From positions 14,542-78,541 of the forward strand of contig CBDCQR010000004.1 in the NCBI GenBank assembly GCA_965220685.1: a stretch of 64,000 nt of DNA. Direction: 5' to 3'. The notes beneath the pieces are model-generated. The model searched no databases. It was not told where the DNA came from and worked only from the letters and a program-made list of their open reading frames with translations. The stretch comes from Alphaproteobacteria bacterium (lineage in GTDB: Bacteria > Pseudomonadota > Alphaproteobacteria > Bin65). The position numbers were made by a program, and so were the translations under genes. This document shows positions 1 through 64,000 of the stretch, in pieces (position 1 is the stretch's first letter; the number at the start of each line of letters is the position of its first letter).

Positions 1-494
1 TCGGGAGGCAGCGCATCATCGACAAGTTTGCCACGTGGGAAGCCGATGGCAGGGCCAGAATAGAAATTCACAACCACAGCTATCGATGTGTTCAGGAAAT
101 CTGCGACGCAGCGGACAAGCTGTTCCCGGACGTGGCGGGAACGATATCGCGAAACCACGCGCGAACGGGACACGACGGTATGTTTCTCGTTCGTCAAAGG
201 GACGTCAGCGCCTACGCGGAAGAGTTTTCTCCTCAATCATTGCGCTACAGCCGCAGAACAAAGAACGTCCCAGGACTCCCATACAACTTCGGCGAAGCGA
301 AGGGGATGACGTTCGACCGTGTATTGATTTTTCCGCACAAGCCGTTGGAAACGTATTGCTTGACCGGCAAGTTAGAGGATGCCGGGAAGGAGTTGCCGAA
401 AACCTATGTGGCAATGACCCGGGCTCGGCAGAGCGTCGGCATTGTCATGCCAAACCGGACGGAAGGGGGAATTGCTCCGGTCTATGTGCCCTAG
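1..494 (+). CDS. UvrD-like (superfamily 1) helicase C-terminus, Gabija GajB-like; 5'-truncated by window edge
   Basis: Frame is open from position 3 and reads ...SYRCVQEICDAADKLFPD...NFGEAKGMTFDRVLIFP...YVAMTRARQSV, i.e. helicase motifs IV-VI of short GajB-type UvrD proteins. Confidence 0.75.
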   Translation, partial: GRQRIIDKFATWEADGRARIEIHNHSYRCVQEICDAADKLFPDVAGTISRNHARTGHDGMFLVRQRDVSAYAEEFSPQSLRYSRRTKNVPGLPYNFGEAKGMTFDRVLIFPHKPLETYCLTGKLEDAGKELPKTYVAMTRARQSVGIVMPNRTEGGIAPVYVP

Positions 495-626
495 TGGATG
501 GATGGTCCGACCCTCCCGAGGACAAAGTGGCTTCTTTCGAAGGCAGGACTTGGACCTGCGGCCTTAGATTGTGGGTTAGTGGATTTGGCAGCGTGAGCGA
601 GGATGGCTCCGCAATGCGGGAACCGT

Positions 627-3600
627 TCAGTTCAGTTCAGTCCCATTCGCCCGCAGGATTTCCAACAATCTTTGAAATCTATGGTCGTGTTCGAGTTCCG
701 ATTGACTGGCTCGTATCGCATTCAAACAGTTGAGCAGATCACGGAACAACCCTCGCGCGTCATTGGCGACAATGCGGTGCAGGAATTCAAGGGCGTGTTC
801 GGGAAACCGATCGTCCTGTCCTGCCTTATGAAGGGCACGTGCAATTCGATCCGGGAATTGTAGCGATCGTAACCAAGAACTGGCCTGCCCCAAAGCGTCG
901 GGGAAGGCGTCCCCTGCAGCGATGCACGCTCGACCGAAGCTCTCCGAAACCGTCGGCGAAATCACATCGGGCGTCTTCGGCCAGATCGACCTCAAAAAAG
1001 GCGCCGCCCGGTTCCTCCAGTACTCGGCTCGCTGGTCGCCAGCGCTGTCGACTGCCCGGAAGAATGTGTCGGCCGCGTGATCGAGCGCCCGCTGTGGAAG
1101 TGCTTCCATGGCGAGTGCCAGTTCGGAGGTTCGGAAAATATCTCCTGGATCAAGCCCGATGAACGTCAGCAGTGAGGCGTACTGTTCCCTGTGCCGACCC
1201 AGCCGGTCGTAGTGCTTCGCCGTATCGAGGAATGCCGGCTTGAGCACCTCCATCAGGGGGCGATGGAGCCTTGGTGACCAAAGGAAGCCCTCCCACGCCG
1301 AGCGGGCCTCTGCTTCGGAATTCTCCCACTCGAAGAGCGGAAGCATGAACTGCGCCGTCCAATCGGGGTCCACCCGAAACAACGAAATGACGTGAGTTGC
1401 CAGCAACACACGGCCATGACGAAATTTCACCGTCTCCGTCTCGCAGAGCTGACTGAACCGCCGCCTTGGCTCGTCGGCAAGGCGCTGTTCGTCTTCCAGA
1501 ATCCCTCGGTACCACCACTGAAGCAGGGCCTCCGTCACATGCCCCACCGGATGGTTGATGGCTCGACCGACGATATCCTCGTTCTCGTCTTCGACGTCGT
1601 AGTCGAGCGCCAATACCCGGTCGCACAACGAAAGGAACGTTCCCTCCTGCCCCACAAAGGTCCGGGAGAGCTTCTCCAGCCACCAACTCAGTCCGTGCTC
1701 AAGCTTCTTCAGTACCTCGTCCGGCGCGTCAGCCAATACCCGAGCCATCTCGCGCCAGGAGCGTTCCCTCAGCTCGTCCTCGGACCACCGCTGGAGAGCT
1801 TCGCGCCACCGAGCGGTCAGCCATGTTCCTTCCGCTGCCAACGCAGCAAGTGCCGACGCGGTGCCGTCAAAGTCGTTTCGGCAGCGCTCCTGCCAATCAT
1901 CGGGTCGCCAGTGATCCGGCTCTGGATTCTCGCGAAGCCAATCCACGAGCTCGTCACTATCTCCCGGCGTCGTGACGTGGACGCGTAACTCTCCGGCGTC
2001 CCCCGACCAGGTAGGAAACTCATCCCGTTCGTTCTCGGCGAGTTGCCACTCAGGGTACTTCGCGGATAGTGCGCTCAGTCGTTCCTGCGAAGCGCCGCTC
2101 AGTCTCACGCCCCCCTGGTCGATCTTGGCCAGTCGAACCCAGACACTGCTTTCCTGGATCTGTGCCCAGCGCTCGTCTTCGATGTCCGCCCTGTACATGT
2201 CGCGTGGTGGACCGGCGAGTATGGCGCGCTCAAGACTGGCCAGTTCGTGTTCGTCGAGTTGCCACGCTAGGGCGACGAGCAACCGCATGCATTCTCGCTG
2301 GGTCTCCACCGACCACAGCCACCAGCGGTCATCGGCCAGCAGCCACCCCAGTCCCTGGCTGTGGGGAACGACACCGTGCTGCGCCGCGGCAAAGAGGGTC
2401 AGGCGACGGAAGACAGGGTAACGAATCTGCGACCAGACTTCCGCCCTGCGATACGCTTGTTCGCCCGATTCAGCGGCCATGGCCAACCAGGCGTCCCGAC
2501 TCAGTTCGATCAGCGCCGTCCAGTCTCTGAAAGACGAATTCTGCGGGTGCTCGCTGATCGATGGTTGGCTCACATACGACAAGTCGCTCTTCTCGTCCGC
2601 CCCACCAAGCTCCCGCATGAGGTCGAGCGTATCGCGAAGCAGTCCGGTTACGTCATCAAGCAGCTTTGCCAGGGCAGCAGTCCAGTTATTGCTGCCCTTC
2701 AACTCGCGCAGAGCTCCGTGCACATGGCTAGTCGAAAGAACAATCTCCCAGTCAACAAGTTGCCGTATGCCCCTTGGGTCTTCCTGATCCTCGCCGAAAG
2801 GCCATCGGAACGGCTCGCGCAACAACACGCGCGGGCTCAGCATCTCTCTCAGTTCCAAACGTAGGGTGGTTGTCAGCCCGTCTCTCTCGAAACGGCTCCG
2901 CCACCTGTAGAGATCAAGGTCCGGTCCGGGCAGCTTGACTCGTTGGGACAGTAAAAGTCCCCAAAGCGTGCGCATCCTGGAATCCGGGATTGCGTCGGGA
3001 GCATCGCTACGGATGCGACCCATTTGCTCGCGGTCGCCTTGGCTCTCCAGGTCGGAGAGCGCTTCCAGGCGAGACGCTATCTGATCCGCCCAATTCGTGT
3101 GCAGTCTACCGCCTTGCTTGACCAGCCAAAGAAGCAGGGTGGGGTTGTTGAGATGACGGTTCAGCCAGCGTTTGAGCTGCCACATCACCTCGTCAAGTTG
3201 ACTCTCCTGGACATCTGAAGCAGCGAGTGCCATCTGCGGAGCCAAGTGGTACGGCGTGGGTCTACGCGTCAAACTAAATGCGAGCTCCTTATCCACGCTC
3301 CCTCGGGGAGGAACTCCAAAGCGAATCAGATCGGCGTGACCGAAGCGGTCCTCGCAGAGCGGTTCGAGCCAATCGAGAGAAGGCACTGGATTCATCTCCG
3401 CGAATCTCCTGGCTGGAACGCCACGAGGATCGCTCAGCGCCCACAGCATGCGGCTGACAAAATCATCCTGGCTGGTGGCCGTGCTCGGACGTGCCATGGC
3501 GTACTCGATGACAATGCGTTCCTTTCCGCGCGCGCCATCGCGATAGGTGTCGGCCCAGGCGCGAAGCGTCCTGTGCAGATAGGCATGACGCCAGTGTTCC

Positions 3601-4412
3601 CGGTAGAGGATGGGTATCACGTTCTTGGCGCGCCAATCGTTGGCGCGCGCCGCTTCCTGGCCTCGGGAGTAGCTTCCGAAGGCGAACATTTCAGGTGGCG
3701 ATTCGCCAAGTAGCCGATCCGCCGCGAGGGCATCCATCATGTAGCGCAGGACAGGGTCTTCGATACTGTATCCAACGAAACACACGACGAAATTCTGGAT
3801 CAGCTCGCTGACGAACCGTGCCGCCCAACGTTCTGTAAGGTAGGCGAGGCCGAAGTCGCCGCTGGAAACGACAATATTGTCAAGGTTCTTGCCGACCGGA
3901 TCTCCGGGCAAAAGACCATGGAGATATACCAGTCCGTCCCAGCGATTCTTGGGCACTGGAAGCAATGGGGCCTCGAATCGTTTCGTCGACGGCCCCCCAT
4001 TCTGGATTACATGCTCGAACAGACGATCGAAGTTCGTGGTGATCAGCCGCGTTCGGCGTTCCCGGCATTTACCCAGCGTCAGCAGCGCGCCGTGGGTTGC
4101 CGTCGCATTGGGGATCGAAAGGTCCGGCTTGAGGATCTCCGCGATCATCTCGCGCACCACGCGGCGTTCGCCGACGATGTTTGCCTCAAGCAGACCGACA
4201 GCGGTGTCGTACCGCCGGTCTTTAATGGCGGCAGCCTGCACGGCGCTGGGTGCGATCCCCAGCCGAGAATACAATTCCTTCACCAGCTTGGCGAAGCCTG
4301 GCAAACGCGCGGGATAGGATATTCCCGCTCCGCAAAAAAACACCACCCGCCCGTCTTCATGCGCCTGCAACAGGCTCTCGGGTACGTCCGGACCTCCTTT
4401 CACAAACTGCAT
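627..4412 (-). CDS. dsr1: Anti-phage defence-associated sirtuin, Dsr1-type (N-terminal SIR2 NADase plus long helical C-terminal region), 1261 aa
   Basis: N-terminus MQF..GPD.P..LLQAHE.GRVVFFCGAGIS, TTNFD, YLHG and FVGYSIEDP are SIR2 motifs; N-terminus and length match the Dsr1 family as I recognise it. Confidence 0.85.
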   Translation of the reverse strand: MQFVKGGPDVPESLLQAHEDGRVVFFCGAGISYPARLPGFAKLVKELYSRLGIAPSAVQAAAIKDRRYDTAVGLLEANIVGERRVVREMIAEILKPDLSIPNATATHGALLTLGKCRERRTRLITTNFDRLFEHVIQNGGPSTKRFEAPLLPVPKNRWDGLVYLHGLLPGDPVGKNLDNIVVSSGDFGLAYLTERWAARFVSELIQNFVVCFVGYSIEDPVLRYMMDALAADRLLGESPPEMFAFGSYSRGQEAARANDWRAKNVIPILYREHWRHAYLHRTLRAWADTYRDGARGKERIVIEYAMARPSTATSQDDFVSRMLWALSDPRGVPARRFAEMNPVPSLDWLEPLCEDRFGHADLIRFGVPPRGSVDKELAFSLTRRPTPYHLAPQMALAASDVQESQLDEVMWQLKRWLNRHLNNPTLLLWLVKQGGRLHTNWADQIASRLEALSDLESQGDREQMGRIRSDAPDAIPDSRMRTLWGLLLSQRVKLPGPDLDLYRWRSRFERDGLTTTLRLELREMLSPRVLLREPFRWPFGEDQEDPRGIRQLVDWEIVLSTSHVHGALRELKGSNNWTAALAKLLDDVTGLLRDTLDLMRELGGADEKSDLSYVSQPSISEHPQNSSFRDWTALIELSRDAWLAMAAESGEQAYRRAEVWSQIRYPVFRRLTLFAAAQHGVVPHSQGLGWLLADDRWWLWSVETQRECMRLLVALAWQLDEHELASLERAILAGPPRDMYRADIEDERWAQIQESSVWVRLAKIDQGGVRLSGASQERLSALSAKYPEWQLAENERDEFPTWSGDAGELRVHVTTPGDSDELVDWLRENPEPDHWRPDDWQERCRNDFDGTASALAALAAEGTWLTARWREALQRWSEDELRERSWREMARVLADAPDEVLKKLEHGLSWWLEKLSRTFVGQEGTFLSLCDRVLALDYDVEDENEDIVGRAINHPVGHVTEALLQWWYRGILEDEQRLADEPRRRFSQLCETETVKFRHGRVLLATHVISLFRVDPDWTAQFMLPLFEWENSEAEARSAWEGFLWSPRLHRPLMEVLKPAFLDTAKHYDRLGRHREQYASLLTFIGLDPGDIFRTSELALAMEALPQRALDHAADTFFRAVDSAGDQRAEYWRNRAAPFLRSIWPKTPDVISPTVSESFGRACIAAGDAFPDALGQASSWLRSLQFPDRIARALHKAGQDDRFPEHALEFLHRIVANDARGLFRDLLNCLNAIRASQSELEHDHRFQRLLEILRANGTELN

Positions 4413-4812
4413 GTGGGTACTCCCCGGTTCATCTGTACTCGGCCTCCTTCCACTCGGATTGCGCTAGCCCGACTGGTAAGCGCGAGTTGTGCTCGATGCC
4501 AACCACAATTCGTGCTGTCCAAGTCATGAAACTCGCTATACCCAGCAATGTTGGCTCTCACGCATGCGATAGGTCGCACACTAATCCAATTGGCGACTTT
4601 CGCCATGCGCCATGCGAGACCCGGTGCGCGAATTCCAGCTCCTTATAGACCGCCGCGCTTCGAGTTGACGACAATCCCGGACACTATGTCTGGCCGTTAT
4701 CCTGCCCCAGGCGGCGGTGCATTCATCGTGACCCGCGAACTGAGTGTTCTTTGCAAGGTATTCGGTTGGGCAATGGCCCAATTTAGTAGTCGGAAAAAAT
4801 GCTGTGCGATGC

Positions 4813-6009
4813 CTAGCCACTCCGCCGGGACAGAAGCGCGGACAGACCGCCCCAATGACCGTCGTCTGACGGCGCCGGTGCGGGAGGTCTGAAAAGCGCT
4901 TCGAGAATTAGGAGCCGCTCGTTTTCGTCGACCGTAGCCGCCCCTTCCCTGGTCAGCGCGAGGAAAGTCGTCGTCATCGTCTCCCGCAATCTCGCATCCG
5001 CGCTCCGTTCGACGTTCGTGACGAACAATCGGGCGACGTGCTTCAGCCCCCACAGGGCGGTCAACGCAGGGATCGACACGAATGCGAGGGTGGTAAAAGG
5101 ACCTGCATTATTCGATGCCGAAACGTCCTCAAGAAATTCGGGCCCGAAGACAACGAGGACGCCAATGATCGCAATTGCGATGATCGAAAACGCAAACAGC
5201 GACCGCTTCGCAACCTTCGACATGGTATCGGCTTGATCTCGCCAGTATTTCACCGGGGATTCCAGCCGCAACTGGCTTTCGAAAGTGCTCCGAAGCACCT
5301 CCCACTCGCCTTGAGCCGTATCGGAGAAAGCAGCCCAGTCGGATTGTTCCTTCTTCAACTTGCGAGTAGATTCTTCAACCGAACTCGTCGCGGCTTCCTT
5401 CAGTTCTCTTTGGTCGTTTCTCGCCTGAACCGCAATGTAGTCGAATTCCTTCAATTGTTTGTCGATCTGGTATTTATGCTCGGGAAGGTCGGACCGTCGC
5501 ACCACATTCGCCGGGTGGCACAGGGCGTATCCCGACAGAACAACGCTGAGCTCGCTCTCGTTCGAACCCCACTTGCGCAATATGTCGATAGCGGGTATCC
5601 CCAGATTTGAAGCCAGAGCGCCTATGGCCAATAGTTGTCTGTCACTGTGCTTCATCGTCAATATTTCGTCGCCAATTCGACTTGCCGAATATATCGAACG
5701 ATAGTCGGCGTACTGTTCGAACTGTTCATTGATCGACTCCAGGGCTGCGCGCAGTTCATCACCTTGCAAATCCGCAACTCTCTCAAGCGATTCGCTTATC
5801 GCACGAGGCAACTGAATCTGCCGTTCGAGTATATACGATACTGCAGAACCGCTAGTTCCCGGAATCTCATATCGTTTCCACGCATTTACTTCCCGATCGA
5901 CCCAGTTCTTCGCCTCTTCGAGAGTGCAAAATGCGACCTTCCCTCCGTTATCCCCGAGATCGGCTTCGATGATCGGTTCGTCTTCAATCTGCGCGCTGTC
6001 GGTGCTCAT
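4813..6009 (-). CDS. Coiled-coil protein with two C-terminal TM helices, DUF6161-like
   Basis: 398-aa ORF with a long helical region, then L.LESPVKYW, two hydrophobic helices and ERLLILEALFRP, a pattern resembling DUF6161. Confidence 0.6.
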   Translation of the reverse strand: MSTDSAQIEDEPIIEADLGDNGGKVAFCTLEEAKNWVDREVNAWKRYEIPGTSGSAVSYILERQIQLPRAISESLERVADLQGDELRAALESINEQFEQYADYRSIYSASRIGDEILTMKHSDRQLLAIGALASNLGIPAIDILRKWGSNESELSVVLSGYALCHPANVVRRSDLPEHKYQIDKQLKEFDYIAVQARNDQRELKEAATSSVEESTRKLKKEQSDWAAFSDTAQGEWEVLRSTFESQLRLESPVKYWRDQADTMSKVAKRSLFAFSIIAIAIIGVLVVFGPEFLEDVSASNNAGPFTTLAFVSIPALTALWGLKHVARLFVTNVERSADARLRETMTTTFLALTREGAATVDENERLLILEALFRPPAPAPSDDGHWGGLSALLSRRSG

Positions 6010-6143
6010 TCCTGTATCCTCACCTCAAATTCACGGCCTGGGCATCTTAGTCGGACTCGAAGGCGCAGGGGATGGCGAGCTCCGTCGGATGAATCTCCAG
6101 CGACCCGATCGGCCGTGACCCCTCGCGCCGAACGGCCGGCTCC

Positions 6144-7355
6144 CTACCGCTCGGACCCACTCGTCGCTGCTGCACTTTCGCCGTGCAGGAAGTCCCCGGC
6201 AATGCTGTCCGAGACCCGCGCCGCGGAAGCCCTGACCGAATCCCGCTCCAGATGCGCATAGCGCGATGTGGTCCGGATCTGCCTGTGGCCGAGCAGCTTT
6301 GCGATCGCCGGCAGGCTCTCGCCGAGCGCCAGCGCCCGCGAGGCGAAGGAATGACGGCAGTCGTGGATACGGACATCGTCGAGCCCGGCGCGTTTCCGCA
6401 CGACCCGCCACGGGTCGTCCAGGTTGACCATGTGCGTACCCGGCTTCCGGCCGGGGATGACCCAGGGACTGTCCAAAAGGCGCGGCAGTTCCTCCAGCAC
6501 CCGGACCGCCGGAGGCGACAGCGGCACCGCGCGCGGACCGGTCTTGCTGTCGCCGAGCCGGAGCTCAGCCGCCGCCAGGTCCACGTCCTGCCATTTCAGG
6601 GACAGGATCTCGCTCTTGCGGCACCCGGTCAGCAACAGCAGCCGGATCGCCGCCGCCGCGTGACCGGACACCCCGCCGTCCGCCGCCGCCCGGTCGAGCA
6701 CCGCCCCGAGACGGCGGAACTCCGTATCGGTCAGGAACCGCTCGCGCCGCCGCTCCCGATGCCGGACAATGCCCCGGCACGGGTTCGTGCCGTCCGGCAC
6801 CATCCCCCAGGCCGCCGCTGCCCCGTACATGCGCGAGAGCAAAGCCACCGCGTGGTTCGCCGCGTAGGGGGCACCGCTCATCCGGGCATGGAACACCGCC
6901 ACGCCTTCGCGTTCCACCGCCAGCAGCGGGAGCCTGCCGAACGCGGGCAGGATGTGCCTGTCGACCAGCTTCCGCATGGCCACCGCCGACGACTCCCTGC
7001 AACGCACCGCGACATGCTCCTCCATGTAGCGCGCGGCCAGGTCGGCCACCGTCGGCCCGCCTGCGAGCCCGGCCGGCAACGCTTCCGCAACCGGTTCCTC
7101 CCCCGCCTTGATCCGGTTGACGATCCGCGCCGCCCGGCGGCGCGCATCGTCGGCGCCGATCACCCCGTGCCGGCCCACCGTCACCCGCACCGACTTCCCG
7201 TCCGCCCGGCTCTGCACGACATACATCTTTGTGCCCGAGGGATAGACCCTGACACCGAACCCCGGCAGGTCCCGGTCCCAGAACACCGTATCCTTCTTCA
7301 CCGCGAGCGCCTCGACCGTGCGCCGCGAGATCGACCGCCGGTTCAGCTTGGCCAT
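6144..7355 (-). CDS. Tyrosine recombinase/integrase with N-terminal arm-DNA-binding domain (copy 2)
   Basis: Start MAKLNRRSISRRTVEAL at 7355; WDRDLPGFGVRV arm domain; catalytic LTGCRKSEI, HDCRHSFAS, LLGH, TSRYAH. Confidence 0.92.
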   Translation of the reverse strand: MAKLNRRSISRRTVEALAVKKDTVFWDRDLPGFGVRVYPSGTKMYVVQSRADGKSVRVTVGRHGVIGADDARRRAARIVNRIKAGEEPVAEALPAGLAGGPTVADLAARYMEEHVAVRCRESSAVAMRKLVDRHILPAFGRLPLLAVEREGVAVFHARMSGAPYAANHAVALLSRMYGAAAAWGMVPDGTNPCRGIVRHRERRRERFLTDTEFRRLGAVLDRAAADGGVSGHAAAAIRLLLLTGCRKSEILSLKWQDVDLAAAELRLGDSKTGPRAVPLSPPAVRVLEELPRLLDSPWVIPGRKPGTHMVNLDDPWRVVRKRAGLDDVRIHDCRHSFASRALALGESLPAIAKLLGHRQIRTTSRYAHLERDSVRASAARVSDSIAGDFLHGESAAATSGSER

Positions 7356-8548
7356 GGCGAACCCTCCGCCTCTTCCGCCGCCAGGAGGTCGGAACCGATG
7401 CTGCCGCCGACCTTCGCCGCCGAGGCCCTCTCCGTGTCGCGCTCCAGATGGGCGTAGCGGGCGGTGGTCTCGATCCTGCTGTGACCCAACAGCTTCCCGA
7501 TCATGCTCAGGCTCTCGCCGAGCGCCAACGCACGGCTCGCCCAGGAGTGCCGCAGGTCGTGGATGCGCACCCCGCCGACCCCGGCCTCGGCCAGCACCAG
7601 GGCCCACGGATCGGAGATGTTCACAAGACGGGCGCCCGGCTTGCGCCCGACGATCACCCACGGATTGTCCGGAACCCGGGGAATGCTCTCCAGCACGCCC
7701 CGCACCGCCGGCGTCAGCGGCACCATGCGCGCGCCGGTCTTGCCGTCGCGCAGCCGCAACTCGCCAGCCGCCCGGTCCACATCGTCCCAGCGCAGCTCAA
7801 GCACTTCGTTGCGCCGGCATCCGGTCAGCACCAGAAGCCGGATCGCCGCCGCCGCACGCCGCGACACCCTTCCCATGCATTCCAGCCGATCGAGCGCGCG
7901 GCCGAGGCGGCGGTACTCCGCGTCCGTCAGGAACCGCTCGCGCGGCCGCGTCCGGTACGGGCGCACCGCGCGGCACGGGTTCGGCCCGGCCTCGCGCAGA
8001 CCCCATTCCACGGCCAGCGAAAGCATCTTGCCGACGATCTTGAGCGCCATGTTCGCCGCATGCGGCGCGCCGCGCATCGCATAGTGCAGGTCCGTCACAT
8101 GTTCGCGCCCGACCGCGCCGACCGGCATCTCTCCCAGAACGGGCAGGATGTGTTTGTCGAGCGCCCGGCGGTAGACCGCCGCGCTCGACGCCCTGCAGCG
8201 CGCCGCCACATGGTCGCGCATGTAGCGCTCCGCGACGACCGCCATGGTCGGCGCGGGTTCCGGCGCCGGCGGCAGCGGATCCCGGCCCCGCTTGATGCGG
8301 TCGATGGCCTCCGCCGCGCTGCGGCGCGCCTGCTCGGCGGAGACGTCGCCGTGCCGTCCCAGCGTCGCGCGCCGCGAACCGCCGGGGCCCCGGCTCTGGA
8401 CCACATACTTCTTCAGGCCCGAGGGATAGACCCTGACGCCGAAGCCCGGCATATCCCGGTCCCAGTAGACGGCATCGCGGCCTTCGACCGACAATGCCTC
8501 GACGGTGCGTTTCGTGATCGCCGTTTCCTGGCGTTTCGGCATCGGCAT
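7343..8548 (-). CDS. Tyrosine recombinase/integrase with N-terminal arm-DNA-binding domain (copy 1)
   Basis: WDRDMPGFGVRV; catalytic LTGCRRNEV, HDLRHSWAS, LLGH, TARYAH; overlaps the start of copy 2 by 13 bp. Confidence 0.92.
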   Translation of the reverse strand: MPMPKRQETAITKRTVEALSVEGRDAVYWDRDMPGFGVRVYPSGLKKYVVQSRGPGGSRRATLGRHGDVSAEQARRSAAEAIDRIKRGRDPLPPAPEPAPTMAVVAERYMRDHVAARCRASSAAVYRRALDKHILPVLGEMPVGAVGREHVTDLHYAMRGAPHAANMALKIVGKMLSLAVEWGLREAGPNPCRAVRPYRTRPRERFLTDAEYRRLGRALDRLECMGRVSRRAAAAIRLLVLTGCRRNEVLELRWDDVDRAAGELRLRDGKTGARMVPLTPAVRGVLESIPRVPDNPWVIVGRKPGARLVNISDPWALVLAEAGVGGVRIHDLRHSWASRALALGESLSMIGKLLGHSRIETTARYAHLERDTERASAAKVGGSIGSDLLAAEEAEGSPWPS

Positions 8549-8783
8549 CCCCGCGGTTGCTTCCTATCCGCTTGCCGGCTCCGCTAAATCCGTAAGCACC
8601 AAGCAAGCGACCGGCTTCCAGTCGGCGTCGATACTGGTGGATTGGAGTCGGCGATGCAAGTGCGAAATGGAGACAGATGAATTAAAAATATTTCTATATA
8701 TCAACAGGTTATCATAGAATTGCCGTTACCTGCCCGTCCCTGGCTTACCTAGTCTCCCATTGGCGAATCCATTCCAAATACTA

Positions 8784-8949
8784 CACCATGAAATGTCAGG
8801 ATTCGTCATGTTCGGCTTTCGTGCCGTCCCGTTCGCCCTCGTCCGCCATTCCGACCGGAGCCGCCCATCGGTCGGGATGACGCGGAGGAAGAGCGCCCGG
8901 TCGCGGTGACGGAAGGGAAGGTCGCGATGTGTCATGAAATGTCATGATG
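8784..8949. repeat. Two clusters of 10-bp-phased (T/C)GTCATGANN repeats flanking a short hairpin element
   Basis: 8784 CACCATGAAA-TGTCAGGATT-CGTCATGTTC and 8920 GGTCGCGATG-TGTCATGAAA-TGTCATGATG, with CATTCCGACC...GGTCGGGATG between them; same motif family as 53598-54386. Confidence 0.75.
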
Positions 8950-8991
8950 CGGTGCGGGACCACGGGAGCTCGGCCGAATCAGTAATTTTTC

Positions 8992-9020
8992 ATAATATAG
9001 GGTTTATTCCAAATATTCAA
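8992..9020 (-). promoter_or_regulatory. Putative sigma70 promoter pointing toward the repeat clusters and integrases
   Basis: Minus strand reads TTGAAT-N17-TATTAT. Confidence 0.5.
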
Positions 9021-9198
9021 GATGACCGGTCATTTTTTTCAGGAGCCGACGGCGGCGTGGGACATCGCGGGCGAGGCGCGTTCTTGCGGCGGTACGCGGC
9101 GGCGCGCTAGGTTCCGGCCGATGCCGGAGATCGGGCGGCGGACTCCCGCCGGGCCATCTTCGGGCAACGGAAAACCGATCAGGGAAGGGAGTGCCCCG

Positions 9199-9834
9199 AT
9201 GAAGCTCTACTACGATCCGCGCACGGTGAACTGCCGCAAGGTTGTGGCCGGTTTCAAGCATATGGGCGTGGAATTCGACTCCGTGGATGTCGACTATTTC
9301 ACCCAGGGCCAGCAGTCGCCGGACTATATGGCGATCAACCCCAACGCCGCCCTGCCCGCGCTGGTCGACGGCGATCTCAAGCTCTGGGAATCCAACGCGA
9401 TCCTGCAATACGGAGCGGACAAGGTGGGCGCCGAAGCGGCCTATCCGTCCGACCTGGCGACTCGGGCCGACGTCAACCGCTGGCTGCTCTGGGAATCGAG
9501 CGCCTGGTTCCCGACCTGCTACGTCTACCTGGTCGAGAATGTCGTGAAGCCGATCCTCGAAGCGGAGCCGGACCAGGCGATCCTCGACGGCGAGGGGCCG
9601 AATTTCCACAAGCACGCCGCGATTCTCGACGACCGGCTCGACGGGCAGGACTGGCTGTGCGGCACGCCGGAGCCGACCATCGCCGACATCGCGGTCGCAT
9701 CGCCGATGCACCTGCACCAGTATCAGCAGCTCCCGCTCGGCGAGCACCCGAACCTGCAGGCCTGGATGGGCCGGATGGAGGCGCTGCCGGCGTGGGAGAG
9801 CACCGACGTCGCGCCGCTGCTCGGCCTCGCCTGA
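9199..9834 (+). CDS. Glutathione S-transferase family protein
   Basis: [41 protein letters not shown]; AGGGAAGGGAG RBS upstream. Confidence 0.9.
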
Positions 9835-9864
9835 GCCGCATCGCCGGTCCGGTGCAGGGCCCCA

Positions 9865-10632
9865 ATGCGGGATTCTGAATTCGCGGGCCGCACGGCCCTG
9901 GTGACGGGCGGGTCGCGCGGCATCGGCCGGGCGATCTGCCTGCGCCTCGCGGCGAGCGGCGCCCGGGTCGCCGTCAATTACGCGGCCAACCGCGAGGCGG
10001 CCGAGGAAACCCGCGCCGCGATCGAGGCCGGCGGCGGCACGGCGGCGATCTATCCCGCCGATGTCGGCGACCGGGCAGCGACCGAGGCGATGTTCGACGC
10101 CGTCGAGCGCGATCTCGGCCCGGTCGACCTGCTGGTCACCAACGCCGGCATCGCCCGCTCGGCCGATGCGCTGTCCATGACCGCCGAGACCTGGCACGAG
10201 ATCATGCGGGTCAATCTCGACGGCACCTTCCACGCCGTCTGGCGCGCCAAGGACGGCATGGTCGCGCGCGGCTTCGGCCGGATCGTCTGCATCTCCTCGG
10301 TGCTCGGCCTGGTGCCGAACCCGATCGCGACCGAGCGCATGTTCGCCTACGGCACCTCGAAGGCGGCGATCATCGGCTTCGTGCGTCAGTGCGCCGCCGC
10401 CCTCGGCCCGGCGGTGCGGGTCAACGGCGTCGCGCCCGGCTATGTCGAGACCGACATGACCGCCGACGTTTCGGACGAGGCGCACGAACGGCTGACCGCC
10501 GCGGCGGCCCTCAGGCGCTTCGGCCAGCCGGAGGAGATCGCCGAACTGGTCCACTTCCTGCTGAGCGAGCGCTCCAGCTTCACCACCGGCCAGACCCACA
10601 TCGCCGACGGCGGCTACAAGTTCGTGCCGTAG
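9865..10632 (+). CDS. SDR family oxidoreductase (FabG-like)
   Basis: [16 protein letters not shown] (YxxxK), VNGVAPG. Confidence 0.9.
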
Positions 10633-10645
10633 CGCAGCGCGCGGC

Positions 10646-10984
10646 CTACTCCAGCACCGGCTCGGCGAGCGCCCAGGCGCCTTGCGGGTCTTCGATTTCG
10701 ACCACCCAGAGGTCCGGGTCGTAGCCGCGCTGGCGAGCGATGTAGGCGTCGGCGTCGGCCTCCGGCACCGGATCGTCGCCGGTGCCGCGCCGCCATGCCC
10801 GGCCGCCGTCCGGCGACCCCGTGGGCACATAGACGGTGCAACCGGCATCGATCCGGTTGTGCTTGATCAGGATGGCGCCGGCATGCTCGTCGCCCCGGCG
10901 CACCAGGTAGGCGTCGATGCCGTTGACCCGGCAGCGCCGGATTTCCGCATCGACCCAGATCGCCGCCTTGATGCGGGGGATCAT
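10646..10984 (-). CDS. DUF1491 family protein
   Basis: RIKAAIWV.A.IRR, RRGDEHAGAILIK, YDPDLWVVEIED. Confidence 0.8.
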   Translation of the reverse strand: MIPRIKAAIWVDAEIRRCRVNGIDAYLVRRGDEHAGAILIKHNRIDAGCTVYVPTGSPDGGRAWRRGTGDDPVPEADADAYIARQRGYDPDLWVVEIEDPQGAWALAEPVLE

Positions 10985-11005
10985 GGCCGGGGTGTGCGGC
11001 CGCAT

Positions 11006-11108
11006 CCCTCGATACGGCCCTCCGGGCCTACTCGGGATGAGGGGAAATGTGAGGAAACCCCAAACCTCTCCCTCACCCTGAGTAGCCGCGAAGCGGCGTA
11101 TCGAAGGG
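11006..11108. repeat. REP/MITE-like palindromic element, family A
   Basis: CCCTCGATACG..CTACTCGGGATGAGG...CCTCACCCTGAGTAG..CGTATCGAAGGG; further copies at 18221 and 57253. Confidence 0.8.
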
Positions 11109-11188
11109 CGGCGGGGGACGCCTCGCGGCGCCAACCGCTGAACCCCGATGGCCGATAATTCCGGCTGACTCTTGCAGGCAACACGCCC

Positions 11189-12373
11189 CTAGATCACCCC
11201 GTCCGCGCGCAAGGCGGCGATCTTCGAGGCGCCGTAGCCCAGCCCTTCGAGAACGCTCTCCGTATCGGCGCCCAGGCCGGGCGCCGGGCGGGCGGGGGCC
11301 GGCTCGGCGGTGCGCACCGGCGGCGCGACCAAGCGATAGGGGCCGTCGGCGCTGTGCTCCACGGTCTGGAGACGGCCGGTCTCGGCGACATAGGGGTTGT
11401 CGAGGGCGGCGGCGACATCGTTGACCGGGGCGGCCGGCACGACGCCGGCGAAGCGTTCCAGCCAGTCGGCGGTGGTGCCGGCCTGCAGGGCATCGTCCAG
11501 CATCCCGGTGATCAGGTCCCGGTTCTCCAGCCGGTCCGGGAAGCGCCGGAAGCGCGGGTCGCCGGCCCATTCCGGCCGGCCGACGGCGCCGCACAGGGCA
11601 GGCCAGAACTTCTCCTTGTTGCACATCAGGAAGATCCAGCCGTCCGCCGTCCTGTAGAGCTGGCAGGGCGTGAGCGACGGGTGGGCCGAGCGCGGCAGGC
11701 GCGGCTGGTTGAAGCCCGCGTTGAGATACCAGGCCGCCAAGTAGCCGGTGTTGTGCAGCGCGACGTCGAACAGGCTGACGTCGATATCCTGCCCCTGCCC
11801 GCTCGCCCGCGCGCCGGTCAGGGCCGCCAGCAGGGCATAGGCCATGGCGAGACCGGTCATCATGTCGACGACGGAGAGGCCAAAGCGCGACGGCGCGCCC
11901 TCCGGCTCGCCGGTCAGGGCGAAATAGCCGGCCTCGGCCTGCATGACATAGTCGAAGCCCGGCCAGGCGGCGCGCGGCCCGTCGCGCCCGTAGGCCGAGA
12001 GATGGGCGCACACGATCTGCGGGTTCGCCGCCTTCAGATGGGCGTAGGTCAGGCCCAGCTTCTCCGGCACGTCGCCGCGCATGTTGCTCGCCAGCGCATC
12101 GGCCGAGCGCACCAGGTCGTGCAGCACGGGCCGGGCCTCGGGCCGGCTCAGGTCCAGCGTCAGGCTTTTCTTGTTGCGGTTGAAGCTGTGGAAGAACTGG
12201 CTGTCGCCGGAGGGAAAGAAATACGGCCCGACGGTGCGCGCCATGTCGCCGCCGTCGTTCGGGTTCTCGATCTTGACGACTTCGGCGCCCTGATCGGCGA
12301 GGAACATGGTGCCGAACGGCCCGGCGCCGTATTGCTCGACCGCGAGGACGCGGACTCCCTCGAGCGGCAGCAT
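11189..12373 (-). CDS. CaiB/BaiF family (class III) CoA-transferase
   Basis: LEGVRVLAVEQYGAGPFGTMFLADQGAEVVKIE, NRNKKSLTLDL, PGFDYVMQAEAG. Confidence 0.92.
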   Translation of the reverse strand: MLPLEGVRVLAVEQYGAGPFGTMFLADQGAEVVKIENPNDGGDMARTVGPYFFPSGDSQFFHSFNRNKKSLTLDLSRPEARPVLHDLVRSADALASNMRGDVPEKLGLTYAHLKAANPQIVCAHLSAYGRDGPRAAWPGFDYVMQAEAGYFALTGEPEGAPSRFGLSVVDMMTGLAMAYALLAALTGARASGQGQDIDVSLFDVALHNTGYLAAWYLNAGFNQPRLPRSAHPSLTPCQLYRTADGWIFLMCNKEKFWPALCGAVGRPEWAGDPRFRRFPDRLENRDLITGMLDDALQAGTTADWLERFAGVVPAAPVNDVAAALDNPYVAETGRLQTVEHSADGPYRLVAPPVRTAEPAPARPAPGLGADTESVLEGLGYGASKIAALRADGVI

Positions 12374-12378
12374 GGCGG

Positions 12379-13530
12379 CTACACCGGGTTCCGCGCGATC
12401 AGCTGCTTCGCGATGATCAGGCGCTGCAATTCGTTGGTGCCCTCGCCGATCGCCAGCAACGGCGCATCGCGGTAGTAGCGCTCGATATCGAACTCCGTGG
12501 AATAGCCGTAGGCGCCGTGGATGCGCATGGCCTCCAGGCTGTTCTCGACCGCCGCCTCGGTGGCGTAGAGCTTGGCCATGCCGGCTTCCATGTCGCAGCG
12601 TTCGCCCCGGTCGTAGGCCTGCGCCGCCGCGCCGGTGAGCAGCCGCGCCGCCTCGACCCGGGTCGCCATGTCGGCGAGCTTGATCTGGATCGCCTGGTGC
12701 TCGGCGATCGGCTTGCCGAATGTCTTGCGCACCTGCGCGTATTCGACCGCCTTTTCCAGGCAGACCCGGGCGATGCCGACGCCGCGCGCCGCGACGTTGA
12801 TGCGGCCCAGTTCGAGGCCGGCGAGGATCTGCTGGAGGCCGCGGCCTTCCTCGCCGCCGACAAGATTGTCGAACGGCACCTGGCAATCGTCGAAGATCAC
12901 CTGCCCGGTATCGACGCCGCGATAGCCCAGCTTCTTCAATTTGCCGGTTTCGACGCCTTCGCCCTGCTCGACCAGCAGCAGGCTCATCCCCCTGTGGCGC
13001 GGCTCGGCCCCGGAATCGGTCTTGACCAGCACGGCGAGGATATCGCCCTCGACGCTGTTGGTGATCCAGGTCTTGGTGCCGTTGACGAGATAGGCGTTGC
13101 CCTTGCGCTCCGCCCTTGTGCGCACGGCCTGGAGATCGGTGCCGCAGTCCGGCTCGGTGAGCGCGATGCCGCCGCGCAGTTCGCCGGTCGCGAATTTCGG
13201 CAGCCAGCGATGCTTCTGCTGGTCGGTGCCGAAGCGCTGGACCGCCGCCGCCATGATGAGATGGGAGTTGACGATGCCGGAGATCGACATCCAGCCCGCG
13301 GTGATCCGCTCGATGATCGCCGAATAGGTCGCCGCCGACAGGCCGAGCCCGCCGTACTCCGGCGCGATGGTGGCGCCGAACAGGCCGAGTTCCTTCATGT
13401 CCTCGACGATGGCGTGGGGGTATGCGTCCTTCGCTTCGAGATCGTGGGCGACCGGCAGGATGCTGCGCTCGACGAAGCGGTCGATGGCGTCGAGGATGGC
13501 GGCGTCGCCGTCGGGACCGGGCGCGTTCAT
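12379..13530 (-). CDS. Acyl-CoA dehydrogenase
   Basis: ALTEPDCGTD, NGTKTWITN, HQAIQIKLADM, HGAYGY, IGEGTNELQR. Confidence 0.92.
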   Translation of the reverse strand: MNAPGPDGDAAILDAIDRFVERSILPVAHDLEAKDAYPHAIVEDMKELGLFGATIAPEYGGLGLSAATYSAIIERITAGWMSISGIVNSHLIMAAAVQRFGTDQQKHRWLPKFATGELRGGIALTEPDCGTDLQAVRTRAERKGNAYLVNGTKTWITNSVEGDILAVLVKTDSGAEPRHRGMSLLLVEQGEGVETGKLKKLGYRGVDTGQVIFDDCQVPFDNLVGGEEGRGLQQILAGLELGRINVAARGVGIARVCLEKAVEYAQVRKTFGKPIAEHQAIQIKLADMATRVEAARLLTGAAAQAYDRGERCDMEAGMAKLYATEAAVENSLEAMRIHGAYGYSTEFDIERYYRDAPLLAIGEGTNELQRLIIAKQLIARNPV

Positions 13531-14051
13531 GAGGATCGGGCGAGCCGGTCGTCGACGCCGAAGCCGCGCCTGGGCACGAGCATGGAGCGCCGGTAGGTCA
13601 TGAACACCGTGCCGTCGGCCTTCGTGCCGGTGGTGCTGGCGATCACGATCCCCTGGTTGGGCCGCGATTGCGATTCGCGCTTCTCCAGCACCTCGGATTC
13701 GGCATAGATCGTGTCGCCGACGAAGACCGGGGCGGTGAGCCGGATATCGGTCCAGCCCAGGTTGGCGACGGCCTTCTGGCTGAGGTCGCTGACGCTCATC
13801 CCGGCGACGATGGAGAGGGTGAGCGCGCTGTTGACCAGCAGCTTCCCGAATTCGCTGTGCTGCGCATACTCCGCATCGAAATGGATCGGATGCGTGTTCA
13901 TGGTGAGCAGCGTGAACCAGGTGTTGTCGGCCTCGCTGATCGTCCGGCCGGGCCGGTGCTCATAGATGTCGCCGACCGTGAAATCCTCGTAGTAGCGCCC
14001 GGCGGACTCGCGGAACCGGCCGGCCGCCACCTCTTCCATCGTCGCGATCAT
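13527..14051 (-). CDS. MaoC family (R)-specific enoyl-CoA hydratase/dehydratase
   Basis: GRYYEDFTVGDIYEHRPGRTISEADN, MNTHPIHFD, PVFVGDTIYAESEVLEKRES. Confidence 0.88.
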   Translation of the reverse strand: MIATMEEVAAGRFRESAGRYYEDFTVGDIYEHRPGRTISEADNTWFTLLTMNTHPIHFDAEYAQHSEFGKLLVNSALTLSIVAGMSVSDLSQKAVANLGWTDIRLTAPVFVGDTIYAESEVLEKRESQSRPNQGIVIASTTGTKADGTVFMTYRRSMLVPRRGFGVDDRLARSS

Positions 14052-14056
14052 GCCGC

Positions 14057-15472
14057 TTACCCGGCGACGGCGCGGATTGCCGGTTCCCCGGCCGGCTGCG
14101 GCGCCGAGAGCCGGAGCACGGCGGAAACGTCGCCGGCTTTCTCCAGCGCCAGCAGGCCGTCGGCGAAGGCCGCGCGGTCCGCCGGCTCCAGATAGGGCGC
14201 CACCAGCCCGTCGAACTTGGTGCGCAGCTCGTCCTCGGTCAGGAAGTTGTCCGGCTCGCCCTTGGGCACGGCGACGAAATCCTCGAACGCGCCGGCCGGG
14301 GTCGTCACCTTCACCGTGGCGGCGAGGTTGGCCGGATATTCGGCCTCCGCCCGCGCATCGACGACCGGGCGGACCTTGCGGTACAGCGCCTTCGCCTGCT
14401 CGTCGGCCAGCAGCGGTTCGTAATCGTCCCACACCAGCCCGCCGTTGATCAGGGCGGCGGCGGCGACGAAGGGCATGGAGAACTGGCCGTCGACGATGCC
14501 TTGCGGGTTCCGCTTGTCGGCGAGCGGGTCGGCGACGATCTTCCAGCCGGTCTCGGGCAGGCCGACCTCGATCTCCTGCACATCCCCGGGCCGGAGGCCG
14601 TGCTTCGCGCGCAGGCCGATGATCGCGTCCATCGCGGCGTGGCCGTAGCGGCAGGACGGGTAGGGCTTGACGGCGATCTGCATGGTCTCCCATTCCGCGC
14701 CAAGGCTGGCGACCGCCTTCGCCGGGTCCGGATCCGGCGCGTGGCTGGCAAGGAAGCCGGCCTTGCCCTCGAAGGCCTGCGCCGGGCCGCGATAACCCTC
14801 GGCGGCCAGGGTCGCCGCCATCAGGCCGCACATGGCGGCGTGGCCGACATGGGAGCGCTTGGTCCAGGCGCCGTCGGCGAGGAACTGCATCGAGCCGGCG
14901 GCCTGGCTGAGGCAGATGCCGAAGGCGCTCTCGATCTGCGCAGCGTCGAGGCCCAGGACGTTGCCCACGGCCGCCGCCGCGCCGAACGCGCCGCAGGTCG
15001 CCGTGGGATGGAAGCCGCGTTCGTAATGGTCGCTGGGGCCGAGCGCGAGGCTGAGCCGGATCTGGACCTCGTAACCCGCGACGATGGCGGCGATGGTTTG
15101 CGCACCGCTCGCGCCGGCCTCTTCCGCCGCGGCGAGCGCCGCCGGCACGATGGGCGCGCTGGCGTGGATCGAGCCGCGGGCGTGGGTGTCGTCGAAATCC
15201 AGCGAATGGGCGAGCGCGCCGTTGACCAGCGCCGCGCCGGCCGCCGTGTAGCGCTCCGGATCGCCGATCGCCGTCGCCGCGCCGCCCGTCATGCCGAGGC
15301 GCTTTACCGCCGCAATCAGGCTGTCGGTCGATTCGGCGTCCCGGCGCGCGCGCAGGGCGATGCCGAGCGTGTCGAAGACCAGCAGCTTGGCGCGCCGGGC
15401 AACCTCCGGCGGCAGATCGCTGTAGGAGAGGCCGGCGGCGAATTCCGCCGCGGTGCGGGTGACGGAGGACAT
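14057..15472 (-). CDS. MmgE/PrpD family protein
   Basis: AHSLDFDDTH, GFHPT, KPYPSCRYGH, PKGEP. Confidence 0.9.
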   Translation of the reverse strand: MSSVTRTAAEFAAGLSYSDLPPEVARRAKLLVFDTLGIALRARRDAESTDSLIAAVKRLGMTGGAATAIGDPERYTAAGAALVNGALAHSLDFDDTHARGSIHASAPIVPAALAAAEEAGASGAQTIAAIVAGYEVQIRLSLALGPSDHYERGFHPTATCGAFGAAAAVGNVLGLDAAQIESAFGICLSQAAGSMQFLADGAWTKRSHVGHAAMCGLMAATLAAEGYRGPAQAFEGKAGFLASHAPDPDPAKAVASLGAEWETMQIAVKPYPSCRYGHAAMDAIIGLRAKHGLRPGDVQEIEVGLPETGWKIVADPLADKRNPQGIVDGQFSMPFVAAAALINGGLVWDDYEPLLADEQAKALYRKVRPVVDARAEAEYPANLAATVKVTTPAGAFEDFVAVPKGEPDNFLTEDELRTKFDGLVAPYLEPADRAAFADGLLALEKAGDVSAVLRLSAPQPAGEPAIRAVAG

Positions 15473-15573
15473 GGGAATACTCCCCGATCGTCGGTTTCGT
15501 TCGGCTGCCCGACCATACCATGCGGGCCGGATCGTTCGACCCTCTTTGTCTGTCGCAGGATCCGGCTTGCCGT

Positions 15574-16248
15574 TCAGGCCGGCGGCAGCGCGATTCCGAA
15601 ATGCCGCTCGAGGATATCGGCGATCAGTTCGTAGCAGGAGCCGACGCGCACGACCTCCAGCGTCATCACGTTGAGCAGGGTCGAGGACGCCCTGTAGGGA
15701 TGGTATTTGCGCAGGCCGTGATCGATCACGATGTCGGCGATGCCGGAAATTTCCGGCTCGATATCCTCGACCCGGAACTTGGTGCCCTTGAGCGACAGGT
15801 TGGCCGACGAGCCGAACAGGGGATGGCCCTCTTCCCGGCTCAGGCGGGAGATTTCCCGGTGGAACGGGCCGGCGTTGAGCAGCATGACGACGGTGCCGTC
15901 CTTCTGGCTGGTGGCGATGGCTTCGCGCGGCAGCTTTGCGAGCAGGGGATGGTCCATGCGCGCCGACGCGATGGCGCCGAGCGGCAGATCGTAATCCTCC
16001 GTGATGCAGGCGACGATCTCGGCGCCGCGCCGGTCGACGACATGGACCTCGCGGTGGATGGCGTTGTCGGCCACCATGGCGTTGAGCTTTGCGGGCGCGC
16101 GCCGCTTGGCCTCGAAAATCCGGCGCAGCGCCGCAGCGCTGCCGCCGATGATCGAATAGCCGACATCCATCGGCAGGATGGCGATGCCGCCGCCTTTGAT
16201 GACATCGAAAGCCCGCCGCGCATCGCCGGCGATATCCGGTCTCGCCAT
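15574..16248 (-). CDS. Non-canonical Sua5/YrdC/YciO family protein (copy 1)
   Basis: GGIAILPMDVGYSI, AKRR (KxR), GSSAN (SxN), SSTLLNV. Confidence 0.7.
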   Translation of the reverse strand: MARPDIAGDARRAFDVIKGGGIAILPMDVGYSIIGGSAAALRRIFEAKRRAPAKLNAMVADNAIHREVHVVDRRGAEIVACITEDYDLPLGAIASARMDHPLLAKLPREAIATSQKDGTVVMLLNAGPFHREISRLSREEGHPLFGSSANLSLKGTKFRVEDIEPEISGIADIVIDHGLRKYHPYRASSTLLNVMTLEVVRVGSCYELIADILERHFGIALPPA

Positions 16249-16359
16249 GGTTCTTCGCTCCATCGCCTGTGGGCGCCCGCCGCGGGCCTTGTGCAATTGC
16301 GCCGCCGCCCTATTGTGGCGCCGCCCCGAAAGGATCGGGGCGCAACAGGGAGGAGCGGC

Positions 16360-17058
16360 GTGTTCGATGGCCGGCCCATCGCGGAAGACGCAGCGCGCAT
16401 TTTCGACACCGTCCGCAGCGGCGGCGTCGCGATCTTTCCGGTCAGCGTCGGCTACGCCATTGTCGGCCACGAGGAAGAATCCGTCCAGCGCATGTACCGC
16501 GCCAAGGAGCGGCCGTTCAGCAAGCCGTGCGGCAACTTCTGCGACTGGCAGCTCTTCACCGAGGCGATCCGGGTGCCGGACCGGGCGCGCGACGCGGTGA
16601 GCACCGTGATCCACGAACATGACCTGCCCTTCTCCATCGTCGCGCCGTTCGACGAGAGCCACCCGGTGATCCGCAGCCTGCCGCCGTTTGCGCTGAAGAA
16701 CGCCACCTTGGCCGGCACGATGGACATGCTGCTCAACGCCGGCCCCCTGCACGACGAGATCGCCCGGCTGGCGCGCGAGAACGCCTATGCCGTGATCGGC
16801 TCGTCGGCCAACCGCTCCGGCACCGGCAGCAAGTTCGTCTACGAGGATATCGAGGCGCAGGTGACGGCGGCGGCCGACCTCTCGGTCGATTACGGCCTGA
16901 CGCCGTTCCACAACGACAGGGGGCTCGGCAGCTCCATCGTCGACCTGATCTCGTGGGAGACCATCCGGGTCGGCGCCGCCTATGACGAAATCTGCGATAT
17001 CCTGCGCGACGGCTTCGATATCGACCTCAAGGCCGTCATGGCCGCGAAAGGAAACTGA
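16360..17058 (+). CDS. Non-canonical Sua5/YrdC/YciO family protein (copy 2)
   Basis: GTG start after GGAGG; GGVAIFPVSVGYAI, AKER, GSSAN, SSIVDL; paralogue of 15574-16248. Confidence 0.72.
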   Translation: MFDGRPIAEDAARIFDTVRSGGVAIFPVSVGYAIVGHEEESVQRMYRAKERPFSKPCGNFCDWQLFTEAIRVPDRARDAVSTVIHEHDLPFSIVAPFDESHPVIRSLPPFALKNATLAGTMDMLLNAGPLHDEIARLARENAYAVIGSSANRSGTGSKFVYEDIEAQVTAAADLSVDYGLTPFHNDRGLGSSIVDLISWETIRVGAAYDEICDILRDGFDIDLKAVMAAKGN

Positions 17059-17060
17059 CC

Positions 17061-17765
17061 ATGGACCGCGAACTGGACGATCTTCAGACGAAACTCAAGG
17101 ACGCCTTCGCCGCCGCGACGGCGCTCTACCGGGAGCGCGGCTTCCAGCGCCGCATCGGCTTCGGCCGCAAGCCGGCGCTGATCAACGTCGACCTCGCCAA
17201 CGCCTGGACCCGGCCGGGCTATCCCTTCACCTGCGAGGGCATCGACGACCGGATCATCCCGGCGACCCGCAGGCTGATCGACGCCTGCCGCGAGAACGGC
17301 CATCCGGTGGTCTACACCACGGTCTGCTACCAGAACCCGGACCCGGACGACCCGCGCACCGACATGGGCCTGTGGCACTACAAGATCCCGATCGAGATCG
17401 CCGACCAGAAGAATGAGGACATCTGGGCGATCGACAGCCGCATCGCGCCGATCGACGGCGAGCAGGTGATGATCAAGAAGCGGGCGAGCGCCTTCCACGG
17501 CACCTATCTCGCCGGCTGGCTGCGCGCCGCCGGGGTCGATACCATCCTGGTCACCGGCGTCACCGCCTCGGCCTGCGTGCGCGCGACGGTCACCGACGGG
17601 CTGGCCGAGGGCTTCCGCCCGATCGCCGTGCGCGAGGCCATCGGCGACCGCATTCCCGGCGCCACCGAATGGAACCTGTTCGACATCGACGCCAAGTTCG
17701 GCGACGTGGAGCCGCTGGAGGCGTGCCTGGCCTATCTGAGGTCGGTGAATTTCAGGAACGATTGA
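17061..17765 (+). CDS. N-carbamoylsarcosine amidase (isochorismatase/cysteine hydrolase family)
   Basis: YRERGFQRRIGFGRKPALINVDLANAWT, DMGLWHYKIP, KKRASAF, TASACVR, WNLFDIDAKFGDVE closely follow the Arthrobacter CSHase pattern as I recall it. Confidence 0.82.
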   Translation: MDRELDDLQTKLKDAFAAATALYRERGFQRRIGFGRKPALINVDLANAWTRPGYPFTCEGIDDRIIPATRRLIDACRENGHPVVYTTVCYQNPDPDDPRTDMGLWHYKIPIEIADQKNEDIWAIDSRIAPIDGEQVMIKKRASAFHGTYLAGWLRAAGVDTILVTGVTASACVRATVTDGLAEGFRPIAVREAIGDRIPGATEWNLFDIDAKFGDVEPLEACLAYLRSVNFRND

Positions 17766-17830
17766 TCAGGGTGAGCGGCGGTGAAGCGTTCCGCGGCCAC
17801 GACGCTCCGGCATTCCGTTATCGATAGACA

Positions 17831-17938
17831 TGCCGCCCCGGACGGCCGCAGGCCGATCCGGGGCCCAGTGCCGACCCGAAAATCCTGCGCCCGTGGCTCT
17901 GGTCCCCGGATTTCCGCTGCGCTCCATCCGGGGTGGCA
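17831..17938. repeat. REP/MITE-like palindromic element, family B
   Basis: Terminal inverted repeats TGCCGCCCCGGA...TCCGGGGTGGCA; second copy at 54060-54159. Confidence 0.8.
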
Positions 17939-17982
17939 CGGCGGGATTTATTGGCGCGTTGTGGCCACGGACTAAGCGTGGC

Positions 17983-18177
17983 TTAGCTGCGGCGAGCGGC
18001 GCGAAGAGCCGGCGTCCGTTTTCCGTCCCGCCTTCGCCGCATCGCCTCAGCGTCGTCCTGCGCCTGCTGCGCAGCGAGATCCTGCTCGGTCGTCGCGTCG
18101 AGAATCGCATGATCGACCCGGCCTTCGGGCAGGCTGCGCGGGTCGTCGGGGTCAATCCTGACGCGCGTCTTGCTCAT
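17983..18177 (-). pseudogene. Truncated XRE/HTH antitoxin-like gene
   Basis: MSKTRVRIDPDDP.SLPEGRVD.A.LDATTE..LAAQQ..DDAEAM resembles the N-terminus of an HTH antitoxin family, but the HTH is absent; lies between two repeat elements. Confidence 0.45.
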
Positions 18178-18220
18178 GGTTCCGAAGTTCCTTCCGGTCG
18201 GCCTTGCGGGCCGGGATGAG

Positions 18221-18338
18221 GCGTCCCTCGATACGGCGCTGGCGCGCCTACTCGGGATGAGGGCAAAATTAGTATTGCTCCTCACCCTGAGTAGCCGCCG
18301 GAGCCGGCGCACCGAAGGGCGGGGCGTACCGAAGGGCG
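18221..18338. repeat. REP/MITE-like palindromic element, family A
   Basis: Closely similar to the reverse complement of 57253-57382. Confidence 0.8.
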
Positions 18339-18356
18339 AGTGCCGCGACCAGCCCC

Positions 18357-20255
18357 CTACTCCGCGGCCAGCTTCATCGGCTGGGCCTGCTGCATCCATT
18401 TCTGGAAGACGGGCTGGCGCGGCGGGTCGAGGCTGGTATCGGCCTTGCAGCGCGCCTTCAGCTCCTCGACCGTGCCGCCGGTGTCGAACAGGGCGACGTC
18501 GCCGCGCTCGGTCGCCATGCGGCTGCGCAGGGTTTCGGTCTCGCGCGCGTCCACGCTCAGATCGTCGTTCAGCACCACGCCGTAGCGCCGCGCGCCGTCG
18601 CGGGTCACCAGCCCGCGCTTCGTATCCAGCGCGACCTGCTCGGCGCTGCGCTCCAGCGGGTCGCCCCAACCGCCGCCGCCCCAGGTGTTGAAGTAGAGCG
18701 TGTCGCCGGGCTCGACATGGACGCGGTCGGCCTTCGATTCCATCCACTGCTCCGAGCCGTCGGCGCGCACCATCAGCTTGGTGCTGCGCCGGCCCGGCAG
18801 GCCGCCGTTGACGCCCCAGGGATGGGTCAGCCAGCGGTCGTCATGGATCGAGATCTCGCCCGGCTCGAGGAACTGGTAGCCCATCGAGAGCCCGTTGCCG
18901 CCGCGGTGCAGGCCGGGTCCGCCGCTGTCGGCGATCGTCTCGTATTTCACGATGCGCAGCGGGAAATAGGCTTCGAGGAACTCGTTCGGCACGTTGGTGA
19001 AGGAGGGCCACAGGGAATGGCCGTCCGGCCCGTCGCCCGCCGGCCGGCCCGGCACGCCGCCGAAGCCGATCTGGTAGAGCTGGTACCACTCGCCGGACTT
19101 GTCGTAGCCCGAATACATGAAGTGCGGGCTGTCGGAGAAGCCGGCGGCGCACAGGGCTTCCGGCGAGCCCTGGCCGAGCAGGCCGCTCATGATGTCGAAG
19201 ATGCGCGCCAGCATGTGGGTGCGCGAAGAGAGCGCGGCCGGGCGGATCGGCTTCAGGATGGTGCCGCGTGGAATGCGCACGTCGACCAGGTCGTAGAAGC
19301 CGTCGTTGAACAGGATCTGCGGATCGAAGATGTTGATGAAGAAGGAGCCGAGGAACATCTTGAACATCTCCTCGTTGAGGAGAAAGTTCACCGAGCTGAT
19401 CGACTGCGGATCGGTGCCCTCGAAATCGAAGATCACCTTCTCGCCCTCGCGCCACATGGTGCAGGCGACCTTGTAGGGCCCCATGCCGAGGCCGTCGTCG
19501 TCGATGAAATCCTCGAAATAACGGCGCGATTCCGGGATCACCATCTGGAGGATCGCGCTCATCGCCCGCTTGTTGCGGTCGAGCATCTCGTCCATCGCCG
19601 CGGCGAGCTCGTCGACGCCGAAGCGCTCGGCCATCTCGTGGACCCTGCGCTCGGCGAGGCGCAGGGCGGCGACCACGGCGTTGAAGTCAGAGCGGTTCCA
19701 GTCCGGCAGGCGGCAGTTGCGCAGGATGAGTTCGAGGATCTCCTCGTTCAGCTTGCCCTTGCGGTAGATCTTGACCGGCGGGATCTGGATGCCTTCCTCG
19801 AAGATCTGCGCCGCGTCGGTCGGCAGGCTGCCCGGCACCTTGCCGCCGATATCTGTCATGTGACCGAACATGGCGGCCCAGGCGACGATCCGGCCGTCGA
19901 TATAGATCGGCATCATGGTCAGCCAGTCGTTGAGATGGCTGATCGCGCCGTTGCACGAATAGGGATCGTTGGTCAGGAAGACGTCGCCTTCCTCGATTTC
20001 CCCGTCATAGCCCTGCTGGAAGCCCCAGAAGAAGGAGCCGAACTGGCCGACCACCATCTTGCCGTCGGCGTTGGCGATCATGGGGAAGGCGTCGTGCTGC
20101 TCGCGGATGCCGGGCGACATGGCGGTGCGGAACAGCACGGCGTCCATCTCCGTGCGCGCGTTGCGCATGGCGTTCTCGATGATGTCGAGGGTGACGGGAT
20201 CGACGTCGACCTTCTTGAACGGGGCGGTATTGGTCTGGATCAGGCGGGCTGGCAT
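18357..20255 (-). CDS. hyuB: Hydantoinase B/oxoprolinase family (N-methylhydantoinase B-like), catalytic motifs intact
   Basis: DPVTLDIIENA, TNDPYSCNGAISHLND, FGHMTDIGG, TWGGGGWGDPLER. Confidence 0.88.
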   Translation of the reverse strand: MPARLIQTNTAPFKKVDVDPVTLDIIENAMRNARTEMDAVLFRTAMSPGIREQHDAFPMIANADGKMVVGQFGSFFWGFQQGYDGEIEEGDVFLTNDPYSCNGAISHLNDWLTMMPIYIDGRIVAWAAMFGHMTDIGGKVPGSLPTDAAQIFEEGIQIPPVKIYRKGKLNEEILELILRNCRLPDWNRSDFNAVVAALRLAERRVHEMAERFGVDELAAAMDEMLDRNKRAMSAILQMVIPESRRYFEDFIDDDGLGMGPYKVACTMWREGEKVIFDFEGTDPQSISSVNFLLNEEMFKMFLGSFFINIFDPQILFNDGFYDLVDVRIPRGTILKPIRPAALSSRTHMLARIFDIMSGLLGQGSPEALCAAGFSDSPHFMYSGYDKSGEWYQLYQIGFGGVPGRPAGDGPDGHSLWPSFTNVPNEFLEAYFPLRIVKYETIADSGGPGLHRGGNGLSMGYQFLEPGEISIHDDRWLTHPWGVNGGLPGRRSTKLMVRADGSEQWMESKADRVHVEPGDTLYFNTWGGGGWGDPLERSAEQVALDTKRGLVTRDGARRYGVVLNDDLSVDARETETLRSRMATERGDVALFDTGGTVEELKARCKADTSLDPPRQPVFQKWMQQAQPMKLAAE

Positions 20256-20269
20256 GGCTGCTGTCCTCC

Positions 20270-22696
20270 CTATCGGCCGTTCATCGGGCGGATGAGGATG
20301 TTGCCGACCTCGTCCACGGCGCCGGTATGGCCGTTCAGGATCAGGGTCGTCGAATCCATCTCGGTGACGATGGCCGGTCCGGCGATGCGGTCGCCGGCCT
20401 TGAGCAGGGCGCGGTCGTAGATCTGCGCCGGGTGTTCGCGGCCTTCGATATAGACCCGCGTCTGCTCGCGGACGGCGCCGGCGGCGTCTCCGGTGCCCTG
20501 CGGCAGCTCCTCGGCCGTCGCCGCGCTTTCCCTGCCCTGCACCAGGGCGCGCAGATTGTAGGATTCGTGCATGGTGTCGAGCCGGAAGGTGAAGAGCTGC
20601 TCGTGCAGCTCGTCGAAGCGGCGCGCGACCTCGCGCAGGCCGCCCTGGGCGAAGTCCTCCGGCGTGATGTCGACGGTGAGCTGCATGCCCTGGCCGTGGT
20701 AGCGCAGGTCGATCTGGTAAAGCGCCGACTGCTCGTTGCCGGGCACGCCCTCGGCATTCAGCGCCTCGGCCGCCTGCCGGGCCAGCGCCTCCAGCGCTTC
20801 GGCGACCTCGGCGTCGGTCGTCTCGTCGAAGCGCCGCACGAAGGTGCGCGAGGCCTCGTCGCGCACCCGCGTCGTCGCATCGCCGTAGGCGCACAGCACG
20901 CCCGGCCCCGGCGGGATGATGACCGGCCAGGAATTCATCAGCCGGCCGAGCGCATTGGCGTGCAGCGGGCCGGCGCCGCCGAAGCCGATGAGCGCAAAAT
21001 CGCGCGGATCGAAGCCCTGCTCGACCGAGACCAGCCGCAGCGCGCCGAACATGTTCTCGTTGACGATGTCGACGATGCCCTCGGCCGCCGCCTTGAGCGG
21101 CAGATCCATCCCCTTGGCGACCTTGCCGACCGCCTCCTCGGCCGCCCGGTAATCGAGCGCCATCTCGCCGCCCAGCCGGGCGCCGGACGGCAGGTAGCCG
21201 AGCACGACGTTGGCGTCGGTCACGGTCGGCTCGCCGCCGCCCTTGCCGTAGGCCGCAGGGCCCGGCTCGGCGCCGGCGCTCTGCGGCCCGACGCGCAACG
21301 CTTTCGTCAACTCCGGCACATAGGCGATCGAGCCGCCGCCAGCGCCGACCGTGCGCACGTCGACCGACGACGCGCGCACCGTCACATCGCCGACCCGCGT
21401 CTCGCGCCGCGTCTGGGCGACGCCTTTCTGGATCAGCGCCACGTCGGTCGAGGTGCCGCCCATGTCGAAGGTCAGCAGGTTGTCGTAGCCGGCCTGCCGG
21501 GCCATCCAGATGGCGCCGGAAACGCCGCCGGCCGGGCCGCTCATCAGCAGGTTGACCGGCGTCGCCTTGGCCGCATCCGCGCTCGCCAAGCCGCCGTCGG
21601 AGCGCAGGATGTGCAGCTGCACGCCGTTCATGCGCCGGTCGAGCTCGGCGTTGAGGCTCTCGATGTAGCGGGAGACCACCGGGCGGATGTAGGAGTTCAC
21701 GACCGTCGTTTCGGTCCGCTCGTATTCGTACATCTCCGGCACGACCTCGGAGGAAATCGAGATCGGCACGCCGGGCAGGATCTCCTCGGCAATGCGCCGG
21801 ATGCGCTGCTCGTGGACGCCGCTGGCATAGGCGTTCATCAGCGAGACGGTCAGCGCCTCGATGCCCTCGCCGCTCAGCCTCTGAAGGTCGCGGCGCAGCG
21901 CGTCCTCGTCCAGCGGCTCGACGATCTCGCCCTTCGCCCCGGTCCGCTCGTCGGCCTCGATGGTCAGTTCCAGCGGCGCCAGGGGATCGGCCTTGTTGAA
22001 GATCACCCAGCCGCCCAGGCCGCCCGGCACATAGGAGCGCGCGATCTGGAGCGTCTGCTTGTAGCCCTTGGTCGTAACCAGGCCGACCCGCGCGCCGGTC
22101 TGCGTCAGGATCGTGTTGGTGGCGACCGTCGTACCGTGCATCACCGCGCCGATATCGGTCGGCCCGATCCCGGCGTAGCCGCAGATGCGCTCGATGCCGT
22201 GCAGCACGCCCTGGGCAGAATCCTGCGGCGTCGAGGGCACCTTGGCGGTCCAGGCGTGGCCGGTTTCCTCCTCGATCAGCAACAGGTCGGTAAAGGTGCC
22301 GCCGACATCGACGCCGAGCCGATAGCCGCCGCCGACGACAGCGCGCCGGCGCGGCCGGGCCATCGGAGCCGGGCGGCGCGCGGCGGCGGCGCTGTCGGGA
22401 AGCGAGCGGGCCTCGCGGGCCTCGATCGCGGCGCCGTCGCCATTGCCTCGGCCGACCTCGGGAACGAACCGTCCGTCGCCGTCGCTGGGCGGCGGCGCGG
22501 GCGCCCGCGCTTCGATGCCGTCGCCGTTCGTGCGGGCGGGAGGCGGCGTCGAAGACGGTTCCGTGGGGGCCGCCGGCCCGCCGGGTTCCGATGCGGGTCT
22601 CGCCGCCTCGCCGTTGCCCAGCTTGTCGATCTGCTCCTGCAGATCGGCGAGTTTGCTGTCGAACCAGTTTGTCAGATCGCTGCCGGAACTGCTCAT
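20270..22696 (-). CDS. hyuA: Hydantoinase A/oxoprolinase family (N-methylhydantoinase A-like) with ~124-aa N-terminal extension
   Basis: GVDVGGTFTD, HGTTVATN, SGPAGG, DMGGTSTDV, GAGGGS, FGGAGPLH. Confidence 0.88.
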   Translation of the reverse strand: MSSSGSDLTNWFDSKLADLQEQIDKLGNGEAARPASEPGGPAAPTEPSSTPPPARTNGDGIEARAPAPPPSDGDGRFVPEVGRGNGDGAAIEAREARSLPDSAAAARRPAPMARPRRRAVVGGGYRLGVDVGGTFTDLLLIEEETGHAWTAKVPSTPQDSAQGVLHGIERICGYAGIGPTDIGAVMHGTTVATNTILTQTGARVGLVTTKGYKQTLQIARSYVPGGLGGWVIFNKADPLAPLELTIEADERTGAKGEIVEPLDEDALRRDLQRLSGEGIEALTVSLMNAYASGVHEQRIRRIAEEILPGVPISISSEVVPEMYEYERTETTVVNSYIRPVVSRYIESLNAELDRRMNGVQLHILRSDGGLASADAAKATPVNLLMSGPAGGVSGAIWMARQAGYDNLLTFDMGGTSTDVALIQKGVAQTRRETRVGDVTVRASSVDVRTVGAGGGSIAYVPELTKALRVGPQSAGAEPGPAAYGKGGGEPTVTDANVVLGYLPSGARLGGEMALDYRAAEEAVGKVAKGMDLPLKAAAEGIVDIVNENMFGALRLVSVEQGFDPRDFALIGFGGAGPLHANALGRLMNSWPVIIPPGPGVLCAYGDATTRVRDEASRTFVRRFDETTDAEVAEALEALARQAAEALNAEGVPGNEQSALYQIDLRYHGQGMQLTVDITPEDFAQGGLREVARRFDELHEQLFTFRLDTMHESYNLRALVQGRESAATAEELPQGTGDAAGAVREQTRVYIEGREHPAQIYDRALLKAGDRIAGPAIVTEMDSTTLILNGHTGAVDEVGNILIRPMNGR

Positions 22697-22709
22697 CGGG
22701 CGTCTCTCG

Positions 22710-23369
22710 TCATTTCGGCTCGTGGCGGTTGAGGCCGCGCCACGCTTCGAGCCAGCCGATCACCGAATCTGCGTCGGTAATATCACAATAGCGCCGGCCG
22801 ATGTCGCGGAGATTATCGCGGTGCGGCGCTTCATGATGGTCGCCGACGCAGTCCTCGGGAACGATGGTGCGGAAGCCCCACTGGAAACTGTCGACCGCGG
22901 ACGCCCGCACGCAGCCGCTGGTCACGCAGCCGGTGACGATCACGGTATCGACCCGCTCTTTCGCAAAGAAGGCGACCAGCGGCGTCTGGAAGAAGATCGA
23001 CGCGCCGGACTTGCAGAAGGCGACATCGTAGGACGGATCGTGGATGCGCGGATCGAGCTGCGTGGACGGATGGCCGTGCACCAGGTCTTCGATCACCGCC
23101 TGGACCTTCCAGTAGGGCCGGTCCCGACCGGTCGCCGAATAGGCGGTATAGCAGGAGGCGACGGGTACATTGGCCCGGCGCGCCACGTCCAGCAGCCGCG
23201 CGGTATTGCCGACTGCGCGTTCGATCAGCGGCGCGCCGCCCAGCGCGTATCGCGGTTCGGTGAAGGCGGTCTGGAAATCGACGACGATGATGCCGGGCCG
23301 GCCGCCATAGCCGATCCCGGCTGCTCCATAGGTCCGGTCGACATAGGTTTCGCTCGATGGGTCGGTCAT
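22710..23369 (-). CDS. Isochorismatase family cysteine hydrolase (maleamate/carbamoyl amidohydrolase-like)
   Basis: GGAGG RBS; IVVDFQ, KSGASIF, GCVTSGCVRASAVD. Confidence 0.85.
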   Translation of the reverse strand: MTDPSSETYVDRTYGAAGIGYGGRPGIIVVDFQTAFTEPRYALGGAPLIERAVGNTARLLDVARRANVPVASCYTAYSATGRDRPYWKVQAVIEDLVHGHPSTQLDPRIHDPSYDVAFCKSGASIFFQTPLVAFFAKERVDTVIVTGCVTSGCVRASAVDSFQWGFRTIVPEDCVGDHHEAPHRDNLRDIGRRYCDITDADSVIGWLEAWRGLNRHEPK

Positions 23370-23498
23370 GGTTTCCTCCGGCAACGGCGGGCGCCAGAAA
23401 ACCAGATTGCCGGCGGAGAGTCCAAGCCGTTTGGAATTCAGGGGCGAACAGGCTAACGTCCGGCCGCCGCCCGACGGCACACCCTGGACGGAGCTTCG

Positions 23499-24560
23499 AT
23501 GGACGCGAGGTCGACAGCTTTTCTGGAAATCATGATCGGCATCGCCGTTGTCGGCCTGCTGGCCTTCCTGGTGCTGCTGCTGGCCGGGCGCATCCGCATG
23601 GCGACGTCCGCCGGCGCGCGCCAGCTCAACATCCGCTGGCCGCAGATCGTTCTGGCGCTCGTCCTGCTCGTCGCCGTCGCCCTGATCGTCGTGTGGCAGT
23701 TTCCGCCGCTCGACGGCGATCCGGCGCAGGCGAAGGCCGACCGGTGGCGCAGCGACCCCGACGCGCTCGCCTTTTTCATCGTGATGCTGGCGGTCGCCGG
23801 CGGCGCGGTCCTCATCTTTCTGGCAACCCTGGTCATCCGGGCCCATCCGCGTCTGACCGCGGCGCCCGCCGGCGAGGAAGAAGCGGCGGACGCGACCGCG
23901 CCCGCCACCGTCGAAGCGCCGTCCGCGGGGCGGCTGTTCGGCCTGCTGCTGCCGGTCGCGGCGATCCTGCTATTGTGCTGGATCGCCCTCAAGCCCGAGC
24001 AGCAATACGCGATTGTGCTGTATCTGCTGTATCCGGCGTCGTTCGCGGTCGCCCTGGTCATGCTGTTCGACAAGGCGACCCGGTCGTGGAGCGCCAAGAA
24101 TGGCGGCGAATCCTTCCGCGAATGGCTGCTCTGCGACCTGCTGGTCTTTTTCCTGATCCTCGGTTTCCTGAACCTGCTGGAGTCGGCGGCGGGCGCAAAA
24201 TACGAGGCGCTGATCTGGGACATGCTGCACCTGGCGGCGTTCTTCCTGGTCTTCTGGCTGCTCGACCGCCGGCTGACGCGGCTCCGCTTCCTGGCCGCCT
24301 ATCTCTACCTGACGCTGCTGCCTATCCTGCTGCTGATCTGGCGCGCGATGCAGGGCGTCCCGGCAGCCAAGGATCCGTCCTGGTGGGAAACGATCTGGCC
24401 GCTCTTCTCCCTCGGCGTCATCTTCTTCATTCTGGAACTGATCGCAGTGATCGCGTCGCGCGACCGGGACAAGCAGGCCGTGCCGGCGATCAAGGACGGC
24501 CTCTATGTCGTCCTCGTCGGCATCGCGCTGATCGCGGCGGTCCCGGCGGCGGAAGGATAG
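23499..24560 (+). CDS. Uncharacterised polytopic membrane protein (roughly 9-10 TM)
   Basis: 353 aa with many hydrophobic helices; 7 bp upstream of the amidase gene. Confidence 0.75.
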   Translation: MDARSTAFLEIMIGIAVVGLLAFLVLLLAGRIRMATSAGARQLNIRWPQIVLALVLLVAVALIVVWQFPPLDGDPAQAKADRWRSDPDALAFFIVMLAVAGGAVLIFLATLVIRAHPRLTAAPAGEEEAADATAPATVEAPSAGRLFGLLLPVAAILLLCWIALKPEQQYAIVLYLLYPASFAVALVMLFDKATRSWSAKNGGESFREWLLCDLLVFFLILGFLNLLESAAGAKYEALIWDMLHLAAFFLVFWLLDRRLTRLRFLAAYLYLTLLPILLLIWRAMQGVPAAKDPSWWETIWPLFSLGVIFFILELIAVIASRDRDKQAVPAIKDGLYVVLVGIALIAAVPAAEG

Positions 24561-24567
24561 GCATACA

Positions 24568-25968
24568 ATGAACGAACTGGCCTGGATGCCGATCGCCGAC
24601 CTGGCGGAGAATATCCGGAAGAAGCGGGTTTCGCCGGTCGAGGCCGTGGAGGCCTGCCTCGACCGGATCGAGCGGCTGAACGACGGGCTGCGCGCCTTTA
24701 TCTCGGTCTATCCGGACCTGGCGCTGGCCGACGCCCGCGCCGCCGAGGCGACGGTCATGGCGGGCGACGATCCCGGCCCGCTGCACGGCGTGCCGCTGGC
24801 CATCAAGGACCTGTTCGCCGTGCGCGGCATGGTGCGGACCTGCGGCTCGCGCCTGATTGCCGAAGGTCCGGGCGCTGCGGACGCCGAATCCGTCGCCGCC
24901 CTGCGCGCGGCGGGCGGCATCGTCGTCGGCCTCGCCAACCTGCACGAATTTGCCTTCGGCCCGACCGGGATCAACCCGCATTTCGGCACGGCGCAGAACC
25001 CGTGGGACCGCAGCAAGGTGTGCGGCGGATCGAGCAGCGGTTCGGGCTGCGCCGTGGCGGCCGGACTGGTTCCGGGCGCCATGGGCACGGACACCGGCGG
25101 TTCCGTGCGCATCCCGGCAACGCTGTGCGGGATCGTCGGACTGAAACCGACCCACCTGCGCATCAGCCAGCAGGGCATCTATCCGCTCGCCGGCGAGTTC
25201 GATACCGGCGGGCCGATGACCCGCTCGGTCGCCGACACCGCGCTGATGATGGCGGCGCTCGACCCGGCCGGCGGATTCGGCCGGCACCGGGCCCTGCCAT
25301 CGCTCGACGGCATCCGGATCGGCGCGCTGCAATCCCTGTTCGAGAGCGAAATCGACCCGGAAATCGGCAGGCTGACTCGCGCGGCCCTGGCGACGCTCGA
25401 AACGCTGGGCGCGGAGATCGAGCGCCTCGACCTGCCGTTCGCGGACGATGCGGTGGCGGCGTGGACGACGATCGCACTCGGCCGGGTCTACGCCCTGCAC
25501 GGCGCGCGCGCCGAGGCGGCGGACAGCAAGCTCTCGCCCAGCGTCCGCGAACGCGTTCTCACCGGACGGGACATATCCTCAGCGGATGTCGACAAGGCAC
25601 TGGCGATCCAGCAGGCAGTGCAGGCGCAGATATCGGACCTCATGCAGCGGTTCGATGCCTTCGTCCTGCCGACGACGCCGATTCCGGCGGTCGACGCCGC
25701 CGACGGGCAGGGCATCCTGAACGGCGCCCCGGTCGACGGTACGGCGGCGCTCGGGCGGTTGGCCCGCATGGCGTCCTTCACCGGCCAGCCGGCGGTCTCG
25801 GTTCCCAGCGGCCTGACATCCGGCGGACTGCCGGCCGGGCTGCAACTGATCGGCGACTGGAATTGCGACGAGAGACTGCTCGAAATCGCGGCCTGCTATG
25901 AAGCCGCGGGCGGCTGGGCCGGCCGGCGCCCGCCGATGGCCGACGCGGAAGAAAAGCGGGCAGGCTAA
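24568..25968 (+). CDS. Amidase signature family enzyme
   Basis: LHGVPLAIKD, GGSSSGSG, GTDTGGSVRIP. Confidence 0.92.
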   Translation: MNELAWMPIADLAENIRKKRVSPVEAVEACLDRIERLNDGLRAFISVYPDLALADARAAEATVMAGDDPGPLHGVPLAIKDLFAVRGMVRTCGSRLIAEGPGAADAESVAALRAAGGIVVGLANLHEFAFGPTGINPHFGTAQNPWDRSKVCGGSSSGSGCAVAAGLVPGAMGTDTGGSVRIPATLCGIVGLKPTHLRISQQGIYPLAGEFDTGGPMTRSVADTALMMAALDPAGGFGRHRALPSLDGIRIGALQSLFESEIDPEIGRLTRAALATLETLGAEIERLDLPFADDAVAAWTTIALGRVYALHGARAEAADSKLSPSVRERVLTGRDISSADVDKALAIQQAVQAQISDLMQRFDAFVLPTTPIPAVDAADGQGILNGAPVDGTAALGRLARMASFTGQPAVSVPSGLTSGGLPAGLQLIGDWNCDERLLEIAACYEAAGGWAGRRPPMADAEEKRAG

Positions 25969-26083
25969 TGCCGATTTGCCTAACCCTTCCGTCTTCGGCT
26001 ATTGAGCGTCACGGGCCGGAACGCGGATCGTACGTCCGGCCCGGAAGCGGCGGCAAGGGAATCGGCAACAGGGGAGGCAAGCG

Positions 26084-26551
26084 ATGAGCGGTTGGGGGTG
26101 GTTCTGGACGCTCGTCGGCTTTCTCGTCTACATCGTCGTCCTGATATTCCTGTTCTTCTACAAGCCGTTCGAAGAACTGTTCAATTTCATCATCGCGGAC
26201 ACGACCTTCGACAACGTCGTGTTCTGGGCGGCGCTGCTTACCGGCATCGTCGGCTTCTGCGGATATCACTGGCGGGCCTACCGGCTGCACATCGTCGAAC
26301 AGCGCAGTATGGAGAATATGGTGCTGAGTTCGCTGCGCGGCTCGACCTTCATCGCCATCCTGATCGGCGCCGGCGCGACGCTGCAATCGGTCCAGACCCT
26401 GATCGTCTATCTGGTGCGCGAGCCGGTCGTCCTCGGCCCGGACCTCGGCAAACGGATCGCCGCCGTCCTGGCGCTGATCGTGCTGACCGGCGTGTTCTCG
26501 ATCATCTTCTGGCTGCTGCGGCTGGTCCGCTTCCACACCGAACGCGCCTGA
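26084..26551 (+). CDS. Uncharacterised 4-TM membrane protein (paralogue of 39473-39991)
   Basis: GGGAGG RBS; four hydrophobic segments. Confidence 0.72.
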   Translation: MSGWGWFWTLVGFLVYIVVLIFLFFYKPFEELFNFIIADTTFDNVVFWAALLTGIVGFCGYHWRAYRLHIVEQRSMENMVLSSLRGSTFIAILIGAGATLQSVQTLIVYLVREPVVLGPDLGKRIAAVLALIVLTGVFSIIFWLLRLVRFHTERA

Positions 26552-26701
26552 CCTGCCGGCGCGGCTTTTCGGTTTGCGGTTTCCCCGTTGACTTGTATGG
26601 TGTGACAGGTTGCGCCGTTTCGCAGCGCGCCGCACCGCCATGGGGCGGAAAGCGGCGGCGGGACGGGCCAACCCCGTTTTTCTCTAGGGAGGAATCCAAG
26701 A

Positions 26702-27985
26702 ATGACCATGCCGAGAAAACCGACATTGCACGAGACGAAGACCGGCCTCTCGCGCCGCCGTTTCGTGCTGACAACCGCAGGCGCCGCCGCGGCCGGAACC
26801 ATGACCGGTGCGCCGGCCATCGTCTATGGCGCCGAATCGATCCGGACCATCGGCTTGGGCGTCAGCATCATCAACGAGATCCAGAGCCGGGCGTCGAAAG
26901 ACACCGGCGACAAGATCCGCGGCCAGGCGCTCGGCTACGGCGCCATGGTCGGCAAGATGCTGAACCAGAACGACCAGTACGAAGTCGGCGAAGGCTACTT
27001 CAACGACATGGATCTGATGATCCCGGCGAAAGTCTGGCAGCCGATCGACACCAAGCGCATCAAGAACTGGGACAAGGTCTCCGACCTGACCAAGACCGGC
27101 CGCCTGACGCCGGGCTCGAGCCTGGGACAGGGCGATGCGCCGTTCCGCCATCTCTGGCTGAACAAGGACGGCAGCCGGGCCAAGGGACCGTCGCGCTACA
27201 TCTCCATGCTGCCGGGCTGGCACAACGCCGATTCGATCGGCTACAACCCGGAGGAGACCGGCCGCAAGATCGAGAGCTGGGCCGAGTTGTTCCACGCCGA
27301 CTTCAGGGGCAAGGTCGCGCTGGTGAACGCGCCCCAGATCGGCACGATGGACGCCGCCATGGCCGTCGAGGCCATGGGCCTGATGAAGTTCGGCAACAAG
27401 GGCGACATGACCCGGGCCGAGATCGACCAGCTGGTCAACTTCCTGATCAAGAAGAAGAAGGAAGGCCACTTCCGCGCCTTCTGGGAAACCTTCGGCCAGT
27501 CGGTCAACCTGATGGTGAGCGGCGAAGTCGCGATCCAGAGCATGTGGTCGCCGGCGGTTACCGCCGTGAAGGCCGAAGGCGTGCCCTGCATCTACGCGGC
27601 GCCGAAGGAAGGCATGCGCGGCTGGCACGGCGGCTGCGCCATCTCCGCCAAGGTAACCGGCAAGAAGCTTGACGCCGCCTACGAGTATCTCAACTGGTGG
27701 CTGGACGGCTGGGGCGGCGCGTTCGTCGCCCGCCAGGGCTACTACATGTCGGTGTGGAGCAACGTGAAGGACCATCTCTCGCAGGAGGAATGGGACTTCT
27801 GGTACCTCGGCAAGCCCGCCGCCAAGGAACTGAACGATCCGTTCGGCACGCCGATCGTCAAGAAGGGCGAGATCCGCGACGGCGGTTCCTACGAGGCGCG
27901 CTTCAAGAACATCGCGGTCTGGAACTCGCTCATGAAGGAGAACGACTACCTCGTGAAGCGCTGGACCGAGTTCCTGAGCGCCTGA
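26702..27985 (+). CDS. ABC transporter substrate-binding protein, PotD/PotF-like, Tat-exported
   Basis: Twin-arginine SRRRFV signal; NADSIGYN, YAAPKEG.RGW, AYEYLNWW. Confidence 0.85.
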   Translation: MTMPRKPTLHETKTGLSRRRFVLTTAGAAAAGTMTGAPAIVYGAESIRTIGLGVSIINEIQSRASKDTGDKIRGQALGYGAMVGKMLNQNDQYEVGEGYFNDMDLMIPAKVWQPIDTKRIKNWDKVSDLTKTGRLTPGSSLGQGDAPFRHLWLNKDGSRAKGPSRYISMLPGWHNADSIGYNPEETGRKIESWAELFHADFRGKVALVNAPQIGTMDAAMAVEAMGLMKFGNKGDMTRAEIDQLVNFLIKKKKEGHFRAFWETFGQSVNLMVSGEVAIQSMWSPAVTAVKAEGVPCIYAAPKEGMRGWHGGCAISAKVTGKKLDAAYEYLNWWLDGWGGAFVARQGYYMSVWSNVKDHLSQEEWDFWYLGKPAAKELNDPFGTPIVKKGEIRDGGSYEARFKNIAVWNSLMKENDYLVKRWTEFLSA

Positions 27986-28025
27986 CGGGCTTAAGCACGC
28001 CGGCCTTCAGGGCCGAAGCGGCAAG

Positions 28026-28054
28026 GCAGGGGCGGGGCCGGTTCCCGCCCCTGC
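28026..28054 (+). terminator. GC-rich hairpin after the binding-protein gene (attenuator or mRNA stabiliser)
   Basis: Perfect 11-bp stem GCAGGGGCGGG/CCCGCCCCTGC with a 7-nt loop; no U-tract. Confidence 0.4.
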
Positions 28055-28120
28055 GGCGCTGTCCCGATTCTTCCCCTTTCGTCCGCCCGGCCTCCACGGC
28101 GGGCGCCGTTTGACGTCGCT

Positions 28121-29116
28121 ATGCTTCAGACCGCGCCAGCGCATGCAAAACGGCATCACCGCGGCCTGATCGGCGACCAGCCCGCGCCGCCGTCGCTGGA
28201 CATCGTCCGCGTCAAGAAGACCAAGCGCGACCAGATGATCCATCCGGGCTGGCTGGTCGCGCCGGCAAGCCTCTGGCTGATCGTCTTTCTCGTCGTCCCG
28301 CTGATCGGCATCGTGGTGTTCAGCTTCTGGACGCCGGTCAGGGGCGGCATGACGCCGGACTTCACGCTCATCAATTTCGGCAACTTCTTCCGGCAGGAAG
28401 GATTCTTCGACCCCGAACACCGCAATTTCCTGAAGCTCAGCATTTTCATCACGACCCTGTGGACGACCTTCCGCTTCACCGTCACCGTGATGGTCGTCTG
28501 CCTGATCATCGGCTACCCGATCGCTTTTTTCCTGGCGATGCAGGTGAAGAATTTCAAATGGCAGCTGGCGCTGTTCCTGGTCGCGATGGTGCCGTTCTGG
28601 ACCAGTTACCTGATCCGCGCGGTGGCCTGGCTGCCGATGCTCGGCCGGCGCGGCCTGTTCAACAAAATGCTGATGAATCTGGGCATCATCGACAAGCCGA
28701 GTTCCTTCTTCCTGTATTCCGAGTTCGGCTACACGATGGCGCTGGCGCAGCTCTATGTCGTGCTGTGCATCGGGCCGATCTTCTTTTCGCTCGCCAAGAT
28801 CGACAGGGACATCCTGGAAGCGGCCCGGGACATGGGCGCGAGCAGCTACCAGGTCTTCCGCGAGATCATCCTGCCGCTGTCCCTGCCCGGCGTCGCCATC
28901 GGCCTGATCTTCCTGTTCGTCATGCTGATGGGCGAGTTCGCGACCGCCGTCGTCGTCTACGGCGGCAAGACATCGACCACCGGCACGGTGATCCTGAACT
29001 ATTACGGAACCGCCAATTATCCGTTCGCGGCCGTGAACGCGATCATGCTGATGATCGCGATGATGATCGGCGTGTTCTTCATCCTGCGCGTCGTCGACAT
29101 CCGCAAGGAGCTGTAG
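28121..29116 (+). CDS. ABC transporter permease, PotB-like
   Basis: PFWTSYLIRAVAW, EAARDMGAS (EAA loop), ILPLSLPG. Confidence 0.88.
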   Translation: MLQTAPAHAKRHHRGLIGDQPAPPSLDIVRVKKTKRDQMIHPGWLVAPASLWLIVFLVVPLIGIVVFSFWTPVRGGMTPDFTLINFGNFFRQEGFFDPEHRNFLKLSIFITTLWTTFRFTVTVMVVCLIIGYPIAFFLAMQVKNFKWQLALFLVAMVPFWTSYLIRAVAWLPMLGRRGLFNKMLMNLGIIDKPSSFFLYSEFGYTMALAQLYVVLCIGPIFFSLAKIDRDILEAARDMGASSYQVFREIILPLSLPGVAIGLIFLFVMLMGEFATAVVVYGGKTSTTGTVILNYYGTANYPFAAVNAIMLMIAMMIGVFFILRVVDIRKEL

Positions 29117-29119
29117 GCG

Positions 29120-29947
29120 ATGGCGCGCTGGACCAGGCGGAGGACGAAGGCGCTGGCCGTGAAGACCGGCTTCAGCGTCTATTACGTCCTGTTCATCGTC
29201 TTCATTTTCGGGCCGATGATCGCGATGTTCGCCCTGTCCTTCCAGGGCCGGCGCGGCGGCACCAGCTTTCCCATGCGCGGTTTCAGCACCTACTGGTGGG
29301 AGAAGCTGCTGGAGCCGTCCTCGATCGGCGACCTGCAGGGCGCGCTCGCGCGGTCGATTATCCTGGCGCTCGTCGTGATGGTCATCACGGCGCTGTTCTC
29401 GACCATGCTGGCGATGGCGTTCCGGCGCAAGTTCCGGGGCGCCAACCTGCTGTTCTACACGATCATGCTGGGCCTGATGGTGCCGGGCGTGCTGCTCAGC
29501 CTGGGCCTCGCCACCCTGTTGCAGCAGATCGGCATTCCGCCGGCCTGGTGGTCGTCGGGCCTGGGCGTCCATGTCGTCTGGACCCTGCCCTTCGGTTTCC
29601 TGGTGATGATGGCGGTCTTCAACCGGTTCGACAGCAGCCTGGAGGAGGCCGCCCGGGATATGGGCGCCGGCGAATGGACGGTGTTCCGCGAAATTACCCT
29701 GCCGCTCATCCTGCCCGGCATCGTCGCCGCCGGCCTGTTCGGCTTTACCCTGTCCTACGACGAGTTCGCCCGCACGACCCTGCTGTCGGGCGAGTACAAC
29801 ACCCTGCCGCTCGACATCAACGCCTCGATGACCCAGCGCATCCGGCCGACCCTGTTCGCGCTCGGCACCGCCTCCACCATCTTTTCCTTCTGCCTGATCG
29901 GCCTGTTCATCCTGGTCTACACCATCCTCTACCGGCGGGCGCGGTAA
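29120..29947 (+). CDS. ABC transporter permease, PotC-like
   Basis: EEAARDMGA, ITLPLILPG, TLSYDEF. Confidence 0.88.
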   Translation: MARWTRRRTKALAVKTGFSVYYVLFIVFIFGPMIAMFALSFQGRRGGTSFPMRGFSTYWWEKLLEPSSIGDLQGALARSIILALVVMVITALFSTMLAMAFRRKFRGANLLFYTIMLGLMVPGVLLSLGLATLLQQIGIPPAWWSSGLGVHVVWTLPFGFLVMMAVFNRFDSSLEEAARDMGAGEWTVFREITLPLILPGIVAAGLFGFTLSYDEFARTTLLSGEYNTLPLDINASMTQRIRPTLFALGTASTIFSFCLIGLFILVYTILYRRAR

Positions 29948-29983
29948 GCCGGACATGCCGGGCCGGAACGATTGCCGGCGCCG

Positions 29984-31129
29984 CTACAGCGACCGCCCGA
30001 TGATGTATTTCATGATTTCGTTGGTGCCGGCGTAGATCCGGTGCACGCGGGCGTCCGCCCAGGCCCGGGCGATCGGCGTCTCCCACATGTAGCCGTGCCC
30101 GCCATGGAGTTGCAGGCATTCGTCGAGCACCCGGTCGGCAAGCTCCGTGGACGCGAGTTTCGCCATCGCAGCAAGTTCTGCGCTCAGTTCGTCGTCAGCC
30201 AGCAACCGGATCAACCGGTCGACGAAGGGGCGCAAGGACGTGCAGGCTGTCGCCAGTTCGGCGAGCTTGAACTGGGTATTCTGAAAATCGAAGACCCGCT
30301 GGCCGAAGGCGGTTCGATCCTTGGTGTAGGCGACGGTCTGTTCGAGCGCGACCTCGGCGATCGCCATGGACCGGACGGCGGTGACCATCCGTTCGCGGGC
30401 CAGGCCGTGCATCAGCTGGCTCCAGCCCTGCTCCGAATCGCCGAGCAGCGCCGATCCCGGCAACCGGACGTCGTCGAAGAAGAGTTCGGCGGTGTCCTGC
30501 GCCTTGTTGCCGATCTTCTTCAGATTCCGGCCGCGGGTGACGCCGTCCGAATCGAGCGGCACGAGGAACAGGGATATCCCCTTTGCCCCGCGGTCCGGAT
30601 GGCGGTTCGCCGCCAGGAGAATGTAATCGGCGATGTGGCCGTTGGTAATGAAGATCTTGGAGCCGTTCACGAGAACGCCGTTGCCGGACGCCGTTGCCCG
30701 GGTCCGCAGCGCGGCGAGGTCGCTGCCCCCGCCGGGCTCGGTCAGGCCGATGCAGAAGATCGATTCGCCGGCCGCCATCGCCGGCAGGATTCGACGCTTC
30801 TGCTCCCCGGTGCCGTGGGCGGCGATCATCGGCGCGATGATGTGCCCGTGCATGTCCCAGGCCGGCGCCGCGAGGCCGTATCGGCCCAGCTCCTCTATGA
30901 CGATGGCATCCCAGAGGAAATCGCCGCCGGCGCCGCCGTATTCCTCGGGGATGCCGGTGCCGAGCAGGCCCATCTCGCCAGCCCGCAGCCAGATATCCCG
31001 CGGCGTGTATCCCGCATCCTCCCAGTCGGCGTAGTGCGGGACGACCTCGGCCTCCAGAAACGACTGCACGGAGGCGCGGAACAACTCGTGGTCCGGCGAA
31101 AAGAGCGTGCGGGGCAGATCGGCAGGCAT
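29984..31129 (-). CDS. Acyl-CoA dehydrogenase (long-chain type)
   Basis: LTEPGGGSDL, NGSKIFITNG, FQNTQFKLAE, QLHGGHGYM, IYAGTNEIMK. Confidence 0.9.
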   Translation of the reverse strand: MPADLPRTLFSPDHELFRASVQSFLEAEVVPHYADWEDAGYTPRDIWLRAGEMGLLGTGIPEEYGGAGGDFLWDAIVIEELGRYGLAAPAWDMHGHIIAPMIAAHGTGEQKRRILPAMAAGESIFCIGLTEPGGGSDLAALRTRATASGNGVLVNGSKIFITNGHIADYILLAANRHPDRGAKGISLFLVPLDSDGVTRGRNLKKIGNKAQDTAELFFDDVRLPGSALLGDSEQGWSQLMHGLARERMVTAVRSMAIAEVALEQTVAYTKDRTAFGQRVFDFQNTQFKLAELATACTSLRPFVDRLIRLLADDELSAELAAMAKLASTELADRVLDECLQLHGGHGYMWETPIARAWADARVHRIYAGTNEIMKYIIGRSL

Positions 31130-31194
31130 GGTCAGGGTTCGTGCCTCTTAACGGCGAACGATCGGCCCGCGGGTGGTCCTTGCGACCCCGCTTC

Positions 31195-32286
31195 CTACGG
31201 ATTCTGCTCCAGCAGCACGCCGGCGTCGGCGGGCCAGCAGATCGTCTCGCGTTCGCCGGGATCGTACATGCGGTCGTTGACGCCGCGGTGCTGCTCGACC
31301 GAGACGTAGACCTCCGGCGCGATCTCGAACACGTCGGTCTCCAGCGATCCCCGGAACTCGGTCGTGGCGTAAGTGCCCTCGACCCGGTTCGCCATGTCGG
31401 GATGCTCTCCGGTGTGCATCAGGTCGGCGCGCACCGAGAAATGCGCCTCGCGGTCGACATGGACGGCCGCGATATAGTCCGGTACCCGGACATAGAACAT
31501 CCTGCCATGGGCCTCGACGAGCACGATCGAGCCGGAGCGCGAGCGCACAATGCCCCGGATCAGGTTGTTGTTGCCGATGAAGGAGGCGACGAAGCTGGTG
31601 CGCGGCGCTTCGTAGATTTCCCGTGACGTGCCGGTCTGCTGGATCAGCGCGTCGCTCATCACGATTACCTTGTCGGCCATCGACATGGCCTCTTCCTGGG
31701 AATGGGTCACCATGATGAAAGTGATGCCGGTGTCGCGCTGGATCTTCTTCAGCTCGATGATCATCGACTGGCGCAGATTGTAGTCCAGCGCGCCGAGCGG
31801 CTCGTCGAGCAGCAGGACCGTCGGCTCGCTGATCAGCGCCCGGGCCAGCGCGACGCGCTGCTGCTGGCCGCCGGAGAGATCGTGGGGCCTGCGGTCGGCG
31901 AGCGGCCCGAGGCCAACCATTTCCACCATGTCCCGGGTCCGGCGCGCCCGCTCCTCCCTGGGCACGCCCTGCATCTTCAGGCTGAACTCGACATTCTGAA
32001 GCACGTTTCGGTGCGGGAACAGCGCGAAACTCTGGAACATCATCGACGTGTTGCGCTGGGACGGCGGCAGGTCGGTCACGTCCTTGCCGGCGAGCCAGAT
32101 CTTGCCGCTGGTCACCTCCTCGAGGCCGCCGATCATGCGCAGGGTCGTCGTCTTGCCGCAGCCGCTCGGTCCCAGCATCGCGACGAACTCGCCGTGCCGG
32201 ATTTCACAGTTGAAATCGATCACCGCGCGCACGTTGCCCGGAAAGGTCTTGTTCACCCCCTCCAGGACGACGTCGAAATCGGTCAT
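31195..32286 (-). CDS. ABC transporter ATP-binding protein, PotA-like
   Basis: GPSGCGKTT, LSGGQQQRVALARAL, LLLDEPLGALD. Confidence 0.92.
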   Translation of the reverse strand: MTDFDVVLEGVNKTFPGNVRAVIDFNCEIRHGEFVAMLGPSGCGKTTTLRMIGGLEEVTSGKIWLAGKDVTDLPPSQRNTSMMFQSFALFPHRNVLQNVEFSLKMQGVPREERARRTRDMVEMVGLGPLADRRPHDLSGGQQQRVALARALISEPTVLLLDEPLGALDYNLRQSMIIELKKIQRDTGITFIMVTHSQEEAMSMADKVIVMSDALIQQTGTSREIYEAPRTSFVASFIGNNNLIRGIVRSRSGSIVLVEAHGRMFYVRVPDYIAAVHVDREAHFSVRADLMHTGEHPDMANRVEGTYATTEFRGSLETDVFEIAPEVYVSVEQHRGVNDRMYDPGERETICWPADAGVLLEQNP

Positions 32287-32341
32287 CGGCGGTACCGCCG
32301 GCGCATCGGCAACGGTTCCTCCGGCCCGGCGGGCGCTTCGG

Positions 32342-34900
32342 TCAGTCGGTCCTTTCCGTCAGCGCGCTCAGCAGCGACCAGATCGTCTCGAACGGCACGT
32401 CGGCGAAATCGCCCTCGGCCGCGACCTGTTTGAGAAGGCCGACGGCGCGCTGCTGCGCCGGATCGTTGCCGGCCGCTTCTTCCAGCTTGCCGACCGCCTC
32501 GCCGAGCGGCGCCTGCCGGGCCGCCTCAGTGCCCAGTTCGCGCTCGACCAGAACCTTGAGCTGGCCGTGGGTCTGGAGCAGCAGGCCGCTGTCCGCAGGC
32601 CGGCCGAACAGGCCGCGCAGCCCGTTGGCGTTGAAGCGGTCGCGCAGGCCGTCCGGCATCGAGTGGGCCAGCCCCTCCATCGCCTCGCCCAGGCCGAAGC
32701 CGGAGTTGAACAGGCCGCGAATCGTGTCCATCGTGCCGTCGTTGCTGCCGCCATACATGCGGATATGCGCGCCTTCCAGGGCGTTGCCCATGGCCTTGGC
32801 CTGGTCGATATGGACGTCGCGCTCGGCCTCGATGAAGAGCTTCGAAAGCTCCAGGAACATTGCGGCCTCGTTGTATTTCTTGAGCGCGTCGGCCTTGGCC
32901 TCCATGCCGGCGGCCTCGGCCTTCAGCTTTTCCTCGGTCCGCTGCACGCGCAGCGCCTCGATCTCCATCTCGGCCCGGCCCCGGGCGCCGGCCTCGCGCT
33001 CAACGCCCTCGGCGGTGATTTTCTGCGCCTCGCTATTGGCATTGGCCTTTGTCAGCGTGGCCGCGGCCTCGCGCTCCGCCGACTGCTGGCGCGCCTCGGA
33101 CTGGGTGACCATGTGCATGCTGGCGATCTGCGCCTTCGCTTCTTCGGCGATCCGCTCGGCCGCGGCCTGCTTCTCGGCCTCGATGCGCCGGATTTCCTTC
33201 TCCGTCTCGGCGTCGGCGAGATGGCCGGCGGCCTCGGCGGCGTGGGTTGCCCGGATGCGGTCCGCGGTGGTGGCCAGCCGGTCGGCCTCGGCGGCCTCCA
33301 GTTCCCGCGTCTTCTCCTCCAGCGCGATCTCGCGGTCGCGCTCCTCGATCTCACGCGCCAGGAAACGCCGGATGTCGACGGTCTCGCGCTCCTGTTCCTT
33401 GCCGATCAGCGCGATTTCCCGCTCCCGCTCCTCCAGTTCGACGGCCAGCTGGCGTTTGATCTCGGCGGCTTCCTTCTTGGTCCCCTCGTCAATGATCGCC
33501 GCGTCCTTCTCGATCCGAGCGGCCTCGTAGGCCCGCTCCTTTTCGATCTCCTCCTGCTGTACGGTCCAGCGCTGTTCGATGATGAAGCGCTGGGATTCGC
33601 TCATCGTCCGCGCCTTCTCGTTGGAGACCTCCTGCTCCTGGTTGGCGGAGGCGAATTCCTCCTCCTTGTCCAATTCCAGCAGGTTCAACCGGGTCGCCAG
33701 GCTCAGCCGGCGGGTTTCCAGCGCCGCCTGTTCGGCGGCCTTGTGGCGCTCGATCCGGGCCGACTCCTCTTCGGCGGCGACCGCGGTCGCCTGGGCGATG
33801 TCGGCCTTCTGGCGCTCGACCTCTTTCTGGATCAGGCCGATCTGCTTGTCCTTCTCCGCCTTCTCGCGCGCCAGTGAGCGGTCGATTTCGGCCAGTTCCT
33901 CTTCCTTGGCCTTGGCGATAATGGCGATTTCCTTGTCGCGGCGCTCCTGCTCCAGTTTCAGGGCCTTCTGGATTTCGGACGCCTCGCGCTTCTGGGCCTC
34001 TTCCGTGATCGCCAGTTCGCGGTCGGTGCGCATCTTTTCGAGCTCGACCTCGTTGCCAATCTCCTGCTCTTCGACGGCCTTGCGCTGGTTGAGGATGAAG
34101 ACCTGCTTCTCGCGCATCTGCAGGGCTTCCTCGTTGGAGATCGCCTTGTCCTGATTGGCGCGCGCGGTCGCTTCCTGGCGCTCGATCTCGAGCAGTTCGA
34201 GCTGGGTGTCCAGATCCTTCTGGCGGATCGCGACCGTGGTGCGTTTTTCGGTGTCGTGGACCTTGCGCCGGGCGTCGCTGGTGATCTCAGTGATGATTTT
34301 CAGGCCCTCGGCGTCGAACACGTTGTCGGTCTTGAAATGCTCCTTGCCGGTCTGTTCCAGGGTGACGACGGTGACCTCTTCCAGGGTCAGGCCGTTGGCG
34401 TTGAAGCTTTCGGTCACGTTGGCCTTGATCGCCTCGGCCATCGCTTCGCGGTTCTCGTGCAGTTCCTTGAGCGACTTGGTGGCGGCATAGCTGCGCAGGG
34501 CACCGACCACCTTGGCTTCGAGCAGGCTGCGCACCTTCTCCGGATCGAAGGTCTTCTCGCCCAGGCTGCGCCCCGCGGTCAGCAGTTCCTGCTCGGTCCG
34601 GCCGACATGGGTGTAGAGTTCCGCCCCGACATCGACGCGGACATTGTCATGGGTCAGAATCGCCTGGTCGCGCGAGCGGCTGACGATCAGCTTGATCGTC
34701 TCGAGCGAGACCCAGGTCACCTCATGGAAGACGGGCAGGACGATCGCACCGCGGCCCAGGCACACCTTGGTGCCGAGGAAGCCGGTGCGGATGAAACCCA
34801 TGTTCGACGGCGCGCGCTTATACACCCAGATCGACAGGATGTAGATGATCGCGATGACGATGATCGCCAGCACGATGCCGACGATGATGTTCTCAACCAT
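32342..34900 (-). CDS. Flotillin-like SPFH protein with very long coiled coil, 852 aa
   Basis: N-terminal TM helix, SPFH domain (RTGFLG..V...GAIVLPVFH, T.DNVRVDV), NVFDAEGL, then about 500 aa of E/K/R/A-rich helix. Confidence 0.88.
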   Translation of the reverse strand: MVENIIVGIVLAIIVIAIIYILSIWVYKRAPSNMGFIRTGFLGTKVCLGRGAIVLPVFHEVTWVSLETIKLIVSRSRDQAILTHDNVRVDVGAELYTHVGRTEQELLTAGRSLGEKTFDPEKVRSLLEAKVVGALRSYAATKSLKELHENREAMAEAIKANVTESFNANGLTLEEVTVVTLEQTGKEHFKTDNVFDAEGLKIITEITSDARRKVHDTEKRTTVAIRQKDLDTQLELLEIERQEATARANQDKAISNEEALQMREKQVFILNQRKAVEEQEIGNEVELEKMRTDRELAITEEAQKREASEIQKALKLEQERRDKEIAIIAKAKEEELAEIDRSLAREKAEKDKQIGLIQKEVERQKADIAQATAVAAEEESARIERHKAAEQAALETRRLSLATRLNLLELDKEEEFASANQEQEVSNEKARTMSESQRFIIEQRWTVQQEEIEKERAYEAARIEKDAAIIDEGTKKEAAEIKRQLAVELEEREREIALIGKEQERETVDIRRFLAREIEERDREIALEEKTRELEAAEADRLATTADRIRATHAAEAAGHLADAETEKEIRRIEAEKQAAAERIAEEAKAQIASMHMVTQSEARQQSAEREAAATLTKANANSEAQKITAEGVEREAGARGRAEMEIEALRVQRTEEKLKAEAAGMEAKADALKKYNEAAMFLELSKLFIEAERDVHIDQAKAMGNALEGAHIRMYGGSNDGTMDTIRGLFNSGFGLGEAMEGLAHSMPDGLRDRFNANGLRGLFGRPADSGLLLQTHGQLKVLVERELGTEAARQAPLGEAVGKLEEAAGNDPAQQRAVGLLKQVAAEGDFADVPFETIWSLLSALTERTD

Positions 34901-35002
34901 GCTTCCGCCCCTCCGTGTCGGGCATTCTCGTACGGCGGCACCTGGCCGGCCGCCGCCCCGTTTCCGGCCTGCGATGGCCGTTCATTCGTCCGCCGCCCGA
35001 AA

Positions 35003-37249
35003 TCACCGCGCGCTCCCGCCGCCGGACCGGCCGCCGGATCTGCCGAGCGTCTCGCGCAGTTCCTGAGTCGCCTTCCTGTCGATCGTACAGGCCGCCGGGC
35101 TGCCGGCGACGACGACACCATAGCGATCCCGGGCCCCGGCCGTCGAGACCAGGCCGCGCCGGACATCTTTCTGGACCTGTTCGGGGCTGCGGTCCAGCGG
35201 ATTGCCCCATCCGCCGCCGCCCGCGGTCCGGAAGATCAGTCGGTCCCCGGGCGCCACCCCCACACCGCCGGCCTTCGAGCCCGGCTGTTCGCGCGATCCG
35301 TCGGTTCGCACCACGATCTTCTCGGAACACGCCCCGGCCTCGCCGCCGTTGCGGCCCCAGGGTTGCGATTGCTCCCGTTCGTCGCGCCAGCTCAACGTGC
35401 CGGCCGTCCGGAACCTGTAGACTTTCTCGACACCACAGCCGCCGCGATGCGCACCGGCGCCGCCGCTGTCGGCAATTGCCGTTACGCTCTCGACTGTGAC
35501 GGAGAAGTCCGATTCCAGCTGTTCGGCCGGCCGGCTCCTGGCGCCGGCGGAGAGCGACCGACCGTCCCCGCCGTCGCGCCCGGAGCGCGCCGGCGCGCCG
35601 CCGAACAGGCGGTCGGTCAGGGAAACCGCCCGGCCGCCGTCGTCCTCGCCGGTGAATACGAGCTGCGGGCTGGACCCGTAGCCGGCCGCGGCGCCCGCGG
35701 CGCCGGCGAACTGGCCGAGCACGCCGTTCAACACATCGTAGACCCGCGCCAGGGTCTGGGCGCCGTTGCCCAGCGGCGCCGGAAAACGCGGGTGCAAAAG
35801 GCTGCCCGGGGGAAGCGTGATGCGCAGCGGCGCCAGCACCCCGTCGTTGACCGCAATTTCCGGATCGAAGGTCCGGATCAGCAGACCGGCGGCGATATGG
35901 GCGAAGACTGTATCGTCAAGCAGCAGGTTGACCGGTCCTTCGGCCTGGGCTGCCGTGCCCGTCCAGTCGAAAAACGCCTGTTCGCCCTCGCGCCATACCG
36001 CCAGCTTGAGTGTGAACGGTCCGTTGCCGCAGCCGTCGCTGTCGATCCTGTCCTCGAAGGATTTCGGCTCTTCGGGGAGATGCTCGGCAACGATCCGGCG
36101 CAGGGCCCGCCCGGTGCGCTCCAGCGCCGCGGCGCAGGCCTGCCGGTAACTCTCGGTCCCGAAGCGGACGCACAGGTCGGCGATTCCCCGTTCGCCGGCC
36201 TGCGCCGCTTCGACCAGCGCGCGGAGGTCGCCGTGGGCCGCCCCGGATTCGGGAATGTTGTTCAGCATGAGGTCCAGCGCCGCGCTGCCGGCCTGGCCAT
36301 TGTCGAAAATGCGGATCGGCGGAATCCGCAGCCCTTCGCCGTAGACCGAGCGCGCGCCGTTCGGGGCGCTTCCCGGGGCCGCGCCGGCGCTGCCGGCCAT
36401 CGGCTCCGTCGCGGCGCTGAAACCGACCGGATCGCCGCCGGTCTCCGCGGCGAATACCGGAACGATCGCCGTCCACGTCCCGGCCTGAACGCCGGCGTAG
36501 GGATCGCCGACCAGGAAAACGTCGCCCGGGCGGAGATCGCGCGACCGGTTGCGGGCCAGGCCGGCGACGGCCGGCACCGGACGGCCGATCAATGTGGCGC
36601 CGCGGGCGTCGGTCAGCGTCGCCGTTTCGGCGGCCTTCTGCCGCACCGGTTCGGCGATCGCAGCCTGCGCCAGAACGTTGCCCGCTTCCTTGCGGATCTG
36701 ACGCCAGGCCGCCTCGATCCGGTCGAGGGCGAGCGCATCCAGTGCGCCGCTCGGGGCCGGAGCGGCGCGCTGCCCCGTAGTCGCTGGGGCCGCAGGAGCG
36801 CGCGGCGGGGCAGGATCCGTCGTGGCCGCCGACGGTTGCGCGCCGTGGGCCAGCGCATCGGCCGCCCTTGCGAGGGCCGACCGGCGCGCCGACTCCAGCG
36901 CCGCCTCGCGGTCCTGGTCTGCCGGCGCATCGCCGAATTCGAGGGCGGAGCGGCCGTCCACCGTCAGCCGGTAGAGCGCCGAAAGCGTGTTGCCGGTCAC
37001 TTGTGTTTCGACCAGCTCGGCGGACCAGTCCGCGCCGAACCGCCGGCTCAGCACGGCATCGATGTCCGAAGCCGCCTCGGCGTGCGGTTCGGCCGCCGGC
37101 TCTTCCGGAGCCGCAGCGCGCTGTCCTCGGTTGCGCAGTCCGGCGGCGTCCGCCTGGCGCAGCCGGTCGGCAAAAGTCCGGTCGAATTGCTCGCGGGTCG
37201 ATTCCAGCATCGCGTCGAGCGACGGAGTCGAGGAACGGGGCGGCGTCAT
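35003..37249 (-). CDS. Degenerate hydantoinase B/oxoprolinase-like protein with N-terminal extra domain
   Basis: ATG at 37249 overlaps the upstream stop (ATGA); HyuB fold motifs EGLRIPP, DSDG, TAGGGGWGNPLDR; metal-ligand motifs are missing. Confidence 0.8.
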   Translation of the reverse strand: MTPPRSSTPSLDAMLESTREQFDRTFADRLRQADAAGLRNRGQRAAAPEEPAAEPHAEAASDIDAVLSRRFGADWSAELVETQVTGNTLSALYRLTVDGRSALEFGDAPADQDREAALESARRSALARAADALAHGAQPSAATTDPAPPRAPAAPATTGQRAAPAPSGALDALALDRIEAAWRQIRKEAGNVLAQAAIAEPVRQKAAETATLTDARGATLIGRPVPAVAGLARNRSRDLRPGDVFLVGDPYAGVQAGTWTAIVPVFAAETGGDPVGFSAATEPMAGSAGAAPGSAPNGARSVYGEGLRIPPIRIFDNGQAGSAALDLMLNNIPESGAAHGDLRALVEAAQAGERGIADLCVRFGTESYRQACAAALERTGRALRRIVAEHLPEEPKSFEDRIDSDGCGNGPFTLKLAVWREGEQAFFDWTGTAAQAEGPVNLLLDDTVFAHIAAGLLIRTFDPEIAVNDGVLAPLRITLPPGSLLHPRFPAPLGNGAQTLARVYDVLNGVLGQFAGAAGAAAGYGSSPQLVFTGEDDGGRAVSLTDRLFGGAPARSGRDGGDGRSLSAGARSRPAEQLESDFSVTVESVTAIADSGGAGAHRGGCGVEKVYRFRTAGTLSWRDEREQSQPWGRNGGEAGACSEKIVVRTDGSREQPGSKAGGVGVAPGDRLIFRTAGGGGWGNPLDRSPEQVQKDVRRGLVSTAGARDRYGVVVAGSPAACTIDRKATQELRETLGRSGGRSGGGSAR

Positions 37250-39291
37250 GCGGCGTTGCCCCCGTCCCGGTCCGGCGCGATGACGAGCGCGCCGTCGGCC
37301 CCGGCCGCGCCGGCATAGCCGGGATGAACCACCGCCGTCCAACCGTCCCCGGCGACCAGCGCCGGGCCGGCGACCCGGCTGCCGGCCTCCAGCCTGTTTG
37401 TCGCATAAACCGGCGCGGTCAGGAAATTGCCGTCGAGATAGATTCGCTGCTCGCCGACCTTTGCGCCGGAAGCGTCGCCCCGGCCGGACGGCCGCGGCGC
37501 GGACCGGCCCGGCGATGCGCCGTTGCGCCGTCCTGCCGCCCTGCCGCCTGCGACGGCGCGCAGCCGGACCAGTTCGACCGGCGCATCGAGCCGGACCCCG
37601 TGACGTTGCTCGAAGGCAGTCGCGAAGCGGTCCGCCAGGTCGCGCAGGCCCCAGTTGGGCAGGTTCACCGGATCGATATCGAGCGTGAAATCGCTGCCCT
37701 GACCGCGATAGCGCACATCCGCTTCGAAGCGGAGCTGCCGGCCGGTTGCGGACTCGCCCTCCTCGTCCAGCCAGGCGTTGGCGCTGCCGCCCAGCGAATC
37801 GAGAATCTCTCCGACGGTCGCGGCGTTCGTATCGTCGAGCAGGCAGCGGCAGCTGTGCCCGAATTCCTGCCGGGGCTGCGCATCGACAAAGCCGCGGGCC
37901 GACATCGAGCCCGGCCGCGCCGGGATGACGACCGGCCCGTCGCCGCACAGGATGGCGAGCGCATTGCCGTGCAGCGGCCCGGCGCCGCCATAGGCGACCA
38001 GCGGCATCGACGCGATGTCGACGCCGTGCGCCGCCGCAGTCTGGCGCAGGGCGCCGTACAGTTTCTCGTTGGCCAGGTCGCGAACGCCCTGCGCCGCCTG
38101 ATAGGGGTTCACGCCCAGCCGGTCGGCGAGGCGGGCGATCGCAGCCTCCGCCGCGGCGCGGTCGGGCGCAAATCCTTCGACGGACCCGGCCGGGATCAGG
38201 CCGAGCACGAGGTTCGCGTCGGTGAGCGTCGGCCCGTCGCCGCCGAAGCAGGCGGGCCCGCCGGCCGCGGCCTCCGGCCCGACGCGCAGCGCGCCATGAC
38301 CGGTGATCCGCACCGCCGCACCGCCGCCGGCGCCCGCCTGGAGGACGGCGATGGACGGCAGTGTCAGGTTCGCGCCGGCAACCCGCGTCCTGCGGGTCAC
38401 GACCGGCGCGCCGTCGAGAACGATCCCGATCGTGGTCGCGCCGCCGCCCATATCCAGCGCGAGCGCATCGCGGCAGCCGGCATGCGACGCTGCTACGGCG
38501 GCGGCGGCAACGCCCGCGGCGGGCCCGGCATTGAGCGCATCGACCGGCGCGTCGCCGGCATGCACGACCGACATCGATCCGCCGTCGGCGCGCGCGACAC
38601 GGATCTCCGCCGTGGCTTCCAGAGTGCGCAGCGTGTCGGCAAAGCCCTCGAAATAGCGGGTGAGCGCCGGGCGCAGCACCGCCGTCGACACCGCGGCGAC
38701 CGTCCGCTCGTAATCGGCCGATTCCCGGACGACATCGCTGGACAGGACGACCGGCATATCGGCGGCAATTTCGCCGATCAGCGCCTTGAGCGCCCGCTCG
38801 TGCGCCGGGTTCGCCGCGGCGTGGAGCAGCGAAACCGCGATGGCAGTCGCACCGAGGTCGCGCAGCGTCTGGATCGCGTCTCTTGCCCTCGCTTCGTCGA
38901 TCGGCTGCCGGACCTGACCGCCCGCCTCCATGCGCTCGGCAATGCCGAGGGTTGCGACGATGCGGCCGGCCAGCGGGCTCGTCCCCTGGCCGCGGCCGAG
39001 CAGCAGCACATGCTCGAAGCCGGCCGTGACCAGCAGGCCGACGGTCGGACCGCCGGTTTCCGCAGGGTCGAGCCCCGAGACGCCGTGAACGACCGTCGCG
39101 ATATCGCCGGGCGCGACGCCGGCCCCGGAGGCCAACTCGCGAATGCCGCCGGCGATGGCGGAAGCCGGATCGTCGGGGCTGTTCGCCGTCTTGAGCGCGT
39201 GCACCGTCCCGGAATCGTCGAGCAGCAACAAATCCGTGAACGTCTTGCCGATATCGATACCCAGACGATGGGGCATGGAGTTTTCCGTCAT
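37246..39291 (-). CDS. Divergent hydantoinase A/oxoprolinase-like protein
   Basis: GIDIGKTFTD, DMGG, GAGGG, PTLTDAN, YGGAGPLH; several ATP-site motifs altered. Confidence 0.82.
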   Translation of the reverse strand: MTENSMPHRLGIDIGKTFTDLLLLDDSGTVHALKTANSPDDPASAIAGGIRELASGAGVAPGDIATVVHGVSGLDPAETGGPTVGLLVTAGFEHVLLLGRGQGTSPLAGRIVATLGIAERMEAGGQVRQPIDEARARDAIQTLRDLGATAIAVSLLHAAANPAHERALKALIGEIAADMPVVLSSDVVRESADYERTVAAVSTAVLRPALTRYFEGFADTLRTLEATAEIRVARADGGSMSVVHAGDAPVDALNAGPAAGVAAAAVAASHAGCRDALALDMGGGATTIGIVLDGAPVVTRRTRVAGANLTLPSIAVLQAGAGGGAAVRITGHGALRVGPEAAAGGPACFGGDGPTLTDANLVLGLIPAGSVEGFAPDRAAAEAAIARLADRLGVNPYQAAQGVRDLANEKLYGALRQTAAAHGVDIASMPLVAYGGAGPLHGNALAILCGDGPVVIPARPGSMSARGFVDAQPRQEFGHSCRCLLDDTNAATVGEILDSLGGSANAWLDEEGESATGRQLRFEADVRYRGQGSDFTLDIDPVNLPNWGLRDLADRFATAFEQRHGVRLDAPVELVRLRAVAGGRAAGRRNGASPGRSAPRPSGRGDASGAKVGEQRIYLDGNFLTAPVYATNRLEAGSRVAGPALVAGDGWTAVVHPGYAGAAGADGALVIAPDRDGGNAA

Positions 39292-39472
39292 TCCTCCCGC
39301 GCGCCGCCCGGGGGGCTGGCGCGCAGGCGGATAATTCCCAACGCGGCCCGCGCCGTCAACCGATGCAGCGCCCGTTGCGGGGCGACCGATCGGCCCCTGC
39401 GTCGGGGCTTTTTTTCCGAAACCCGGTATGCTGTACTGCCGGCCGTTTCAACAACCGGACCCCGTTCGAGCC

Positions 39473-39991
39473 ATGGCGCAGGTAACCGAGGGCCTACGTT
39501 CCCTTCGATTCTGGATCGTTGTCGTCGGCCTCGTGATCCTGGCGGTCTTCGTCTATTTCTATCCACCCTTCGAGAAACTGGTCAGCGACAGCATCCGGGG
39601 CCTGGCGTCGTCGACCATCGTTTTCTGGTTCGCCGCCTTCGTCGGCGTCGTCGCCTACGTCATCGCGCACTGGCAGTCGTTCCGCCAGCACTTCTTCCGC
39701 CGGGTCAGCGATCTGGACGCTGAAGGGCTGGTCTTCGACACGCTGCAGGTCGCGCTGCTGGTCGCGCTGATCCTGTGCGCCGGAGGGATTCTTCAGCTCA
39801 TCGAAATGCTGAGCCTGCACCTGATCGACAAGGGCACGGTGCTCGACCCGGTCTTTGGGCGCAAATTGCTGGCCATGATCGTTCTGGTGATCCTGGCGAT
39901 CGGCTTCTACCTGCTGCACCGCATGGTGCGCGCCTTCCGCCTCGGCCGCCGCCCCGGCCGCACCCCGCCACGCCGCAGTTCGAGCGCCTAA
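39473..39991 (+). CDS. Uncharacterised 4-TM membrane protein (paralogue of 26084-26551)
   Basis: YFYPPFEKL / VFW / HWQSFRQH pattern shared with 26084-26551. Confidence 0.72.
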   Translation: MAQVTEGLRSLRFWIVVVGLVILAVFVYFYPPFEKLVSDSIRGLASSTIVFWFAAFVGVVAYVIAHWQSFRQHFFRRVSDLDAEGLVFDTLQVALLVALILCAGGILQLIEMLSLHLIDKGTVLDPVFGRKLLAMIVLVILAIGFYLLHRMVRAFRLGRRPGRTPPRRSSSA

Positions 39992-39996
39992 GGGAC

Positions 39997-41013
39997 CTAC
40001 GCGGCCGCCAGCGCGTTGAAGGCGCCGAGCGAGCCTTCGATCTCCGCCCGGTCCATGTCCTGAACGATGAAGACGATGCGCGAGCGGCGGTCGCCGTCGG
40101 GCCAGCCGGTCATGTGGGTCGGCGGATGGACGATGTGCTGGACGCCGTTGATCAAGACCGGGTCGGCGACACCGGCAACGTTCAGCATGCCCTTGACGCG
40201 CAGGACGCGCTCGCCGTGCCGGTTGAGCAGCATGCTCATCCACAGGCCGAACGCCGTCCAGTCCATCGGCCCGTCGAATCGGAGGCAGAAAGAGCCGACC
40301 CCGTGGCTGTGGTCGTGGTCGTGTCCGTCGCCGGAAGCCCCGGCGAATCCGTCCAGCCAGCCGGCGACCTCGCGCCGCTTGCCGCCAGTCGCATAAAGAT
40401 CGTCGGTCAGGAGGGCGTCCGGATCGAGCGGGTCGGAGTCCAGGTCGAGAACCGGCGCGGCGGCGTTGATGTCGCGCACGGCGGCGCGGACGGCCCGGCC
40501 GCCGTCGTCCGCCATCGCCGTCTTGGTCAGCACGAACCGATCGGCGATCGCTGCCTGCTTGACCGATTCGGGATGGCGTTCGAGCTGCGCCGCCCCGTTC
40601 ACCGCATCGATGACGGTGACGGCGTTGCCGAGCCGGAAGTGATGCTGCAGTACCGGCTCGGCGAGGATCGTGTAGGCGATGGGAGTCGGGTCGGCGAGGC
40701 CGGAAGTCTCGATGGCGATGCGCCGGAAGGCCGGGATCTCGCCGCGCGTGCGCTGGGAGAACAGGCTTCTCAGCGCGCCCTGCAAGTCGCCGCGGATGGC
40801 GCAGCACAGGCAGCCGCTGTCCATCAGCAGGACGCTTTCCTCGGCATGCTCGATCAGGTGATGGTCGAGGCCGACTTCGCCAAACTCGTTGATGAGGACG
40901 GCGGTGTCGCGCAGGGCCGGTGACTGGAGCAGCCGGGCCAGCAGGGTCGTCTTGCCGCTGCCGAGGAATCCGGTGACGATGTTGATCGGGATCAGCGTGT
41001 CGTAGGCGGTCAT
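39997..41013 (-). CDS. CobW/COG0523 family GTPase metallochaperone
   Basis: TGFLGSGKTT, INEFGEVGLDH, GCLCC, IETSGLADP, His-rich HDHDHSH, LRVKG. Confidence 0.92.
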   Translation of the reverse strand: MTAYDTLIPINIVTGFLGSGKTTLLARLLQSPALRDTAVLINEFGEVGLDHHLIEHAEESVLLMDSGCLCCAIRGDLQGALRSLFSQRTRGEIPAFRRIAIETSGLADPTPIAYTILAEPVLQHHFRLGNAVTVIDAVNGAAQLERHPESVKQAAIADRFVLTKTAMADDGGRAVRAAVRDINAAAPVLDLDSDPLDPDALLTDDLYATGGKRREVAGWLDGFAGASGDGHDHDHSHGVGSFCLRFDGPMDWTAFGLWMSMLLNRHGERVLRVKGMLNVAGVADPVLINGVQHIVHPPTHMTGWPDGDRRSRIVFIVQDMDRAEIEGSLGAFNALAAA

Positions 41014-41333
41014 CGTGCCGCGAGGCCCGCGAGCAGCGCCGGGTCCAGGGGATCGCAGCCGCGGCCGGTCAGGGCCTCGGCCGCGATCCAGACCTCGGTG
41101 ATGTTGTCGACGATCTTCGAGCGCCCGGTGTGGGTCGACAGCACATAGGACCCGCCGCTGAAATCCGCGAGCTTCAGGCCGTAATGGCCGAGGATGCGGT
41201 TGGCGAGGCGGATGCGCTCCTGGCGCTCGCGCCGCCGGGTCACCTCTTCCCGGCGGCTGGCGAAGGCTTCGGGCGAAGAACTGCTTTCGGTCCAGTGGCC
41301 GCGCCCGCCGAGCACGCCGCACAGGCCGCACAT
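41010..41333 (-). CDS. Small conserved protein with N-terminal CxxC (MCGLCG)
   Basis: 107 aa; stop overlaps the CobW start (ATGA). Confidence 0.75.
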   Translation of the reverse strand: MCGLCGVLGGRGHWTESSSSPEAFASRREEVTRRRERQERIRLANRILGHYGLKLADFSGGSYVLSTHTGRSKIVDNITEVWIAAEALTGRGCDPLDPALLAGLAAR

Positions 41334-41383
41334 GGCGGAGCCGCCGCGCTGCGACTATCCGCCGGGCCGCGCCGGCGCCACGC

Positions 41384-42475
41384 TCAGACGAGCACCGATT
41401 CCGGCCGCGCCGCCCCCTCGCGCGGATAGCGCTGGATGAAATCGTCGGCGATCTCGTCGAAGGTGCACCAGCGCACGCCGGCATGCTGGCTGATATAGTC
41501 GAACACCCGCTCCAGCATCAGCAGGACCTGCGGCCGGCCGGCGACGTCCGGGTGGATGGTCAGCGTGTAGACCGCGTAGTCGTATTCCCGGTAGACCCAT
41601 TCGAACTGCTGGAGCCACAGGTCCTCGATATCCCGCGGGTTGACGAAGCCGAAGCTGTTCGGCGCCGACTTGATGAACATCATCGGCGGCAGGTCGTCGA
41701 GATACCAGCTGCCTGGAATGTCGACGAGGTCGGTCTCGACGCCGCGCACCAGCGGCTTCATCCACTCATCCGCGTTCTTTGAATAGTCGATCTTGGTCCA
41801 GCTGTCGCCGACCCGCGCGTAGAAGGGGTGGAAATCGTTGTTCATCAGGCTGTGGTCGTACTTGATGCCCTTCTTGAGCAGCAGCTCGTTGGTGATCGCG
41901 CTGAACTCCCACCAAGGCGCGACATAGCCGGTCGGCCGGCGGCCGGACAGCCGCTCGATCAGCTCGATGCACTTGTCCAGAACCGCCTCTTCCTGCTCCG
42001 GCGTCATGGAGATGGGGTTCTCGTGGGAATAGCCGTGCATGCCGATCTCGTGGCCGGCGTCGACCACCATCTTCATCTGCTTCGGGAATGTCTCGATCGA
42101 ATGGCCGGGAATGAACCAACTCGTCCGGATGCCGAACTTGTCGAACAGCCGGACCAAGCGCGGCGAGCCGATCTCGCCGGAAAACAGGCCGCGGGAGATG
42201 TCGCAGGGCGAATCCTCACCGCCGTAGGAGCCGAGCCAGCCGGCGACCGCATCGACATCGATCCCGATGGCGCACAGGATGTCCTTCTTGCCGCCGCCCG
42301 AGGCTGCCGCTGCGGGCGCAGGGCGGGTCGGAGCAGCCAGCGGCGGGCCGCCGCCGGGCGCACGGCCGCCCGGGTCAGTCCCCCGGTCAATCAGGGAACG
42401 TGGCTGGTAACGCGGCCCGATCCCGCCGGAAGCGCGGGTCGCCCGCATCGAATCGCTGGTTCTGTCGTCGCTCAT
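41384..42475 (-). CDS. Polysaccharide deacetylase family (CE4, H. pylori PgdA-like) with ~62-aa N-terminal extension
   Basis: [44 protein letters not shown]. Confidence 0.88.
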
Positions 42476-42725
42476 GTCACCCTCTTCGCTCGGGTATCGC
42501 AGTAGCCCGGAGAGTGTCGATTTTTGCGCCGAAGCGCAATGGCCGGATATGCGGGCGTTTGGATCAGGCCAAAACGCCGACCGTCATTTCGACCGGAGCG
42601 GCGTCAGCCGCGAAGCTGCGGTTCGCTCCGGTCGAAATGACGGGAAGGGGCGCGCCACACCCGGCCGGAATGCCGAGACAGGACGGGACCATCCCGGGAC
42701 GCGCGCCGACGCCCCGGCAGACCCT

Positions 42726-43802
42726 TTATTCCGCCGCCACCGCCATTGCGCTTTCGGCCGCCACCATCCGTTCGATCTTGCGCCGGGCGTGGATGCGCGC
42801 GCTGTCGTGCTTGATGTCGACCAGCGGGCGCTCGGGATCGGTCTCCAGGCAGGCCTGCTGCCGCTCGACGAAATCGATGTCTTCCAGGAAGGTGTTCCAG
42901 ATCTCCTGGAACAGCTTGTCGTTGTCGGCCTCGCTGCGCGCCATGCAGCCGTTGTTGATGGCGAAGTAGTAGTGGCAGCTGGTATCGGTCTCCGGGGTCG
43001 CGCCGTGATAGATGCGCAGCGAGAACCCGCCGTCCTGGTCCCGGTTCTCGCGCGCGCCGCGGCCGCTTTCCAGCGCGCCGGTCCATTGCAGCACCGTGAT
43101 CGGCGCGACATATTCGAATTCCTGCCAGCGGTCGACCTTCGCGCCCTCGGCAAATCCGGCCGCCTTGACATAGGTCGGCGGCGGCTGGATGCCTTCCATC
43201 CAGCGGATATAGTGGACGCCGGTATCCGTCCGCTTCGTGATCATCTCGGCATTGACCTGGCCCATCTGGTCGCCGCCGCCGATGGTCTTGCGGTGGATGT
43301 AGGGGATGTGGGTCAGGTCCATCAGGTTTTCCATGACCAGCATGTAGTTGCACTTGAGGTGCATCCGGCCGTAGCGGACCGGCCAATTCTCGGTGTCGTC
43401 GTTCCACGGCCAGTCGATCAGGGTCGTATCGTCGATCCGCTCCGGATCGCCGGTCCAGAGCCACACCATGCCCTGGCGCTCGACGACCGGATAGGCGCGG
43501 ACGCAGGCCTGGGGCGGGATGCTGTCCTGGCCGGGAATGAAGACGCATTCGCCGTCGCCGTTGAAGGTCAGGCCGTGATAGCCGCATTCGAGGCCGCGGT
43601 CGGTAACCTCGCCGAGAGAAAGCGGCGTCGCCCGGTGGCTGCAGCGGTCTTCCAGCGCCGCCGCCTTGCCCGCCCGGTCGCGGAACAGCACGACCCGCTC
43701 GTTCAGGATCGTCCGCGCAAGAGGCTTTTCGGTGACTTCGTGAGACCAGGCGCCGACATACCACGCGTTGCGCGGGGCCGGTAGCGTCGCGATGTTGTGC
43801 AT
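42726..43802 (-). CDS. Rieske non-heme iron oxygenase alpha subunit (VanA/demethylase-like)
   Basis: CSHR...CGYHG Rieske motif; [12 protein letters not shown] iron-binding motif. Confidence 0.9.
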
Positions 43803-43981
43803 CGATTGCCCTCCGGAATCGGGTTCGCCGACAGCCTATACCAACAGGCGGGCGGGTCAAAGCGGGGAAAGCCGGCCTTCCGGGCAGGCCCGTCATGCGT
43901 CGCCGCTGCCGGTTCACCGGCGGACGGCGGCGGGCTACATCCTCAACCGACCGACAAACCCTGGAGCAGGGGCGAAACACG

Positions 43982-45382
<1,401 letters not shown>

Positions 45383-45405
45383 GGCGCGGCGCCGCACGAC
45401 CCGCG

Positions 45406-45627
45406 ATGGCAGAGCATCCGGTCGAGAAACGCTCGGTCACGATCCGTGGCCACCAGACCAGCGTGTCGCTGGAGGCGCCGTTCTGGGAAGCGCTGAAAGA
45501 AATGGCGGCGGCCGAGGGCCGCTCGCTCGCCGGCCTGATCGCGGAAGTGGACGACGCGTCGGACGGCAATCTGTCGAGCGCCCTGCGCCTCCACGTTCTG
45601 GCGTGGCTGCGCGGGCGGCTTACTTGA
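45406..45627 (+). CDS. Ribbon-helix-helix protein (RHH_4)
   Basis: KRSVTIRGHQTSVSLEAPFWEALKEMA, NLSSALRLHVL; usual neighbour of fumC in Alphaproteobacteria. Confidence 0.88.
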   Translation: MAEHPVEKRSVTIRGHQTSVSLEAPFWEALKEMAAAEGRSLAGLIAEVDDASDGNLSSALRLHVLAWLRGRLT

Positions 45628-46090
45628 GCACGCCGGGCCAGTTCTTATCGGCCTTGCGGATGTAGCCGGGGATGTCCCGCTTCCAGGTCCGCTGCACGCT
45701 GCGGTCGTAGTTGAGGTAGAGCCTGCCGTCGACGACCGACCACTGGTCGACCTCGATCTTGACGGCGTAGCCCTGGGCGACGCCGTAGGCGCAATAGCCG
45801 CCGTATTGCGGCGCCCAGCGCTCCGGATCCTGCCGGAATTTGTCCCGGTTGGCGGCACTGGAGAAATACCAGGTCGCGCTTTTCCATACGTGGGTGAATT
45901 CTGGCTTGCCGGCGACCGGTTTGCCTTCGGTGAAATAGGCGACCGGGTCGTAGCCGCGGATCGCCATGCCGCCGGGCGCGAAGATTTCCGGCTTGGCGGC
46001 GGTCGCCGGCGCGACGGTGTAATGGCCCGCAAGGGCCGCGACTGGCACGGCGAGGGCTGTGGCGAGAAGGAAGCGGCGGGAGAGAGTCAT
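45620..46090 (-). CDS. Exported YHS-domain protein
   Basis: Signal peptide; AIRGYDPVAYF, PQYGGYCAYGVA, RLYLNY. Confidence 0.85.
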   Translation of the reverse strand: MTLSRRFLLATALAVPVAALAGHYTVAPATAAKPEIFAPGGMAIRGYDPVAYFTEGKPVAGKPEFTHVWKSATWYFSSAANRDKFRQDPERWAPQYGGYCAYGVAQGYAVKIEVDQWSVVDGRLYLNYDRSVQRTWKRDIPGYIRKADKNWPGVLK

Positions 46091-46333
46091 CGGGGCCTCC
46101 GCACGGCACGGGGTTCGGGATCGGTTTCCATGTGGGTATCGCGAACCGGGCTTTCAGCACAAATCGACATAACAGCGCTGTGAAACCGGCGTGCGCCACC
46201 CGCCGCGCGACGCGGAGTCAGGGTTGATCCGCCGCCGGCCGCCTCTAAAACACAAGCCGATTGTCGCTTTCTTCCGCCCGTCGCGGAGCACGAGGGAGAT
46301 ATCGGAGTGAGAGCCCGTCGCTGGGTCGGCGCC

Positions 46334-47302
46334 ATGAGGCCGGGCGAGACGCTGCCCGGCCGGAGCCGCGCCGACAAGAGGGGATCGGAGGTCGAAAGCA
46401 CGCCCGCCGCGGACGCGGCCGGGCTGCGCGGCCGGCTGCGCGCCGTGATCGACGGGCCGCATTTCCAATGGACGGTCACCGCGCTCATCACCGTCAACGC
46501 GCTCACCCTCGGCCTCGAGACGTCGAAGGTCGCCATGGCCCACGCCGGCGGGCTGATCGCCGGACTGGACCGGATCATCCTTGCCGTCTTCGTTCTGGAA
46601 ATCCTGCTCAAGATGGTCGCCTACGGGCCGGCCGGTTTCTTCCGGCGCGGCTGGAACGTCTTCGATTTCGTCATCGTCGGCATCGCGCTGGTGCCGAGCG
46701 CCGGAGCCTTCTCGGTCCTGCGGGCGCTACGCATCCTGCGGGTCCTGCGGCTGGTCTCGATCGTGCCGGCCATGCGCAAGGTCGTGCTCGCCCTGCTCGC
46801 CAGCATTCCCGGCGTCAGTTCGATCATGATGCTGATGGTGCTGGTCTTCTACATCTTCGCCGTGATCGCGACGCGGCTCTATGGCGAGACCTTCCCGCAA
46901 TGGTTCGGCACGGTCGGCGAGAGCATGTATTCGCTGTTCCAGATCATGACCCTGGAAAGCTGGTCCATGGGCATCGTGCGGCCGGTGATGGAAACCTTCC
47001 CGAACGCCTGGCTGGTTTTCGTGCCCTTCATCCTCGTCACCAGCTTCGCCGTGCTCAACCTGTTCATTGCGGTGATCGTCAACGCCATGCAGGAGCAGCA
47101 GGCCTACGATCTCGAAGAGGCCCGCGACACGCTCGAGCAGGACATCGCGGAGCAGACCATGAAGCTGACCGAGGAAGCGAAGGCGCGGACCGAGATACTC
47201 GGCCAGAAGGTCGACGCCCAGACCGAAGAGCTGACGGCGGAGATCGGCGCGCTCAAGGCCGAGATCCGCGAGCTCAAATCCCTGCTGGCGGAAAAACCGT
47301 GA
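46334..47302 (+). CDS. Bacterial voltage-gated sodium channel (BacNav, 6-TM), copy 1
   Basis: S4 LRALRILRVLRL, filter TLESWSMG, S6 NLFIAVIVNAM, long C-terminal coiled coil; start codon uncertain (46307 or 46334). Confidence 0.9.
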   Translation: MRPGETLPGRSRADKRGSEVESTPAADAAGLRGRLRAVIDGPHFQWTVTALITVNALTLGLETSKVAMAHAGGLIAGLDRIILAVFVLEILLKMVAYGPAGFFRRGWNVFDFVIVGIALVPSAGAFSVLRALRILRVLRLVSIVPAMRKVVLALLASIPGVSSIMMLMVLVFYIFAVIATRLYGETFPQWFGTVGESMYSLFQIMTLESWSMGIVRPVMETFPNAWLVFVPFILVTSFAVLNLFIAVIVNAMQEQQAYDLEEARDTLEQDIAEQTMKLTEEAKARTEILGQKVDAQTEELTAEIGALKAEIRELKSLLAEKP

Positions 47303-48144
47303 CCGCGCTGCCGGAGCCGACCTCGCCGCTCAACCGGGTGCGCCGCCGGGTCGGCGCCTTCATGGAGAGCCCGCGGATCACGCGCGCGATCACCGCGGTG
47401 ATCGTCTTCAACGCGATCACCCTCGGCCTTGAAACCTCGGCCGGCGTCATGGAGCGCGCCGGGCCGCTGCTCCTGTTCCTCGACGACGCCGTGCTGGCGA
47501 TCTTCGTGATCGAACTGCTCGCCAAGCTGTTCGCCTTCGGCTGGCGCTATTTCACCAACGGCTGGAACGTCTTCGATTTCATCATCGTCGGCATCGCGCT
47601 CGCGCCGGCGAGCGGCGACCTCACCGTCCTGCGTGCGCTGCGCATCCTGCGCGTGCTGCGGCTGGTCGCCATCGTGCCCTCGATGCGCAAGGTGGTGATG
47701 GCGCTCATGGCGGCGATCCCCGGCGTCTCCAGCGTCATCGCCCTGCTCGCGCTGGTCTACTACGTCTTCGCCGTCATGGTGACCAAGCTCTACGGCAAGG
47801 CCTTTCCCGACTGGTTCGGCACGGTCGGCGAGAGCATGTATTCGCTGTTCCAGATCATGACCCTGGAAAGCTGGTCCATGGGCATCGTGCGCCCGGTGAT
47901 GGAACAGTTCCCCAACGCCTGGATGGTCTTCGTGCCGTTCATCCTTTTGACCAGCTTCGCCGTCATCAACCTGTTCATCGCCGTGATCGTCAACGCCATG
48001 ACCGAGCAGAGCCAGGCCGAGTCCGCGGCGCTCAAGGAGGAGATGCACGCCGTCACCGAGGCCGAAGCCTCGGCCCTGATGCAGCGCATGGCGGCCCTGC
48101 AGCGCCAGATGGACGAGATCAAGGGAATGCTGGAGCGGCGTTAG
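47299..48144 (+). CDS. Bacterial voltage-gated sodium channel (BacNav, 6-TM), copy 2
   Basis: GTG start overlaps the upstream TGA (GTGA); S4 LRALRILRVLRL, filter TLESWSMG. Confidence 0.9.
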   Translation: MTALPEPTSPLNRVRRRVGAFMESPRITRAITAVIVFNAITLGLETSAGVMERAGPLLLFLDDAVLAIFVIELLAKLFAFGWRYFTNGWNVFDFIIVGIALAPASGDLTVLRALRILRVLRLVAIVPSMRKVVMALMAAIPGVSSVIALLALVYYVFAVMVTKLYGKAFPDWFGTVGESMYSLFQIMTLESWSMGIVRPVMEQFPNAWMVFVPFILLTSFAVINLFIAVIVNAMTEQSQAESAALKEEMHAVTEAEASALMQRMAALQRQMDEIKGMLERR

Positions 48145-48851
48145 CCGGCCGCTTCCAGCAGCAGCGCGGCGGTCTCCTCCGGGTGCGAGATCATCAGGTC
48201 GTGCGGGCCGTCGATGCGGCGGCGCAGCCAGCCGGCTTCTGCCGCCACGCGCTCATGGATCGCGTGGAAGGGCGACGGGTCGTTGGCGGTCGCCAGGATA
48301 TGCATCCTGCGGCCGACCGTTTCCCACGCGCCGGACAGCACAATGCGGTCGGTGAGGCAGCGCAGGGGATGCGGCGTTACCTTACGGGCCACCCAGGCCT
48401 GCTGCGCCGGATCGTCGAGCCAGGCACTCGCCGGCAGGGGCGGTACTTTCCAGCTATCGCCCCGTTCCGCGGCGGACCTCTCGAACGCCGCGACGCGCTC
48501 CGGCGGGGCCATGTCGTTGACGCACTGGCCGTCCGCCGGCACGAAGGCGTCGAGATAGACCAGCGCCCTGAGGCGCCCGGCCGCCCGGTCCGCCGCGCCG
48601 GTCACAACCATGCCGCCGTAGCTGTGGCCGCACAGCACGATTTCGTCCAGCTCTTCCCATTCGAGCAGGTTGGCGACGTCGAGGATATGGGTGTCGAGGC
48701 CGGTCTCGGGCGTCAGCAGATGCGCGCGGTCGGCGAGGCCGGTCAGCGTCGGCGCAAACACCCGATGGCCGGCCGATTGCAGCCGGCCTGCAACCTCCCG
48801 CCAGCACCAGCCGCCGTGCCACGCGCCATGCACCAGGACGAAGGTCGTCAT
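48141..48851 (-). CDS. Alpha/beta hydrolase (esterase, AB_hydrolase_6-like)
   Basis: LVHGAWHGGWCW, GHSYGG nucleophile elbow, GPHDLM. Confidence 0.9.
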   Translation of the reverse strand: MTTFVLVHGAWHGGWCWREVAGRLQSAGHRVFAPTLTGLADRAHLLTPETGLDTHILDVANLLEWEELDEIVLCGHSYGGMVVTGAADRAAGRLRALVYLDAFVPADGQCVNDMAPPERVAAFERSAAERGDSWKVPPLPASAWLDDPAQQAWVARKVTPHPLRCLTDRIVLSGAWETVGRRMHILATANDPSPFHAIHERVAAEAGWLRRRIDGPHDLMISHPEETAALLLEAAG

Positions 48852-49846
48852 CGGCCGGCCTCCCCCTCGGCGGCGGCGCCGTCCGCAAGATCGTCGGCGA
48901 TGAAGCTTCGAACGATTTCGTCGATCGAACCGTCCGGGACAATGCCCAAAGCTTCGGCCCTAGCGCCGCAGGCCGCACCGGGCCAGCCGCCGACGATCTT
49001 CATGGTCGCCGGGTCCGGCTTCCAGCGGATCGCGCCCAACCTGCGGTTGCCGGCGTTGCGCGCCACGGCCTCGGCCATGTCCGACGCTGTCGCCCGGAGG
49101 CCGGACAGCAGCAGCGTGCGCTTCAGGCCGAGCCGGCCACCGGGCAGGTCGTGCGCGGCGATGAAGGCGTCGACCGTGCGCCGGGGCGACAGGCAGGCCA
49201 TCGCGACGCCGGGCTCGACCGGGCAGTCGTAGTCCCGGCCCTGCAAAGGCTCGCGGATGATCGAGCTCGCCCAGGTCGAGGCCGCCCGGTTGGGCGCGGG
49301 CCGGACCATGATCGTCGGCAGGCGCAGCGCCCGGCCATCGATATAGCCCTTGCGGGTGTAGTCGTGGACCAACTGTTCGCCGACCAGCTTCTGGATGCCG
49401 TAGGAGGTCTGCGGCAGCGGCGGGGTATCGTCCTCGATCGTCTCCGGCAGGTCGCCGCCATAGACCGCGATGGAGGAGGCGAAGACCAGGCGCGGCGGGC
49501 GCTCCAGCCCGCGGCAGGCTTCGAGCAGGTTGCGCGTGCCGTCCAGGTTGACCCGGTAGCCGAGCGCGAAATCCTCCTCCGCCCCGGCGCTGACGATGGC
49601 GGCAAGATGGAAGACGCTCGCCGCACCGCCGCCGACCAGATCGCGTATCGTAGCGGCGTCGGCGATGTCGCCGGTCACCGCCTCGGCCCGGCCGCCGAGA
49701 TCGTCCGACGGGACGGTGTCGAACAGCACGAGTTCCGATACCGGGGCAGGCGCGCCGTCCGGTCCGGCGAGCGTCCCGCGCTCCAGGATCGCCCGCGCCA
49801 GCTTCCACCCGAGAAACCCGGCCCCGCCGGTGATGATGACGCGCAT
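48848..49846 (-). CDS. denD: NAD-dependent epimerase/dehydrogenase, D-erythronate dehydrogenase-like
   Basis: ITGGAGFLG, HLAAIVSAGAEEDF, SYGIQK, PNRAASTWASSIIREPL. Confidence 0.7.
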   Translation of the reverse strand: MRVIITGGAGFLGWKLARAILERGTLAGPDGAPAPVSELVLFDTVPSDDLGGRAEAVTGDIADAATIRDLVGGGAASVFHLAAIVSAGAEEDFALGYRVNLDGTRNLLEACRGLERPPRLVFASSIAVYGGDLPETIEDDTPPLPQTSYGIQKLVGEQLVHDYTRKGYIDGRALRLPTIMVRPAPNRAASTWASSIIREPLQGRDYDCPVEPGVAMACLSPRRTVDAFIAAHDLPGGRLGLKRTLLLSGLRATASDMAEAVARNAGNRRLGAIRWKPDPATMKIVGGWPGAACGARAEALGIVPDGSIDEIVRSFIADDLADGAAAEGEAGR

Positions 49847-49981
49847 GAATGCCGCTTCCGCTCGATTGCTTCCGTCGGGTTTTCTCTGACAGGGGCGCCG
49901 CCCGGTCAACCGTGCAAGGGGTTGGCGTTTGCCCGTCTCCTCCTGTAGGGAAACGGCGACCGAAATTTCGATCCGGCAGCC

Positions 49982-51142
49982 ATGACTTTCCCCGCCGGCC
50001 GCATCCTGGCCACCCATGTCGGCAGCCTGCCGCGGCCCGACGACCTGATCGACCTGCTCGTCGCGAAAGACCGGGACCGACCCTACGATCCGGCCCTGCT
50101 CGACCGGCGCGTCACCGAATCGGTCGCGGAGATCGTCCGGAAACAGGTCGACTGCGGCGTCGACATCGTCAGCGACGGCGAAATGTCGAAAATCTCCTAC
50201 ACCAACTATGTCAAGCACCGGCTCAAGGGCTTCGGCGATCCGGAGCCGCTGCGCTGGATGCCGTCGGACCTGAAGGCCCATCCGGACTACGCCGCCAGCA
50301 TGCGCGCCAACGCCAGACTGCCGAACCTCGACCCGCCGGCCTGCCGCGCGCCGATCGAACCGGGCGATACCGGGCCGCTGGAGACCGACCTCGCGAACTT
50401 CCGCGCGGCCGTGGACATGACGCAGCCGGCCGGCGCCTTCATGAACGCCGCCTCGCCCGGCGTCGTCGCCCATTTCATGCCGAACGGCTGGTACGAGACG
50501 CGCGACGCCTATGTGCTGGCGCTCGGCGAGGCGCTGGCCTGCGAATACGAGGCGATCCACGAGGCCGGCTTCCTGCTCCAGATCGATTGCCCGGACCTCG
50601 CCATGATCCGCCACATGGAGTTCGCCGGCCGGTCCCTCGAAGACTTCCGCCACGCCGCCGAAGTCGGCGTCGAGGCGCTCAACCACGCGACCCGCAACAT
50701 CCCGGCCGAGGCGATGCGCATGCACATCTGCTGGGGCAACTATCCCGGCCCGCACACCCATGACGTGCCCTTCGCCGCGATGGCGGACATCGTGTTCCGG
50801 GCGCGGCCCGCGACCGTGCTGTTCGAGGGCGCCAATCCCCAGCACGGCCACCAGCACGAGGAACTGGCGGACCTGCCCATCCCCGAAGACAAGATCCTCG
50901 CACCCGGCGTGATCGACACCAACACCAACCATGTCGAGCACCCGAAGCTGGTCGCCCAGCGCCTGTGCGCCTACGCCGATATCGTCGGGCGCGAGCGGGT
51001 CCAGGCCGGCACCGACTGCGGCTTCTCCACGCTCGCCAGCCTGCCGCGGGTCTGGCCCAGCATCGTCTGGGAGAAGCTGCGCGCCCTGGCGGACGGCGCG
51101 GCGCTCGCGACCGACCGGCTGTGGGGGCGGAAGGCCGCGTAG
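49982..51142 (+). CDS. Cobalamin-independent methionine synthase II family (single MetE C-terminal domain)
   Basis: THVGSLPRP, MHICWGNY, GVID, AGTDCGF. Confidence 0.88.
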   Translation: MTFPAGRILATHVGSLPRPDDLIDLLVAKDRDRPYDPALLDRRVTESVAEIVRKQVDCGVDIVSDGEMSKISYTNYVKHRLKGFGDPEPLRWMPSDLKAHPDYAASMRANARLPNLDPPACRAPIEPGDTGPLETDLANFRAAVDMTQPAGAFMNAASPGVVAHFMPNGWYETRDAYVLALGEALACEYEAIHEAGFLLQIDCPDLAMIRHMEFAGRSLEDFRHAAEVGVEALNHATRNIPAEAMRMHICWGNYPGPHTHDVPFAAMADIVFRARPATVLFEGANPQHGHQHEELADLPIPEDKILAPGVIDTNTNHVEHPKLVAQRLCAYADIVGRERVQAGTDCGFSTLASLPRVWPSIVWEKLRALADGAALATDRLWGRKAA

Positions 51143-51143
51143 C

Positions 51144-52421
51144 ATGGAGGCTCCGCCTTTCCGAATCCACGTCTGCCAGCCGGAGCGGCGCGAGCCCGGA
51201 TTCATCGTCCTGCCGGTCGGCAAGGCGGTGCGCGCGATTTCCCGCGAGTCCGTCTTCGAGGCGCTGGTCGCGCTTGACCGCGAGGGCAGAATCGCCTGGC
51301 AATGGCGCTCGCCCGGCAACCGCTCGCTGATGGATGTCAAGCGCACGCCGCGCGGCACGCTGCTCGCGATGACAACCGACGGCTGCATCCTCGAGGTCGC
51401 GCAATCGGGAGAGACGATCCGCGCATGGTCGTCGCCGGGCCGCGGCCCGCAGGCCGAGAACGCAATATCCGTCGATACCCTGTATTTCCACCATTCGGTG
51501 CAGGAACTGCCCGACGGCAATTTCGCCGCCCTGTCGCTGGCGACGCGGACCTTCGACGATTACCCGCTGTCCGAGGCCGACATCGCCGGGCCGCGCGGGC
51601 AACGGCTGCTGGCCGGCGACACGGTCGTCGAGTTCACCGCCGACGGCACGGTGGTGCGCGAACACGACTTCTTCGACATCATCGACCCGCACCGCATCGG
51701 CTACGGGCTGGACGCGCCATTCTGGACCATCGCGGAGGTCGCGCCCGGCGCCGCCGACTGGACCCATGCCAACGGGCTGATCCACGATCCGTCGGACGAC
51801 AGCTTCATCGTTACGGTCCGCCACCAGGACTGCGCCATCAAGATCGACCGGCAGAGCGGCGCGCTCGCATGGATCCTCGGCACGCCGGACGGCTGGCGCG
51901 AGCCCTGGGCGTCGAAACTGCTGAAGCCCGCCGGCCGGCCTGACTGGTTCTGGCATCTGCACGATCCGAGCCTCATGCAGGACGGCTGCCTGCTGCTGTT
52001 CGACAACGGCGAAAGCGGCGCCTTCCCGCCGGCGCCCAAGCGGGACATCGACAGCCTGGTCAGCCGCGCCATCGCCTACCGGATCGACGAGCGGGCGATG
52101 ACCTGCGCGCCGGCCTGGTCGTTCGAAGGGCCGTATTCCATGTATGTCAGCGGCGCGCACGAACTGCCGCAGACCGGCAATATCTTCGTCACCTTCGGCG
52201 GCATCACGCTGACCCGGCCGGAGGGCGCGCGCACCGACCTGCCGCCGAAAGGCTACGGCAGCGCGGAGATGTTCGAGGTGACGCGGACCGATCCGCCGGA
52301 AATCCTGTTCCACGCCGAACTGAACGACCGTGACGGCCCCAAGGGCACGGATTCCGAAACCGGCTGGGCGATCTTCCGCGCCGAACGGGTGCCGCCGGAC
52401 TGGTTCGGCGGCAGCCCGTGA
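51144..52421 (+). CDS. Aryl-sulfate sulfotransferase (ASST)-like beta-propeller
   Basis: FHHSVQELPDGN, DWTHANGL..D, VRHQD, WILG, LFDNG. Confidence 0.78.
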   Translation: MEAPPFRIHVCQPERREPGFIVLPVGKAVRAISRESVFEALVALDREGRIAWQWRSPGNRSLMDVKRTPRGTLLAMTTDGCILEVAQSGETIRAWSSPGRGPQAENAISVDTLYFHHSVQELPDGNFAALSLATRTFDDYPLSEADIAGPRGQRLLAGDTVVEFTADGTVVREHDFFDIIDPHRIGYGLDAPFWTIAEVAPGAADWTHANGLIHDPSDDSFIVTVRHQDCAIKIDRQSGALAWILGTPDGWREPWASKLLKPAGRPDWFWHLHDPSLMQDGCLLLFDNGESGAFPPAPKRDIDSLVSRAIAYRIDERAMTCAPAWSFEGPYSMYVSGAHELPQTGNIFVTFGGITLTRPEGARTDLPPKGYGSAEMFEVTRTDPPEILFHAELNDRDGPKGTDSETGWAIFRAERVPPDWFGGSP

Positions 52422-52467
52422 TGCATCCGCGGATGGCGGCGGGAAACCGAAGGCAGGGGAGGCGGCG

Positions 52468-53586
52468 ATGACGACCGGCCTGGTCTGGGACGAGCGCTTC
52501 ATGTGGCACGACACCGGCACCCGCTTCGGACCTATCGGCGGGCTCGACTGGATGGAGCCCGTCGAGCCGCCGGAAAGCGCGCCGGGCAAGCGGCGGATCA
52601 AGAACCTGCTCGACGCCAGCGGCCTGTCGCGCGCGCTGGTCATGCTCGCGCCGGCGCCGGCCGGCGACGCCGACCTGCTGCGCGTCCACACGCAGGCCCA
52701 TCTCGACCATGTCCGGGCGGTCAGCGAATCGGGCGGCGGCAACGTCGCCCGGCGTTTCGCCACCACCCGGGTCGGCGCGGACGGCGAAAGGATCGCCCGC
52801 CTCGCTGCCGGCGCCGGGATCGCTGCGGTCGACGCCGTGCTCGCCGGAACGGTCGACAACGCCTATTGCCTGCACCGGCCGCCCGGCCACCATGCCGAGC
52901 CGGACGAGGCCATGGGCTTCTGTATCTACGCCAACGCCGCGATCGCCGGCAGCCATGCGCTGGACGTGGCCGGTCTTGAGCGCATCGCCTTCGTCGACTG
53001 GGACGCCCATCACGGCAACGGCACCCAGGCAGCCTTCCGGCGCGATCCCCGGGCGCTCACGATCTCGCTGCACCAGGATTGCGCCTTCCCGCCGGGCAGC
53101 GGGGCTGTCGACGAGATCGGGGAAGGCGCGGCCGTCGGCACCAACATCAACATTCCCCTACCGCCGGGCTCGGGCGAGGGCGCCTATCTGGCAGCGTTCG
53201 AGCGCGTCGTCCTGCCCGCGCTCCGTGCCTTCCGGCCCGACATGATCTTCGTGCCCAGCGGCTTCGATTCCGGCGGCCACGACCCGCTCGCCCGCATGAT
53301 GCTGACCAGCGAGAGCTTCCGCCGGATGACGGAACTGCTGCTGGCGGCGGCCGGCGACCTGTGCGGCGGGCGCCTCGTCCTGCTCCACGAGGGCGGCTAC
53401 GCGCCCCATATCGTGCCCTTCATGGCGCTCGCGGTCTTCGAGGCGCTGAGCGGCGAAAAAACCGGCGTGACCGACCCCTTCCTGCCCGCGCTCGCGGGCA
53501 ACCCCTGGCAGGCCCTCCAGCCCCACCAGGACCGCGCCGTCGCCGCCGCCGAGCGGGCCGGGCTGGCCGCCCTGCTGGCGCGCTAG
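52468..53586 (+). CDS. Class II histone deacetylase-like amidohydrolase
   Basis: RPPGHHA, GFCIYAN, DWDAHHGNGTQ, GFD, HEGGY. Confidence 0.9.
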   Translation: MTTGLVWDERFMWHDTGTRFGPIGGLDWMEPVEPPESAPGKRRIKNLLDASGLSRALVMLAPAPAGDADLLRVHTQAHLDHVRAVSESGGGNVARRFATTRVGADGERIARLAAGAGIAAVDAVLAGTVDNAYCLHRPPGHHAEPDEAMGFCIYANAAIAGSHALDVAGLERIAFVDWDAHHGNGTQAAFRRDPRALTISLHQDCAFPPGSGAVDEIGEGAAVGTNINIPLPPGSGEGAYLAAFERVVLPALRAFRPDMIFVPSGFDSGGHDPLARMMLTSESFRRMTELLLAAAGDLCGGRLVLLHEGGYAPHIVPFMALAVFEALSGEKTGVTDPFLPALAGNPWQALQPHQDRAVAAAERAGLAALLAR

Positions 53587-53653
53587 CCGTCTGCGGGTGT
53601 CATGATGTGTCATGTTTTGTCATGATTCGTCATGGCATCCCTCTCCACTCCAA

Positions 53654-53783
53654 CCGTCATTCCGACCGTAGCCCCGGATTGAATCCGGGGCGGAGTGGAG
53701 GAATCTCGTCGCAGGACTCCTGCGCCATTTCGATGGATCGAGCCGGGATCCCTCCACTCGCTGGCGCTCGGTCGGGATGACGG
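53654..53783. repeat. REP/RPE-like palindromic element, family D
   Basis: CCGTCATTCCGACC...GGAGTGGAGGAATC...GATCCCTCCACTC...GGTCGGGATGACGG. Confidence 0.8.
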
Positions 53784-54059
53784 TGATGGATGTGTCATGA
53801 GATGTCATGGTTCGCCGCGGTCTGCGACAAAACAGACCGGTCTATACACCGCACTTTTTTTGCTCCTCCCACCGCAAAATCCGCAGAAATCAGCCATTCC
53901 CGCCCGACGGCCGCGCACAAACGGCGAAATGCTGTGTATAATTTCCCATGCCGTCCACACCGGGCGGGCACGCCGATACGGCGGCACGGGTGCACCGGGA
54001 TGTTCGAGACGCGTCATGAAATGTCATGATTCGTCACGATCCTGCATTTCCACTCTTCT

Positions 54060-54159
54060 TGCCGCCCCGGACCCGATCCGGGGCCCAGTGGCGACCCGAA
54101 CGGTCTCAGCCTGTGGCCCCTGGACCCCGGATCTCCGCTGCGCTCCGTCCGGGGTGGCA
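54060..54159. repeat. REP/MITE-like palindromic element, family B
   Basis: Closely similar to 17831-17938. Confidence 0.8.
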
Positions 54160-54422
54160 AAGGGGAGTGGCGGTAAGTTCGGGATACGTCATGAAATGTC
54201 ATGATTCGTCGCGATTCTCCGTTCCGGCCAATTCCCGGCCTCAGGTCCGGCAGCCTCTCTCCGGCTGGATTCTTCTGTGAAAAGGGCACCGACCGAATCC
54301 CCCTCCCCCCAGGGGAGGGGGACTCGAACAGGGCCGGTGAGGGGGATGTCCGGCGGTGTCAGGAAATGTCATGTTTCGTCATGGCCGGGTCCGGCGGCAG
54401 GGCCGATCCGCTCCGGCCTGAT

Positions 54423-54437
54423 GTTCATATAATGTTC
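54423..54437. promoter_or_regulatory. Alphaproteobacterial LexA (SOS) box
   Basis: Exact GTTC-N7-GTTC (GTTC ATATAAT GTTC). Confidence 0.7.
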
Positions 54438-54453
54438 TCTCTTCGTTTGTCAA
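54426..54453 (-). promoter_or_regulatory. Putative sigma70 promoter overlapping the LexA box, pointing into the repeat array
   Basis: Minus strand reads TTGACA-N16-TATATG. Confidence 0.55.
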
Positions 54454-54516
54454 CCCACAAACCGCGCAAGGCGACGGACCGGCCGTTCGGACCGGCAATC
54501 CCTCCGCCGCCTCTGG

Positions 54517-55365
54517 CTACCGGGTCAGCACCGCCCCCGGATCGCCGACATCGACCACGCCGATGGCGCGGTGGGCCTTGTAGCCGAGCACTTCCTGGAC
54601 GCGCTTCGGGAAGCCGCGGACCTGCTCCAGCGGCACGGTGAGAAACATGTTCTCCTCCGTGCGCAGCCAGCCGACGACATAGCCGACGAACATGCCGCGC
54701 CGCGCCTCGGCCGCCGTCCGGTTGGCGCCGCCGCCGTGGATCGTCGAGCCGAGATAGAGCAGCGCCGAGCCGGCGGGCATCTCGGCCTGGAGGATTTCCG
54801 CCGGCTCCGGCTCGCGGCCGGCCGGCCACAGATGGCTGCCGGGCACGACCTGCGTGGCGCCGTTCGCGGCCGTGAAATCGGTGAGCGCGACCATCGCCTC
54901 GACCTCGAGCTGGGCGCGCGGACCCCCGGCGATCCGGGCGGCGATCAGCGGTCCGAAGCGCCAGGCGTCCTCGTCGCGGTGCAGGCGCTGGGCGGTCTCG
55001 CCGGGCCGGATCTCGATGAACTGGCCGGTGTTGAACAGGTAGTCGAGGCAATGGGGCAGCAGATAGTGGTCCGCGAGGCCGGTCAGCACCGGCGACTGCA
55101 TCGCTTCGACGAAGGCCGCCGACTTGCCGGGCAGACCGTCGAAACGCACGGTCGTCGCGCCGTAGAATTCCTCCATCGCCGGCATCGTCGGACGGCGCAC
55201 GCCGGGCGCCAGCGTTTCGACAATCCGGTCGAAATCGGTATTCAGCGCCTCAAGCTGCCCCGGCGTCAGGAAGCCGTCGACGACCGCGGCGCCGTCAGCA
55301 TCGAGCGCAGCGATGAAGTCGTCAAGCGGGGCAGTTGCGGACAATCGGGCAAGGCTGGCGGTCAT
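54517..55365 (-). CDS. Phytanoyl-CoA dioxygenase (PhyH) family Fe(II)/2-oxoglutarate oxygenase
   Basis: QRLHRDED, ALTDFTAANGAT.VVPGSH, HGGGAN, RTEEN. Confidence 0.9.
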   Translation of the reverse strand: MTASLARLSATAPLDDFIAALDADGAAVVDGFLTPGQLEALNTDFDRIVETLAPGVRRPTMPAMEEFYGATTVRFDGLPGKSAAFVEAMQSPVLTGLADHYLLPHCLDYLFNTGQFIEIRPGETAQRLHRDEDAWRFGPLIAARIAGGPRAQLEVEAMVALTDFTAANGATQVVPGSHLWPAGREPEPAEILQAEMPAGSALLYLGSTIHGGGANRTAAEARRGMFVGYVVGWLRTEENMFLTVPLEQVRGFPKRVQEVLGYKAHRAIGVVDVGDPGAVLTR

Positions 55366-55571
55366 TGCGGTCTCCGCTCCTGCAAACGGCAATGCGCCAT
55401 TTTTCCACGAGTCGGCGGCAAGGGAAACGGCGTCGACAGAACCGATGGGTCGGGCCCGCCGCCAGCACCGCGGTCGCCGCATGCATCCGGCGTTTGCCGC
55501 GCCGCCGGCTTGCCGGACACGCCGGCCCCGCCTATCGTCGGCGAGAAATCCGGGCTAGAGGAAACGGAGCG

Positions 55572-55907
55572 ATGATTCCGGTCACGGACGAGCTTCTGGG
55601 CGCGATGGTTCGGGCCATCGTGGACGAGGTCGATCCCGAACGGGTGATTCTGTTCGGCTCCCGCGCGCGCGGCGAAGCGCGGCGGGAGTCGGATGTGGAT
55701 CTGATCGTCATCGAAGCCGAACCCTTCGGCCCGGCGCGCAGCCGCCGCCGCGAGGCCGCCCGGCTCTACCGCGCCACGGCGCATTTTCCCGTGCCCGCCG
55801 ACATTCTCGTCTTCTCGCGCGCCGAGGCGGACTACTGGCGCGATTCCCTGAACCATGTGCTGGCCCGCGCCTTGCGGGAAGGCAGGGTGCTGCATGAGCG
55901 ACATTAA
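55572..55907 (+). CDS. Minimal nucleotidyltransferase (MNT antitoxin)
   Basis: ILFGSRARG, SDVDLIV. Confidence 0.88.
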   Translation: MIPVTDELLGAMVRAIVDEVDPERVILFGSRARGEARRESDVDLIVIEAEPFGPARSRRREAARLYRATAHFPVPADILVFSRAEADYWRDSLNHVLARALREGRVLHERH

Positions 55908-56292
55908 ATGCGCCCGGATGCTGCTGCGCGCGGCCGAACGCGATCTGCTTGCGCTCCGCAGCATGTCGGCTGCAGCGCCCGAAGAGGCGTTCGGATTCCA
56001 TGTGCAGCAAGCGGCGGAAAAGGCTCTCAAGGCCTGGCTCGCCTTGCTCGGCGAGGCCTACCCCCTCACGCACAACCTCACAACCCTGCTGACTCTCCTG
56101 TCCGCCCTCGGCGCCGCCGTGACGCGTTACGAGACTCTCGCAGATTACACGCCCTACGCTGTCGAGTTCCGCTACACGGGCGTGGACCCGGAAGCCGAAG
56201 CCATCGACCGCGGCGGCGCGGCGGCGCTCGTCCAGGGGCTGCTGTCGGACGTCGGCCGGGCGCTGGAGAAAGCGGCGGGCGAAAGTCGGTAA
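55894..56292 (+). CDS. HEPN-domain protein (MNT-HEPN partner)
   Basis: FHVQQAAEKALKA, THNL, FRY; overlaps the MNT gene. Confidence 0.88.
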   Translation: MSDIKCARMLLRAAERDLLALRSMSAAAPEEAFGFHVQQAAEKALKAWLALLGEAYPLTHNLTTLLTLLSALGAAVTRYETLADYTPYAVEFRYTGVDPEAEAIDRGGAAALVQGLLSDVGRALEKAAGESR

Positions 56293-56394
56293 CGGGAAAA
56301 TCGACGGCCCGGCGACCGCGGGCGCGCCGGCCCTCGCCAGACGGCGGCGGGTTTCGCTATTCTGGCCCGGCCTCGCCTTATCGGACGCATCGGT

Positions 56395-57186
56395 ATGCCC
56401 GCTCTCCCCCAGTACCGGATCTTCGCCATCAAATACGCCGAACGGATCGGCCGGCGCGCCGAGGTGTTCCTGGGCGGCGATCCGCACGACGCGCCGATGG
56501 CGATGGACTATTTCGTCTGGGCGGTGGTGGATCCGGGCAGCGGCCGGGGCTGGGCGGTCGATACCGGCTTCAGCGCGGCCGACGCCGCGAAGCGGCAGCG
56601 CATCCATCTGCGCGGCGCAGGGGAGGGGCTGGCGCTGATCGGGCTGGACGCGGCGGCCCTTGCGGACGTCGTCATCACCCACATGCACTACGACCATGCC
56701 GGCGGCTTCGCCGATTTCCCCGCAGCGCGCTTCCATCTCCAGGACGACGAGATGGCCTTCGCCACCGGCCGCTGCATGACCGAGCCGGCGATCGCCCACG
56801 CCTTCGAGGCCGACCATGTCGCCGCCATGGTCCACCGCGTGTTCGAGCGCCGGGTCGCCTTCCATGACGGCGACGGCGAGCTGGCGCCGGGGCTGACGCT
56901 CCACCGGGTCGGCGGGCACACGAAGGGCATGCAGATCGTGCGGGTCCACACCGCGAAGGGCTGGATGGTGCTGGCCTCGGACGCAGCCCATTACTACGAG
57001 AACCTCGACGACCGGCGGCCGTTCTGGATCGTCCACAATATCGAGGACTATCTGGCGGCGCTGGACAGGGCGCTGGCGCTGGCGGACGAACCGGGCCTGG
57101 TGATCCCCGGCCACGACCCGCTGGTCTTCGAGCGCTTCCCGCCGGCGAGCGACGACCTGAAAGGGATCGTTCACCGCCTCGCCTAG
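56395..57186 (+). CDS. N-acyl homoserine lactonase-like metallo-beta-lactamase fold hydrolase
   Basis: THMHYDHAG, GGHT.G, LASDAAH, PGHDP. Confidence 0.85.
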   Translation: MPALPQYRIFAIKYAERIGRRAEVFLGGDPHDAPMAMDYFVWAVVDPGSGRGWAVDTGFSAADAAKRQRIHLRGAGEGLALIGLDAAALADVVITHMHYDHAGGFADFPAARFHLQDDEMAFATGRCMTEPAIAHAFEADHVAAMVHRVFERRVAFHDGDGELAPGLTLHRVGGHTKGMQIVRVHTAKGWMVLASDAAHYYENLDDRRPFWIVHNIEDYLAALDRALALADEPGLVIPGHDPLVFERFPPASDDLKGIVHRLA

Positions 57187-57229
57187 AGCCTGTCCGTTTC
57201 TGCCGGAACCGCCCACGCAACCAGGGACG

Positions 57230-57401
57230 CCCCTTCGTCAGGCTCAGGACAGGCCCTTCGATACGCCCCGCCCTTCGATACGCGGCCTGCGGCCGCTACT
57301 CAGGGTGAGGATGAGGGTATTGAAGATGGCTGTGATTCCCTCATCCCGAGTAGGCGCGCTTGCGCGCCGTATCGAGGGACGCCCTGAGCGAAGTCGAAGA
57401 G
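57230..57401. repeat. Nested palindromic elements: a family A copy inside a second REP-like element
   Basis: Inner 57253-57382 is the family A reverse complement; outer arms CCTTCGTCAGGCTCAGGAC / CCTGAGCGAAGTCGAAG. Confidence 0.7.
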
Positions 57402-57561
57402 GACGCCGCGCCACTGTGGTTCAAGCCAATGCGGATATGCGCCGGGCGCGGTTTCCGGCAGCCGGCCGGCCTGTCGTTGCGTTTCAAAATTCGATACTTG
57501 ACTCGTATCGATAAATCCATTGACTATGCGCACGAATCGGAACAAACAGGGGGAAAATACC

Positions 57562-58395
57562 GTGCGCAATATTTTCACGGCGGCGCTCGCGGCGGGGGCG
57601 ATCCTGCTTGCCGGCTGCGCAACGCCTCATCTCGATATCGCCGAACCCGACGAGCGCCAGAAGGCGGAAGCCGCAGCGACGCTGAAGCACGCCCGGATCG
57701 GCCCGCCGCGCAATGTCGCCGCCGACCGGATGGTGCCGACTGTCAGACGCGTCATACGGCGGGTCAGGCTCGCCTCCCATGCCGTCTGCACGGATCTCAA
57801 GCTGCCCGAAGAGCGGTGCAAGCCGATGCTCGAAGCGAAGGTCATCGTCCATACGAACAAGAAGGACATCAACGCATTCGCCGACGCCGACGACAATGTC
57901 GGCGTTTACGGCGGCCTCGTGCGCCACATGGGGACGGACGCCGAGATCGCGGGGGTGCTGGCGCACGAATTCGCCCACGTCATGTACGGCCATGTCGAAA
58001 GCAAGCAGATCAACGCGTTTATCGGCGGCCTGATTCTGGGCAGCCTCGCGGCGGCTGCATCGGCCGCCGGCGGCGGAAAGAACCAGCAGATGGTTCACGA
58101 TTCGACGCGCCTGGGATGGGAATTCGGCGCGACCGCTTACAGCCCCGAAATGGAGATCGAGGCCGACCGGACGGCCGTTTACATCCTCCACAGAGCCGGG
58201 TTTCCGCTCAACGCGTTGCAAAGTGCGCTGTTGCGCATGAACCGCGCCAGGGCGGAACGGTCGTCCGGCACGTTCTCGGGAACCGTCGGTTTTCTGGAAA
58301 CGCATCCGAGCAACGACCGCCGCCACGCGCACCTGATTTCGGCGATCGAAGACGTGCAAGCGGGCAAGCCGCTGAAGCCGGCGGAGGAGGAATAG
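57562..58395 (+). CDS. M48 family metalloprotease lipoprotein
   Basis: Lipobox LAGC, INAFA, LAHEFAH, EIEAD, THP; GTG start after AGGGGGA. Confidence 0.88.
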   Translation: MRNIFTAALAAGAILLAGCATPHLDIAEPDERQKAEAAATLKHARIGPPRNVAADRMVPTVRRVIRRVRLASHAVCTDLKLPEERCKPMLEAKVIVHTNKKDINAFADADDNVGVYGGLVRHMGTDAEIAGVLAHEFAHVMYGHVESKQINAFIGGLILGSLAAAASAAGGGKNQQMVHDSTRLGWEFGATAYSPEMEIEADRTAVYILHRAGFPLNALQSALLRMNRARAERSSGTFSGTVGFLETHPSNDRRHAHLISAIEDVQAGKPLKPAEEE

Positions 58396-58523
58396 GCGAC
58401 GCAACGCCGGGGCAACCCGATTCGGTTCGGTCAAGGCAGTTTCGCGATCCGTCCTTCGCTACGTCCCCTTGGAATTCCCCTGCGAAACCGCGAACGGGAA
58501 GCGACAAAGTAACCGAAGCGATC

Positions 58524-58646
58524 CCCCCTCCCCTTGGGGGAGGGGGTTAGGGGGAGGGGTATGGGGCGGCCGGATCGGTGCCGGATCGGACGGCGGTGGA
58601 GCGGCGGGCGACCCCTCCCCTAGCCCCTCCCCCAAGGGGAGGGGGA
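58524..58646. repeat. Palindromic element, family C (CCCCTCCCCTTGGGGGAGGGG type)
   Basis: Long inverted repeat between convergent genes; partial relative at about 54298-54345. Confidence 0.75.
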
Positions 58647-59333
58647 CTTTTTCGGCGGCGATTTGTCCGCCATCCGCGCGACCGCCGCCTCAAGGAAACC
58701 GACCAGATCGTCCGTCGAATGGTGGATATAGTCGGCGTCGTGGCCGCTCATGGCCCAGTCGCTGTCCGTGCGGACGTGGACCGTCGTCATGCCGCGGTCG
58801 TGGGCCGGCTTCAGGTTTATCGCGATATCCTCGACCAGCACCGTGGCCTCCGGGTCCATGCCGTGCCGGTCGAGAAACAGGTCGTAGAACGGGTCGAGCG
58901 GCTTGGGGTGGAAGCCGGCGGCGGCGATATCGAAAATATCGGCGAAATGGCCGGCGACGCCGAGCCGGTCGAGCACCGCTTCGGCATGTTTCACCGACCC
59001 GTTTGTGAAAATGTATTTCGGGCCGTCCAGCCGGCCCAGCACCGCCGCCAGATCGCCCGAGGGCGGAACCGGGCTGTAATCGATATCGTGAACGTAATCG
59101 AGGAAATGGTGCGGATCGATGCCGTATTCCTGCATCAGCCCCTTCATCGTCGTGCCGTAGCGCCGGAAATAGCCCTTCTGCATCAGGCGCGCCGCGTCGT
59201 GCGGCAGGTCCAGCGTCTCGGCGATGTAGGCGCCGATCCGGACGTCGACCTGGGCGAACAGGTTGCACTCGGCCGGATAGATCGTGTTGTCGAGATCGAA
59301 CGCCCAGTGGCCGATATGGGACAGGTCGGGCAC
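58620..59333 (-). CDS. Pyrimidine 5'-nucleotidase (HAD family)
   Basis: WAFDLDNTIYP, YGTTMKGL, FTNG, KP, VEDIAINL..A...GMTTV. Confidence 0.9.
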   Translation of the reverse strand: MPDLSHIGHWAFDLDNTIYPAECNLFAQVDVRIGAYIAETLDLPHDAARLMQKGYFRRYGTTMKGLMQEYGIDPHHFLDYVHDIDYSPVPPSGDLAAVLGRLDGPKYIFTNGSVKHAEAVLDRLGVAGHFADIFDIAAAGFHPKPLDPFYDLFLDRHGMDPEATVLVEDIAINLKPAHDRGMTTVHVRTDSDWAMSGHDADYIHHSTDDLVGFLEAAVARMADKSPPKKSPSPWGRG

Positions 59334-59350
59334 GGCCGGCGCAGCCCCGC

Positions 59351-60265
59351 CTAGTCCGCGCGGATCAGGGTGCCGGTGCCGCTTTCGGTGAAGATCTCCA
59401 GCAGCATGGAATGGGGCACCCGGCCATCCAGGATCACCGCGGCCTCGACCCCGCCCTCGATCGCGCGGATGCAGGTCTCGACCTTGGGGATCATGCCGCC
59501 TTCGATGGTGCCGTCCTCCATCAGCGCGCGCGCCGCGGCGACGGTCAGTTCGGGGACGAGCTCGCCGGCCTTGTCGAGCACGCCGCGCACGTCGGTGAGC
59601 AGGAACATGCGGATCGCCTCGCCGGCGGCGGCAACGGCGCCGGCGACCGTGTCGGCGTTGATGTTGTAGGTCTCGCCCCTGGCGCCGATGCCGATCGGGG
59701 CGATGACCGGGATCAGGCCGCTGTCCAGCAGGTCTTCGAGGATTTCGGCATCGACGGCTTCCGGCTCGCCGACGAAACCGAGATCGAGAATGCGCTCGAT
59801 GTTGGAATCCGGATCGCGCCGGCTGCGGGTCAGCTTCTTCGCGCGGATCAGGCCGCCGTCCTTGCCGCTGAGGCCGACCGCCCGGCCGCCGGCCTTGTAG
59901 ATCGACTGGACGACCTGTTTGTTGATCGAGCCGGACAGCACCATCTCGACGATATTCACCGTCTCGGCGTCGGTCACGCGCAGGCCGTCGACGAACTCGC
60001 TGGTGATGTTCAGCCGCTCCAGCATCTTGCCGATCTGGGGCCCGCCGCCGTGGACGACGATCGGATTCACGCCGGCGTGCTTGAGCAGCACGATGTCGTT
60101 GGCGAAATTGTCGGACAGGCGCTGATCGCCCATCGCGTGGCCGCCGTATTTGATCACGAAGGTCTGGCCGTCGTAGCGGCGCAGATAGGGCAGGGCCTCG
60201 GTCAGGGTCCGCGCGGTGCGCAGCCACTGCTTCGCTTCGGTCAGGTTGAACTTCCGGTCAGCCAT
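59351..60265 (-). CDS. argB: Acetylglutamate kinase
   Basis: [36 protein letters not shown]. Confidence 0.97.
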
Positions 60266-60325
60266 GGGGCGGCCGTTCCTGTCTGCTGTTCCGGCGGCGA
60301 TCGTAACGGAAGATGAGGCGAGCGT

Positions 60326-60982
60326 TTAGGCCGGGAGCGCGACCGTGGCAAGGGCGGCGCGCAATTCGGCGATGCCCCGGCCCTTTTCCGCGCTGGTCGC
60401 GGCGATATCGGGATGGCACGCCGGATGGCGCGCGGCGGTGCGCGCCGTCTCCGTCAGGCAGGCCGCAAGCTCGCGCTCGTGCAGCTTGTCCGACTTGGTG
60501 AGGACGATCTGGTAGGAGACGGCCGAGGCGTCCAGCAGTTCCATGATCTCCCGGTCGCCGGGCGTCAGGCCGCGGCGGGCATCGATCAGCAGGCAGACCC
60601 GGCGCAGGCCGGCCCGCCCGCGCAGGTAATCGCGGATCAGCGCGTTCCAGCGCCGCACCTTGTCCTTCGACGCCCGGGCGTAACCATAGCCCGGCAGGTC
60701 GACCAGATACAGCCGGCCGCCGAGGTCGAAGAAATTGACCTGCTGCGTCCGGCCCGGCGTGTTCGAGGTCCGGGCCAGCGCCTTGCGGCCGGTGAGCGCG
60801 TTGATCAGGCTCGACTTGCCGACGTTGGACCGGCCGGCGAAGGCGACCTCGGGCAGCGCGTCCGGCGGCAGGCCGTCGACCCGCACGACACCGGCCACGA
60901 AGCTGCATTGCTGCGCAAAGAGCAGGCGGCCGGCTTCGAGAGCGGCGGCTTCGGCTTCGGGATGCGATGCGGCGTCGGTCAT
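60326..60982 (-). CDS. engB: Ribosome biogenesis GTPase YsxC/EngB
   Basis: AGRSNVGKSSLIN, SNTPGRTQ, DLPGYGY, TKSDK. Confidence 0.95.
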   Translation of the reverse strand: MTDAASHPEAEAAALEAGRLLFAQQCSFVAGVVRVDGLPPDALPEVAFAGRSNVGKSSLINALTGRKALARTSNTPGRTQQVNFFDLGGRLYLVDLPGYGYARASKDKVRRWNALIRDYLRGRAGLRRVCLLIDARRGLTPGDREIMELLDASAVSYQIVLTKSDKLHERELAACLTETARTAARHPACHPDIAATSAEKGRGIAELRAALATVALPA

Positions 60983-60996
60983 CGGCGCCGGCCCGG

Positions 60997-63081
60997 CTAC
61001 TTGCGTTTGCCGCGCCCGCCGGTGCTGCCGCGGCGGCCCCGTCCGCCCTTGGCGCGGCCCTTGCCGGACTTGTCGGCCGGCGGCTTGTTGCGGCTCTGCT
61101 TGCTGCGGCCCGGATTGGCGCCGGCGCCGGCCGGGGCGGACGCCTTGCGCCTGGCCGGCTTCCTGGCTTCCGCCGCCTCGTCGTCCCCGGCTTCCCCGGA
61201 GTCCCCGGAGTCCCCGGCGTCCCCGGCGGCCCCGGCCTCGCCCTCGACGGGAACGAGATCGCGGATATTGCCGGCGCCCTGCTTCTTCTCCCACACGCCC
61301 ATGCGCTTCATGATCACCCATTGCTGGCCGATCGAGAGCGTGTTGTTCCAGGCCCAGTAGATGATCAGCCCGGCCGGGAAGATCGCCAGCATGATGGTGA
61401 ACACGAAGGGCAGCGCCATGAAGATCTTCTGCTGCATCGGATCGGCCGGCGGCGGATTGATCTTCTGCTGCAGAAACATCGTCAGCCCCATGATGATCGG
61501 CCAGATGCCGATATCGACATAGGGAATGCCCGACGGCCCCCAGGGCAGAATGCCGAACAGGTTCACGATGGTCGTCGGGTCCGGAGCCGAGAGATCCTGG
61601 ATCCACCAGAAGAAAGGCGCGTGGCGCATGTCCACGGCGATGAACAGCGTCTTGTAGAGCGCGAAGAAGACCGGAATCTGGAGCAGGATGGGCAGGCAGC
61701 CGGAAGCCGGGTTGATCTTCTTCTCCTTGTAGAGCGCCATCAGCTCCCGGTTCATCGCCTGCTTGTCGTCGGCATAGCGCTCGCGCAGCTTCATCATCTC
61801 CGGCTGGAGCTTCTTCATCCGGCTCATGGAGCGGTAGGAGCGGTTGGCGAGCGGGAAGAAGACGATCTTCACCAGGATCGTCACGACCAGGATGGCGACG
61901 CCGAAATTGCCGACATAGCCGAAGATGATCTGGAGCAGCCAGTAGAAGGGCTGGGTCAGGAAGAAGAACCAGCCCCAGTCGACCAGCCAGTTGAACCGCG
62001 GGATGCCGAGATTCTCCTCATAGGACTTGAGGGCGGCGGTTTCCTTCGGCCCGGCCAGGATCCGCAGCGTCCGCGCGATCTCCCCGCCCGGTGCGATCCG
62101 GAGGTCGTTCTCGGTCTTGAAGTAGGTCCGGAAGACGTCCTCGTAGCCTTCGAACTTGTCCCGGTGATCGAAAGTGAATGCGTACTTCCCGCTCTGGTCC
62201 GGGGCCAGCGCGACGGCCCAGTACTGGTCGCTGAAGGCCGTCCAGCCGCCGGTCGTGCGGTAGGTCTGGGACTCGTCCCTGATGTCCGAATAGTCCAGCG
62301 GGCTGTCGAAGATTTCCTGTCCGACCGTGATGTAGTTTTCCTCGCCGGGCTCCTTGATCGTCGCATGGCCGCTTTCGCTGAGGATGAAGAAGCCGAAGGT
62401 CTTCGGCTCGCCGTGGCGGTGGATGAAGCCGGTCGGGCGCAGCACGAAGGGCCGGGCGCTGCGGTTCAGGACCCGGCGTTCGACCGTCACGAGGTATTTC
62501 CGGTCGATCGAATAGGTGCGGCGGAATTCGACGCCCTCGCCGTTCGTCCAGCTCAGCGTTACCGGCTTGCCGACCTCGAGCGTGTTGCGGTCGGCCTGCC
62601 AGACGGTATCCGGGCCCGGCACGATGCCCTCGCTCCGGCCCGGCACCTCCCAGGTCATGCCGACATAGTAGGCGCCCTTCGTGCGGCCGGGGCGCAACAG
62701 GTGGATCCGCTCCTGCTTCTTGATGGTTTCCCAGTGCTTCTCCAGCGTAAGGTCGTCGAACACCGCACCGATCCGGCAGATCGACCCGGTGACGACGTCG
62801 GTCCTGATGGCGATGCGCAGGGACCGGCCGTCGCTGCCGCTGCATGCAGCCAGCGCTTCCTTGCGCGGCAGGACGGGCTTGTCATCGACGACGCGGACCG
62901 GGGCCTTCGAGCGCGATGGTCCGGCACTGTCCTGACCCTGCTGCACATCGGACTGGCTGCCGCTGTCCCGCTGGCCGAGCTTCTCCTGCGGGGCGAAGAT
63001 GATCTGGAACCCGAAGATGATGGCGATCGAAAACAGGATCGCCATGATCAGGTTATGGGAGTCCGTCCGTTCAGGTCCCAC
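60997..63081 (-). CDS. yidC: Membrane protein insertase YidC with long charged C-terminal tail
   Basis: VDWGWF.FLT.P, GNFGVAI, KINPASGCLPILLQIPVFFALY, WIQDLSAPDP, YWAWNN. Confidence 0.96.
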   Translation of the reverse strand: MGPERTDSHNLIMAILFSIAIIFGFQIIFAPQEKLGQRDSGSQSDVQQGQDSAGPSRSKAPVRVVDDKPVLPRKEALAACSGSDGRSLRIAIRTDVVTGSICRIGAVFDDLTLEKHWETIKKQERIHLLRPGRTKGAYYVGMTWEVPGRSEGIVPGPDTVWQADRNTLEVGKPVTLSWTNGEGVEFRRTYSIDRKYLVTVERRVLNRSARPFVLRPTGFIHRHGEPKTFGFFILSESGHATIKEPGEENYITVGQEIFDSPLDYSDIRDESQTYRTTGGWTAFSDQYWAVALAPDQSGKYAFTFDHRDKFEGYEDVFRTYFKTENDLRIAPGGEIARTLRILAGPKETAALKSYEENLGIPRFNWLVDWGWFFFLTQPFYWLLQIIFGYVGNFGVAILVVTILVKIVFFPLANRSYRSMSRMKKLQPEMMKLRERYADDKQAMNRELMALYKEKKINPASGCLPILLQIPVFFALYKTLFIAVDMRHAPFFWWIQDLSAPDPTTIVNLFGILPWGPSGIPYVDIGIWPIIMGLTMFLQQKINPPPADPMQQKIFMALPFVFTIMLAIFPAGLIIYWAWNNTLSIGQQWVIMKRMGVWEKKQGAGNIRDLVPVEGEAGAAGDAGDSGDSGEAGDDEAAEARKPARRKASAPAGAGANPGRSKQSRNKPPADKSGKGRAKGGRGRRGSTGGRGKRK
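61184..61237. repeat. Six 9-bp tandem repeats (TCCCCGG-NN type) in the yidC tail
   Basis: Encode AGDAGDSGDSGEAGD-type tripeptides. Confidence 0.7.
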
Positions 63082-63346
63082 GCGACGGCTCCATCGGGCG
63101 GCGCGGCGGCACCGGGTCGTAGCCCGATCCGCCCCAGGGATGGCAGCGGCCGATCCGCTTCAGGCCGAGCCAGCTGCCGCGCAGGGCGCCATGATCGCGG
63201 ACGGCCTCGGCGGTGTATTCCGAGCAGGTCGGCGCAAAGCGGCACTGGCGGCCGAGCAGGGACGACAGGGTGAGCCGGTAGCCCTGGATCGCAATCAGGA
63301 TCAGGCGCGCAGCGGGGCTCGGCGGCGGTACGGCGGCGGGCGGCAT
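63071..63346 (-). CDS. yidD: Membrane protein insertion efficiency factor YidD
   Basis: CRFAPTCSEY, RIGRCHPWGGSGYDPVP. Confidence 0.95.
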   Translation of the reverse strand: MPPAAVPPPSPAARLILIAIQGYRLTLSSLLGRQCRFAPTCSEYTAEAVRDHGALRGSWLGLKRIGRCHPWGGSGYDPVPPRRPMEPSRGT

Positions 63347-63350
63347 CGGC

Positions 63351-63788
63351 TCAGGCGGCCTCCCCGCGGGCCGCGGCTGCCGCGGAAGCGCCGTCCGGGC
63401 GGCGCAGCTTCTTCAGCCGGCCGAGGGCCTCGTAAAGATCGCGCTGCAGGTCCGGCCACGGCCGGGTCAGCGTGGCCCGGCGCGCGATCAGCACATAGTC
63501 GGTACCGGGCCTGGCGAGCCTTGCCAGATCGCCGGTGGCGAGCGCCCTGAGCCGCCGCCGGGCGCGGTTGCGCTCAACGGCGTTGCCGACCTTCTTGCTG
63601 GCGGTCAGCCCGAAGCCGATCTCCGCCGGCCGATCCGTTTGGGCCGTTCGGGCCGTTCCGGCATTGCGCACGGCACAGGCCTGCAGGACCAGCCCCGGCG
63701 CAATCCAGCGGCGGCCCTTGTGCCGGACGCGCAGGAATTCCGGGCGGCGCCGGAGACGCCGAAGAGTCGGTTCTGCTGCCATCCTCAC
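63351..63788 (-). CDS. rnpA: Ribonuclease P protein component
   Basis: GLTASKKVGNAVERNRARRRLR. Confidence 0.95.
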   Translation of the reverse strand: MRMAAEPTLRRLRRRPEFLRVRHKGRRWIAPGLVLQACAVRNAGTARTAQTDRPAEIGFGLTASKKVGNAVERNRARRRLRALATGDLARLARPGTDYVLIARRATLTRPWPDLQRDLYEALGRLKKLRRPDGASAAAAARGEAA

Positions 63789-63871
63789 GGGCTTTCCGCT
63801 GGCCGGATTGTGGGCGATCCGTCGATAGCGCTGCGTTCTTGCGTTGCCGCCGCGGGCGCGCGGGCGGCGGG

Positions 63872-64000
63872 TCAGGCCGAAAGCCGCTTGCGGCCCTTGG
63901 CGCGGCGGCGGGCCAGAACGTGGCGGCCGGCCTTGGTCGCCATGCGCGCGCGGAAGCCGTGACGCCGTTTGCGCACCAGCACGCTGGGCTGGTAGGTGCG
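63872..64000 (-). CDS. rpmH: 50S ribosomal protein L34 (first two codons outside the window)
   Basis: [42 protein letters not shown]. Confidence 0.97.

What the first reader, a model, noticed from the sequence alone, without database searches (positions are those of the whole stretch)
15574..17765. Divergent pair of non-canonical YrdC/TsaC paralogues linked to N-carbamoylsarcosine amidase
Seen: two head-to-head YrdC-fold genes keep KxR and SSAN but replace the PT(E/D)TxYG motif with PMDVGY and PVSVGY. One ends 2 bp before the CSHase gene. Established: TsaC and the HypF YrdC domain adenylate carbamates (threonylcarbamoyl-AMP, carbamoyl-AMP). Inference: these enzymes act on an N-carboxy or N-carbamoyl intermediate of hydantoin breakdown, not on t6A synthesis, which would be an undescribed catabolic use of the fold.
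Basis: partly seen in the sequence, partly recalled or inferred. Interest (0 to 1): 0.6.

Follow-up and report, generated by a model that had tools for sequence, protein, structure and literature searches.

The report
Non-tRNA YrdC-fold pair in amide catabolism
Two back-to-back genes encode uncharacterised relatives of the tRNA-modification enzyme TsaC that keep its ATP-binding residues, have lost its threonine pocket, and sit beside ring-amide-degrading genes in many bacteria, so they probably activate a different, still unknown acid.

Summary
YrdC-A (15574-16248, minus) and YrdC-B (16360-17058, plus) are divergent PF01300 genes, 40% identical. Both keep the KxR/SxN tetrad. Three of the five threonine-binding residues of Sua5 are replaced. 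B stops 2 bp before a gene 57%-like Arthrobacter N-carbamoylsarcosine amidase.

They are not TsaC. They score 42 and 32 bits on TIGR00057 against a cut-off of 123. The genome has a separate canonical Sua5. On a tree they fall in a clade split at full support from TsaC/Sua5, YciO and HypF. The clade is large and patchy in distribution, and I found no paper on it.

The link to ring-amide genes holds outside the genus for B. Of 19 loci with B orthologues, 12 carry the same HyuA/HyuB and 14 a CSHase-like cysteine hydrolase. More distant B-like genes sit directly behind MmgE/PrpD genes in HyuAB-PrpD-YrdC-hydrolase operons. A heads an MmgE/PrpD, hydratase, acyl-CoA dehydrogenase and CoA-transferase operon. 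In other genomes its neighbours vary widely, and it often occurs without B.

The best reading is an ATP-using, adenylate-forming enzyme for a non-threonine carbamate or carboxylate in cyclic-amide and branched-acid catabolism. The substrate is unknown. Other first readers of this scan noted similar HyuAB-PrpD-YrdC clusters on other DNA.

The parts
15574..16248 (-). YrdC-A, 224 aa, YrdC/Sua5-fold protein of the new clade (A subclade)
   Evidence: PF01300 45.9 bits. TIGR00057 42 bits against a cut-off of 123.2. AF2 model pLDDT 89.9, Foldseek top hits Sua5 and 3L7V. More than 1600 homologues.
16249..16359 (.). 111-bp divergent intergenic region between the two starts (presumed promoters)
   Evidence: Read from the sequence. 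No sigma-70-like site and no Rfam match.
16360..17058 (+). YrdC-B, 232 aa, YrdC/Sua5-fold protein of the new clade (B subclade), GTG start with GGGAGG upstream
   Evidence: PF01300 43.5 bits. TIGR00057 32 bits. 40% identical to A. 251 homologues at E <= 1e-30.
17061..17765 (+). N-carbamoylsarcosine amidase orthologue (isochorismatase-like cysteine hydrolase), starts 2 bp after B
   Evidence: PF00857. 1NBA E = 4.6e-75 with the catalytic Asp, Lys and Cys aligned.
14057..15472 (-). MmgE/PrpD-family protein, 101 bp downstream of YrdC-A on the same strand
   Evidence: PF03972 and PF19305. Nearest solved relatives are IDS epimerase and IRG1/cis-aconitate decarboxylase.
13527..14051 (-). MaoC-type (R)-enoyl-CoA hydratase (RipB/Ich-like, mesaconyl-CoA-hydratase-like)
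   Evidence: PF19315 and PF01575. NF038241 230 bits, below its cut-off.
12379..13530 (-). acyl-CoA dehydrogenase
   Evidence: PF00441, PF02771 and PF02770.
11189..12370 (-). family III CoA-transferase (start approximate)
   Evidence: PF02515 389 bits, domain from residue 175 of the long ORF.
18357..20255 (-). HyuB subunit of an ATP-dependent hydantoinase/lactamase
   Evidence: PF02538 500 bits. Matches PDB 7HK5 N-methylhydantoinase at 2.9e-68 and caprolactamase 6YRA_B at 2.9e-59.
20270..22340 (-). HyuA subunit (ASKHA ATPase module; start approximate)
   Evidence: PF05378, PF01968 and PF19278. The ASKHA assignment of this family comes from PMC8453981.
22710..23330 (-). second isochorismatase-like cysteine hydrolase (start approximate)
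   Evidence: PF00857. Nearest PDB matches are CSHase 26ST at 2e-34 and the isochorismatase-family hydrolase 4L07 at 7e-33.
23499..24560 (+). membrane protein of no clear family, conserved beside the HyuAB-hydrolase block
   Evidence: No Pfam match over cut-off. Syntenic in loci L127, L129, L137, L140, L143, L144, L147 and L170.
24568..25968 (+). amidase-signature amidase
   Evidence: PF01425 337 bits. PDB relatives include GatA, biuret hydrolase and allophanate hydrolase.

Best explanation
YrdC-A and YrdC-B belong to a distinct, widespread and uncharacterised clade of the YrdC/TsaC fold. This clade does not make threonylcarbamoyl-AMP for tRNA. SHOWN: the nucleotide and pyrophosphate tetrad (KxR/SxN) and the fold are invariant in both subclades. 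The threonine pocket is rebuilt: Thr35 becomes Val, His67 becomes Val or Phe, and Arg121 becomes Leu. New clade-invariant residues appear (a DHP histidine and an LLNAGP asparagine). The genes are accessory. B-type genes are syntenic with orthologous HyuA/HyuB ATP-dependent lactamase/hydantoinase genes and with CSHase-like cysteine hydrolases. INFERRED: each protein still binds ATP and forms an acyl- or carbamoyl-adenylate plus PPi, but on a small non-threonine acid produced in cyclic-amide or branched-dicarboxylate catabolism. In this window B would serve the N-methylhydantoin to N-carbamoylsarcosine to sarcosine branch (HyuAB, CSHase). A would serve the adjacent MmgE/PrpD, hydratase, acyl-CoA dehydrogenase and CoA-transferase branch. 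The substrate could be a carbamate (an N-carboxy compound, as in every characterised YrdC-fold enzyme) or a carbon carboxylate of similar shape. Neither has been established.
For: Fold and family: PF01300 at 45.9 and 43.5 bits. The AF2 model of A has pLDDT 89.9. It matches Sua5 3AJE, 3L7V and TmTsaC2 at TM 0.73-0.76.

Not TsaC: TIGR00057 scores are 42 and 32 bits against a cut-off of 123.2. The genome's own canonical Sua5 scores 195.6 bits on PF01300. Across 41 genomes of the class, Sua5 scores 128-205 bits, apparent HypF 134-160, and this clade 24-46. The tree splits this clade from TsaC/Sua5, YciO and HypF at SH-aLRT 100.

Active site: K48, R50, S148, A149, N150, R201 and G203 are invariant across 28 diverse members. 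They are also invariant within A-type and B-type alignments. Mapping onto the Pa-Sua5 Thr ligands (PMC6004061) shows three of five replaced.

Context: 12 of 19 B-orthologue loci carry HyuAB at 79-88% identity, and 14 of 19 carry a cysteine hydrolase. Ten have HyuB convergent within 1.6 kb. The own genome has 12 HyuB copies in 4.05 Mb, so any HyuB would lie within 8 kb of a random site about 5% of the time. Independent long contigs show isochorismatase-HyuA-HyuB-B with A divergent. Algihabitans albus has the co-directional order A, B, isochorismatase, DctPQM, HyuA, HyuB. Marinibaculum pumilum has the order HyuA, HyuB, CSH-like, PrpD, YrdC, isochorismatase. Of 34 B-like loci, 26 carry PrpD, and in 13 it lies directly upstream.

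Mechanistic precedent: the caprolactamase member of the HyuAB family needs ATP and bicarbonate, and its A subunit is ASKHA-fold (PMC8453981). From established knowledge, known YrdC-fold enzymes work with ASKHA partners such as TsaD/Kae1 and the Kae1-like domains of HypF and TobZ. HypF, TobZ, GdmN and NovN appear among the fold hits.
Against: No activity has been measured for any member.

YrdC-A's neighbours outside the genus are very varied: TauD, acyl-CoA dehydrogenase, BKACE, xanthine-dehydrogenase-type enzymes, CoA-transferase with an HMGL-like lyase, and short-chain dehydrogenase (SDR) genes. The gene directly downstream of A is different in most loci. That pattern fits a generic helper or a non-pathway role at least as well as a pathway enzyme.

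A occurs without B in three of five genomes checked.

B and HyuB are usually convergent, so they are not co-transcribed.

No step in the textbook creatinine/N-methylhydantoin route needs an adenylating enzyme.
Confidence: 0.5

Rival explanations
1. They are ordinary, redundant TsaC-type threonylcarbamoyl-AMP synthases that happen to lie in a catabolic island.
For: The KxR/SxN tetrad used in the literature to recognise functional TsaC/Sua5 is complete. JGI annotates relatives as TsaC/SUA5/YrdC. E. coli YciO, another paralogue, shows trace TC-AMP synthesis in vitro (PMC12506659).
Against: TIGR00057 scores of 42 and 32 bits fall far short of the 123.2 cut-off. Thr35, His67 and Arg121 equivalents are replaced by Val, Val/Phe and Leu. 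The clade is separate at SH-aLRT 100. A canonical Sua5 is present in the genome. Distribution is patchy: 17 of 41 relatives carry the clade, while nearly every genome has a Sua5.
Confidence: 0.04
2. They adenylate a carbon carboxylate. The candidates are C4-C5 dicarboxylates or their half-amides (itaconate, methylsuccinate, citramalate or maleamate type), which are isosteric with N-carboxy-amino acids. The adenylate would prime or feed the CoA-transferase and lyase pathway, much as the ligase CaiC primes the CaiB cycle. On this reading they do not act on carbamates.
For: In this window A is the first gene of a PrpD, Ich, acyl-CoA dehydrogenase and CoA-transferase operon. Tight operons elsewhere read A, CoA-transferase, HMGL-like lyase (L090, 13-bp gap). 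Others read A, CoAT, HMGL, B (L159) and B, CoAT, HMGL, amidase, PrpD (L168). Distant clade members are fused to HMGL-like and HpcH/HpaI lyases. The rebuilt pocket is more hydrophobic.
Against: No YrdC-fold enzyme is known to activate a carbon acid or to make a thioester. CoA-transferases in the same operons already provide activation. The fused forms are only 27-31% identical, and one is archaeal with unrelated neighbours. The CaiC analogy is from memory.
Confidence: 0.2
3. They are non-catalytic or generic companions. Either they are nucleotide-sensing or accessory subunits (for HyuAB or MmgE/PrpD enzymes), or they are housekeeping enzymes that dispose of a common by-product. Either role would explain why A heads many unrelated catabolic operons.
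For: A is 60-70% identical across Alpha- and Betaproteobacteria, yet the gene directly downstream differs in most loci: 48 of 63 match none of 23 reference families, and the downstream ORFs are mostly singletons. Two loci (L027, L038) place one YrdC-like gene beside each of two PrpD-like genes. Carboxylases of the HyuAB family have extra small subunits (PMC8453981).
Against: The catalytic tetrad and other pocket residues are invariant in both subclades, which argues for retained chemistry.
Confidence: 0.2
4. They are YciO-like proteins with an RNA-related role.
For: The xGY form of the first motif resembles YciO's PTDSGYA. The YciO structure 1K7J is a good fold match.
Against: E. coli YciO falls on the TsaC/Sua5/HypF side of the SH-aLRT 100 split. 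In the alignment E. coli YciO reads RQL where these proteins have KxR and SLM where they have SAN. No rnm (RNase AM) or RNA gene is adjacent; all neighbours are catabolic.
Confidence: 0.03

Closest known systems
TsaC/Sua5 L-threonylcarbamoyladenylate synthase (EC 2.7.7.87; PDB 3AJE, 6F87, 9DSQ, 1HRU)
   Same: Same fold (TM 0.73-0.76 to Sua5 and TsaC2). Same KxR/SxN tetrad. The Ser181 and Arg195 equivalents and the R-x-G motif are kept.
   Different: Identity is only 19-24%. Thr35, His67 and Arg121 equivalents are replaced. There are insertions of about 9 and 3 residues and a C-terminal helix of about 20 residues. It forms a separate clade, is accessory rather than universal, and sits in a catabolic context.
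SMU.1377c of Streptococcus mutans (PDB 3L7V), a structural-genomics protein of unknown function
   Same: It is the best sequence match in the PDB for both A (3.3e-10) and B (7.3e-07). It shares the P-x-x-VGY form of the first motif, K-x-R-x-x-x-K and SSAN.
   Different: It is 295 aa with a longer C-terminus, about 20% identical in the structural alignment, and from a Firmicute. No function is known and I found no paper.
YciO (E. coli b1267, PDB 1K7J)
   Same: It is a single-domain PF01300 paralogue that is not TsaC in vivo (PMC12506659). It has an xGY-type first motif.
   Different: It lies on the other side of the deepest split in the tree. In the alignment E. coli YciO reads RQL where these proteins have KxR and SLM where they have SAN. 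It is linked to rnm and rRNA maturation, not to catabolic genes.
YrdC-like domains of HypF, TobZ, GdmN and NovN (carbamoyl-AMP formation)
   Same: Same fold. They adenylate a carbamate and hand it to an ASKHA-fold partner. Here the recurrent neighbour HyuA is also ASKHA-fold.
   Different: Structural matches are weaker (TM 0.43-0.63). Those domains are fused to Kae1-like domains and serve biosynthesis or maturation. A and B are free-standing, and no Kae1-like gene was recognised among the annotated neighbours.

Membership tests
TsaC/Sua5 (TIGR00057, EC 2.7.7.87) | YrdC/Sua5 fold, PF01300 match | tested here: met
   45.9 and 43.5 bits against a cut-off of 25.1. AF2 model plus Foldseek.
TsaC/Sua5 (TIGR00057, EC 2.7.7.87) | KxR/SxN catalytic tetrad | tested here: met
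   K48, R50, S148 and N150 are invariant.
TsaC/Sua5 (TIGR00057, EC 2.7.7.87) | Threonine-binding residues (Pa-Sua5 Thr35, His67, Arg121, Ser181, Arg195; PMC6004061) | tested here: not met
   Thr35 becomes Val, His67 becomes Val (A) or Phe (B), and Arg121 becomes Leu. Ser181 and Arg195 are kept.
TsaC/Sua5 (TIGR00057, EC 2.7.7.87) | Equivalog HMM score at or above the curated cut-off | tested here: not met
   42 and 32 bits against 123.2.
TsaC/Sua5 (TIGR00057, EC 2.7.7.87) | Placement inside the TsaC/Sua5 clade | tested here: not met
   Separated by a branch with SH-aLRT 100.
TsaC/Sua5 (TIGR00057, EC 2.7.7.87) | Near-universal, core distribution | tested here: not met
   The clade is found in 17 of 41 relatives, while a canonical Sua5 is in 40 of 41 class genomes, the own genome included.
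TsaC/Sua5 (TIGR00057, EC 2.7.7.87) | TC-AMP synthesis and tsaC complementation | not testable with these tools
   Needs an enzyme assay or genetics.
YciO | Groups with YciO; rnm neighbour | tested here: not met
   E. coli YciO lies on the canonical side of the split, although its exact place there is unresolved. No rnm-like gene is among the annotated neighbours.
HypF/TobZ-type carbamoyl-AMP-forming YrdC-like domain | Fused to or adjacent to a Kae1-like (ASKHA) transferase domain | tested here: inconclusive
   A and B are free-standing at 224 and 232 aa, and no Kae1-like domain was recognised among the annotated neighbours. The recurrent neighbour HyuA is an ASKHA-fold ATPase of another family.
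N-carbamoylsarcosine amidase (the neighbour 17061-17765) | Isochorismatase-like fold with an Asp-Lys-Cys triad and close similarity to the Arthrobacter enzyme | tested here: met
   1NBA E = 4.6e-75. The aligned VDlaN, kKrASAF and TGvTAsaCVR segments keep the triad.

The most novel reading that the evidence does not exclude
This clade is a third functional branch of the YrdC fold. Like TsaC with TsaD, or the HypF and TobZ domains, it would work with an ASKHA-fold partner. Here the partner would be the HyuA subunit of ATP- and bicarbonate-dependent lactamases/hydantoinases, together with MmgE/PrpD proteins. It would adenylate an N-carboxylated or half-amide ring-opening intermediate. That would make HyuAB-PrpD-YrdC-cysteine-hydrolase an undescribed multi-enzyme route for five-membered cyclic amides or imides (hydantoins, succinimide or maleimide types) leading into branched-dicarboxylate CoA metabolism.
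Probability: 0.15. Interest if true: 0.8.

Novelty: new variant of a known kind. Interest (0 to 1): 0.55.

Why it matters
COG0009/PF01300 is usually treated as TsaC/Sua5 plus the enigmatic YciO. This clade passes the KxR/SxN filter used to call functional TsaC and is annotated as such in public data. It nevertheless has a different pocket, a different phylogenetic position and a catabolic context. Three things follow from recognising it. First, it prevents mis-annotation. Second, it offers a tractable case of neofunctionalisation of one of the oldest enzyme folds. Third, it marks a recurrent, undescribed gene cluster (HyuAB, cysteine hydrolases, MmgE/PrpD, CoA-transferase and lyase) in marine, sponge-associated and freshwater Proteobacteria whose substrate is unknown. 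Cultured carriers exist for testing: Algihabitans albus ac2 and Marinibaculum pumilum KCTC 42964.

Tried and rejected
- Complex prediction of A with B (alignments A2 and A3) gave no verdict, score 0.00. This is not evidence either way.
- Two sponge metatranscriptome runs (contigs) cover the CSHase, HyuB and PrpD genes but not 15997-16904. This shows nothing about expression of the pair.
- An Rfam scan of 11000-26000 found nothing.
- The promoter and terminator consensus scan of 15300-18400 found nothing.
- Literature searches found nothing relevant. They covered YrdC with hydantoinase, TC-AMP synthase with N-methylhydantoinase, 3L7V, 'YwlC family protein', and hydantoinase B with PrpD, isochorismatase and CoA-transferase.
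- A search for longer, fused relatives with the clade profile found one protein with no extra Pfam domain.
- The fused forms from the representative search (HMGL-like, HpcH/HpaI, TENA/PqqC-like) are distant. One lies in an archaeal contig with unrelated neighbours. I use them only as a weak lead.
- An obligate A-B heterodimer is rejected for A. Three of five genomes checked have A alone.
- The ESM Atlas look-up only returned generic PF01300 clusters.
- A fixed operon partner for A was sought and not found.
Full report
**What is there.** The region holds two divergent genes. YrdC-A runs 15574-16248 on the minus strand and encodes 224 aa. YrdC-B runs 16360-17058 on the plus strand and encodes 232 aa; it starts at a GTG behind GGGAGG. 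The two starts are 111 bp apart. Both match Pfam PF01300 (Sua5_yciO_yrdC) end to end, at 45.9 and 43.5 bits. They are 40% identical to each other.

B's stop ends at 17058, and the next gene starts at 17061. That gene is an isochorismatase-like hydrolase. It matches Arthrobacter N-carbamoylsarcosine amidohydrolase (1NBA) at E = 4.6e-75, with the Asp, Lys and Cys catalytic positions aligned.

**Surroundings.** A is the first gene of a minus-strand run:
- MmgE/PrpD-family protein, 14057-15472
- MaoC-type enoyl-CoA hydratase (RipB/Ich-like), 13527-14051
- acyl-CoA dehydrogenase, 12379-13530
- family III CoA-transferase, about 11189-12370

To the right of B and the CSHase lie:
- HyuB (18357-20255) and HyuA (20270 to about 22340). 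The best PDB relatives are an N-methylhydantoinase, 7HK5, and caprolactamase, 6YRA.
- a second CSHase/maleamate-amidase-like hydrolase (22710 to about 23330)
- a membrane protein of no family (23499-24560)
- an amidase-signature enzyme (24568-25968)

So B faces a plausible N-methylhydantoin to N-carbamoylsarcosine to sarcosine module. A faces a branched-dicarboxylate/CoA-ester module.

**Not TsaC, YciO or HypF.** Five lines of evidence agree.
- On the TsaC equivalog model TIGR00057 the proteins score 42 and 32 bits against a cut-off of 123.2.
- The genome has a separate canonical Sua5, at 195.6 bits on PF01300.
- Across 41 genomes of the class the PF01300 scores fall in separate ranges: Sua5 128-205 bits, matches in 783-848-aa frames (apparently HypF) 134-160, and this clade 24-46.
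- A phmmer search of B against 1.84 billion cluster representatives found only 359 hits at E <= 0.001. Most of the universal TsaC/Sua5 family is therefore out of reach.
- A maximum-likelihood tree had 67 rows: 28 clade members, 6 fused forms, 30 Sua5 domains of the class and of this genome, and E. coli TsaC, YciO and the HypF YrdC domain. It splits this clade from everything characterised at SH-aLRT 100. A and B fall in different subclades. One canonical Sua5 row (L106) comes from the unpublished genome G058. No conclusion depends on it.

**Active site.** Twenty-eight diverse members were aligned. The invariant residues include K48 and R50 (KxR), K54, S148, A149 and N150 (SAN), D176 and G178, and R201 and G203. 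Also invariant or nearly so are clade-specific H100 (DHP), T119, N125 and G127 (LLNAGP). Both the A-type and B-type alignments keep them.

Pichard-Kostuch et al. (PMC6004061) list the threonine ligands of P. abyssi Sua5 as Thr35, His67, Arg121, Ser181 and Arg195. In an alignment with this genome's own Sua5 and E. coli TsaC, the equivalents here are as follows:

| Pa-Sua5 ligand | In A and B |
|---|---|
| Thr35 | Val |
| His67 | Val (A), Phe (B) |
| Arg121 | Leu |
| Ser181 | Ser |
| Arg195 | Arg |

The ATP/PPi apparatus is therefore kept, while the substrate pocket is rebuilt and more hydrophobic.

The AF2 model of A is confident (pLDDT 89.9). It matches Sua5, TsaC2 and the uncharacterised S. 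mutans protein 3L7V best. YciO, HypF, TsaC and the TobZ, GdmN and NovN domains rank lower. 3L7V is also the best sequence hit and shares the P-x-x-VGY motif.

**Distribution.** The A query finds more than 1600 proteins and the B query 251 at E <= 1e-30. They occur in Alpha-, Beta- and some Gammaproteobacteria, in Mycolicibacterium and in other MAGs. All 12 genomes of the same genus keep the divergent pair, but only 5 of 23 genera among the relatives have the clade. It is an accessory gene family.

**Context of B.** I took 19 loci outside the genus with a B orthologue (60-85% identity) and at least 8 kb of flank. Fourteen carry a CSHase-like cysteine hydrolase. Twelve carry HyuA/HyuB that are 79-88% identical to the window's. 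Ten carry A. In ten, HyuB is convergent within 1.6 kb of B.

This genome has 12 HyuB copies in 4.05 Mb. Any HyuB would therefore lie within 8 kb of a random point about 5% of the time, and one particular orthologue far less often.

Long contigs with called genes show isochorismatase-HyuA-HyuB next to B, with A divergent. In Algihabitans albus the genes are co-directional: A, B, isochorismatase, DctP, DctQ, DctM, HyuA, HyuB, behind a LysR gene.

More distant B-like genes (42-59% identity, 34 loci) have these neighbours:
- MmgE/PrpD in 26 loci, directly upstream in 13
- HyuAB in 17
- cysteine hydrolase, amidase and CoA-transferase in 16 each
- an HMGL-like lyase in 15
- a PEP-mutase/isocitrate-lyase-family gene in 11

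Marinibaculum pumilum has a tight run of HyuA, HyuB, CSH-like, PrpD, YrdC and isochorismatase.

**Context of A.** A behaves differently. In 63 loci (the genus collapsed to one), the families within 8 kb are mixed: TauD 20, B 15, short-chain dehydrogenase (SDR) 14, PrpD 13, HyuAB 12, TRAP transporter 11, amidase 10. The gene directly downstream matches none of 23 reference families in 48 loci. These downstream ORFs are mostly singletons when clustered.

Examples include:
- A followed by CoA-transferase and an HMGL-like lyase, with a 13-bp gap
- A followed by SnoaL and a xanthine-dehydrogenase-type enzyme
- A followed by polysaccharide deacetylase and an aminotransferase, beside PrpD, HyuAB and amidase
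- A divergent from a BKACE and dioxygenase operon in Roseomonas ponticola

Three of five genomes checked have A and no second clade member, so A does not need B. Yet A is 60-70% identical across classes. This pattern fits either a conserved chemistry applied to a common type of intermediate, or a generic or accessory role.

**How it most likely works.** Every characterised YrdC-fold enzyme binds ATP and forms an adenylate of a carbamate with release of PPi: TC-AMP in TsaC/Sua5, and carbamoyl-AMP in HypF and TobZ-type enzymes. Each works with an ASKHA-fold partner (TsaD/Kae1, or Kae1-like domains). This is established knowledge.

The tetrad and fold are invariant here. I therefore infer that A and B are still adenylate-forming enzymes, with a substrate other than threonine. 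Two facts from the caprolactamase paper (PMC8453981) make the association with HyuAB chemically suggestive. First, the HyuA-type subunit has an ASKHA ATPase module. Second, caprolactamase needs bicarbonate as well as ATP, and N-carboxylated intermediates are among the mechanisms the authors considered.

This suggests a carbon carboxylate of similar shape, such as a branched C4-C5 dicarboxylate or half-amide. Nothing available here decides between the two. A non-catalytic or generic helper role also remains open.

**Verdict.** The genes are real and the description is accurate. They are members of a large, undescribed branch of an ancient fold. Calling them TsaC is wrong. Calling them catabolic is well supported by context for B and loosely for A. 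The specific link to N-carbamoylsarcosine is local to this genus. I rate this a new variant of a known kind, of moderate to high interest.

Noticed in passing
window 17766-18356 (intergenic, between CSHase and HyuB): A 64-aa ORF lies on the minus strand (17983-18177, starting MSKTRVRIDPDD) with no Pfam match. Contigs from two sponge metatranscriptome runs pile up at 18040-18266 (summed depth 242 and 90, against 1-50 nearby). Many loose ends fall at 18221/18222 and 18263. This could be a repeated element or an abundant small transcript.
   Followed up: partly
window 11189-15472 (minus strand): The set PrpD-like, RipB/Ich-like hydratase, acyl-CoA dehydrogenase and family III CoA-transferase resembles, from memory, the extended itaconate/C5-dicarboxylate cluster of Pseudomonas aeruginosa. 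No lyase gene was seen in this run. The PrpD-like protein is nearest to IDS epimerase and IRG1, not to PrpD proper.
   Followed up: partly
whole genome G000: There are twelve Hydantoinase_B matches in a 4.05-Mb genome, two of them in this window. This is an unusually large family of ATP-dependent lactamase/hydantoinase genes.
   Followed up: no
window 23499-24560 with 24568-25968; loci L127, L129, L137, L140, L143, L144, L147, L170: A 353-aa membrane protein with no Pfam family is conserved next to the isochorismatase-HyuA-HyuB block, and an amidase-signature gene follows it in this window and in L127 and L137. It is a candidate substrate transporter of unknown type.
   Followed up: no
L027 3601-7814 and L038: Two YrdC-like genes are each paired with their own MmgE/PrpD gene: A then PrpD on one strand, PrpD then B on the other. 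This suggests a YrdC-PrpD functional unit.
   Followed up: partly
P0231, P0239 (L084), P0246, P0257 (L086), P0168: Distant clade members are fused to other domains: HMGL-like plus HCS_D2 (one in an archaeal contig), HpcH/HpaI aldolase-lyase (about 880 aa with an unassigned C-terminal half), or a TENA/PqqC haem-oxygenase-like domain.
   Followed up: partly
literature: PMC10321239; Atlas cluster: The 'TsaC' with a complete KxR/SxN tetrad reported in Leotiomyceta fungi beside their Sua5 is most similar to Actinobacteria and Proteobacteria. It may belong to this clade rather than to true TsaC. An ESM Atlas cluster commonest in Ascomycota scores 0.97 with YrdC-A.
   Followed up: no

Follow-up and report, generated by a model that had tools for sequence, protein, structure and literature searches.

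The locus described here raises the question of why a gene for a long flotillin-like protein is located between genes for hydantoinase-type proteins and the ATPase gene of an importer. It is contained in a stretch of 64,000 nucleotides from an alphaproteobacterium, which was analysed as a whole and is referred to as the window. The original prediction was that the flotillin forms a tall cage on the inner membrane, gathering the transporter and enzymes with N-terminal tags for catabolism. From the present analysis, the long flotillin-like protein probably holds enzymes at the membrane, since it is always encoded beside an importer and beside enzymes whose tails occur only in its company. No description of such a system was found in the literature, and the combination of tagged enzymes with a long SPFH protein represents an undescribed arrangement.

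Organization and conservation of the locus

Five genes on the minus strand follow each other in the order hyuA2, hyuB2, the gene for the 852-aa SPFH protein, the gene for a PotA-like ABC ATPase and a gene for an acyl-CoA dehydrogenase, confirming the run as originally proposed (Table 1). They are part of a conserved uptake and catabolism island of 17-25 kb, in which Pfam searches also identified a second HyuA/HyuB pair (18357-22696) and an isochorismatase-family gene of the N-carbamoylsarcosine-amidase type.

Table 1. Features of the locus in the coordinates of the window
Feature	Position	Strand	Basis or remark
Integrases	6144-8548		
hyuB1, 632 aa, without extension	18357-20255	-	intact D-H-D-H tetrad
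hyuA1, 808 aa, catalytically intact type	20270-22696	-	Pfam core from residue 126
HyuA1 N-terminal helix DLTNWFDSKLADLQEQIDKLG	22616-22678	-	followed by Pro/Ala linker of about 100 aa
353-aa polytopic membrane protein, conserved island member	23499-24560	+	synteny
Amidase, conserved island member	24568-25968	+	Pfam; synteny
4-TM protein a, paralogue of 4-TM protein b	26084-26551		
SBP of ABC importer	26702-27985	+	Pfam; convergent with SPFH operon
Two permeases of ABC importer	28121-29116, 29120-29947	+	Pfam; convergent with SPFH operon
Acyl-CoA dehydrogenase	29984-31129	-	Pfam; absent or variably spaced in relatives
PotA-like ABC ATPase	31195-32286	-	Pfam ABC_tran; NCBIfam PotA-like
Long flotillin-like SPFH protein, 852 aa	32342-34900	-	PF01145 Band_7/SPFH
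Family-specific C-terminal helical domain, residues 723-850	32351-32734	-	no Pfam match
Glu/Ala/Arg/Lys-rich helical region, residues 197-709	32774-34312	-	DSSP on AlphaFold2 model
Band_7/SPFH domain, residues 47-180	34361-34762	-	Pfam, 50.9 bits (cut-off 23.6)
Single N-terminal transmembrane helix, residues 4-26, then YKRAP	34823-34891	-	read from sequence
hyuB2, tagged HyuB-like subunit, 748 aa	35003-37249	-	Pfam Hydantoinase_B (PF02538), 347 bits
Rad52-like domain in HyuB2 extension	36845-37069	-	Pro/Ala linkers on both sides
Docking-like N-terminal helix of HyuB2, SLDAMLESTREQFDRTF; family consensus SLDDLLKANKDQFDKLF	37172-37222	-	
hyuA2, HyuA-like subunit, 681 aa	37246-39291	-	Pfam Hydantoinase_A, N and C domains included; apparently degenerate ASKHA phosphate loops
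Sigma-70-like promoter candidate, upstream of hyuA2	39331-39359	-	consensus match alone
4-TM protein b, 187 aa	39428-39991	+	weak Yip1-like Pfam match; divergent from hyuA2
CobW-family GTPase, 338 aa, conserved neighbour of hydrolase	39997-41013	-	Pfam; synteny
Polysaccharide-deacetylase-family hydrolase with N-terminal extension	41384-42475	-	Pfam
Hydrolase N-terminal 10-residue Pro/Arg motif	42389-42418	-	followed by Gly/Pro/Ala linker

The genes hyuA2 and hyuB2 are joined by an ATGA start/stop overlap, and the following intergenic gaps comprise 102, 55 and 65 bp. The promoter candidate, TTGACG-17-AATTAT, agrees with the consensus at 9 of 12 positions and is the only such minus-strand match in 29500-40200, an interval in which no minus-strand terminator-like sites were found. 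A GGAGG sequence is present 9 nt ahead of the ATG of the SPFH gene. In sponge metatranscriptomes the SPFH gene is transcribed, in relatives about 92% identical, where two contigs bridge the hyuB-SPFH and SPFH-potA junctions. The gaps, the overlap, the pattern of promoter and terminators and the bridging contigs in relatives suggest the cotranscription that had been claimed for this run.

Gene neighbourhoods were surveyed in about 35 loci, distributed over 11 or more families of Alphaproteobacteria, and were scored where the flank sufficed. In every such locus hyuA-hyuB is located upstream and an ABC ATPase gene downstream of the long SPFH gene, and the same four-gene order was identified around versions of 914, 941 and 1023 aa. 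The order hyuA-hyuB-SPFH-ABC ATPase was retained in 14 of 14 genome loci and, among 401 evenly drawn genomes of Alphaproteobacteria from at least 11 families, in 17 of 17 testable loci, compared to none of 12 loci of ordinary flotillins; these counts do not represent independent events, because the island may spread as a unit and the tree departs from the family taxonomy. A reciprocal search gave the same arrangement: four divergent HyuBs were found by their N-terminal tag alone, and each is followed by an SPFH protein of 854-920 aa and an ABC ATPase. Thus the co-occurrence with HyuAB and with the 4-TM proteins of the island, for which a survey had been proposed, was observed, and orthologues of the long SPFH protein were never placed in the unrelated contexts that were named as a refutation.

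The gene order persists even where HyuA and HyuB are down to 40-50% identity and the remaining gene content changes. In one locus (L015), potA and the SPFH gene are 7 kb apart, with other genes in between, and hyuB still adjoins the SPFH gene. In most relatives the acyl-CoA dehydrogenase is either missing or located elsewhere; its inclusion as a member of the system has therefore to be withdrawn, and the gene is regarded as a lineage-specific insertion outside the conserved unit. The SPFH tree has short internal branches in addition to its departure from the family taxonomy, and the island may have been transferred horizontally as a unit.

The long SPFH protein

The protein was originally described as a flotillin, and this label is justified by homology over the membrane anchor, the SPFH domain and the helical region. 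Over residues 20-588 it is 32% identical to one of the canonical flotillins encoded in the same genome (573 columns, E 2e-57), and the identity to ordinary flotillins of the class is 33-42%. However, the Flot domain PF15975 was not found in the 852-aa protein, even at E<=10, whereas it was identified with 99-124 bits in the four canonical flotillin paralogues of the same genome and in five flotillins from elsewhere. In the tree, the long SPFH proteins form a separate clade (100/100) with a stem of 2.68 changes per site, outside the canonical flotillin clade. By these comparisons, the 852-aa protein is a member of a subfamily that is distinct among flotillin-like SPFH proteins and branches off deeply. 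Long canonical flotillins, of 956 and 1125 aa, also occur, in other contexts.

FloT from B. subtilis and YqiK from E. coli comprise about 510-550 aa, and an NfeD gene is usually located alongside. The N-terminal anchor, the SPFH domain and a Glu/Ala-rich helical region are common to these proteins and the one described here. In contrast to FloT and YqiK, the latter contains its own C-terminal domain of 130 aa and at least 300 extra helical residues in 29-residue modules, and its gene is strictly tied to hyuAB and the ABC ATPase gene. No match to the NfeD family, which is typical of flotillins but not strictly defining, was found by Pfam among the neighbours at the locus.

In the orthologue alignment, the YKRAP..FIRTG sequence is invariant. 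The membrane helix is followed by a KR-rich stretch, which predicts, by the positive-inside rule, an N-out, C-in orientation with the bulk of the protein in the cytoplasm. An AlphaFold2 model with a poor overall pLDDT of 59 contains helices at residues 197-408, 416-556, 560-593 and 599-709, in addition to the helical C-terminal domain. The predicted continuous helix of about 500 aa with an extra helical domain was therefore recovered, with three short breaks and about 510 helical residues in this weak monomer model. The best fold matches of the model were flotillin-2 Band 7, prohibitin and stomatin, all of them SPFH proteins, and MVP was also among the weak matches. For residues 770-850 the pLDDT values are 72-87. 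The C-terminal domain carries highly conserved GFGLGEALEG..SLPxGLR and VPFETVW motifs and gave no Pfam match at E<=10.

A lag of 29 residues is the sole autocorrelation peak in the helical region. Insertions in orthologues are 29 residues long and placed after residues 338 and 515, and the orthologue lengths are stepped accordingly (804, 822, 851/852, 880, 909-915, 937-946, 965, 994 and 1023 aa). Since the two sites of repeat expansion are unequal, a matched helical hairpin is unlikely. The dN/dS of the SPFH gene is 0.05-0.18, which places it with the most strongly constrained members of the island.

N-terminal extensions of three enzymes

In HyuB2, the Hydantoinase_B match begins only at about residue 170-190. 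The extension preceding it starts with a docking-like helix, for which the AlphaFold2 model gives residues 11-35 with a pLDDT of about 78. This tag occurs once per locus, at the N-terminus of the SPFH-linked HyuB (34 of 34), and is unique in the 4-Mb genome despite its 12 HyuAB pairs. The middle domain of the extension is modelled as helix-beta-beta-beta-helix (pLDDT 84-92), and rings of human RAD52 were its top four fold matches, with a probability of 1.00. While the window sequence alone gave no Pfam match for this domain, a profile of the extension matched over 20 stand-alone proteins, of which 10 were scanned and 9 exceed the Pfam Rad52_Rad22 cut-off. By fold and profile homology the domain is assigned to the Rad52/Rad22 family, and it may form a ring oligomer.

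Both pairs in the window share the HyuA and HyuB domains with CapAB (PDB 6YRA) and N-methylhydantoinase (7HK5), and 7hk5 and 6yra_B were among the PDB matches of HyuB2. In CapB, mutation of the metal ligands D41, H99, D102 and H124 inactivates the enzyme (PMC8453981). HyuB1 has kept this tetrad, which is also intact in 17 HyuB2 orthologues of other families. Unlike CapB, HyuB2 contains the 170-aa N-terminal extension, and all four ligands are missing from it in this genus: the corresponding positions are A, Q, T and P, and these residues vary across the genus. The tagged HyuB has lost its tetrad in the present genus as well as in several further lineages, apparently independently, with retention of the reading frame and the tag. 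In HyuA2, the ASKHA phosphate loops read DIGKTFTD and DMGGGATT compared to DVGGTFTD and DMGGTSTD in other families, and they differ between members of the genus; the two Asp residues that correspond to CapA D11 and D295 are still present. The gene hyuB2 is under purifying selection, with a dN/dS of 0.24-0.38, and the values for hyuA2 are 0.20-0.36. The term pseudo-hydantoinase thus applies to HyuB2 of this genus, but as a derived state, since most other families keep the ligands. From the loss of the ligands, HyuA2/HyuB2 of this genus is predicted to be catalytically dead.

The presence of tags on enzymes was substantiated for HyuB2, HyuA1 and the deacetylase-family hydrolase, each with a conserved N-terminal motif and a flexible linker. 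The HyuA1 extension is conserved in 12-13 SPFH genomes and absent from 16 orthologues of SPFH-less genomes (Fisher p ~1e-6); one SPFH genome (G300) contains a HyuA1-like copy without the tag. The hydrolase extension is conserved in 13 SPFH islands, and orthologues of 79% identity in two SPFH-less genomes (G155 and G079) start with MAKEIFCAFG and are devoid of it. Thus HyuA1 and hydrolase orthologues from genomes without the long SPFH protein lack the extensions. All three tags differ, and a comparison of two of them revealed no detectable relationship.

Short conserved terminal peptides on flexible linkers, carried by several enzymes and encoded near a structural gene, are also known for encapsulins and bacterial microcompartments. 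Here, however, the putative targeting peptides are unlike each other, and the structural protein is of the SPFH type instead of having an HK97 or BMC fold. The likeness to encapsulation peptides is a point in favour of the proposed cage, a sealed dome or barrel of SPFH protein, tens of nm high, which would enclose the importer and the tagged enzymes on the inner membrane, its height being set by the number of 29-residue modules. SPFH relatives build closed or nearly closed cages, and in flotillin 22 subunit pairs are arranged as a right-handed helical barrel (10.1101/2024.05.09.593390). The length of the helical region in the weak model and its quantisation are in line with such a structure, as are the ratio 29/8 = 3.63 residues per turn, which would fit near-straight, slightly right-handed helices, and the putatively ring-forming Rad52-like domain in HyuB2. 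Nevertheless, the hairpin argument from the unequal expansion sites speaks against it, ATP and products would have to pass in and out of a sealed compartment in the cytoplasm, the cargo HyuAB2 is a dead enzyme in several lineages, and native HflK/C is reported to be an open, asymmetric assembly (PMC12048511). A closed cage is considered unlikely.

It could also be assumed that no physical complex exists, the island being inherited or transferred as a block, with a general role for the SPFH protein and extensions serving, for example, solubility or regulation. The short internal branches and the discordant tree suggest island transfer, and integrases are present in the window. Against this, the order hyuA-hyuB-SPFH-potA has outlasted strong divergence of HyuA and HyuB and turnover of the other genes, the SPFH gene is strongly constrained, dead enzymes keep their tags, and the extensions were gained by three separate enzymes in this island only. 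The absence of any complex is considered improbable.

A putative docking platform beside the importer

The PotA-like ATPase is the only ATPase for the convergent permeases. Its gene is located 3' of the SPFH gene in all loci, while in SPFH-less relatives potA stays in the permease operon. SBP orthologues with at least 71% identity were identified in 16 of 16 cases in genomes with the long SPFH protein and in none elsewhere. 4-TM protein b is present in all loci with flank and absent from SPFH-less relatives, and the two 4-TM proteins and the 353-aa membrane protein are as island-specific as the SPFH protein.

A slightly better than even chance is given to a model in which an SPFH platform tethers the tagged enzymes beside the ABC importer. 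The SPFH protein would oligomerise on the cytoplasmic face of the inner membrane, like other SPFH proteins, and serve as a docking platform beside the SBP-dependent importer, whose ATPase gene has been relocated directly behind the SPFH gene. HyuA2/HyuB2 would be tethered through the HyuB2 helix and, in most lineages, the putatively ring-forming Rad52-like domain, HyuA1/HyuB1 through the HyuA1 helix and the hydrolase through its Pro/Arg motif, each tag presumably binding to the SPFH protein. An imported compound, possibly a cyclic amide or carbamoyl compound, would be handled at its point of entry. In favour of this model are the gene linkage with its reciprocal search, the island-restricted extensions, the co-occurrence of the SBP, the tag retained on a HyuB without its tetrad, the Rad52-like domain, the transcription in sponge metatranscriptomes, the location of all four canonical flotillin paralogues of this genome next to a transporter or pump, and the published precedent of a client-dedicated flotillin (PMC10308929). 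Against it are the low confidence of the monomer model, the possible spread of the island as a unit, the other island-specific membrane proteins as potential partners, the dissimilarity of the tags and the untagged HyuA1-like copy in G300. Since HyuA2/HyuB2 is predicted to be dead in this genus, it would have to act structurally, for example as adaptor or lining, and the processing at the entry point would rest on HyuAB1 and the hydrolase. For the proposed gathering of enzymes for catabolism this means that the tags are real, but that with a dead HyuAB2 a simple gathering of catalysis is not the whole story here.

Stomatin and flotillins stabilise or regulate channels and pumps. In the same way, the SPFH protein might act on the ABC importer alone, with the extensions docking on the 4-TM proteins, the 353-aa protein, the ATPase or the lipid bilayer. 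The relocation of potA next to the SPFH gene is in agreement with this, and the 4-TM and 353-aa proteins match the SPFH protein in island specificity and could be the true docking partners of the tags. Moreover, each of the four canonical flotillin paralogues of the same genome is encoded beside a transporter or pump, namely ABC importers or rhodopsin, and a Liv-type ABC/UPF0261-flotillin context was identified in four further genomes. However, it is hyuB that stays nearest to the SPFH gene, and does so most consistently, even in L015, and the tag helices are acidic and amphipathic, and would thus be closer to protein-docking helices than to membrane anchors. A role restricted to the importer is considered unlikely.

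Compared to known SPFH systems, the proposed platform resembles HflK/HflC-FtsH from E. coli in that an SPFH assembly would serve a defined ATP-dependent membrane machine. HflK/C, however, is a heteromer of two paralogues facing the periplasm with a protease as client, whereas here a single gene codes for a protein with predicted cytoplasmic orientation, and Pfam identified no protease gene for an FtsH-type client in the locus. The vault has an SPFH-related cage fold with a long helical cap and houses the enzyme PARP4 (PMC12280208); in contrast to the platform it is eukaryotic, soluble and not membrane-bound, and its relationship to the SPFH protein described here does not extend beyond the fold.

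A client-dedicated flotillin is known from the flotillin-associated rhodopsin (FAR) clusters of Pelagibacterales, HIMB59 and Pseudothioglobus, where the flotillin gene is linked, both genetically and in its transcription, to a single membrane client, among transporters and amide-type metabolic genes (PMC10308929). Here, in contrast, the predicted clients are an ABC importer and soluble enzymes with N-terminal docking-like extensions, and the SPFH subfamily differs. The same genome also contains a rhodopsin-flotillin pair.

Gene order of the SPFH island

The original prediction described a minus-strand run of a hyuA-like gene, a hyuB-like gene, a gene for an 852-aa flotillin (here the SPFH protein), a PotA-like ABC ATPase gene (potA) and an acyl-CoA dehydrogenase gene, and all five were located in the window (table). 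The window is of high G+C content (about 67%), and its nearest relatives are Rhodospirillaceae-like MAGs from sponges and corals. The stop codon of hyuA2 and the ATG of hyuB2 overlap in ATGA, and GGAGG was identified as the ribosome-binding site of the SPFH gene. Convergent with this run, the plus strand codes for a 353-aa membrane protein, an amidase, a 155-aa 4-TM protein (4TMa), the binding protein (SBP) of an ABC importer and two permeases, while a 187-aa 4-TM paralogue (4TMb), CobW and a polysaccharide-deacetylase-family hydrolase are encoded upstream of the run. No gene for an NfeD or FtsH partner is present at the SPFH locus, and a PADLOC search for anti-phage defence gave no match for the SPFH protein, HyuA2, HyuB2 or the small membrane proteins.

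Features of the window, of the variant locus L015 and of the flotillin loci elsewhere in the same genome (G000)
Feature	Location	Strand	Size	Remarks
hyuA1/hyuB1 and isochorismatase-family gene	window 17061-22696			
acyl-CoA dehydrogenase	window 29984-31129	-		
PotA-like ABC ATPase	window 31195-32286	-		
SPFH protein gene	window 32342-34900	-	852 aa	
hyuB2	window 35003-37249	-	748 aa	
hyuA2	window 37246-39291	-	681 aa	
OMP-decarboxylase-family gene	L015:6521-7336			between hyuA and hyuB
ankyrin-repeat, VWA, AAA-ATPase-like/PDDEXK genes	L015:13100-19457			between SPFH gene and ABC ATPase gene
canonical flotillin locus, L074	G000 C9:70770-78453			beside Liv-type ABC importer, ATPase-UPF0261 fusion, PEP-hydrolase-like gene
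canonical flotillin locus, L075	G000 C15:521337-528471		flotillin 576 aa	beside Dpp-type ABC importer
canonical flotillin locus, L077	G000 C5:146817-151749		flotillin 535 aa	beside second Liv-type ABC importer
canonical flotillin with bacteriorhodopsin-like gene, L076:4750-7548	G000 C12:190951-193749		678 aa; 229 aa	outside window; rhodopsin gene directly upstream, same strand

The order hyuA-hyuB-SPFH-potA was found in 14 of 14 loci from species-representative genomes, a set in which identity falls to 57-61% for the SPFH protein and to 40-46% for HyuA/B. It is unchanged for SPFH versions of 914, 941 and 1023 aa, the last of these with inserted genes at two positions (L015, table). Of 401 alphaproteobacterial genomes drawn evenly, 18 contain an SPFH orthologue, and these represent at least 11 families; hyuB lies ahead of the SPFH gene in all 17 loci with an upstream flank, and in none of 12 ordinary-flotillin loci. 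The predicted linkage of the long SPFH gene to hyuAB and an ABC ATPase gene is thus strongly supported. The wider conserved order is isochorismatase (<), deacetylase-family hydrolase (>), CobW (>), 4TMb (<), hyuA (>), hyuB (>), SPFH (>), potA (>), permC (<), permB (<), SBP (<), 4TMa (<), in some cases amidase (<), and the 353-aa membrane protein (<). The acyl-CoA dehydrogenase gene is restricted to the lineage of the window. The spacer that separates it from potA varies in close relatives, between about 140 bp and 1.7 kb (window 29984-31129 compared with loci L001, L002, L005, L006, L009 and L010), which suggests recent insertions at this junction.

In two sponge metatranscriptomes, contigs were identified that match the SPFH gene at about 92% identity, one of which spans the gap between the SPFH gene and potA, while another joins the 3' end of hyuB to the SPFH gene. 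The sole promoter-like site on the minus strand lies upstream of hyuA2, and no terminator-like site was found on that strand from hyuA2 to the acyl-CoA dehydrogenase gene. This pattern fits an operon, without being proof of one.

SBP orthologues of at least 71% identity were found in SPFH genomes (16 of 16) and nowhere else. The next-best SBPs, with 41-48% identity, are from SPFH-less genomes, where potA is located within the permease operon. In such genomes the importer can be adjoined by the hydrolase and CobW genes (G155, G079) or by hyuA1/B1 with isochorismatase and YrdC genes (G208); the SPFH gene, the 4-TM gene and the tag are all absent from these loci. The SPFH gene thus appears to belong to a set of genes added to an older core of importer and hydrolase.

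Enzyme extensions and the degenerate HyuAB pair

Every SPFH-linked HyuB begins with M and 10-13 residues, followed by the tag motif SLDDLL[KR][SA]N[KR]xQFD and a Pro/Ala-rich linker; in the majority of lineages, this linker is followed by a domain (about 75 residues) and a second linker ahead of the HyuB core. Only one copy of the HyuB2 tag peptide is present in the 4-Mb genome, which contains 12 HyuAB pairs. When a profile of the extension was compared with 1.84 billion proteins, the tag was found on HyuB proteins or fragments alone; the apparent exceptions on other enzyme families, P0203, P0202 and P0139, look chimeric or frameshifted. For all four divergent full-length matches, a gene for a SPFH protein of 854-920 aa and then an ABC ATPase gene follow downstream. 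The middle domain matches stand-alone proteins in Pfam Rad52_Rad22, and for its AF2 model in HyuB2 (pLDDT 84-92) the top four fold matches are human RAD52 rings.

For HyuA1, the N-terminal extension consists of a conserved helix, DLT[NS]WFDSQLDDLKxEFDKLG, and a Pro/Ala/Ser linker of about 100 residues. A search of the 401-genome sample with the first 300 residues identified 12 orthologues with the helix in the alignment, all from SPFH genomes; in a thirteenth SPFH genome (G188) the helix has diverged and was recognised by eye. The 16 orthologues of SPFH-less genomes begin at the enzyme core, and one SPFH genome (G300) has one untagged copy. The association of tag and SPFH gene gave a Fisher p of 1e-6 to 1e-7, with shared ancestry uncorrected. 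At locus L093 (G050:C1, upstream of about 101074), the HyuA1 extension contains tandem copies of a tag-like helix, LTSWFDDQLDALKRRVDGLG followed by SLDRQLDDLDARVERLG.

In 13 SPFH islands, the deacetylase-family hydrolase carries the motif GP[RST]Y[QRS]P[RSQ][SPA]L[LI] and a Gly/Ser/Pro/Ala linker, while its orthologues in two SPFH-less genomes (79% identical) start directly with MAKEIFCAFG. The N-terminal tags proposed for the enzymes are hence strongly supported, with a conserved extension on each of HyuB2, HyuA1 and the hydrolase in SPFH islands. The tags of HyuA1 and HyuB2 are each unique in the genome; a hand alignment suggested that they are related, but cross-searches with separate HMMs gave no link. 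The isochorismatase-family protein (window 17061-17765) has a helix-like N-terminal stretch, ELDDLQTKLKDAF, and its Pfam domain starts only at residue 39; the stretch may be part of the fold or a candidate fourth tag.

The CapB metal ligands D41, H99, D102 and H124 are conserved in hydantoinases, oxoprolinases and carboxylases, and mutants in them are inactive (PMC8453981). HyuB1 has the complete tetrad, as do 17 SPFH-linked HyuBs from other families. For HyuB2 in the genus of the window, all four residues are replaced, by residues that differ between genomes, and the phosphate loops of HyuA2 are also degenerate. Six more loci have lost the tetrad partly or wholly (L014, L063, L068, L078, L079, L080), apparently in several separate lineages. 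The reading frames of hyuA2 and hyuB2 nevertheless are open, with dN/dS of 0.20-0.38; for the SPFH gene the value is 0.05-0.18. The retention of an enzyme that is tagged yet dead argues for a role in the island that is structural and not catalytic.

The association might also reflect mere co-inheritance of a mobile island. The whole island may be passed on by horizontal transfer, so that the co-occurrence counts exceed the number of independent events. However, gene order has outlasted deep divergence, the SPFH gene is under strong constraint, dead enzymes are still tagged, and three different enzymes have gained extensions in the SPFH island only; co-inheritance alone is accordingly regarded as improbable. 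The SPFH protein of L014, from a MAG titled Betaproteobacteria bacterium, groups with that of the alphaproteobacterial genome G064 (support 100/99), which reflects either a mislabelled bin or transfer of the island between classes.

The SPFH protein as a putative scaffold

In the SPFH protein, a single N-terminal hydrophobic helix is followed by YKRAP and a Band 7 domain (residues 47-180). Its AF2 monomer is poor overall (pLDDT 59, shallow alignment) with weak fold matches (E>0.08), and was used for secondary structure alone, which gave helices at 197-408, 416-556, 560-593 and 599-709 and a C-terminal helical domain at 723-850. The helical region contains 20% Glu, 17.5% Ala and 18% Arg+Lys. 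Autocorrelation gave a sole peak at lag 29; no 3.5-residue signal of heptad periodicity was found, only harmonics of the 29-residue repeat. Among orthologues, lengths of 804, 822, 851/852, 880, 909-915, 937-946, 965, 994 and 1023 aa result from the insertion of complete 29-residue modules at two sites, behind residues 338 and 515.

Residues 20-588 of the protein are 32% identical to a canonical flotillin encoded in the same genome; between the C-termini there is no relationship, and the Flot domain (PF15975) is absent. Its orthologues form a 100/100 clade with a very long stem and short internal branches. The designation as a very long flotillin thus stands in part: the protein is flotillin-related, with 852 aa and a long helical region, but it represents a distinct SPFH subfamily outside the canonical clade. 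Length by itself is not unique, since canonical flotillins of 956 and 1125 aa are known from other contexts. No significant match was obtained in PDB sequence searches, whether the query was the complete protein, its first 260 residues or a 27-sequence profile (best match stomatin, E 0.2).

The reading that we favour, and hold to be somewhat more probable than its negation, is that the SPFH protein oligomerises at the cytoplasmic face of the membrane and would tether the tagged enzymes beside the importer, with HyuA2/B2 serving as a structural adaptor in the genus of the window. The positive-inside rule points to a cytoplasmic orientation of the SPFH protein, and the enzymes are without signal peptides, which fits a cytoplasmic location. 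Alternatively, the SPFH protein might serve the importer only, and the tags would dock on a 4-TM protein or on the 353-aa protein; these are as island-specific as the SPFH protein, and we consider this arrangement unlikely. The interpretation given in the original prediction is supported in part, strongly for the linkage and the tags and not at all for the cage. Rather doubtful is a closed or nearly closed SPFH dome, tens of nm tall, on the cytoplasmic face over the ABC importer, its height set by the number of 29-residue modules, with at least three enzymes loaded via N-terminal targeting peptides and HyuB2 forming a ring via a co-opted Rad52 domain, repeatedly as a purely structural pseudoenzyme. 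If real, such a dome would be the first bacterial nanocompartment for enzymes that is built of an SPFH protein.

To our knowledge, which clients bacterial flotillin-like scaffolds have, and how these are chosen, is largely an open question. The comparative evidence on the SPFH island is unusually rich, and the island would represent a genetically hard-wired client set, in which a single SPFH gene is combined with one importer and with three enzymes whose docking-like extensions are specific to SPFH genomes. Tethering by a SPFH scaffold would explain the retention of dead HyuAB enzymes, the metabolic reuse of a DNA-repair ring domain and the modular tuning of helix length. The island is found in abundant Alphaproteobacteria of sponges and marine habitats, for which it probably serves in the use of host-derived nitrogen compounds, for example, hydantoins, creatinine-type compounds or lactams. 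The tags, if working as proposed, are possible tools to tether enzymes at membranes. Client-dedicated flotillins are already known (PMC10308929); for the SPFH subfamily, the enzyme tags and the HyuAB linkage, no description was found in the literature searched. No paper with both SPFH and hydantoinase was identified, and flotillin with oxoprolinase led to the FArhodopsin paper alone.

Other flotillins and HyuAB pairs of the genome

The genome contains 11 Band 7 matches in 4 Mb. Four are canonical flotillins, each encoded beside a transporter or pump (table); with the SPFH protein counted, this holds for five of five flotillin-like genes. The Liv-type context of L074 recurs in other families (L069, L070, L071, L073), with a Liv-type SBP, an ABC ATPase, an ABC ATPase-UPF0261 fusion, a canonical flotillin of 685-1125 aa and SRPBCC proteins. 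The fusion adjoins a flotillin in four genomes besides G000; the PEP-hydrolase-like gene was seen in G000. This is a second case, independent of the first, in which a flotillin accompanies an ABC importer and an enzyme. The rhodopsin-flotillin arrangement of L076 corresponds to that published for flotillin-associated rhodopsin clusters (PMC10308929), and is present here in an alphaproteobacterium associated with sponges. On contig C1 (125728-128240), three close Band 7 matches lie on one strand, in open frames of 803, 799 and 485 aa. About 12 HyuA/HyuB pairs were identified on contigs C4, C9, C15 and C17, which is an unusually large number of ATP-dependent hydantoinase/oxoprolinase-type enzymes.

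Follow-up and report, generated by a model that had tools for sequence, protein, structure and literature searches.

A flotillin-linked HyuA/HyuB pair with lost catalytic motifs is probably maintained as a pseudoenzyme heteromer in an alphaproteobacterium

The window analyzed here, a stretch of 64,000 nucleotides of contig CBDCQR010000004.1 from an alphaproteobacterium, encodes two HyuA/HyuB pairs, hyuA1/hyuB1 and hyuA2/hyuB2, which lie 15 kb apart. Enzymes of this type consist of two subunits and open rings with the help of ATP. The second pair raises the question of why two genes that have lost their catalytic motifs should stay intact and coupled. An initial annotation had regarded their products as pseudoenzyme subunits acting as scaffold, sensor, or adaptor, and not as decaying genes. 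Both genes were indeed found at full length, with the ATGA overlap described there and with strong matches to the Hydantoinase_A and Hydantoinase_B families. The coordinates of all features are collected in Table 1.

Table 1. Features of the two HyuA/HyuB pairs and the neighboring genes (window coordinates)
Feature	Position	Strand	Description	Basis
hyuA2	37246..39291	-	ASKHA-type Hydantoinase_A subunit, 681 aa, degenerate ATP-site motifs	Pfam; CapA/NMHase alignment; motif table over 11 orthologues
HyuA2 phosphate-1 motif	39232..39255	-	DIGKTFTD (canonical DxGGTxxD)	Motif table; definition from PMC8453981
HyuA2 phosphate-2 motif	38431..38454	-	DMGGGATT (canonical DMGGTSTD)	Motif table
hyuB2	35003..37249	-	748 aa; start overlaps hyuA2 stop (ATGA)	
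HyuB2 N-terminal amphipathic helix, aa 10-37	37139..37222	-	SLDAMLESTREQFDRTFADRL...	AF2 helix 11-35
HyuB2 Rad52/Rad22-like alpha-beta-beta-beta-alpha domain, aa 59-135	36845..37075	-	Lowest dN/dS of the protein	
HyuB2 Hydantoinase_B domain, aa 173-735	35045..36733	-	Fold retained	Pfam 2.4e-103; Foldseek
HyuB2 former metal site, aa 205-290	36380..36637	-	A207, Q255, T258, P283	Alignment; AF2 model
Sigma-70-like promoter match	39331..39359	-	TTGACG-17-AATTAT, 40 nt upstream of hyuA2	Consensus scan only
Flotillin-like protein	32342..34900	-	852 aa; N-terminal TM segment, SPFH/Band_7 domain, long Glu/Lys/Ala-rich coiled coil	
PotA-like ABC ATPase	31195..32286	-	Gene after flotillin in the same conserved string	
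hyuA1	20270..22696	-	Intact paralogue, 808 aa, conserved N-terminal extension of ~120 aa	
hyuB1	18357..20255	-	Intact paralogue, 632 aa, all four metal ligands	

HyuA2 can be aligned over its full length with CapA and NMHase and has the three-domain architecture of the family (PF05378, PF01968, PF19278), all three Pfam matches being above the cut-offs (Hydant_A_N 2.4e-26, Hydantoinase_A 7.9e-53, Hydant_A_C 1.1e-8). HyuB2 matches Hydantoinase_B (PF02538) with 346.8 bits over profile positions 3-519 of 519, and its model (pLDDT 81.6) retrieved 9h03 (E 8.6e-39) and CapB (6yra_B, TM 0.83) in Foldseek. For both proteins, NMHase (7HK5/9H03) is the best match in sequence as well as in fold. Assignment as the caprolactamase CapA/CapB was rejected, given scores of 301 and 147 bits against the NCBIfam equivalog models NF050156 and NF050157, whose cut-off is 1000. 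HyuB2 also carries a conserved extension of ~170 aa, composed of an amphipathic helix and a Rad52-like domain. The promoter match upstream of hyuA2 is the sole sigma-70-like one found in the region by consensus scan, and no terminator-like site was found on the minus strand from there down to 29800.

In caprolactamase CapB, the metal is held by the tetrad D41, H99, D102, and H124, and every single alanine mutant of these ligands is inactive (PMC8453981). Alignment to the solved structures of CapB, NMHase, and Apc places A207, Q255, T258, and P283 of HyuB2 at these positions, leaving none of the four ligands. HyuB1 reads NDPYSCNGAISHLNDW and FGHMTDIGG, the counterparts in HyuB2 being GDPYAGVQAGTW and AATEPMAGSAG; every motif string quoted in the initial annotation was found in the sequence. 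The loss of the His-Asp-His motifs proposed there was borne out but proved incomplete as a description, since the fourth ligand, equivalent to CapB Asp41, is missing as well (HD to AA). The residues at the ligand positions differ from orthologue to orthologue, and the former metal loop (286-301) has low confidence in the AF2 model; the glycine-rich structural motifs are intact. When alternative metal ligands were sought among the residues invariant in the clade of HyuB2-type sequences (the dead clade), neither a replacement His/Cys cluster nor an invariant His/Cys/Asp cluster specific to this clade was found. HyuB2 is alone among the 12 Hydantoinase_B paralogues of the genome in lacking both histidine motifs, one other having Gln instead of the first histidine; the loss is not due to chance.

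The nucleotide site of this family is described by the motifs PHOSPHATE 1 (DxGGTxxD), PHOSPHATE 2 (DxGGT), and ADENOSINE (GxxPGP), and the Mg-nucleotide-binding residues of CapA are D13, T17, D20, K34, and D280 (PMC8453981). HyuA2 has kept the Asp residues of these motifs and no longer has their Gly/Thr and Pro-Gly-Pro elements. All changes quoted earlier (DIGKTFTD, HGVSGLD, and DMGGGATT) were recovered, the canonical forms in HyuA1 being DVGGTFTD, HGTTVATN, and DMGGTSTD. Specifically, position 4 of phosphate-1 is K, N, or A among the orthologues (EVGNGHTD in one species), and the equivalents of CapA T299 and D302 in phosphate-2 are missing and variable. The HGTT motif was lost with indels, and the adenosine motif is 2 aa shorter in 11/11 orthologues, reading AG--GP in HyuA2 itself. 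HyuA2 retains the equivalents of D13 and D280, the mutation of either of which kills CapA, in addition to T17, D20, and K34. These five residues are present in 10 of the 11 species; in the remaining one, three of them are replaced by E, G, and R. As two key aspartates are kept, HyuA2 may still have residual nucleotide binding, bind ATP, or carry out a kinase-like step.

Orthologues of the pair are present and full length, without any stop or frameshift, in 13/13 genomes of the genus, and each of the 11 genomes examined for the start/stop overlap has it (ATGA or GTGA). The dN/dS values (NG86) computed across orthologues were 0.19-0.38 for A2 and 0.15-0.34 for B2 at dS up to above 1, with all bootstrap 95% intervals below 0.4. 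Neutral decay, by which the genes would merely be undisrupted so far, could account for the vanished catalytic motifs and for the pair diverging faster than all neighboring genes. However, it is refuted by these orthologue data, and 256 of 736 aligned columns are invariant across 13 dead-clade sequences; we consider such decay extremely improbable. With essential residues lost, purifying selection in place, and orthologues intact, HyuA2 and HyuB2 appear to fit the definition of pseudoenzymes and would be inactive. The earlier view of pseudoenzyme subunits is thus supported by the absence of all four ligands, a dN/dS of 0.15-0.38, the intact orthologues, and the kept fold.

Mean pairwise identity in the catalytic columns was 0.99 for A1 and B1. 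The corresponding values were 0.73 for A2 (rest of the protein 0.72) and 0.55 for B2 (rest 0.71), a level as low as which is reached by ~4% of random segment sets. The former catalytic positions of A2 and B2 are released from special constraint. Within HyuB2, regional omega was lowest in the Rad52-like domain (0.07-0.25), followed by the HyuB domain (0.20-0.37) and the linkers (~0.5-1), and the pocket-lining aa 221-340 form the least conserved segment of the HyuB domain. In HyuA2, conservation over 20-aa blocks peaks at aa 401-420, a block that coincides in part with helix N of CapA, through which CapA contacts CapB. Two intact lineages share 79% identity in HyuB versus 65% in flotillin, and the dead lineages 56-60% versus 82-84%. 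The evolutionary rate of HyuA2/HyuB2 is up roughly fourfold relative to the neighboring genes.

In all genomes examined, hyuB2 is immediately followed by a flotillin gene, a gene order that suggests a link between the pair and flotillin. In other alphaproteobacterial genomes, 12/12 full-length homologues keep all four HyuB ligands and each is followed by a flotillin gene; their HyuA partners have canonical P2 and adenosine motifs, the only two visible in the flanks. Metagenomic relatives are intermediates with 1-3 ligands lost. The loss of the active sites appears to be specific to the lineage of this genus. Similarly, the flotillin-associated rhodopsin (FAR) clusters of SAR11, HIMB59, and Pseudothioglobus combine a flotillin gene with co-transcribed genes for membrane transport and amide catabolism, and have a degenerate member of their own, a rhodopsin without retinal binding (PMC10308929). 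As described, however, FAR clusters contain no HyuA/HyuB genes, an unrelated PxpA-like subunit being listed, and their flotillin has ~660 aa compared to 852 aa here (PMC10308929). Immediately upstream of the intact pair hyuA1/hyuB1 lies the gene for a hydrolase of the isochorismatase family, which would be expected for a creatinine/N-methylhydantoin-type pathway.

The amphipathic N-helix of HyuB2 is conserved throughout the flotillin-linked clade, in dead and intact members alike. Human RAD52 occupies Foldseek ranks 1-4 for the following domain (AF2 pLDDT 87, topology H-E-E-E-H) with E-values of 1.6e-3 to 5e-3, at TM scores of only 0.41-0.46 and with dsRBDs close behind. The HyuB2 copy in the window had no match to Pfam Rad52_Rad22 (PF04098) at E<=1; 2 of 11 orthologues matched, the best with 9.2e-7. 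A profile of the N-domain retrieved 158 proteins at E<=1e-3, and 9/9 sampled proteins of ~200 aa were Rad52_Rad22 above the gathering score. The N-domain appears to be homologous to Rad52. It shares the alpha-beta-beta-beta-alpha core with this family, human RAD52 rings being the top fold matches, but consists of this core of ~75 aa only and is fused to an enzyme subunit. No DNA-related genes were found near hyuA2/hyuB2. Homology of the N-helix of HyuA1 to that of HyuB2 was not demonstrable (hhalign probability 9%).

On these grounds, HyuA2/HyuB2 are probably a dead pseudoenzyme heteromer that has been kept as a structural subunit in an assembly with flotillin and the ABC importer. The ancestor would have been an active, flotillin-linked, ATP-dependent amidohydrolase of the hydantoinase/lactamase type. 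Its module, which occurs widely among Alphaproteobacteria and has its active sites intact there, would have comprised, in this order, HyuA, HyuB with N-helix and Rad52-like domain, a giant flotillin, and a PotA-like ABC ATPase. On the branch towards this genus, A would have lost its ATP site and B its metal site in successive steps, with purifying selection on the proteins persisting. The Rad52-like domain seems to be what selection still guards most, along with the fold, the N-terminal helix, and the interface between A and B; in all likelihood, therefore, the pair has been retained as a heteromer without catalytic function. Its structural role may be one already held by the active ancestor, that of an adaptor or oligomeric building block within the assembly of the co-encoded flotillin and ABC importer, with the hydrolytic chemistry left to HyuA1/HyuB1. 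We infer that A2 and B2 form a complex, that it contacts flotillin, and that labor is divided with A1/B1. Three features, namely that the pair stays linked to the flotillin gene, that constraint is strongest on an N-domain without catalytic function, and that the interface helix is conserved, indirectly point to the scaffold, sensor, or adaptor role proposed in the initial annotation.

Against a dead heteromer stands the retention of D13, T17, D20, K34, and D280 in most species, and a dN/dS of 0.2-0.3 is equally expected for a weakly constrained enzyme. Furthermore, partial ligand sets may still work, because the solved NMHase (7hk5/9h03) has Gln at H124; HyuB2, however, has no ligand at all. 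The pair could still be an enzyme with changed chemistry, in which HyuA2 serves as an ASKHA kinase or ATPase and HyuB2 acts without canonical metal, for instance by carrying a phosphorylated intermediate or as a lyase acting on it. The five residues kept in 10/11 species, the intact fold and glycine-rich motifs of HyuB2, the purifying selection on the whole HyuB domain, and the precedent of NMHase 7hk5 without one ligand agree with this. We nevertheless consider it unlikely: the former active-site columns are unfixed and still shifting between species, with indels, the adenosine motif is shortened, and in one species three of the residues otherwise kept in HyuA2 are replaced. The dead clade has no specific invariant His/Cys/Asp cluster either, and the rate has risen about fourfold over that of the neighboring genes. 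Equally non-catalytic would be a ligand sensor, the dead pair binding the ancestral substrate and gating the adjacent ABC importer or gene expression. Its conserved place, with a divergent promoter region on one side and the gene of the ABC ATPase on the other, would suit such a function, as would the kept pocket fold of HyuB. Yet it is precisely the pocket lining that is least conserved in the HyuB domain, the pair has no DNA-binding or signaling domain besides the Rad52-like fold, and no conserved regulator gene adjoins the pair, which makes a sensor improbable.

Among known two-subunit enzymes, CapAB from Pseudomonas jessenii (PDB 6YRA; PMC8453981) likewise combines an ASKHA ATP subunit with a Hydantoinase_B subunit of the same folds, and its A-B interface helix is conserved in HyuA2 as a predicted interface. 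In contrast to CapAB, the HyuA2/HyuB2 pair has 0/4 metal ligands, damaged P1, P2, and adenosine motifs, and the additional helix and Rad52-like domain in HyuB2; the gene order at this locus is A, B, then flotillin. NMHase, unlike the pair, keeps D41, H99, and D102 as well as canonical ATP motifs, and is one fused A-B chain without a Rad52-like domain. Acetophenone carboxylase (Apc), invoked in the initial annotation, does offer a precedent for paralogous subunits, with duplicated HyuA-type paralogues coexisting in one system. The analogy is imperfect, as neither its alpha nor its alpha' subunit has lost the ADENOSINE, PHOSPHATE 1, or PHOSPHATE 2 motif, and both are regarded as active kinases (PMC5214803). 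Moreover, Apc has a single beta subunit plus gamma and epsilon, whereas here A and B are both duplicated and one whole pair is dead. No genes for Apc-type small gamma/epsilon subunits were found among the neighboring ORFs scanned with Pfam, and the NCBIfam Apc models scored far below their cut-offs; together with the degenerate HyuA2 motifs, this led us to reject an Apc/acetone carboxylase-type multi-paralogue complex.

A wider and rather speculative reading, which we hold to be doubtful, is that HyuA, HyuB, and flotillin form an undescribed membrane-anchored "enzyme raft" of Alphaproteobacteria. A Rad52-derived ring would multimerize the ATP-dependent amidohydrolase on the giant flotillin beside the ABC importer, and in this genus the pair would be purely architectural, positioning the active HyuA1B1 at the site of substrate uptake. 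As a separate observation, HyuA1 carries an N-terminal helix of its own, which in the raft reading would sit on the paralogue positioned by the scaffold.

Both reading frames of the second HyuA/HyuB pair (HyuA2 and HyuB2, pair 2) were confirmed as full length, with the ATG start codon of hyuB2 overlapping the TGA stop codon of hyuA2 in ATGA. The motif strings quoted in the initial annotation for this pair and for the intact paralogous pair (HyuA1 and HyuB1, pair 1) were all found in the sequence as given; the description had slightly understated the observation. In a consensus scan, the one promoter-like match lay 40 nt upstream of hyuA2; from there through the genes for flotillin and ABC ATPase, the minus strand showed no terminator-like site. 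This pattern fits a predicted single transcript of hyuA2, hyuB2, flotillin, and ABC ATPase. A gene for an isochorismatase-family hydrolase lies directly upstream of pair 1; it gave a weak generic hydrolase match only, and its identity as an N-carbamoylsarcosine amidase was not confirmed. An amidase gene is found about 2 kb off on the other strand.

Features of the two HyuA/HyuB pairs and their neighbors (window positions)
Feature	Position	Strand	Description
hyuA1	20270-22696	minus	intact pair, 15 kb from pair 2
HyuA1 N-terminal extension	22330-22696	minus	aa 1-120
hyuB1	18357-20255	minus	intact pair, 15 kb from pair 2
flotillin-like protein	32342-34900	minus	852 aa; TM segment, SPFH domain, ~600 aa Glu/Lys/Ala-rich coiled coil
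hyuB2	35003-37249	minus	748 aa; Pfam Hydantoinase_B, E 2.4e-103
Rad52/Rad22-like core domain of HyuB2	36845-37075	minus	aa 59-135
hyuA2	37246-39291	minus	681 aa; Pfam Hydant_A_N, Hydantoinase_A, Hydant_A_C
4-TM protein	39428-39991	plus	187 aa; weak Yip1 match
CobW-type GTPase	39997-41484	minus	metallochaperone-type

In the caprolactamase of Pseudomonas jessenii (6YRA), the metal ligands of CapB are Asp41, His99, Asp102, and His124, and every alanine mutant was inactive (PMC8453981). In CapA, the exchanges D11A and D295A nearly abolished activity, the nucleotide phosphates are bound by T15, D18, K32, and T299, and D302 lines the substrate site and tunnel (PMC8453981). The correspondence of the ligands was fixed by an end-to-end alignment of HyuB1 with CapB. 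The equivalent positions in HyuB2 are A207, Q255, T258, and P283; the proposed loss of the metal-binding residues was thus borne out, with none of the four remaining. The changes described for the nucleotide motifs of HyuA2 were likewise recovered: the second Gly of phosphate-1 is replaced by Lys, and the equivalents of T299 and D302 and the HGTT motif are missing. In addition, the adenosine motif GxxPGP has lost two residues. The aspartates D13 and D280 remain alongside, as do T17, D20, and K34. By sequence and fold, pair 2 belongs to the hydantoinase/oxoprolinase superfamily; it fails the catalytic criteria of the family and does not reach the CapAB equivalog thresholds.

The 4.05-Mb genome encodes 12 Hydantoinase_B paralogues, and HyuB2 is the only one in which both histidine motifs are missing. 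Another paralogue, outside the window (G000:C15:551506-553083), reads GGNQNND at the H99-equivalent histidine and keeps KGHQADIGG, and the metagenomic relatives P0032 and P0033 carry Arg at the H99-equivalent position; single-ligand variants therefore exist in otherwise intact proteins. Degeneration is more advanced in the hyuA2 orthologue of genome G010 (locus L035): phosphate-1 reads EVGNGHTD, K34 is replaced by Arg, and NAGP by QAAR. The G010 orthologue has the highest dN/dS (0.34–0.38), yet its ORF and a GTGA overlap are kept.

Neutral decay of a pair that has not yet been disrupted was excluded by the orthologue data. Each of the 13 species-level genomes in the genus has a HyuB2 orthologue (57–96% identical) that is full length and free of stop codons, and both genes were intact in the 10 genomes, other than the window's, for which 20-kb loci were fetched. 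In those 10, the four-base stop/start overlap was kept (as GTGA in one) and the order was unchanged, with hyuA2, hyuB2, flotillin, and ABC ATPase in a row behind a small 4-TM gene of the opposite strand. The dN/dS values across orthologues spanned 0.15–0.38 (Nei-Gojobori, against the window's copy; HyuA2 0.19–0.38, HyuB2 0.15–0.34), at dS from 0.12 to >1, and the bootstrap 95% intervals were all below 0.4 (five pairs, four of them phylogenetically independent). The earlier proposal of pseudoenzyme subunits, as opposed to decaying genes, agrees with these data, and the frameshifts or neutral evolution that would contradict it were not seen. The intact pair is under tighter constraint (HyuA1 0.09–0.24, HyuB1 0.03–0.16), and between the same genomes dN of HyuB2 was about four times that of HyuB1 (2.5- to 9-fold, pair by pair).

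The main alternative is that pair 2 is an enzyme with altered chemistry, as the key aspartates are kept in HyuA2 and the solved N-methylhydantoinase (NMHase; 7HK5/9H03) itself has Gln at the H124 position. We consider it unlikely, since the former active-site residues are still drifting and no new fixed state was found. Across 11 species, the motif columns of HyuA1 and HyuB1 were 99% identical, and nothing else in these proteins is conserved as well. Those of HyuA2 were no better conserved than the remainder (0.73 vs. 0.72), and those of HyuB2 less so (0.55 vs. 0.71; about 4% of random segment sets were as low). At the former ligand positions the residues still change between species, and indels occur in the loops. 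Fifty-eight positions that are invariant in intact relatives show at least three states in the dead clade of HyuB2-type proteins, the four ligand positions included. Sequence gave no support for a putative replacement metal site: no new invariant His/Cys cluster was found in the dead clade, whose specific invariants are only the scattered D445, E464, D546, and D708. The AlphaFold model of HyuB2 is of good confidence as a whole (pLDDT 81.6); it superposes on CapB (TM 0.83) and NMHase (E 8.6e-39), and its former metal loop (residues 286–301) is of low confidence. A role of pair 2 as ligand sensor is more doubtful still, and we regard it as distinctly improbable, because conservation within the HyuB domain is lowest in the pocket region. 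Judged from these sequence comparisons, catalysis is no longer the property that selection protects in pair 2.

Conservation lies elsewhere. In HyuB2, the N-terminal extension is built from a helix (aa 10–37), a disordered linker, a compact domain, and a second linker. Regional dN/dS was lowest in the compact domain (0.07–0.25), followed by the HyuB domain (0.20–0.37) and the linkers (~0.5–1). In HyuA2, the best-conserved 20-residue block (401–420) overlaps the CapAB helix in contact with the beta subunit. The compact domain has an alpha-beta-beta-beta-alpha fold (pLDDT 87); its four best PDB fold matches were human RAD52 rings, at modest TM, with dsRBDs next. A profile of the domain retrieved 158 proteins at E ≤ 1e-3 among 1.8 billion representatives, and nine of nine sampled proteins of ~200 aa scored above the gathering threshold of Pfam Rad52_Rad22. 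This Pfam model was matched directly by two orthologues and not by the window's own copy, and against PDB sequences the profile gave nothing significant (best DnaK, E 0.75); only the search by fold and the profile search over the large protein set pointed to Rad52. The domain is present in 11 of 12 intact homologues and is thus older than the loss of catalysis. The core is fused to the Hydantoinase_B N-terminus in dead and intact proteins of at least 11 alphaproteobacterial genomes (also L048–L058, further fetched loci), always trailed by a giant flotillin gene. The fusion looks like an undescribed domain architecture.

In a maximum-likelihood tree, HyuB2, HyuB1, and metagenomic proteins formed one clade with 100% support, with the ten other Hydantoinase_B paralogues of the genome outside it. 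An N-terminal amphipathic helix, SLDxLLxxxRxQFD, is common to clade members. Every longer contig carried the same neighbors: a CobW-type GTPase, a small 4-TM protein, HyuA, HyuB, and a flotillin of 850–940 aa, continued by a PotA-like ABC ATPase, two permeases, and a binding protein. Among 401 sampled genomes of the class, a full-length homologue was found in 12 from other families. All 12 keep the four HyuB ligands, and each is followed by a flotillin gene; FDMGGTSTDV and GAxPGP are present in their HyuA partners. Metagenomic intermediates carry only H99 to Arg, or have lost one to three ligands and have a half-degenerate HyuA partner. Given the intact forms elsewhere and these intermediates, the loss was lineage-specific and stepwise and affected both subunits together. 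It was accompanied by an increased rate in HyuB: two intact lineages share 79% identity in HyuB and 65% in flotillin, dead lineages 56–60% and 82–84%. A B1-like copy also occurs in most of the 12 genomes with intact modules (in seven, ~15–22 kb away on the same contig), so the two-pair state is old and not a recent duplication. Replacement of pair 2 by HyuA1/HyuB1 soon after duplication was rejected on the same grounds.

The comparative evidence supports a reading of pair 2 as a pseudoenzyme pair, probably with a structural function. The ancestral pair would have been an active ATP-dependent amidohydrolase that also had a structural role, tied to the Rad52-like domain, the N-terminal helix, and the directly downstream flotillin and importer genes. 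Catalysis may have been lost in this lineage and the structural role retained, and HyuA1/HyuB1 could supply the chemistry. From sequence, we infer that HyuA2 and HyuB2 would form a complex, contact the flotillin, and lack activity. The case is unusually clean, as the active ancestral form, intermediates with partial loss, and fully dead proteins coexist in one gene context. From this series one can read in what order the active sites of two coupled subunits decayed, and one can look for a non-catalytic function that persists once catalysis is gone. With an enzyme subunit that bears a Rad52-like domain, a giant flotillin, and an ABC importer, the wider module is a concrete, testable bacterial case of flotillin-scaffold organization. 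Genes of the pair 2 type are now named 'hydantoinase B/oxoprolinase family protein', which flags an annotation problem.

The parallel drawn earlier to acetophenone carboxylase (Apc) holds as a precedent for paralogous alpha subunits; however, both Apc alpha subunits keep their ATP motifs, whereas those of HyuA2 are degenerate. The flotillin-associated rhodopsin (FAR) cluster and other flotillin-centered clusters are analogously organized but lack HyuAB genes; FAR, for which such genes are not described, was therefore rejected as the same system. Full-text searches of the searchable literature found no paper on a pseudoenzyme or inactive HyuA/HyuB of the hydantoinase/oxoprolinase/ketone-carboxylase family, and none linking flotillin to the hydantoinase family.

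The flotillin is 82–99% identical among lineages in which the adjoining HyuB2 is 56–96% identical, and its Glu/Lys/Ala-rich composition explains a strong AT skew of -0.32 at 32–34 kb. The 4-TM protein and the CobW-type GTPase accompany the HyuA-HyuB-flotillin string in distant relatives too (loci L041, L043, and L044); a metallochaperone-type GTPase thus still stands beside a pair without a metal site.

The conserved N-terminal extension of HyuA1 comprises an amphipathic helix, DLTNWFDSKLADLQEQIDKL, and a Pro/Ala-rich linker with NGDG/GNG repeats. Its form is like that of the helix and linker in the HyuB clade; homology was not demonstrable, and a shared targeting peptide was unsupported (hhalign probability 9% over 14 columns). 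In genome G011 (contig C1, loci L037 and L038), the intact pair lies ~350 kb from the dead pair, as compared with ~17 kb where both share one contig; both pairs are intact there, so close linkage is not required. Compared between the same genomes (G000–G012), dS of pair 1 was two- to threefold below that of pair 2, for example 0.16–0.24 versus 0.54–0.55 between the window's genome and G002, which suggests that pair 1 either has a strong codon bias, caused by high expression, or has been exchanged between members of the genus.

Follow-up and report, generated by a model that had tools for sequence, protein, structure and literature searches.

The window, a stretch of 64,000 nucleotides from an alphaproteobacterial genome (G000), contains two adjacent genes that we read as an old, translationally coupled operon of bacterial voltage-gated sodium channels (BacNav), in which the pore segment has been repeatedly converted between the copies and each paralogue would be able to form a channel by itself. 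We assign this reading a probability of about 0.8 on the basis of the sequence comparisons described here. In the history that we propose, a tandem duplication would have given rise to the two-gene operon before this family of uncultured Alphaproteobacteria diverged into its genera, and purifying selection would act on both genes. Gene 2 would be translated by termination-reinitiation at a GTGA overlap, which would tie its output to that of gene 1. A segment of about 90 to 135 nt, which covers the pore helix and filter and extends to the start of P2, would have been repeatedly homogenised by short-tract conversion in either direction, most likely because the invariance of its amino acids leaves the two copies similar enough at the nucleotide level to recombine, with exchanges that are then silent. 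A search of the accessible literature turned up no description of a native BacNav operon with two genes.

Two channel genes and the age of their duplication

Gene 1 occupies positions 46307 to 47302 of the forward strand and encodes 331 residues, with a disordered N-terminal stretch of 33 residues and a long C-terminal helix. Gene 2 lies on the same strand at 47299 to 48144 and encodes 281 residues, the canonical length. An earlier note on this DNA had placed the pair at 46334 to 48144. Its end coordinate stands, but alignment of nine genomes puts the start of gene 1 at GTG 46307 (TTG in G001), where conservation begins, rather than at ATG 46334, which is unconserved (ATC in G005, GTC in G001). 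The gene 1 ribosome-binding site, GAGGGAGA at 46292 to 46299 (forward strand), corresponds to a GGGAG or AGGAG element located 7-8 nt before the GTG or TTG in nine genomes. Farther upstream, about 60 nt before the gene 1 start, lies a block of the form TTGATC-N16-TAAAAC (46224 to 46251, forward strand). It is conserved at this place across the genus, is retained in the single-copy species G007 and G009, and is a likely candidate for a promoter. A scan with consensus promoter and terminator models returned nothing useful and did not call this block.

The neighboring genes encode a YHS-domain protein (45623 to 46090, reverse strand, divergent from gene 1), an alpha/beta hydrolase (48144 to 48851, reverse strand, convergent with gene 2) and fumarase C (43895 to 45379, forward strand). 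No channel-related partner gene was found among the neighbors of the pair, and the operon therefore appears to consist of just the two channel genes. The G000 assembly (17 contigs, 94% complete) contains exactly two BacNav copies. The genus comprises uncultured MAGs labelled Rhodospirillaceae or Alphaproteobacteria (L032, L036, L038, L049), at least one of which is labelled as a Spongia sponge bin, and its habitat may be sponge-associated or marine.

Both paralogues are, by sequence and predicted structure, BacNav channels, in agreement with the description of two complete 6-TM channels with TLESWSMG filters in the earlier note. Each protein has a single 6-TM domain that matches PF00520 (Ion_trans; 3.7e-44 for gene 1 and 6.6e-40 for gene 2 in Pfam), and FQIMTLESWSMGIVRPVM is found in both genes. 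The closest solved structures for both proteins are NavMs (5HVX) and NavAb (3RVY), with E values of about 1e-79 to 1e-82. Gene 1 matches NavMs at 5.8e-82, and gene 2 matches it end to end at 9.7e-79, with residues 14-280 aligned to 4-271. In the printed alignment the pore and filter, LFQ(I/V)MTLESWSMGIVRPVM, are identical to those of NavMs in both genes, including the TLESWSM filter with its glutamate ring. The S4 motif RALRILRVLRLV, with four arginines at every third position, is also present in both, and R139, R142, R145 and R148 are invariant across 72 homologues.

AlphaFold2 models of the two proteins (mean pLDDT of 84 for gene 1 and 87 for gene 2) each contain S0, S1-S4, the S4-S5 linker, S5, P1, P2 and S6, which is the full BacNav layout. 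S6 runs on into the C-terminal helix as one continuous helix of 97 residues in gene 1 (232-328) and 76 in gene 2 (205-280; block pLDDT 75-96), and the last three heptads have a 3-4 hydrophobic spacing. The difference in length that the earlier note described for the C-terminal coiled coils is seen in these predicted helices. The length gap of 21-22 residues matches a 22-codon insertion in the gene 1 helix (47153 to 47218, forward strand) that is absent from gene 2. Among the gene-1 orthologues, that of G018 has this insertion and those of G013, G019 and G014 lack it. We rejected an origin of the insertion as an internal repeat, as its similarity to the next 22 codons is weak (6/22 amino acids, 30/66 nt).

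Overall, the two proteins are 60% identical, with 100% identity over the 26 codons of an exact repeat described below, 87% in S6, 74% in S3-S4 and 46% in S1-S2, and their C termini are nearly unrelated. They therefore have essentially the same pore (S5-P-S6) and S4, but differ in S1-S3, in the N terminus and in the length of the neck and coiled coil. From these features, the two proteins should differ in gating and have the same ion selectivity.

A search of relatives for tandem BacNav pairs found an adjacent pair in 9 of the 13 species sampled inside the genus, and also in G019 and G014, which represent two further genera of the family. Elsewhere such pairs are rare. Two adjacent copies occur at 5 of the best 80 BacNav loci in species-representative genomes, and all five belong to this family. 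A BacNav is present in 122 of the 401 genomes sampled from the class, and outside the family G350 is the only one of them with an adjacent pair. In a DNA tree from which the pore segment was excluded, the gene-1 sequences form one clade (87/81) and the gene-2 sequences another (99/94), and both clades extend across several genera. The pair is consequently best read as an old tandem duplication that predates the split of these genera, with the single-copy genomes as secondary losses: gene 2 is alone in G007, G008 and G009, and gene 1 is alone in G013 and G018. We looked for a remnant of the partner in G013 and G018 and found none. Unequal crossing-over as the source of the single-copy genes was rejected, since their sequence resembles gene 2 from its first codon onward and what remains of gene 1 reflects an internal deletion. 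Orthologue dN/dS values are about 0.07-0.25 in gene 1 and gene 2 alike, and both genes therefore appear to be maintained by selection.

The G350 pair (G350:C198, L111, 1411-3133, minus strand) is an independent one, found in a 1.6-Mb low-GC alphaproteobacterial genome that has a third copy on another contig. Its genes are 38% identical and 19 nt apart, and their filters differ, with a calcium-channel-like FQILTFDDWIEAI in the upstream gene and FQIMTLEGWAENI in the downstream gene. No such pair was found in close relatives of G350 among the examined genomes. For an asymmetric heteromeric filter, the G350 pair may be the stronger candidate.

Homotetramers or a mixed channel

One way to account for the pair, put forward in the earlier note, is that its two subunits co-assemble as a heterotetrameric BacNav, with gene conversion favored for the sake of pore symmetry. 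Close linkage with a conserved 4-nt overlap is a typical arrangement for genes whose subunits are produced in a fixed ratio, and the pair has persisted from a time before the genera separated. Identity is 85-100% over the pore domain and S4, whereas S1-S3 and the CTD have diverged. There is also an engineered precedent, as NaChBac subunits with different filters are reported to co-assemble on co-expression (PMC7764494).

An obligate heteromer, however, would need its partners to be retained together, and in G007-G009, G013 and G018 they are single. Because each paralogue survives alone in some species, mixed assembly cannot be obligatory. The cytoplasmic helix of BacNav forms a four-helix bundle, and the 97- and 76-residue helices of the AlphaFold2 models would present such a bundle with a mismatch of about 30 Å. 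Single-copy homologues have an invariant pore as well, which suggests that selection on the protein alone keeps pores compatible. Finally, the searchable literature on native heteromeric or tandem BacNavs yielded statements of homotetramers and engineered concatemers or co-expression, and no native heteromeric BacNav was found there.

Considering both sides, we lean against a physiologically relevant mixed channel while regarding it as a tentative possibility. The fuller picture, in which the operon would make a natural heterotetrameric BacNav with two kinds of voltage sensor, unequal necks and one symmetric, conversion-homogenised pore, strikes us as somewhat less probable still and on balance unlikely. 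Otherwise the operon would produce two homotetramers with the same selectivity and different gating. If the heterotetramer did prove real, it would be a living analogue of the intermediate in a path of "duplicate, co-assemble, then fuse" toward two- and four-domain channels.

Concerted evolution of the pore segment

The two genes share an exact 80-nt repeat. Positions 46901 to 46980 (forward strand), which encode the end of the S5-P loop, pore helix P1 and the selectivity filter, are identical to positions 47812 to 47891 (forward strand), as the earlier note had observed, and the match cannot be extended at either end. If the amino acids are taken as identical and codons follow the usage in the window, the chance that all 26 codons would be identical is about 2.6e-6, and elsewhere in the two genes identical residues share a codon 62-77% of the time. 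Codon bias was rejected as the cause of the identity because of this probability and the dS contrast given below. In sibling species, the two copies are identical at 76-78 of the 80 positions. The single-copy gene-2 orthologues of G007-G009 are already 79/80 identical to gene 1 of G000, and the exact run is therefore mostly inherited homogeneity that would predate the core group.

Gene conversion had been proposed for this segment from the G000 sequence, and the comparison across the genus supports it through quartet patterns, dS values and a tree of the segment itself. In the quartets, each informative site was scored as orthology (O) if it groups orthologues between species or as concerted (C) if it groups the two copies within a genome. 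For G000 and G001, positions 46881-47010 have O2/C8 versus O102/C18 over the remaining positions of the gene (p 3e-5 in a Fisher test). The corresponding counts are O2/C7 versus O148/C5 for G000 and G011 (p 5e-8) and O4/C9 versus O105/C16 for G011 and G001 (p 3e-5). Windows of 45 nt within 46934-47023 contain 0-1 orthology sites versus 3-7 concerted sites. Together with the site states, these patterns delimit a conversion-prone tract at 46889 to 47023 of gene 1 (forward strand), whose partner in gene 2 is 47800-47934. Within the tract, the number of concerted sites is close to that of changes in a single copy, a result that parallel mutations arising independently would not produce. A weaker concerted patch is seen at 46664-46753 (S3-S4) in the G001 quartets (C4-5 versus O6), and it may be a second conversion tract in the G001 lineage. 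The sequence data thus support a model in which gene conversion is confined to the pore segment and the rest of the gene follows orthology.

Trees and individual site states add to this picture. A tree of the pore segment alone joins gene 1 and gene 2 of G001 (96/71) and places gene 1 of G011 among the gene-2 sequences; an AU test on the 129-nt pore alignment did not reject monophyly of the paralogues (p 0.14). At 46994-46996, gene 1 of G011 has the gene-2 states (Thr to Gln), whereas gene 2 of G001 has the gene-1 states, and the direction of transfer therefore appears to differ between lineages. In G019, which belongs to another genus, no excess of this kind was found (same-codon fraction 0.79, dS 0.42). 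Gene 2 of G000 has the gene-1 state at 46921, 46998 and 47003-47004, and three of these states are shared with the single-copy gene-2 orthologues. The position of G000 gene 2 in the gene-2 tree has moderate support (93/94), and the case for a recent conversion event specific to G000 is equivocal.

Selection on the nucleotide sequence itself, through RNA structure or codon pacing of pore-helix insertion, could also keep two copies identical, and distant orthologues do have conserved synonymous sites in the segment (same-codon fraction of about 0.8 versus 0.35-0.75 elsewhere). We nevertheless consider it very unlikely and rejected it, because the segment shows no reduction in orthologue dS: between G000 and G011 or G001 it is 0.52-0.76, no lower than elsewhere in the gene (0.35-1.05). 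Paralogues within a genome, in contrast, have a segment dS of 0.14-0.22. Moreover, lineage-specific states, such as a rare ATT codon and the T/Q replacement, are common to both paralogues of one genome.

Gene conversion, then, remains our explanation for the segment, but it need not be an adaptation. Residues L210-M228 are invariant or nearly so in the 72 homologues, almost all of which come from single-copy genomes, and conversion is therefore not needed for pore compatibility. Most simply, conversion is a neutral by-product of the invariant pore sequence and not an adaptation for compatibility.

Probable coupled translation and relation to known systems

The TGA stop codon of gene 1 (47300-47302) overlaps the GTG start codon of gene 2 (47299-47301), giving a GTGA stop/start overlap at 47299 to 47302 (forward strand). 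An NTGA overlap is present in all nine genomes of the genus that have the pair, as GTGA in eight and as ATGA in G001, and short spacers replace it in G019 and G014. Upstream of gene 2 there is only a weak G-rich element.

The species that have lost gene 1 are especially informative here. In G007, G008 and G009, an in-frame internal deletion of about 306 codons has reduced gene 1 to a 25-codon ORF, located at about 1397-1474 in G007 (L017), 1388-1465 in G008 (L018) and 1418-1495 in G009 (L016). This relic retains the gene 1 SD, a TTG start, the N-terminal RxxRWxGA and the C-terminal ..QKP*, and the promoter-like block of gene 1 is also retained upstream of it. The TGA of the relic overlaps the start codon, ATG or GTG, of the channel gene that is left, and the ORF is intact and of equal length in all three species. 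Since these species retain only gene 2, that gene would function without gene 1. Most simply, gene 2 would rely on ribosomes arriving from an upstream ORF. Conservation of the NTGA overlap and the relic leader ORF together provide indirect but strong evidence for the translational coupling of gene 1 and gene 2 that the overlap in G000 had suggested, and the arrangement of the genes points to their co-transcription.

A programmed -1 frameshift at G_GAA_AAA, fusing the genes into a 12-TM two-domain channel, had also been suggested. The observations behind this idea are accurate for this genome, in which the gene 2 frame is open from 46261 to 48144, throughout gene 1, and an A-run lies in GGAAAAACC before the gene 1 stop. 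Neither feature is conserved, however, and we rejected the fusion as highly improbable. G_GAA_AAA is not an X_XXY_YYZ heptamer, and in relatives the site is replaced by GAC AAG TCG (G012, G006), GAC AAG CCG (G005), GAA CGG CCG (G011) or AAG AAA TCA (G001). The gene 2 frame is closed within gene 1 in G003, G005, G001 and G012, and G019 has a stop in that frame as well as a spacer. Long open alternative frames are a usual by-product of DNA so rich in G+C, which would account for the one seen here. The least probable alternative is that the 80-nt identity is a metagenome-assembly artefact. Although G000 is an incomplete, 17-contig assembly, a typical read is longer than 80 nt and the flanking sequence is unique. 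Eight other assemblies contain the same pair with 76-78/80 identity, and the arrangement as a whole is found in nine independent assemblies, of which G001, G005 and G011 are single-contig and G012 has six contigs.

Characterised BacNavs have all been treated as single-gene homotetramers. An ancient, coupled pair with identical pores but different sensors and necks would therefore provide an existing, natural test of whether the single-domain channels of prokaryotes mix, and of how asymmetric voltage sensors act on a symmetric pore. The pair is also a clear example from bacteria in which conversion is restricted to about 100 nt of otherwise diverged genes, and in its relatives a deleted gene 1 would survive as a leader ORF solely for the translation of its neighbor.

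Like the homotetrameric BacNavs NavMs (5HVX) and NavAb (3RVY), each of the proteins has a single 6-TM domain, four S4 arginines, an identical filter and an S6 that runs on into a C-terminal helix. Unlike them, two paralogues with 60% identity are encoded in one coupled operon, and the gene 1 protein is extended by 33 disordered residues at the N terminus and by 21-22 residues in its C-terminal helix. CatSper and Kv2/KvS heterotetramers, TPC and the four-domain Nav and Cav channels use distinct subunits or duplicated domains derived from a homotetrameric ancestor. The present pair likewise encodes distinct single-domain proteins, whose co-assembly would be hypothetical, but differs from these channels in that the filters are identical rather than asymmetric and each paralogue survives alone in some species.

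The expression and evolution of the pair also have known parallels. Overlapping stop/start genes in bacterial operons are generally translated by termination-reinitiation, and the 4-nt NTGA overlap with a weak G-rich element before gene 2 fits such operons. What sets this operon apart from usual coupled operons is that the need for coupling would be revealed by an evolutionary relic, the 25-codon leader ORF left by gene 1. Concerted evolution of bacterial duplicates by gene conversion is known from tufA and tufB in Salmonella. As in that case, paralogues within a genome are closer to each other than orthologues between species, which is consistent with an identity-dependent process. Here, however, the tract is only about 90-135 nt long, and outside it the two genes have diverged by 30-40%. 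The copies lie next to each other, and transfer appears to have occurred in both directions.
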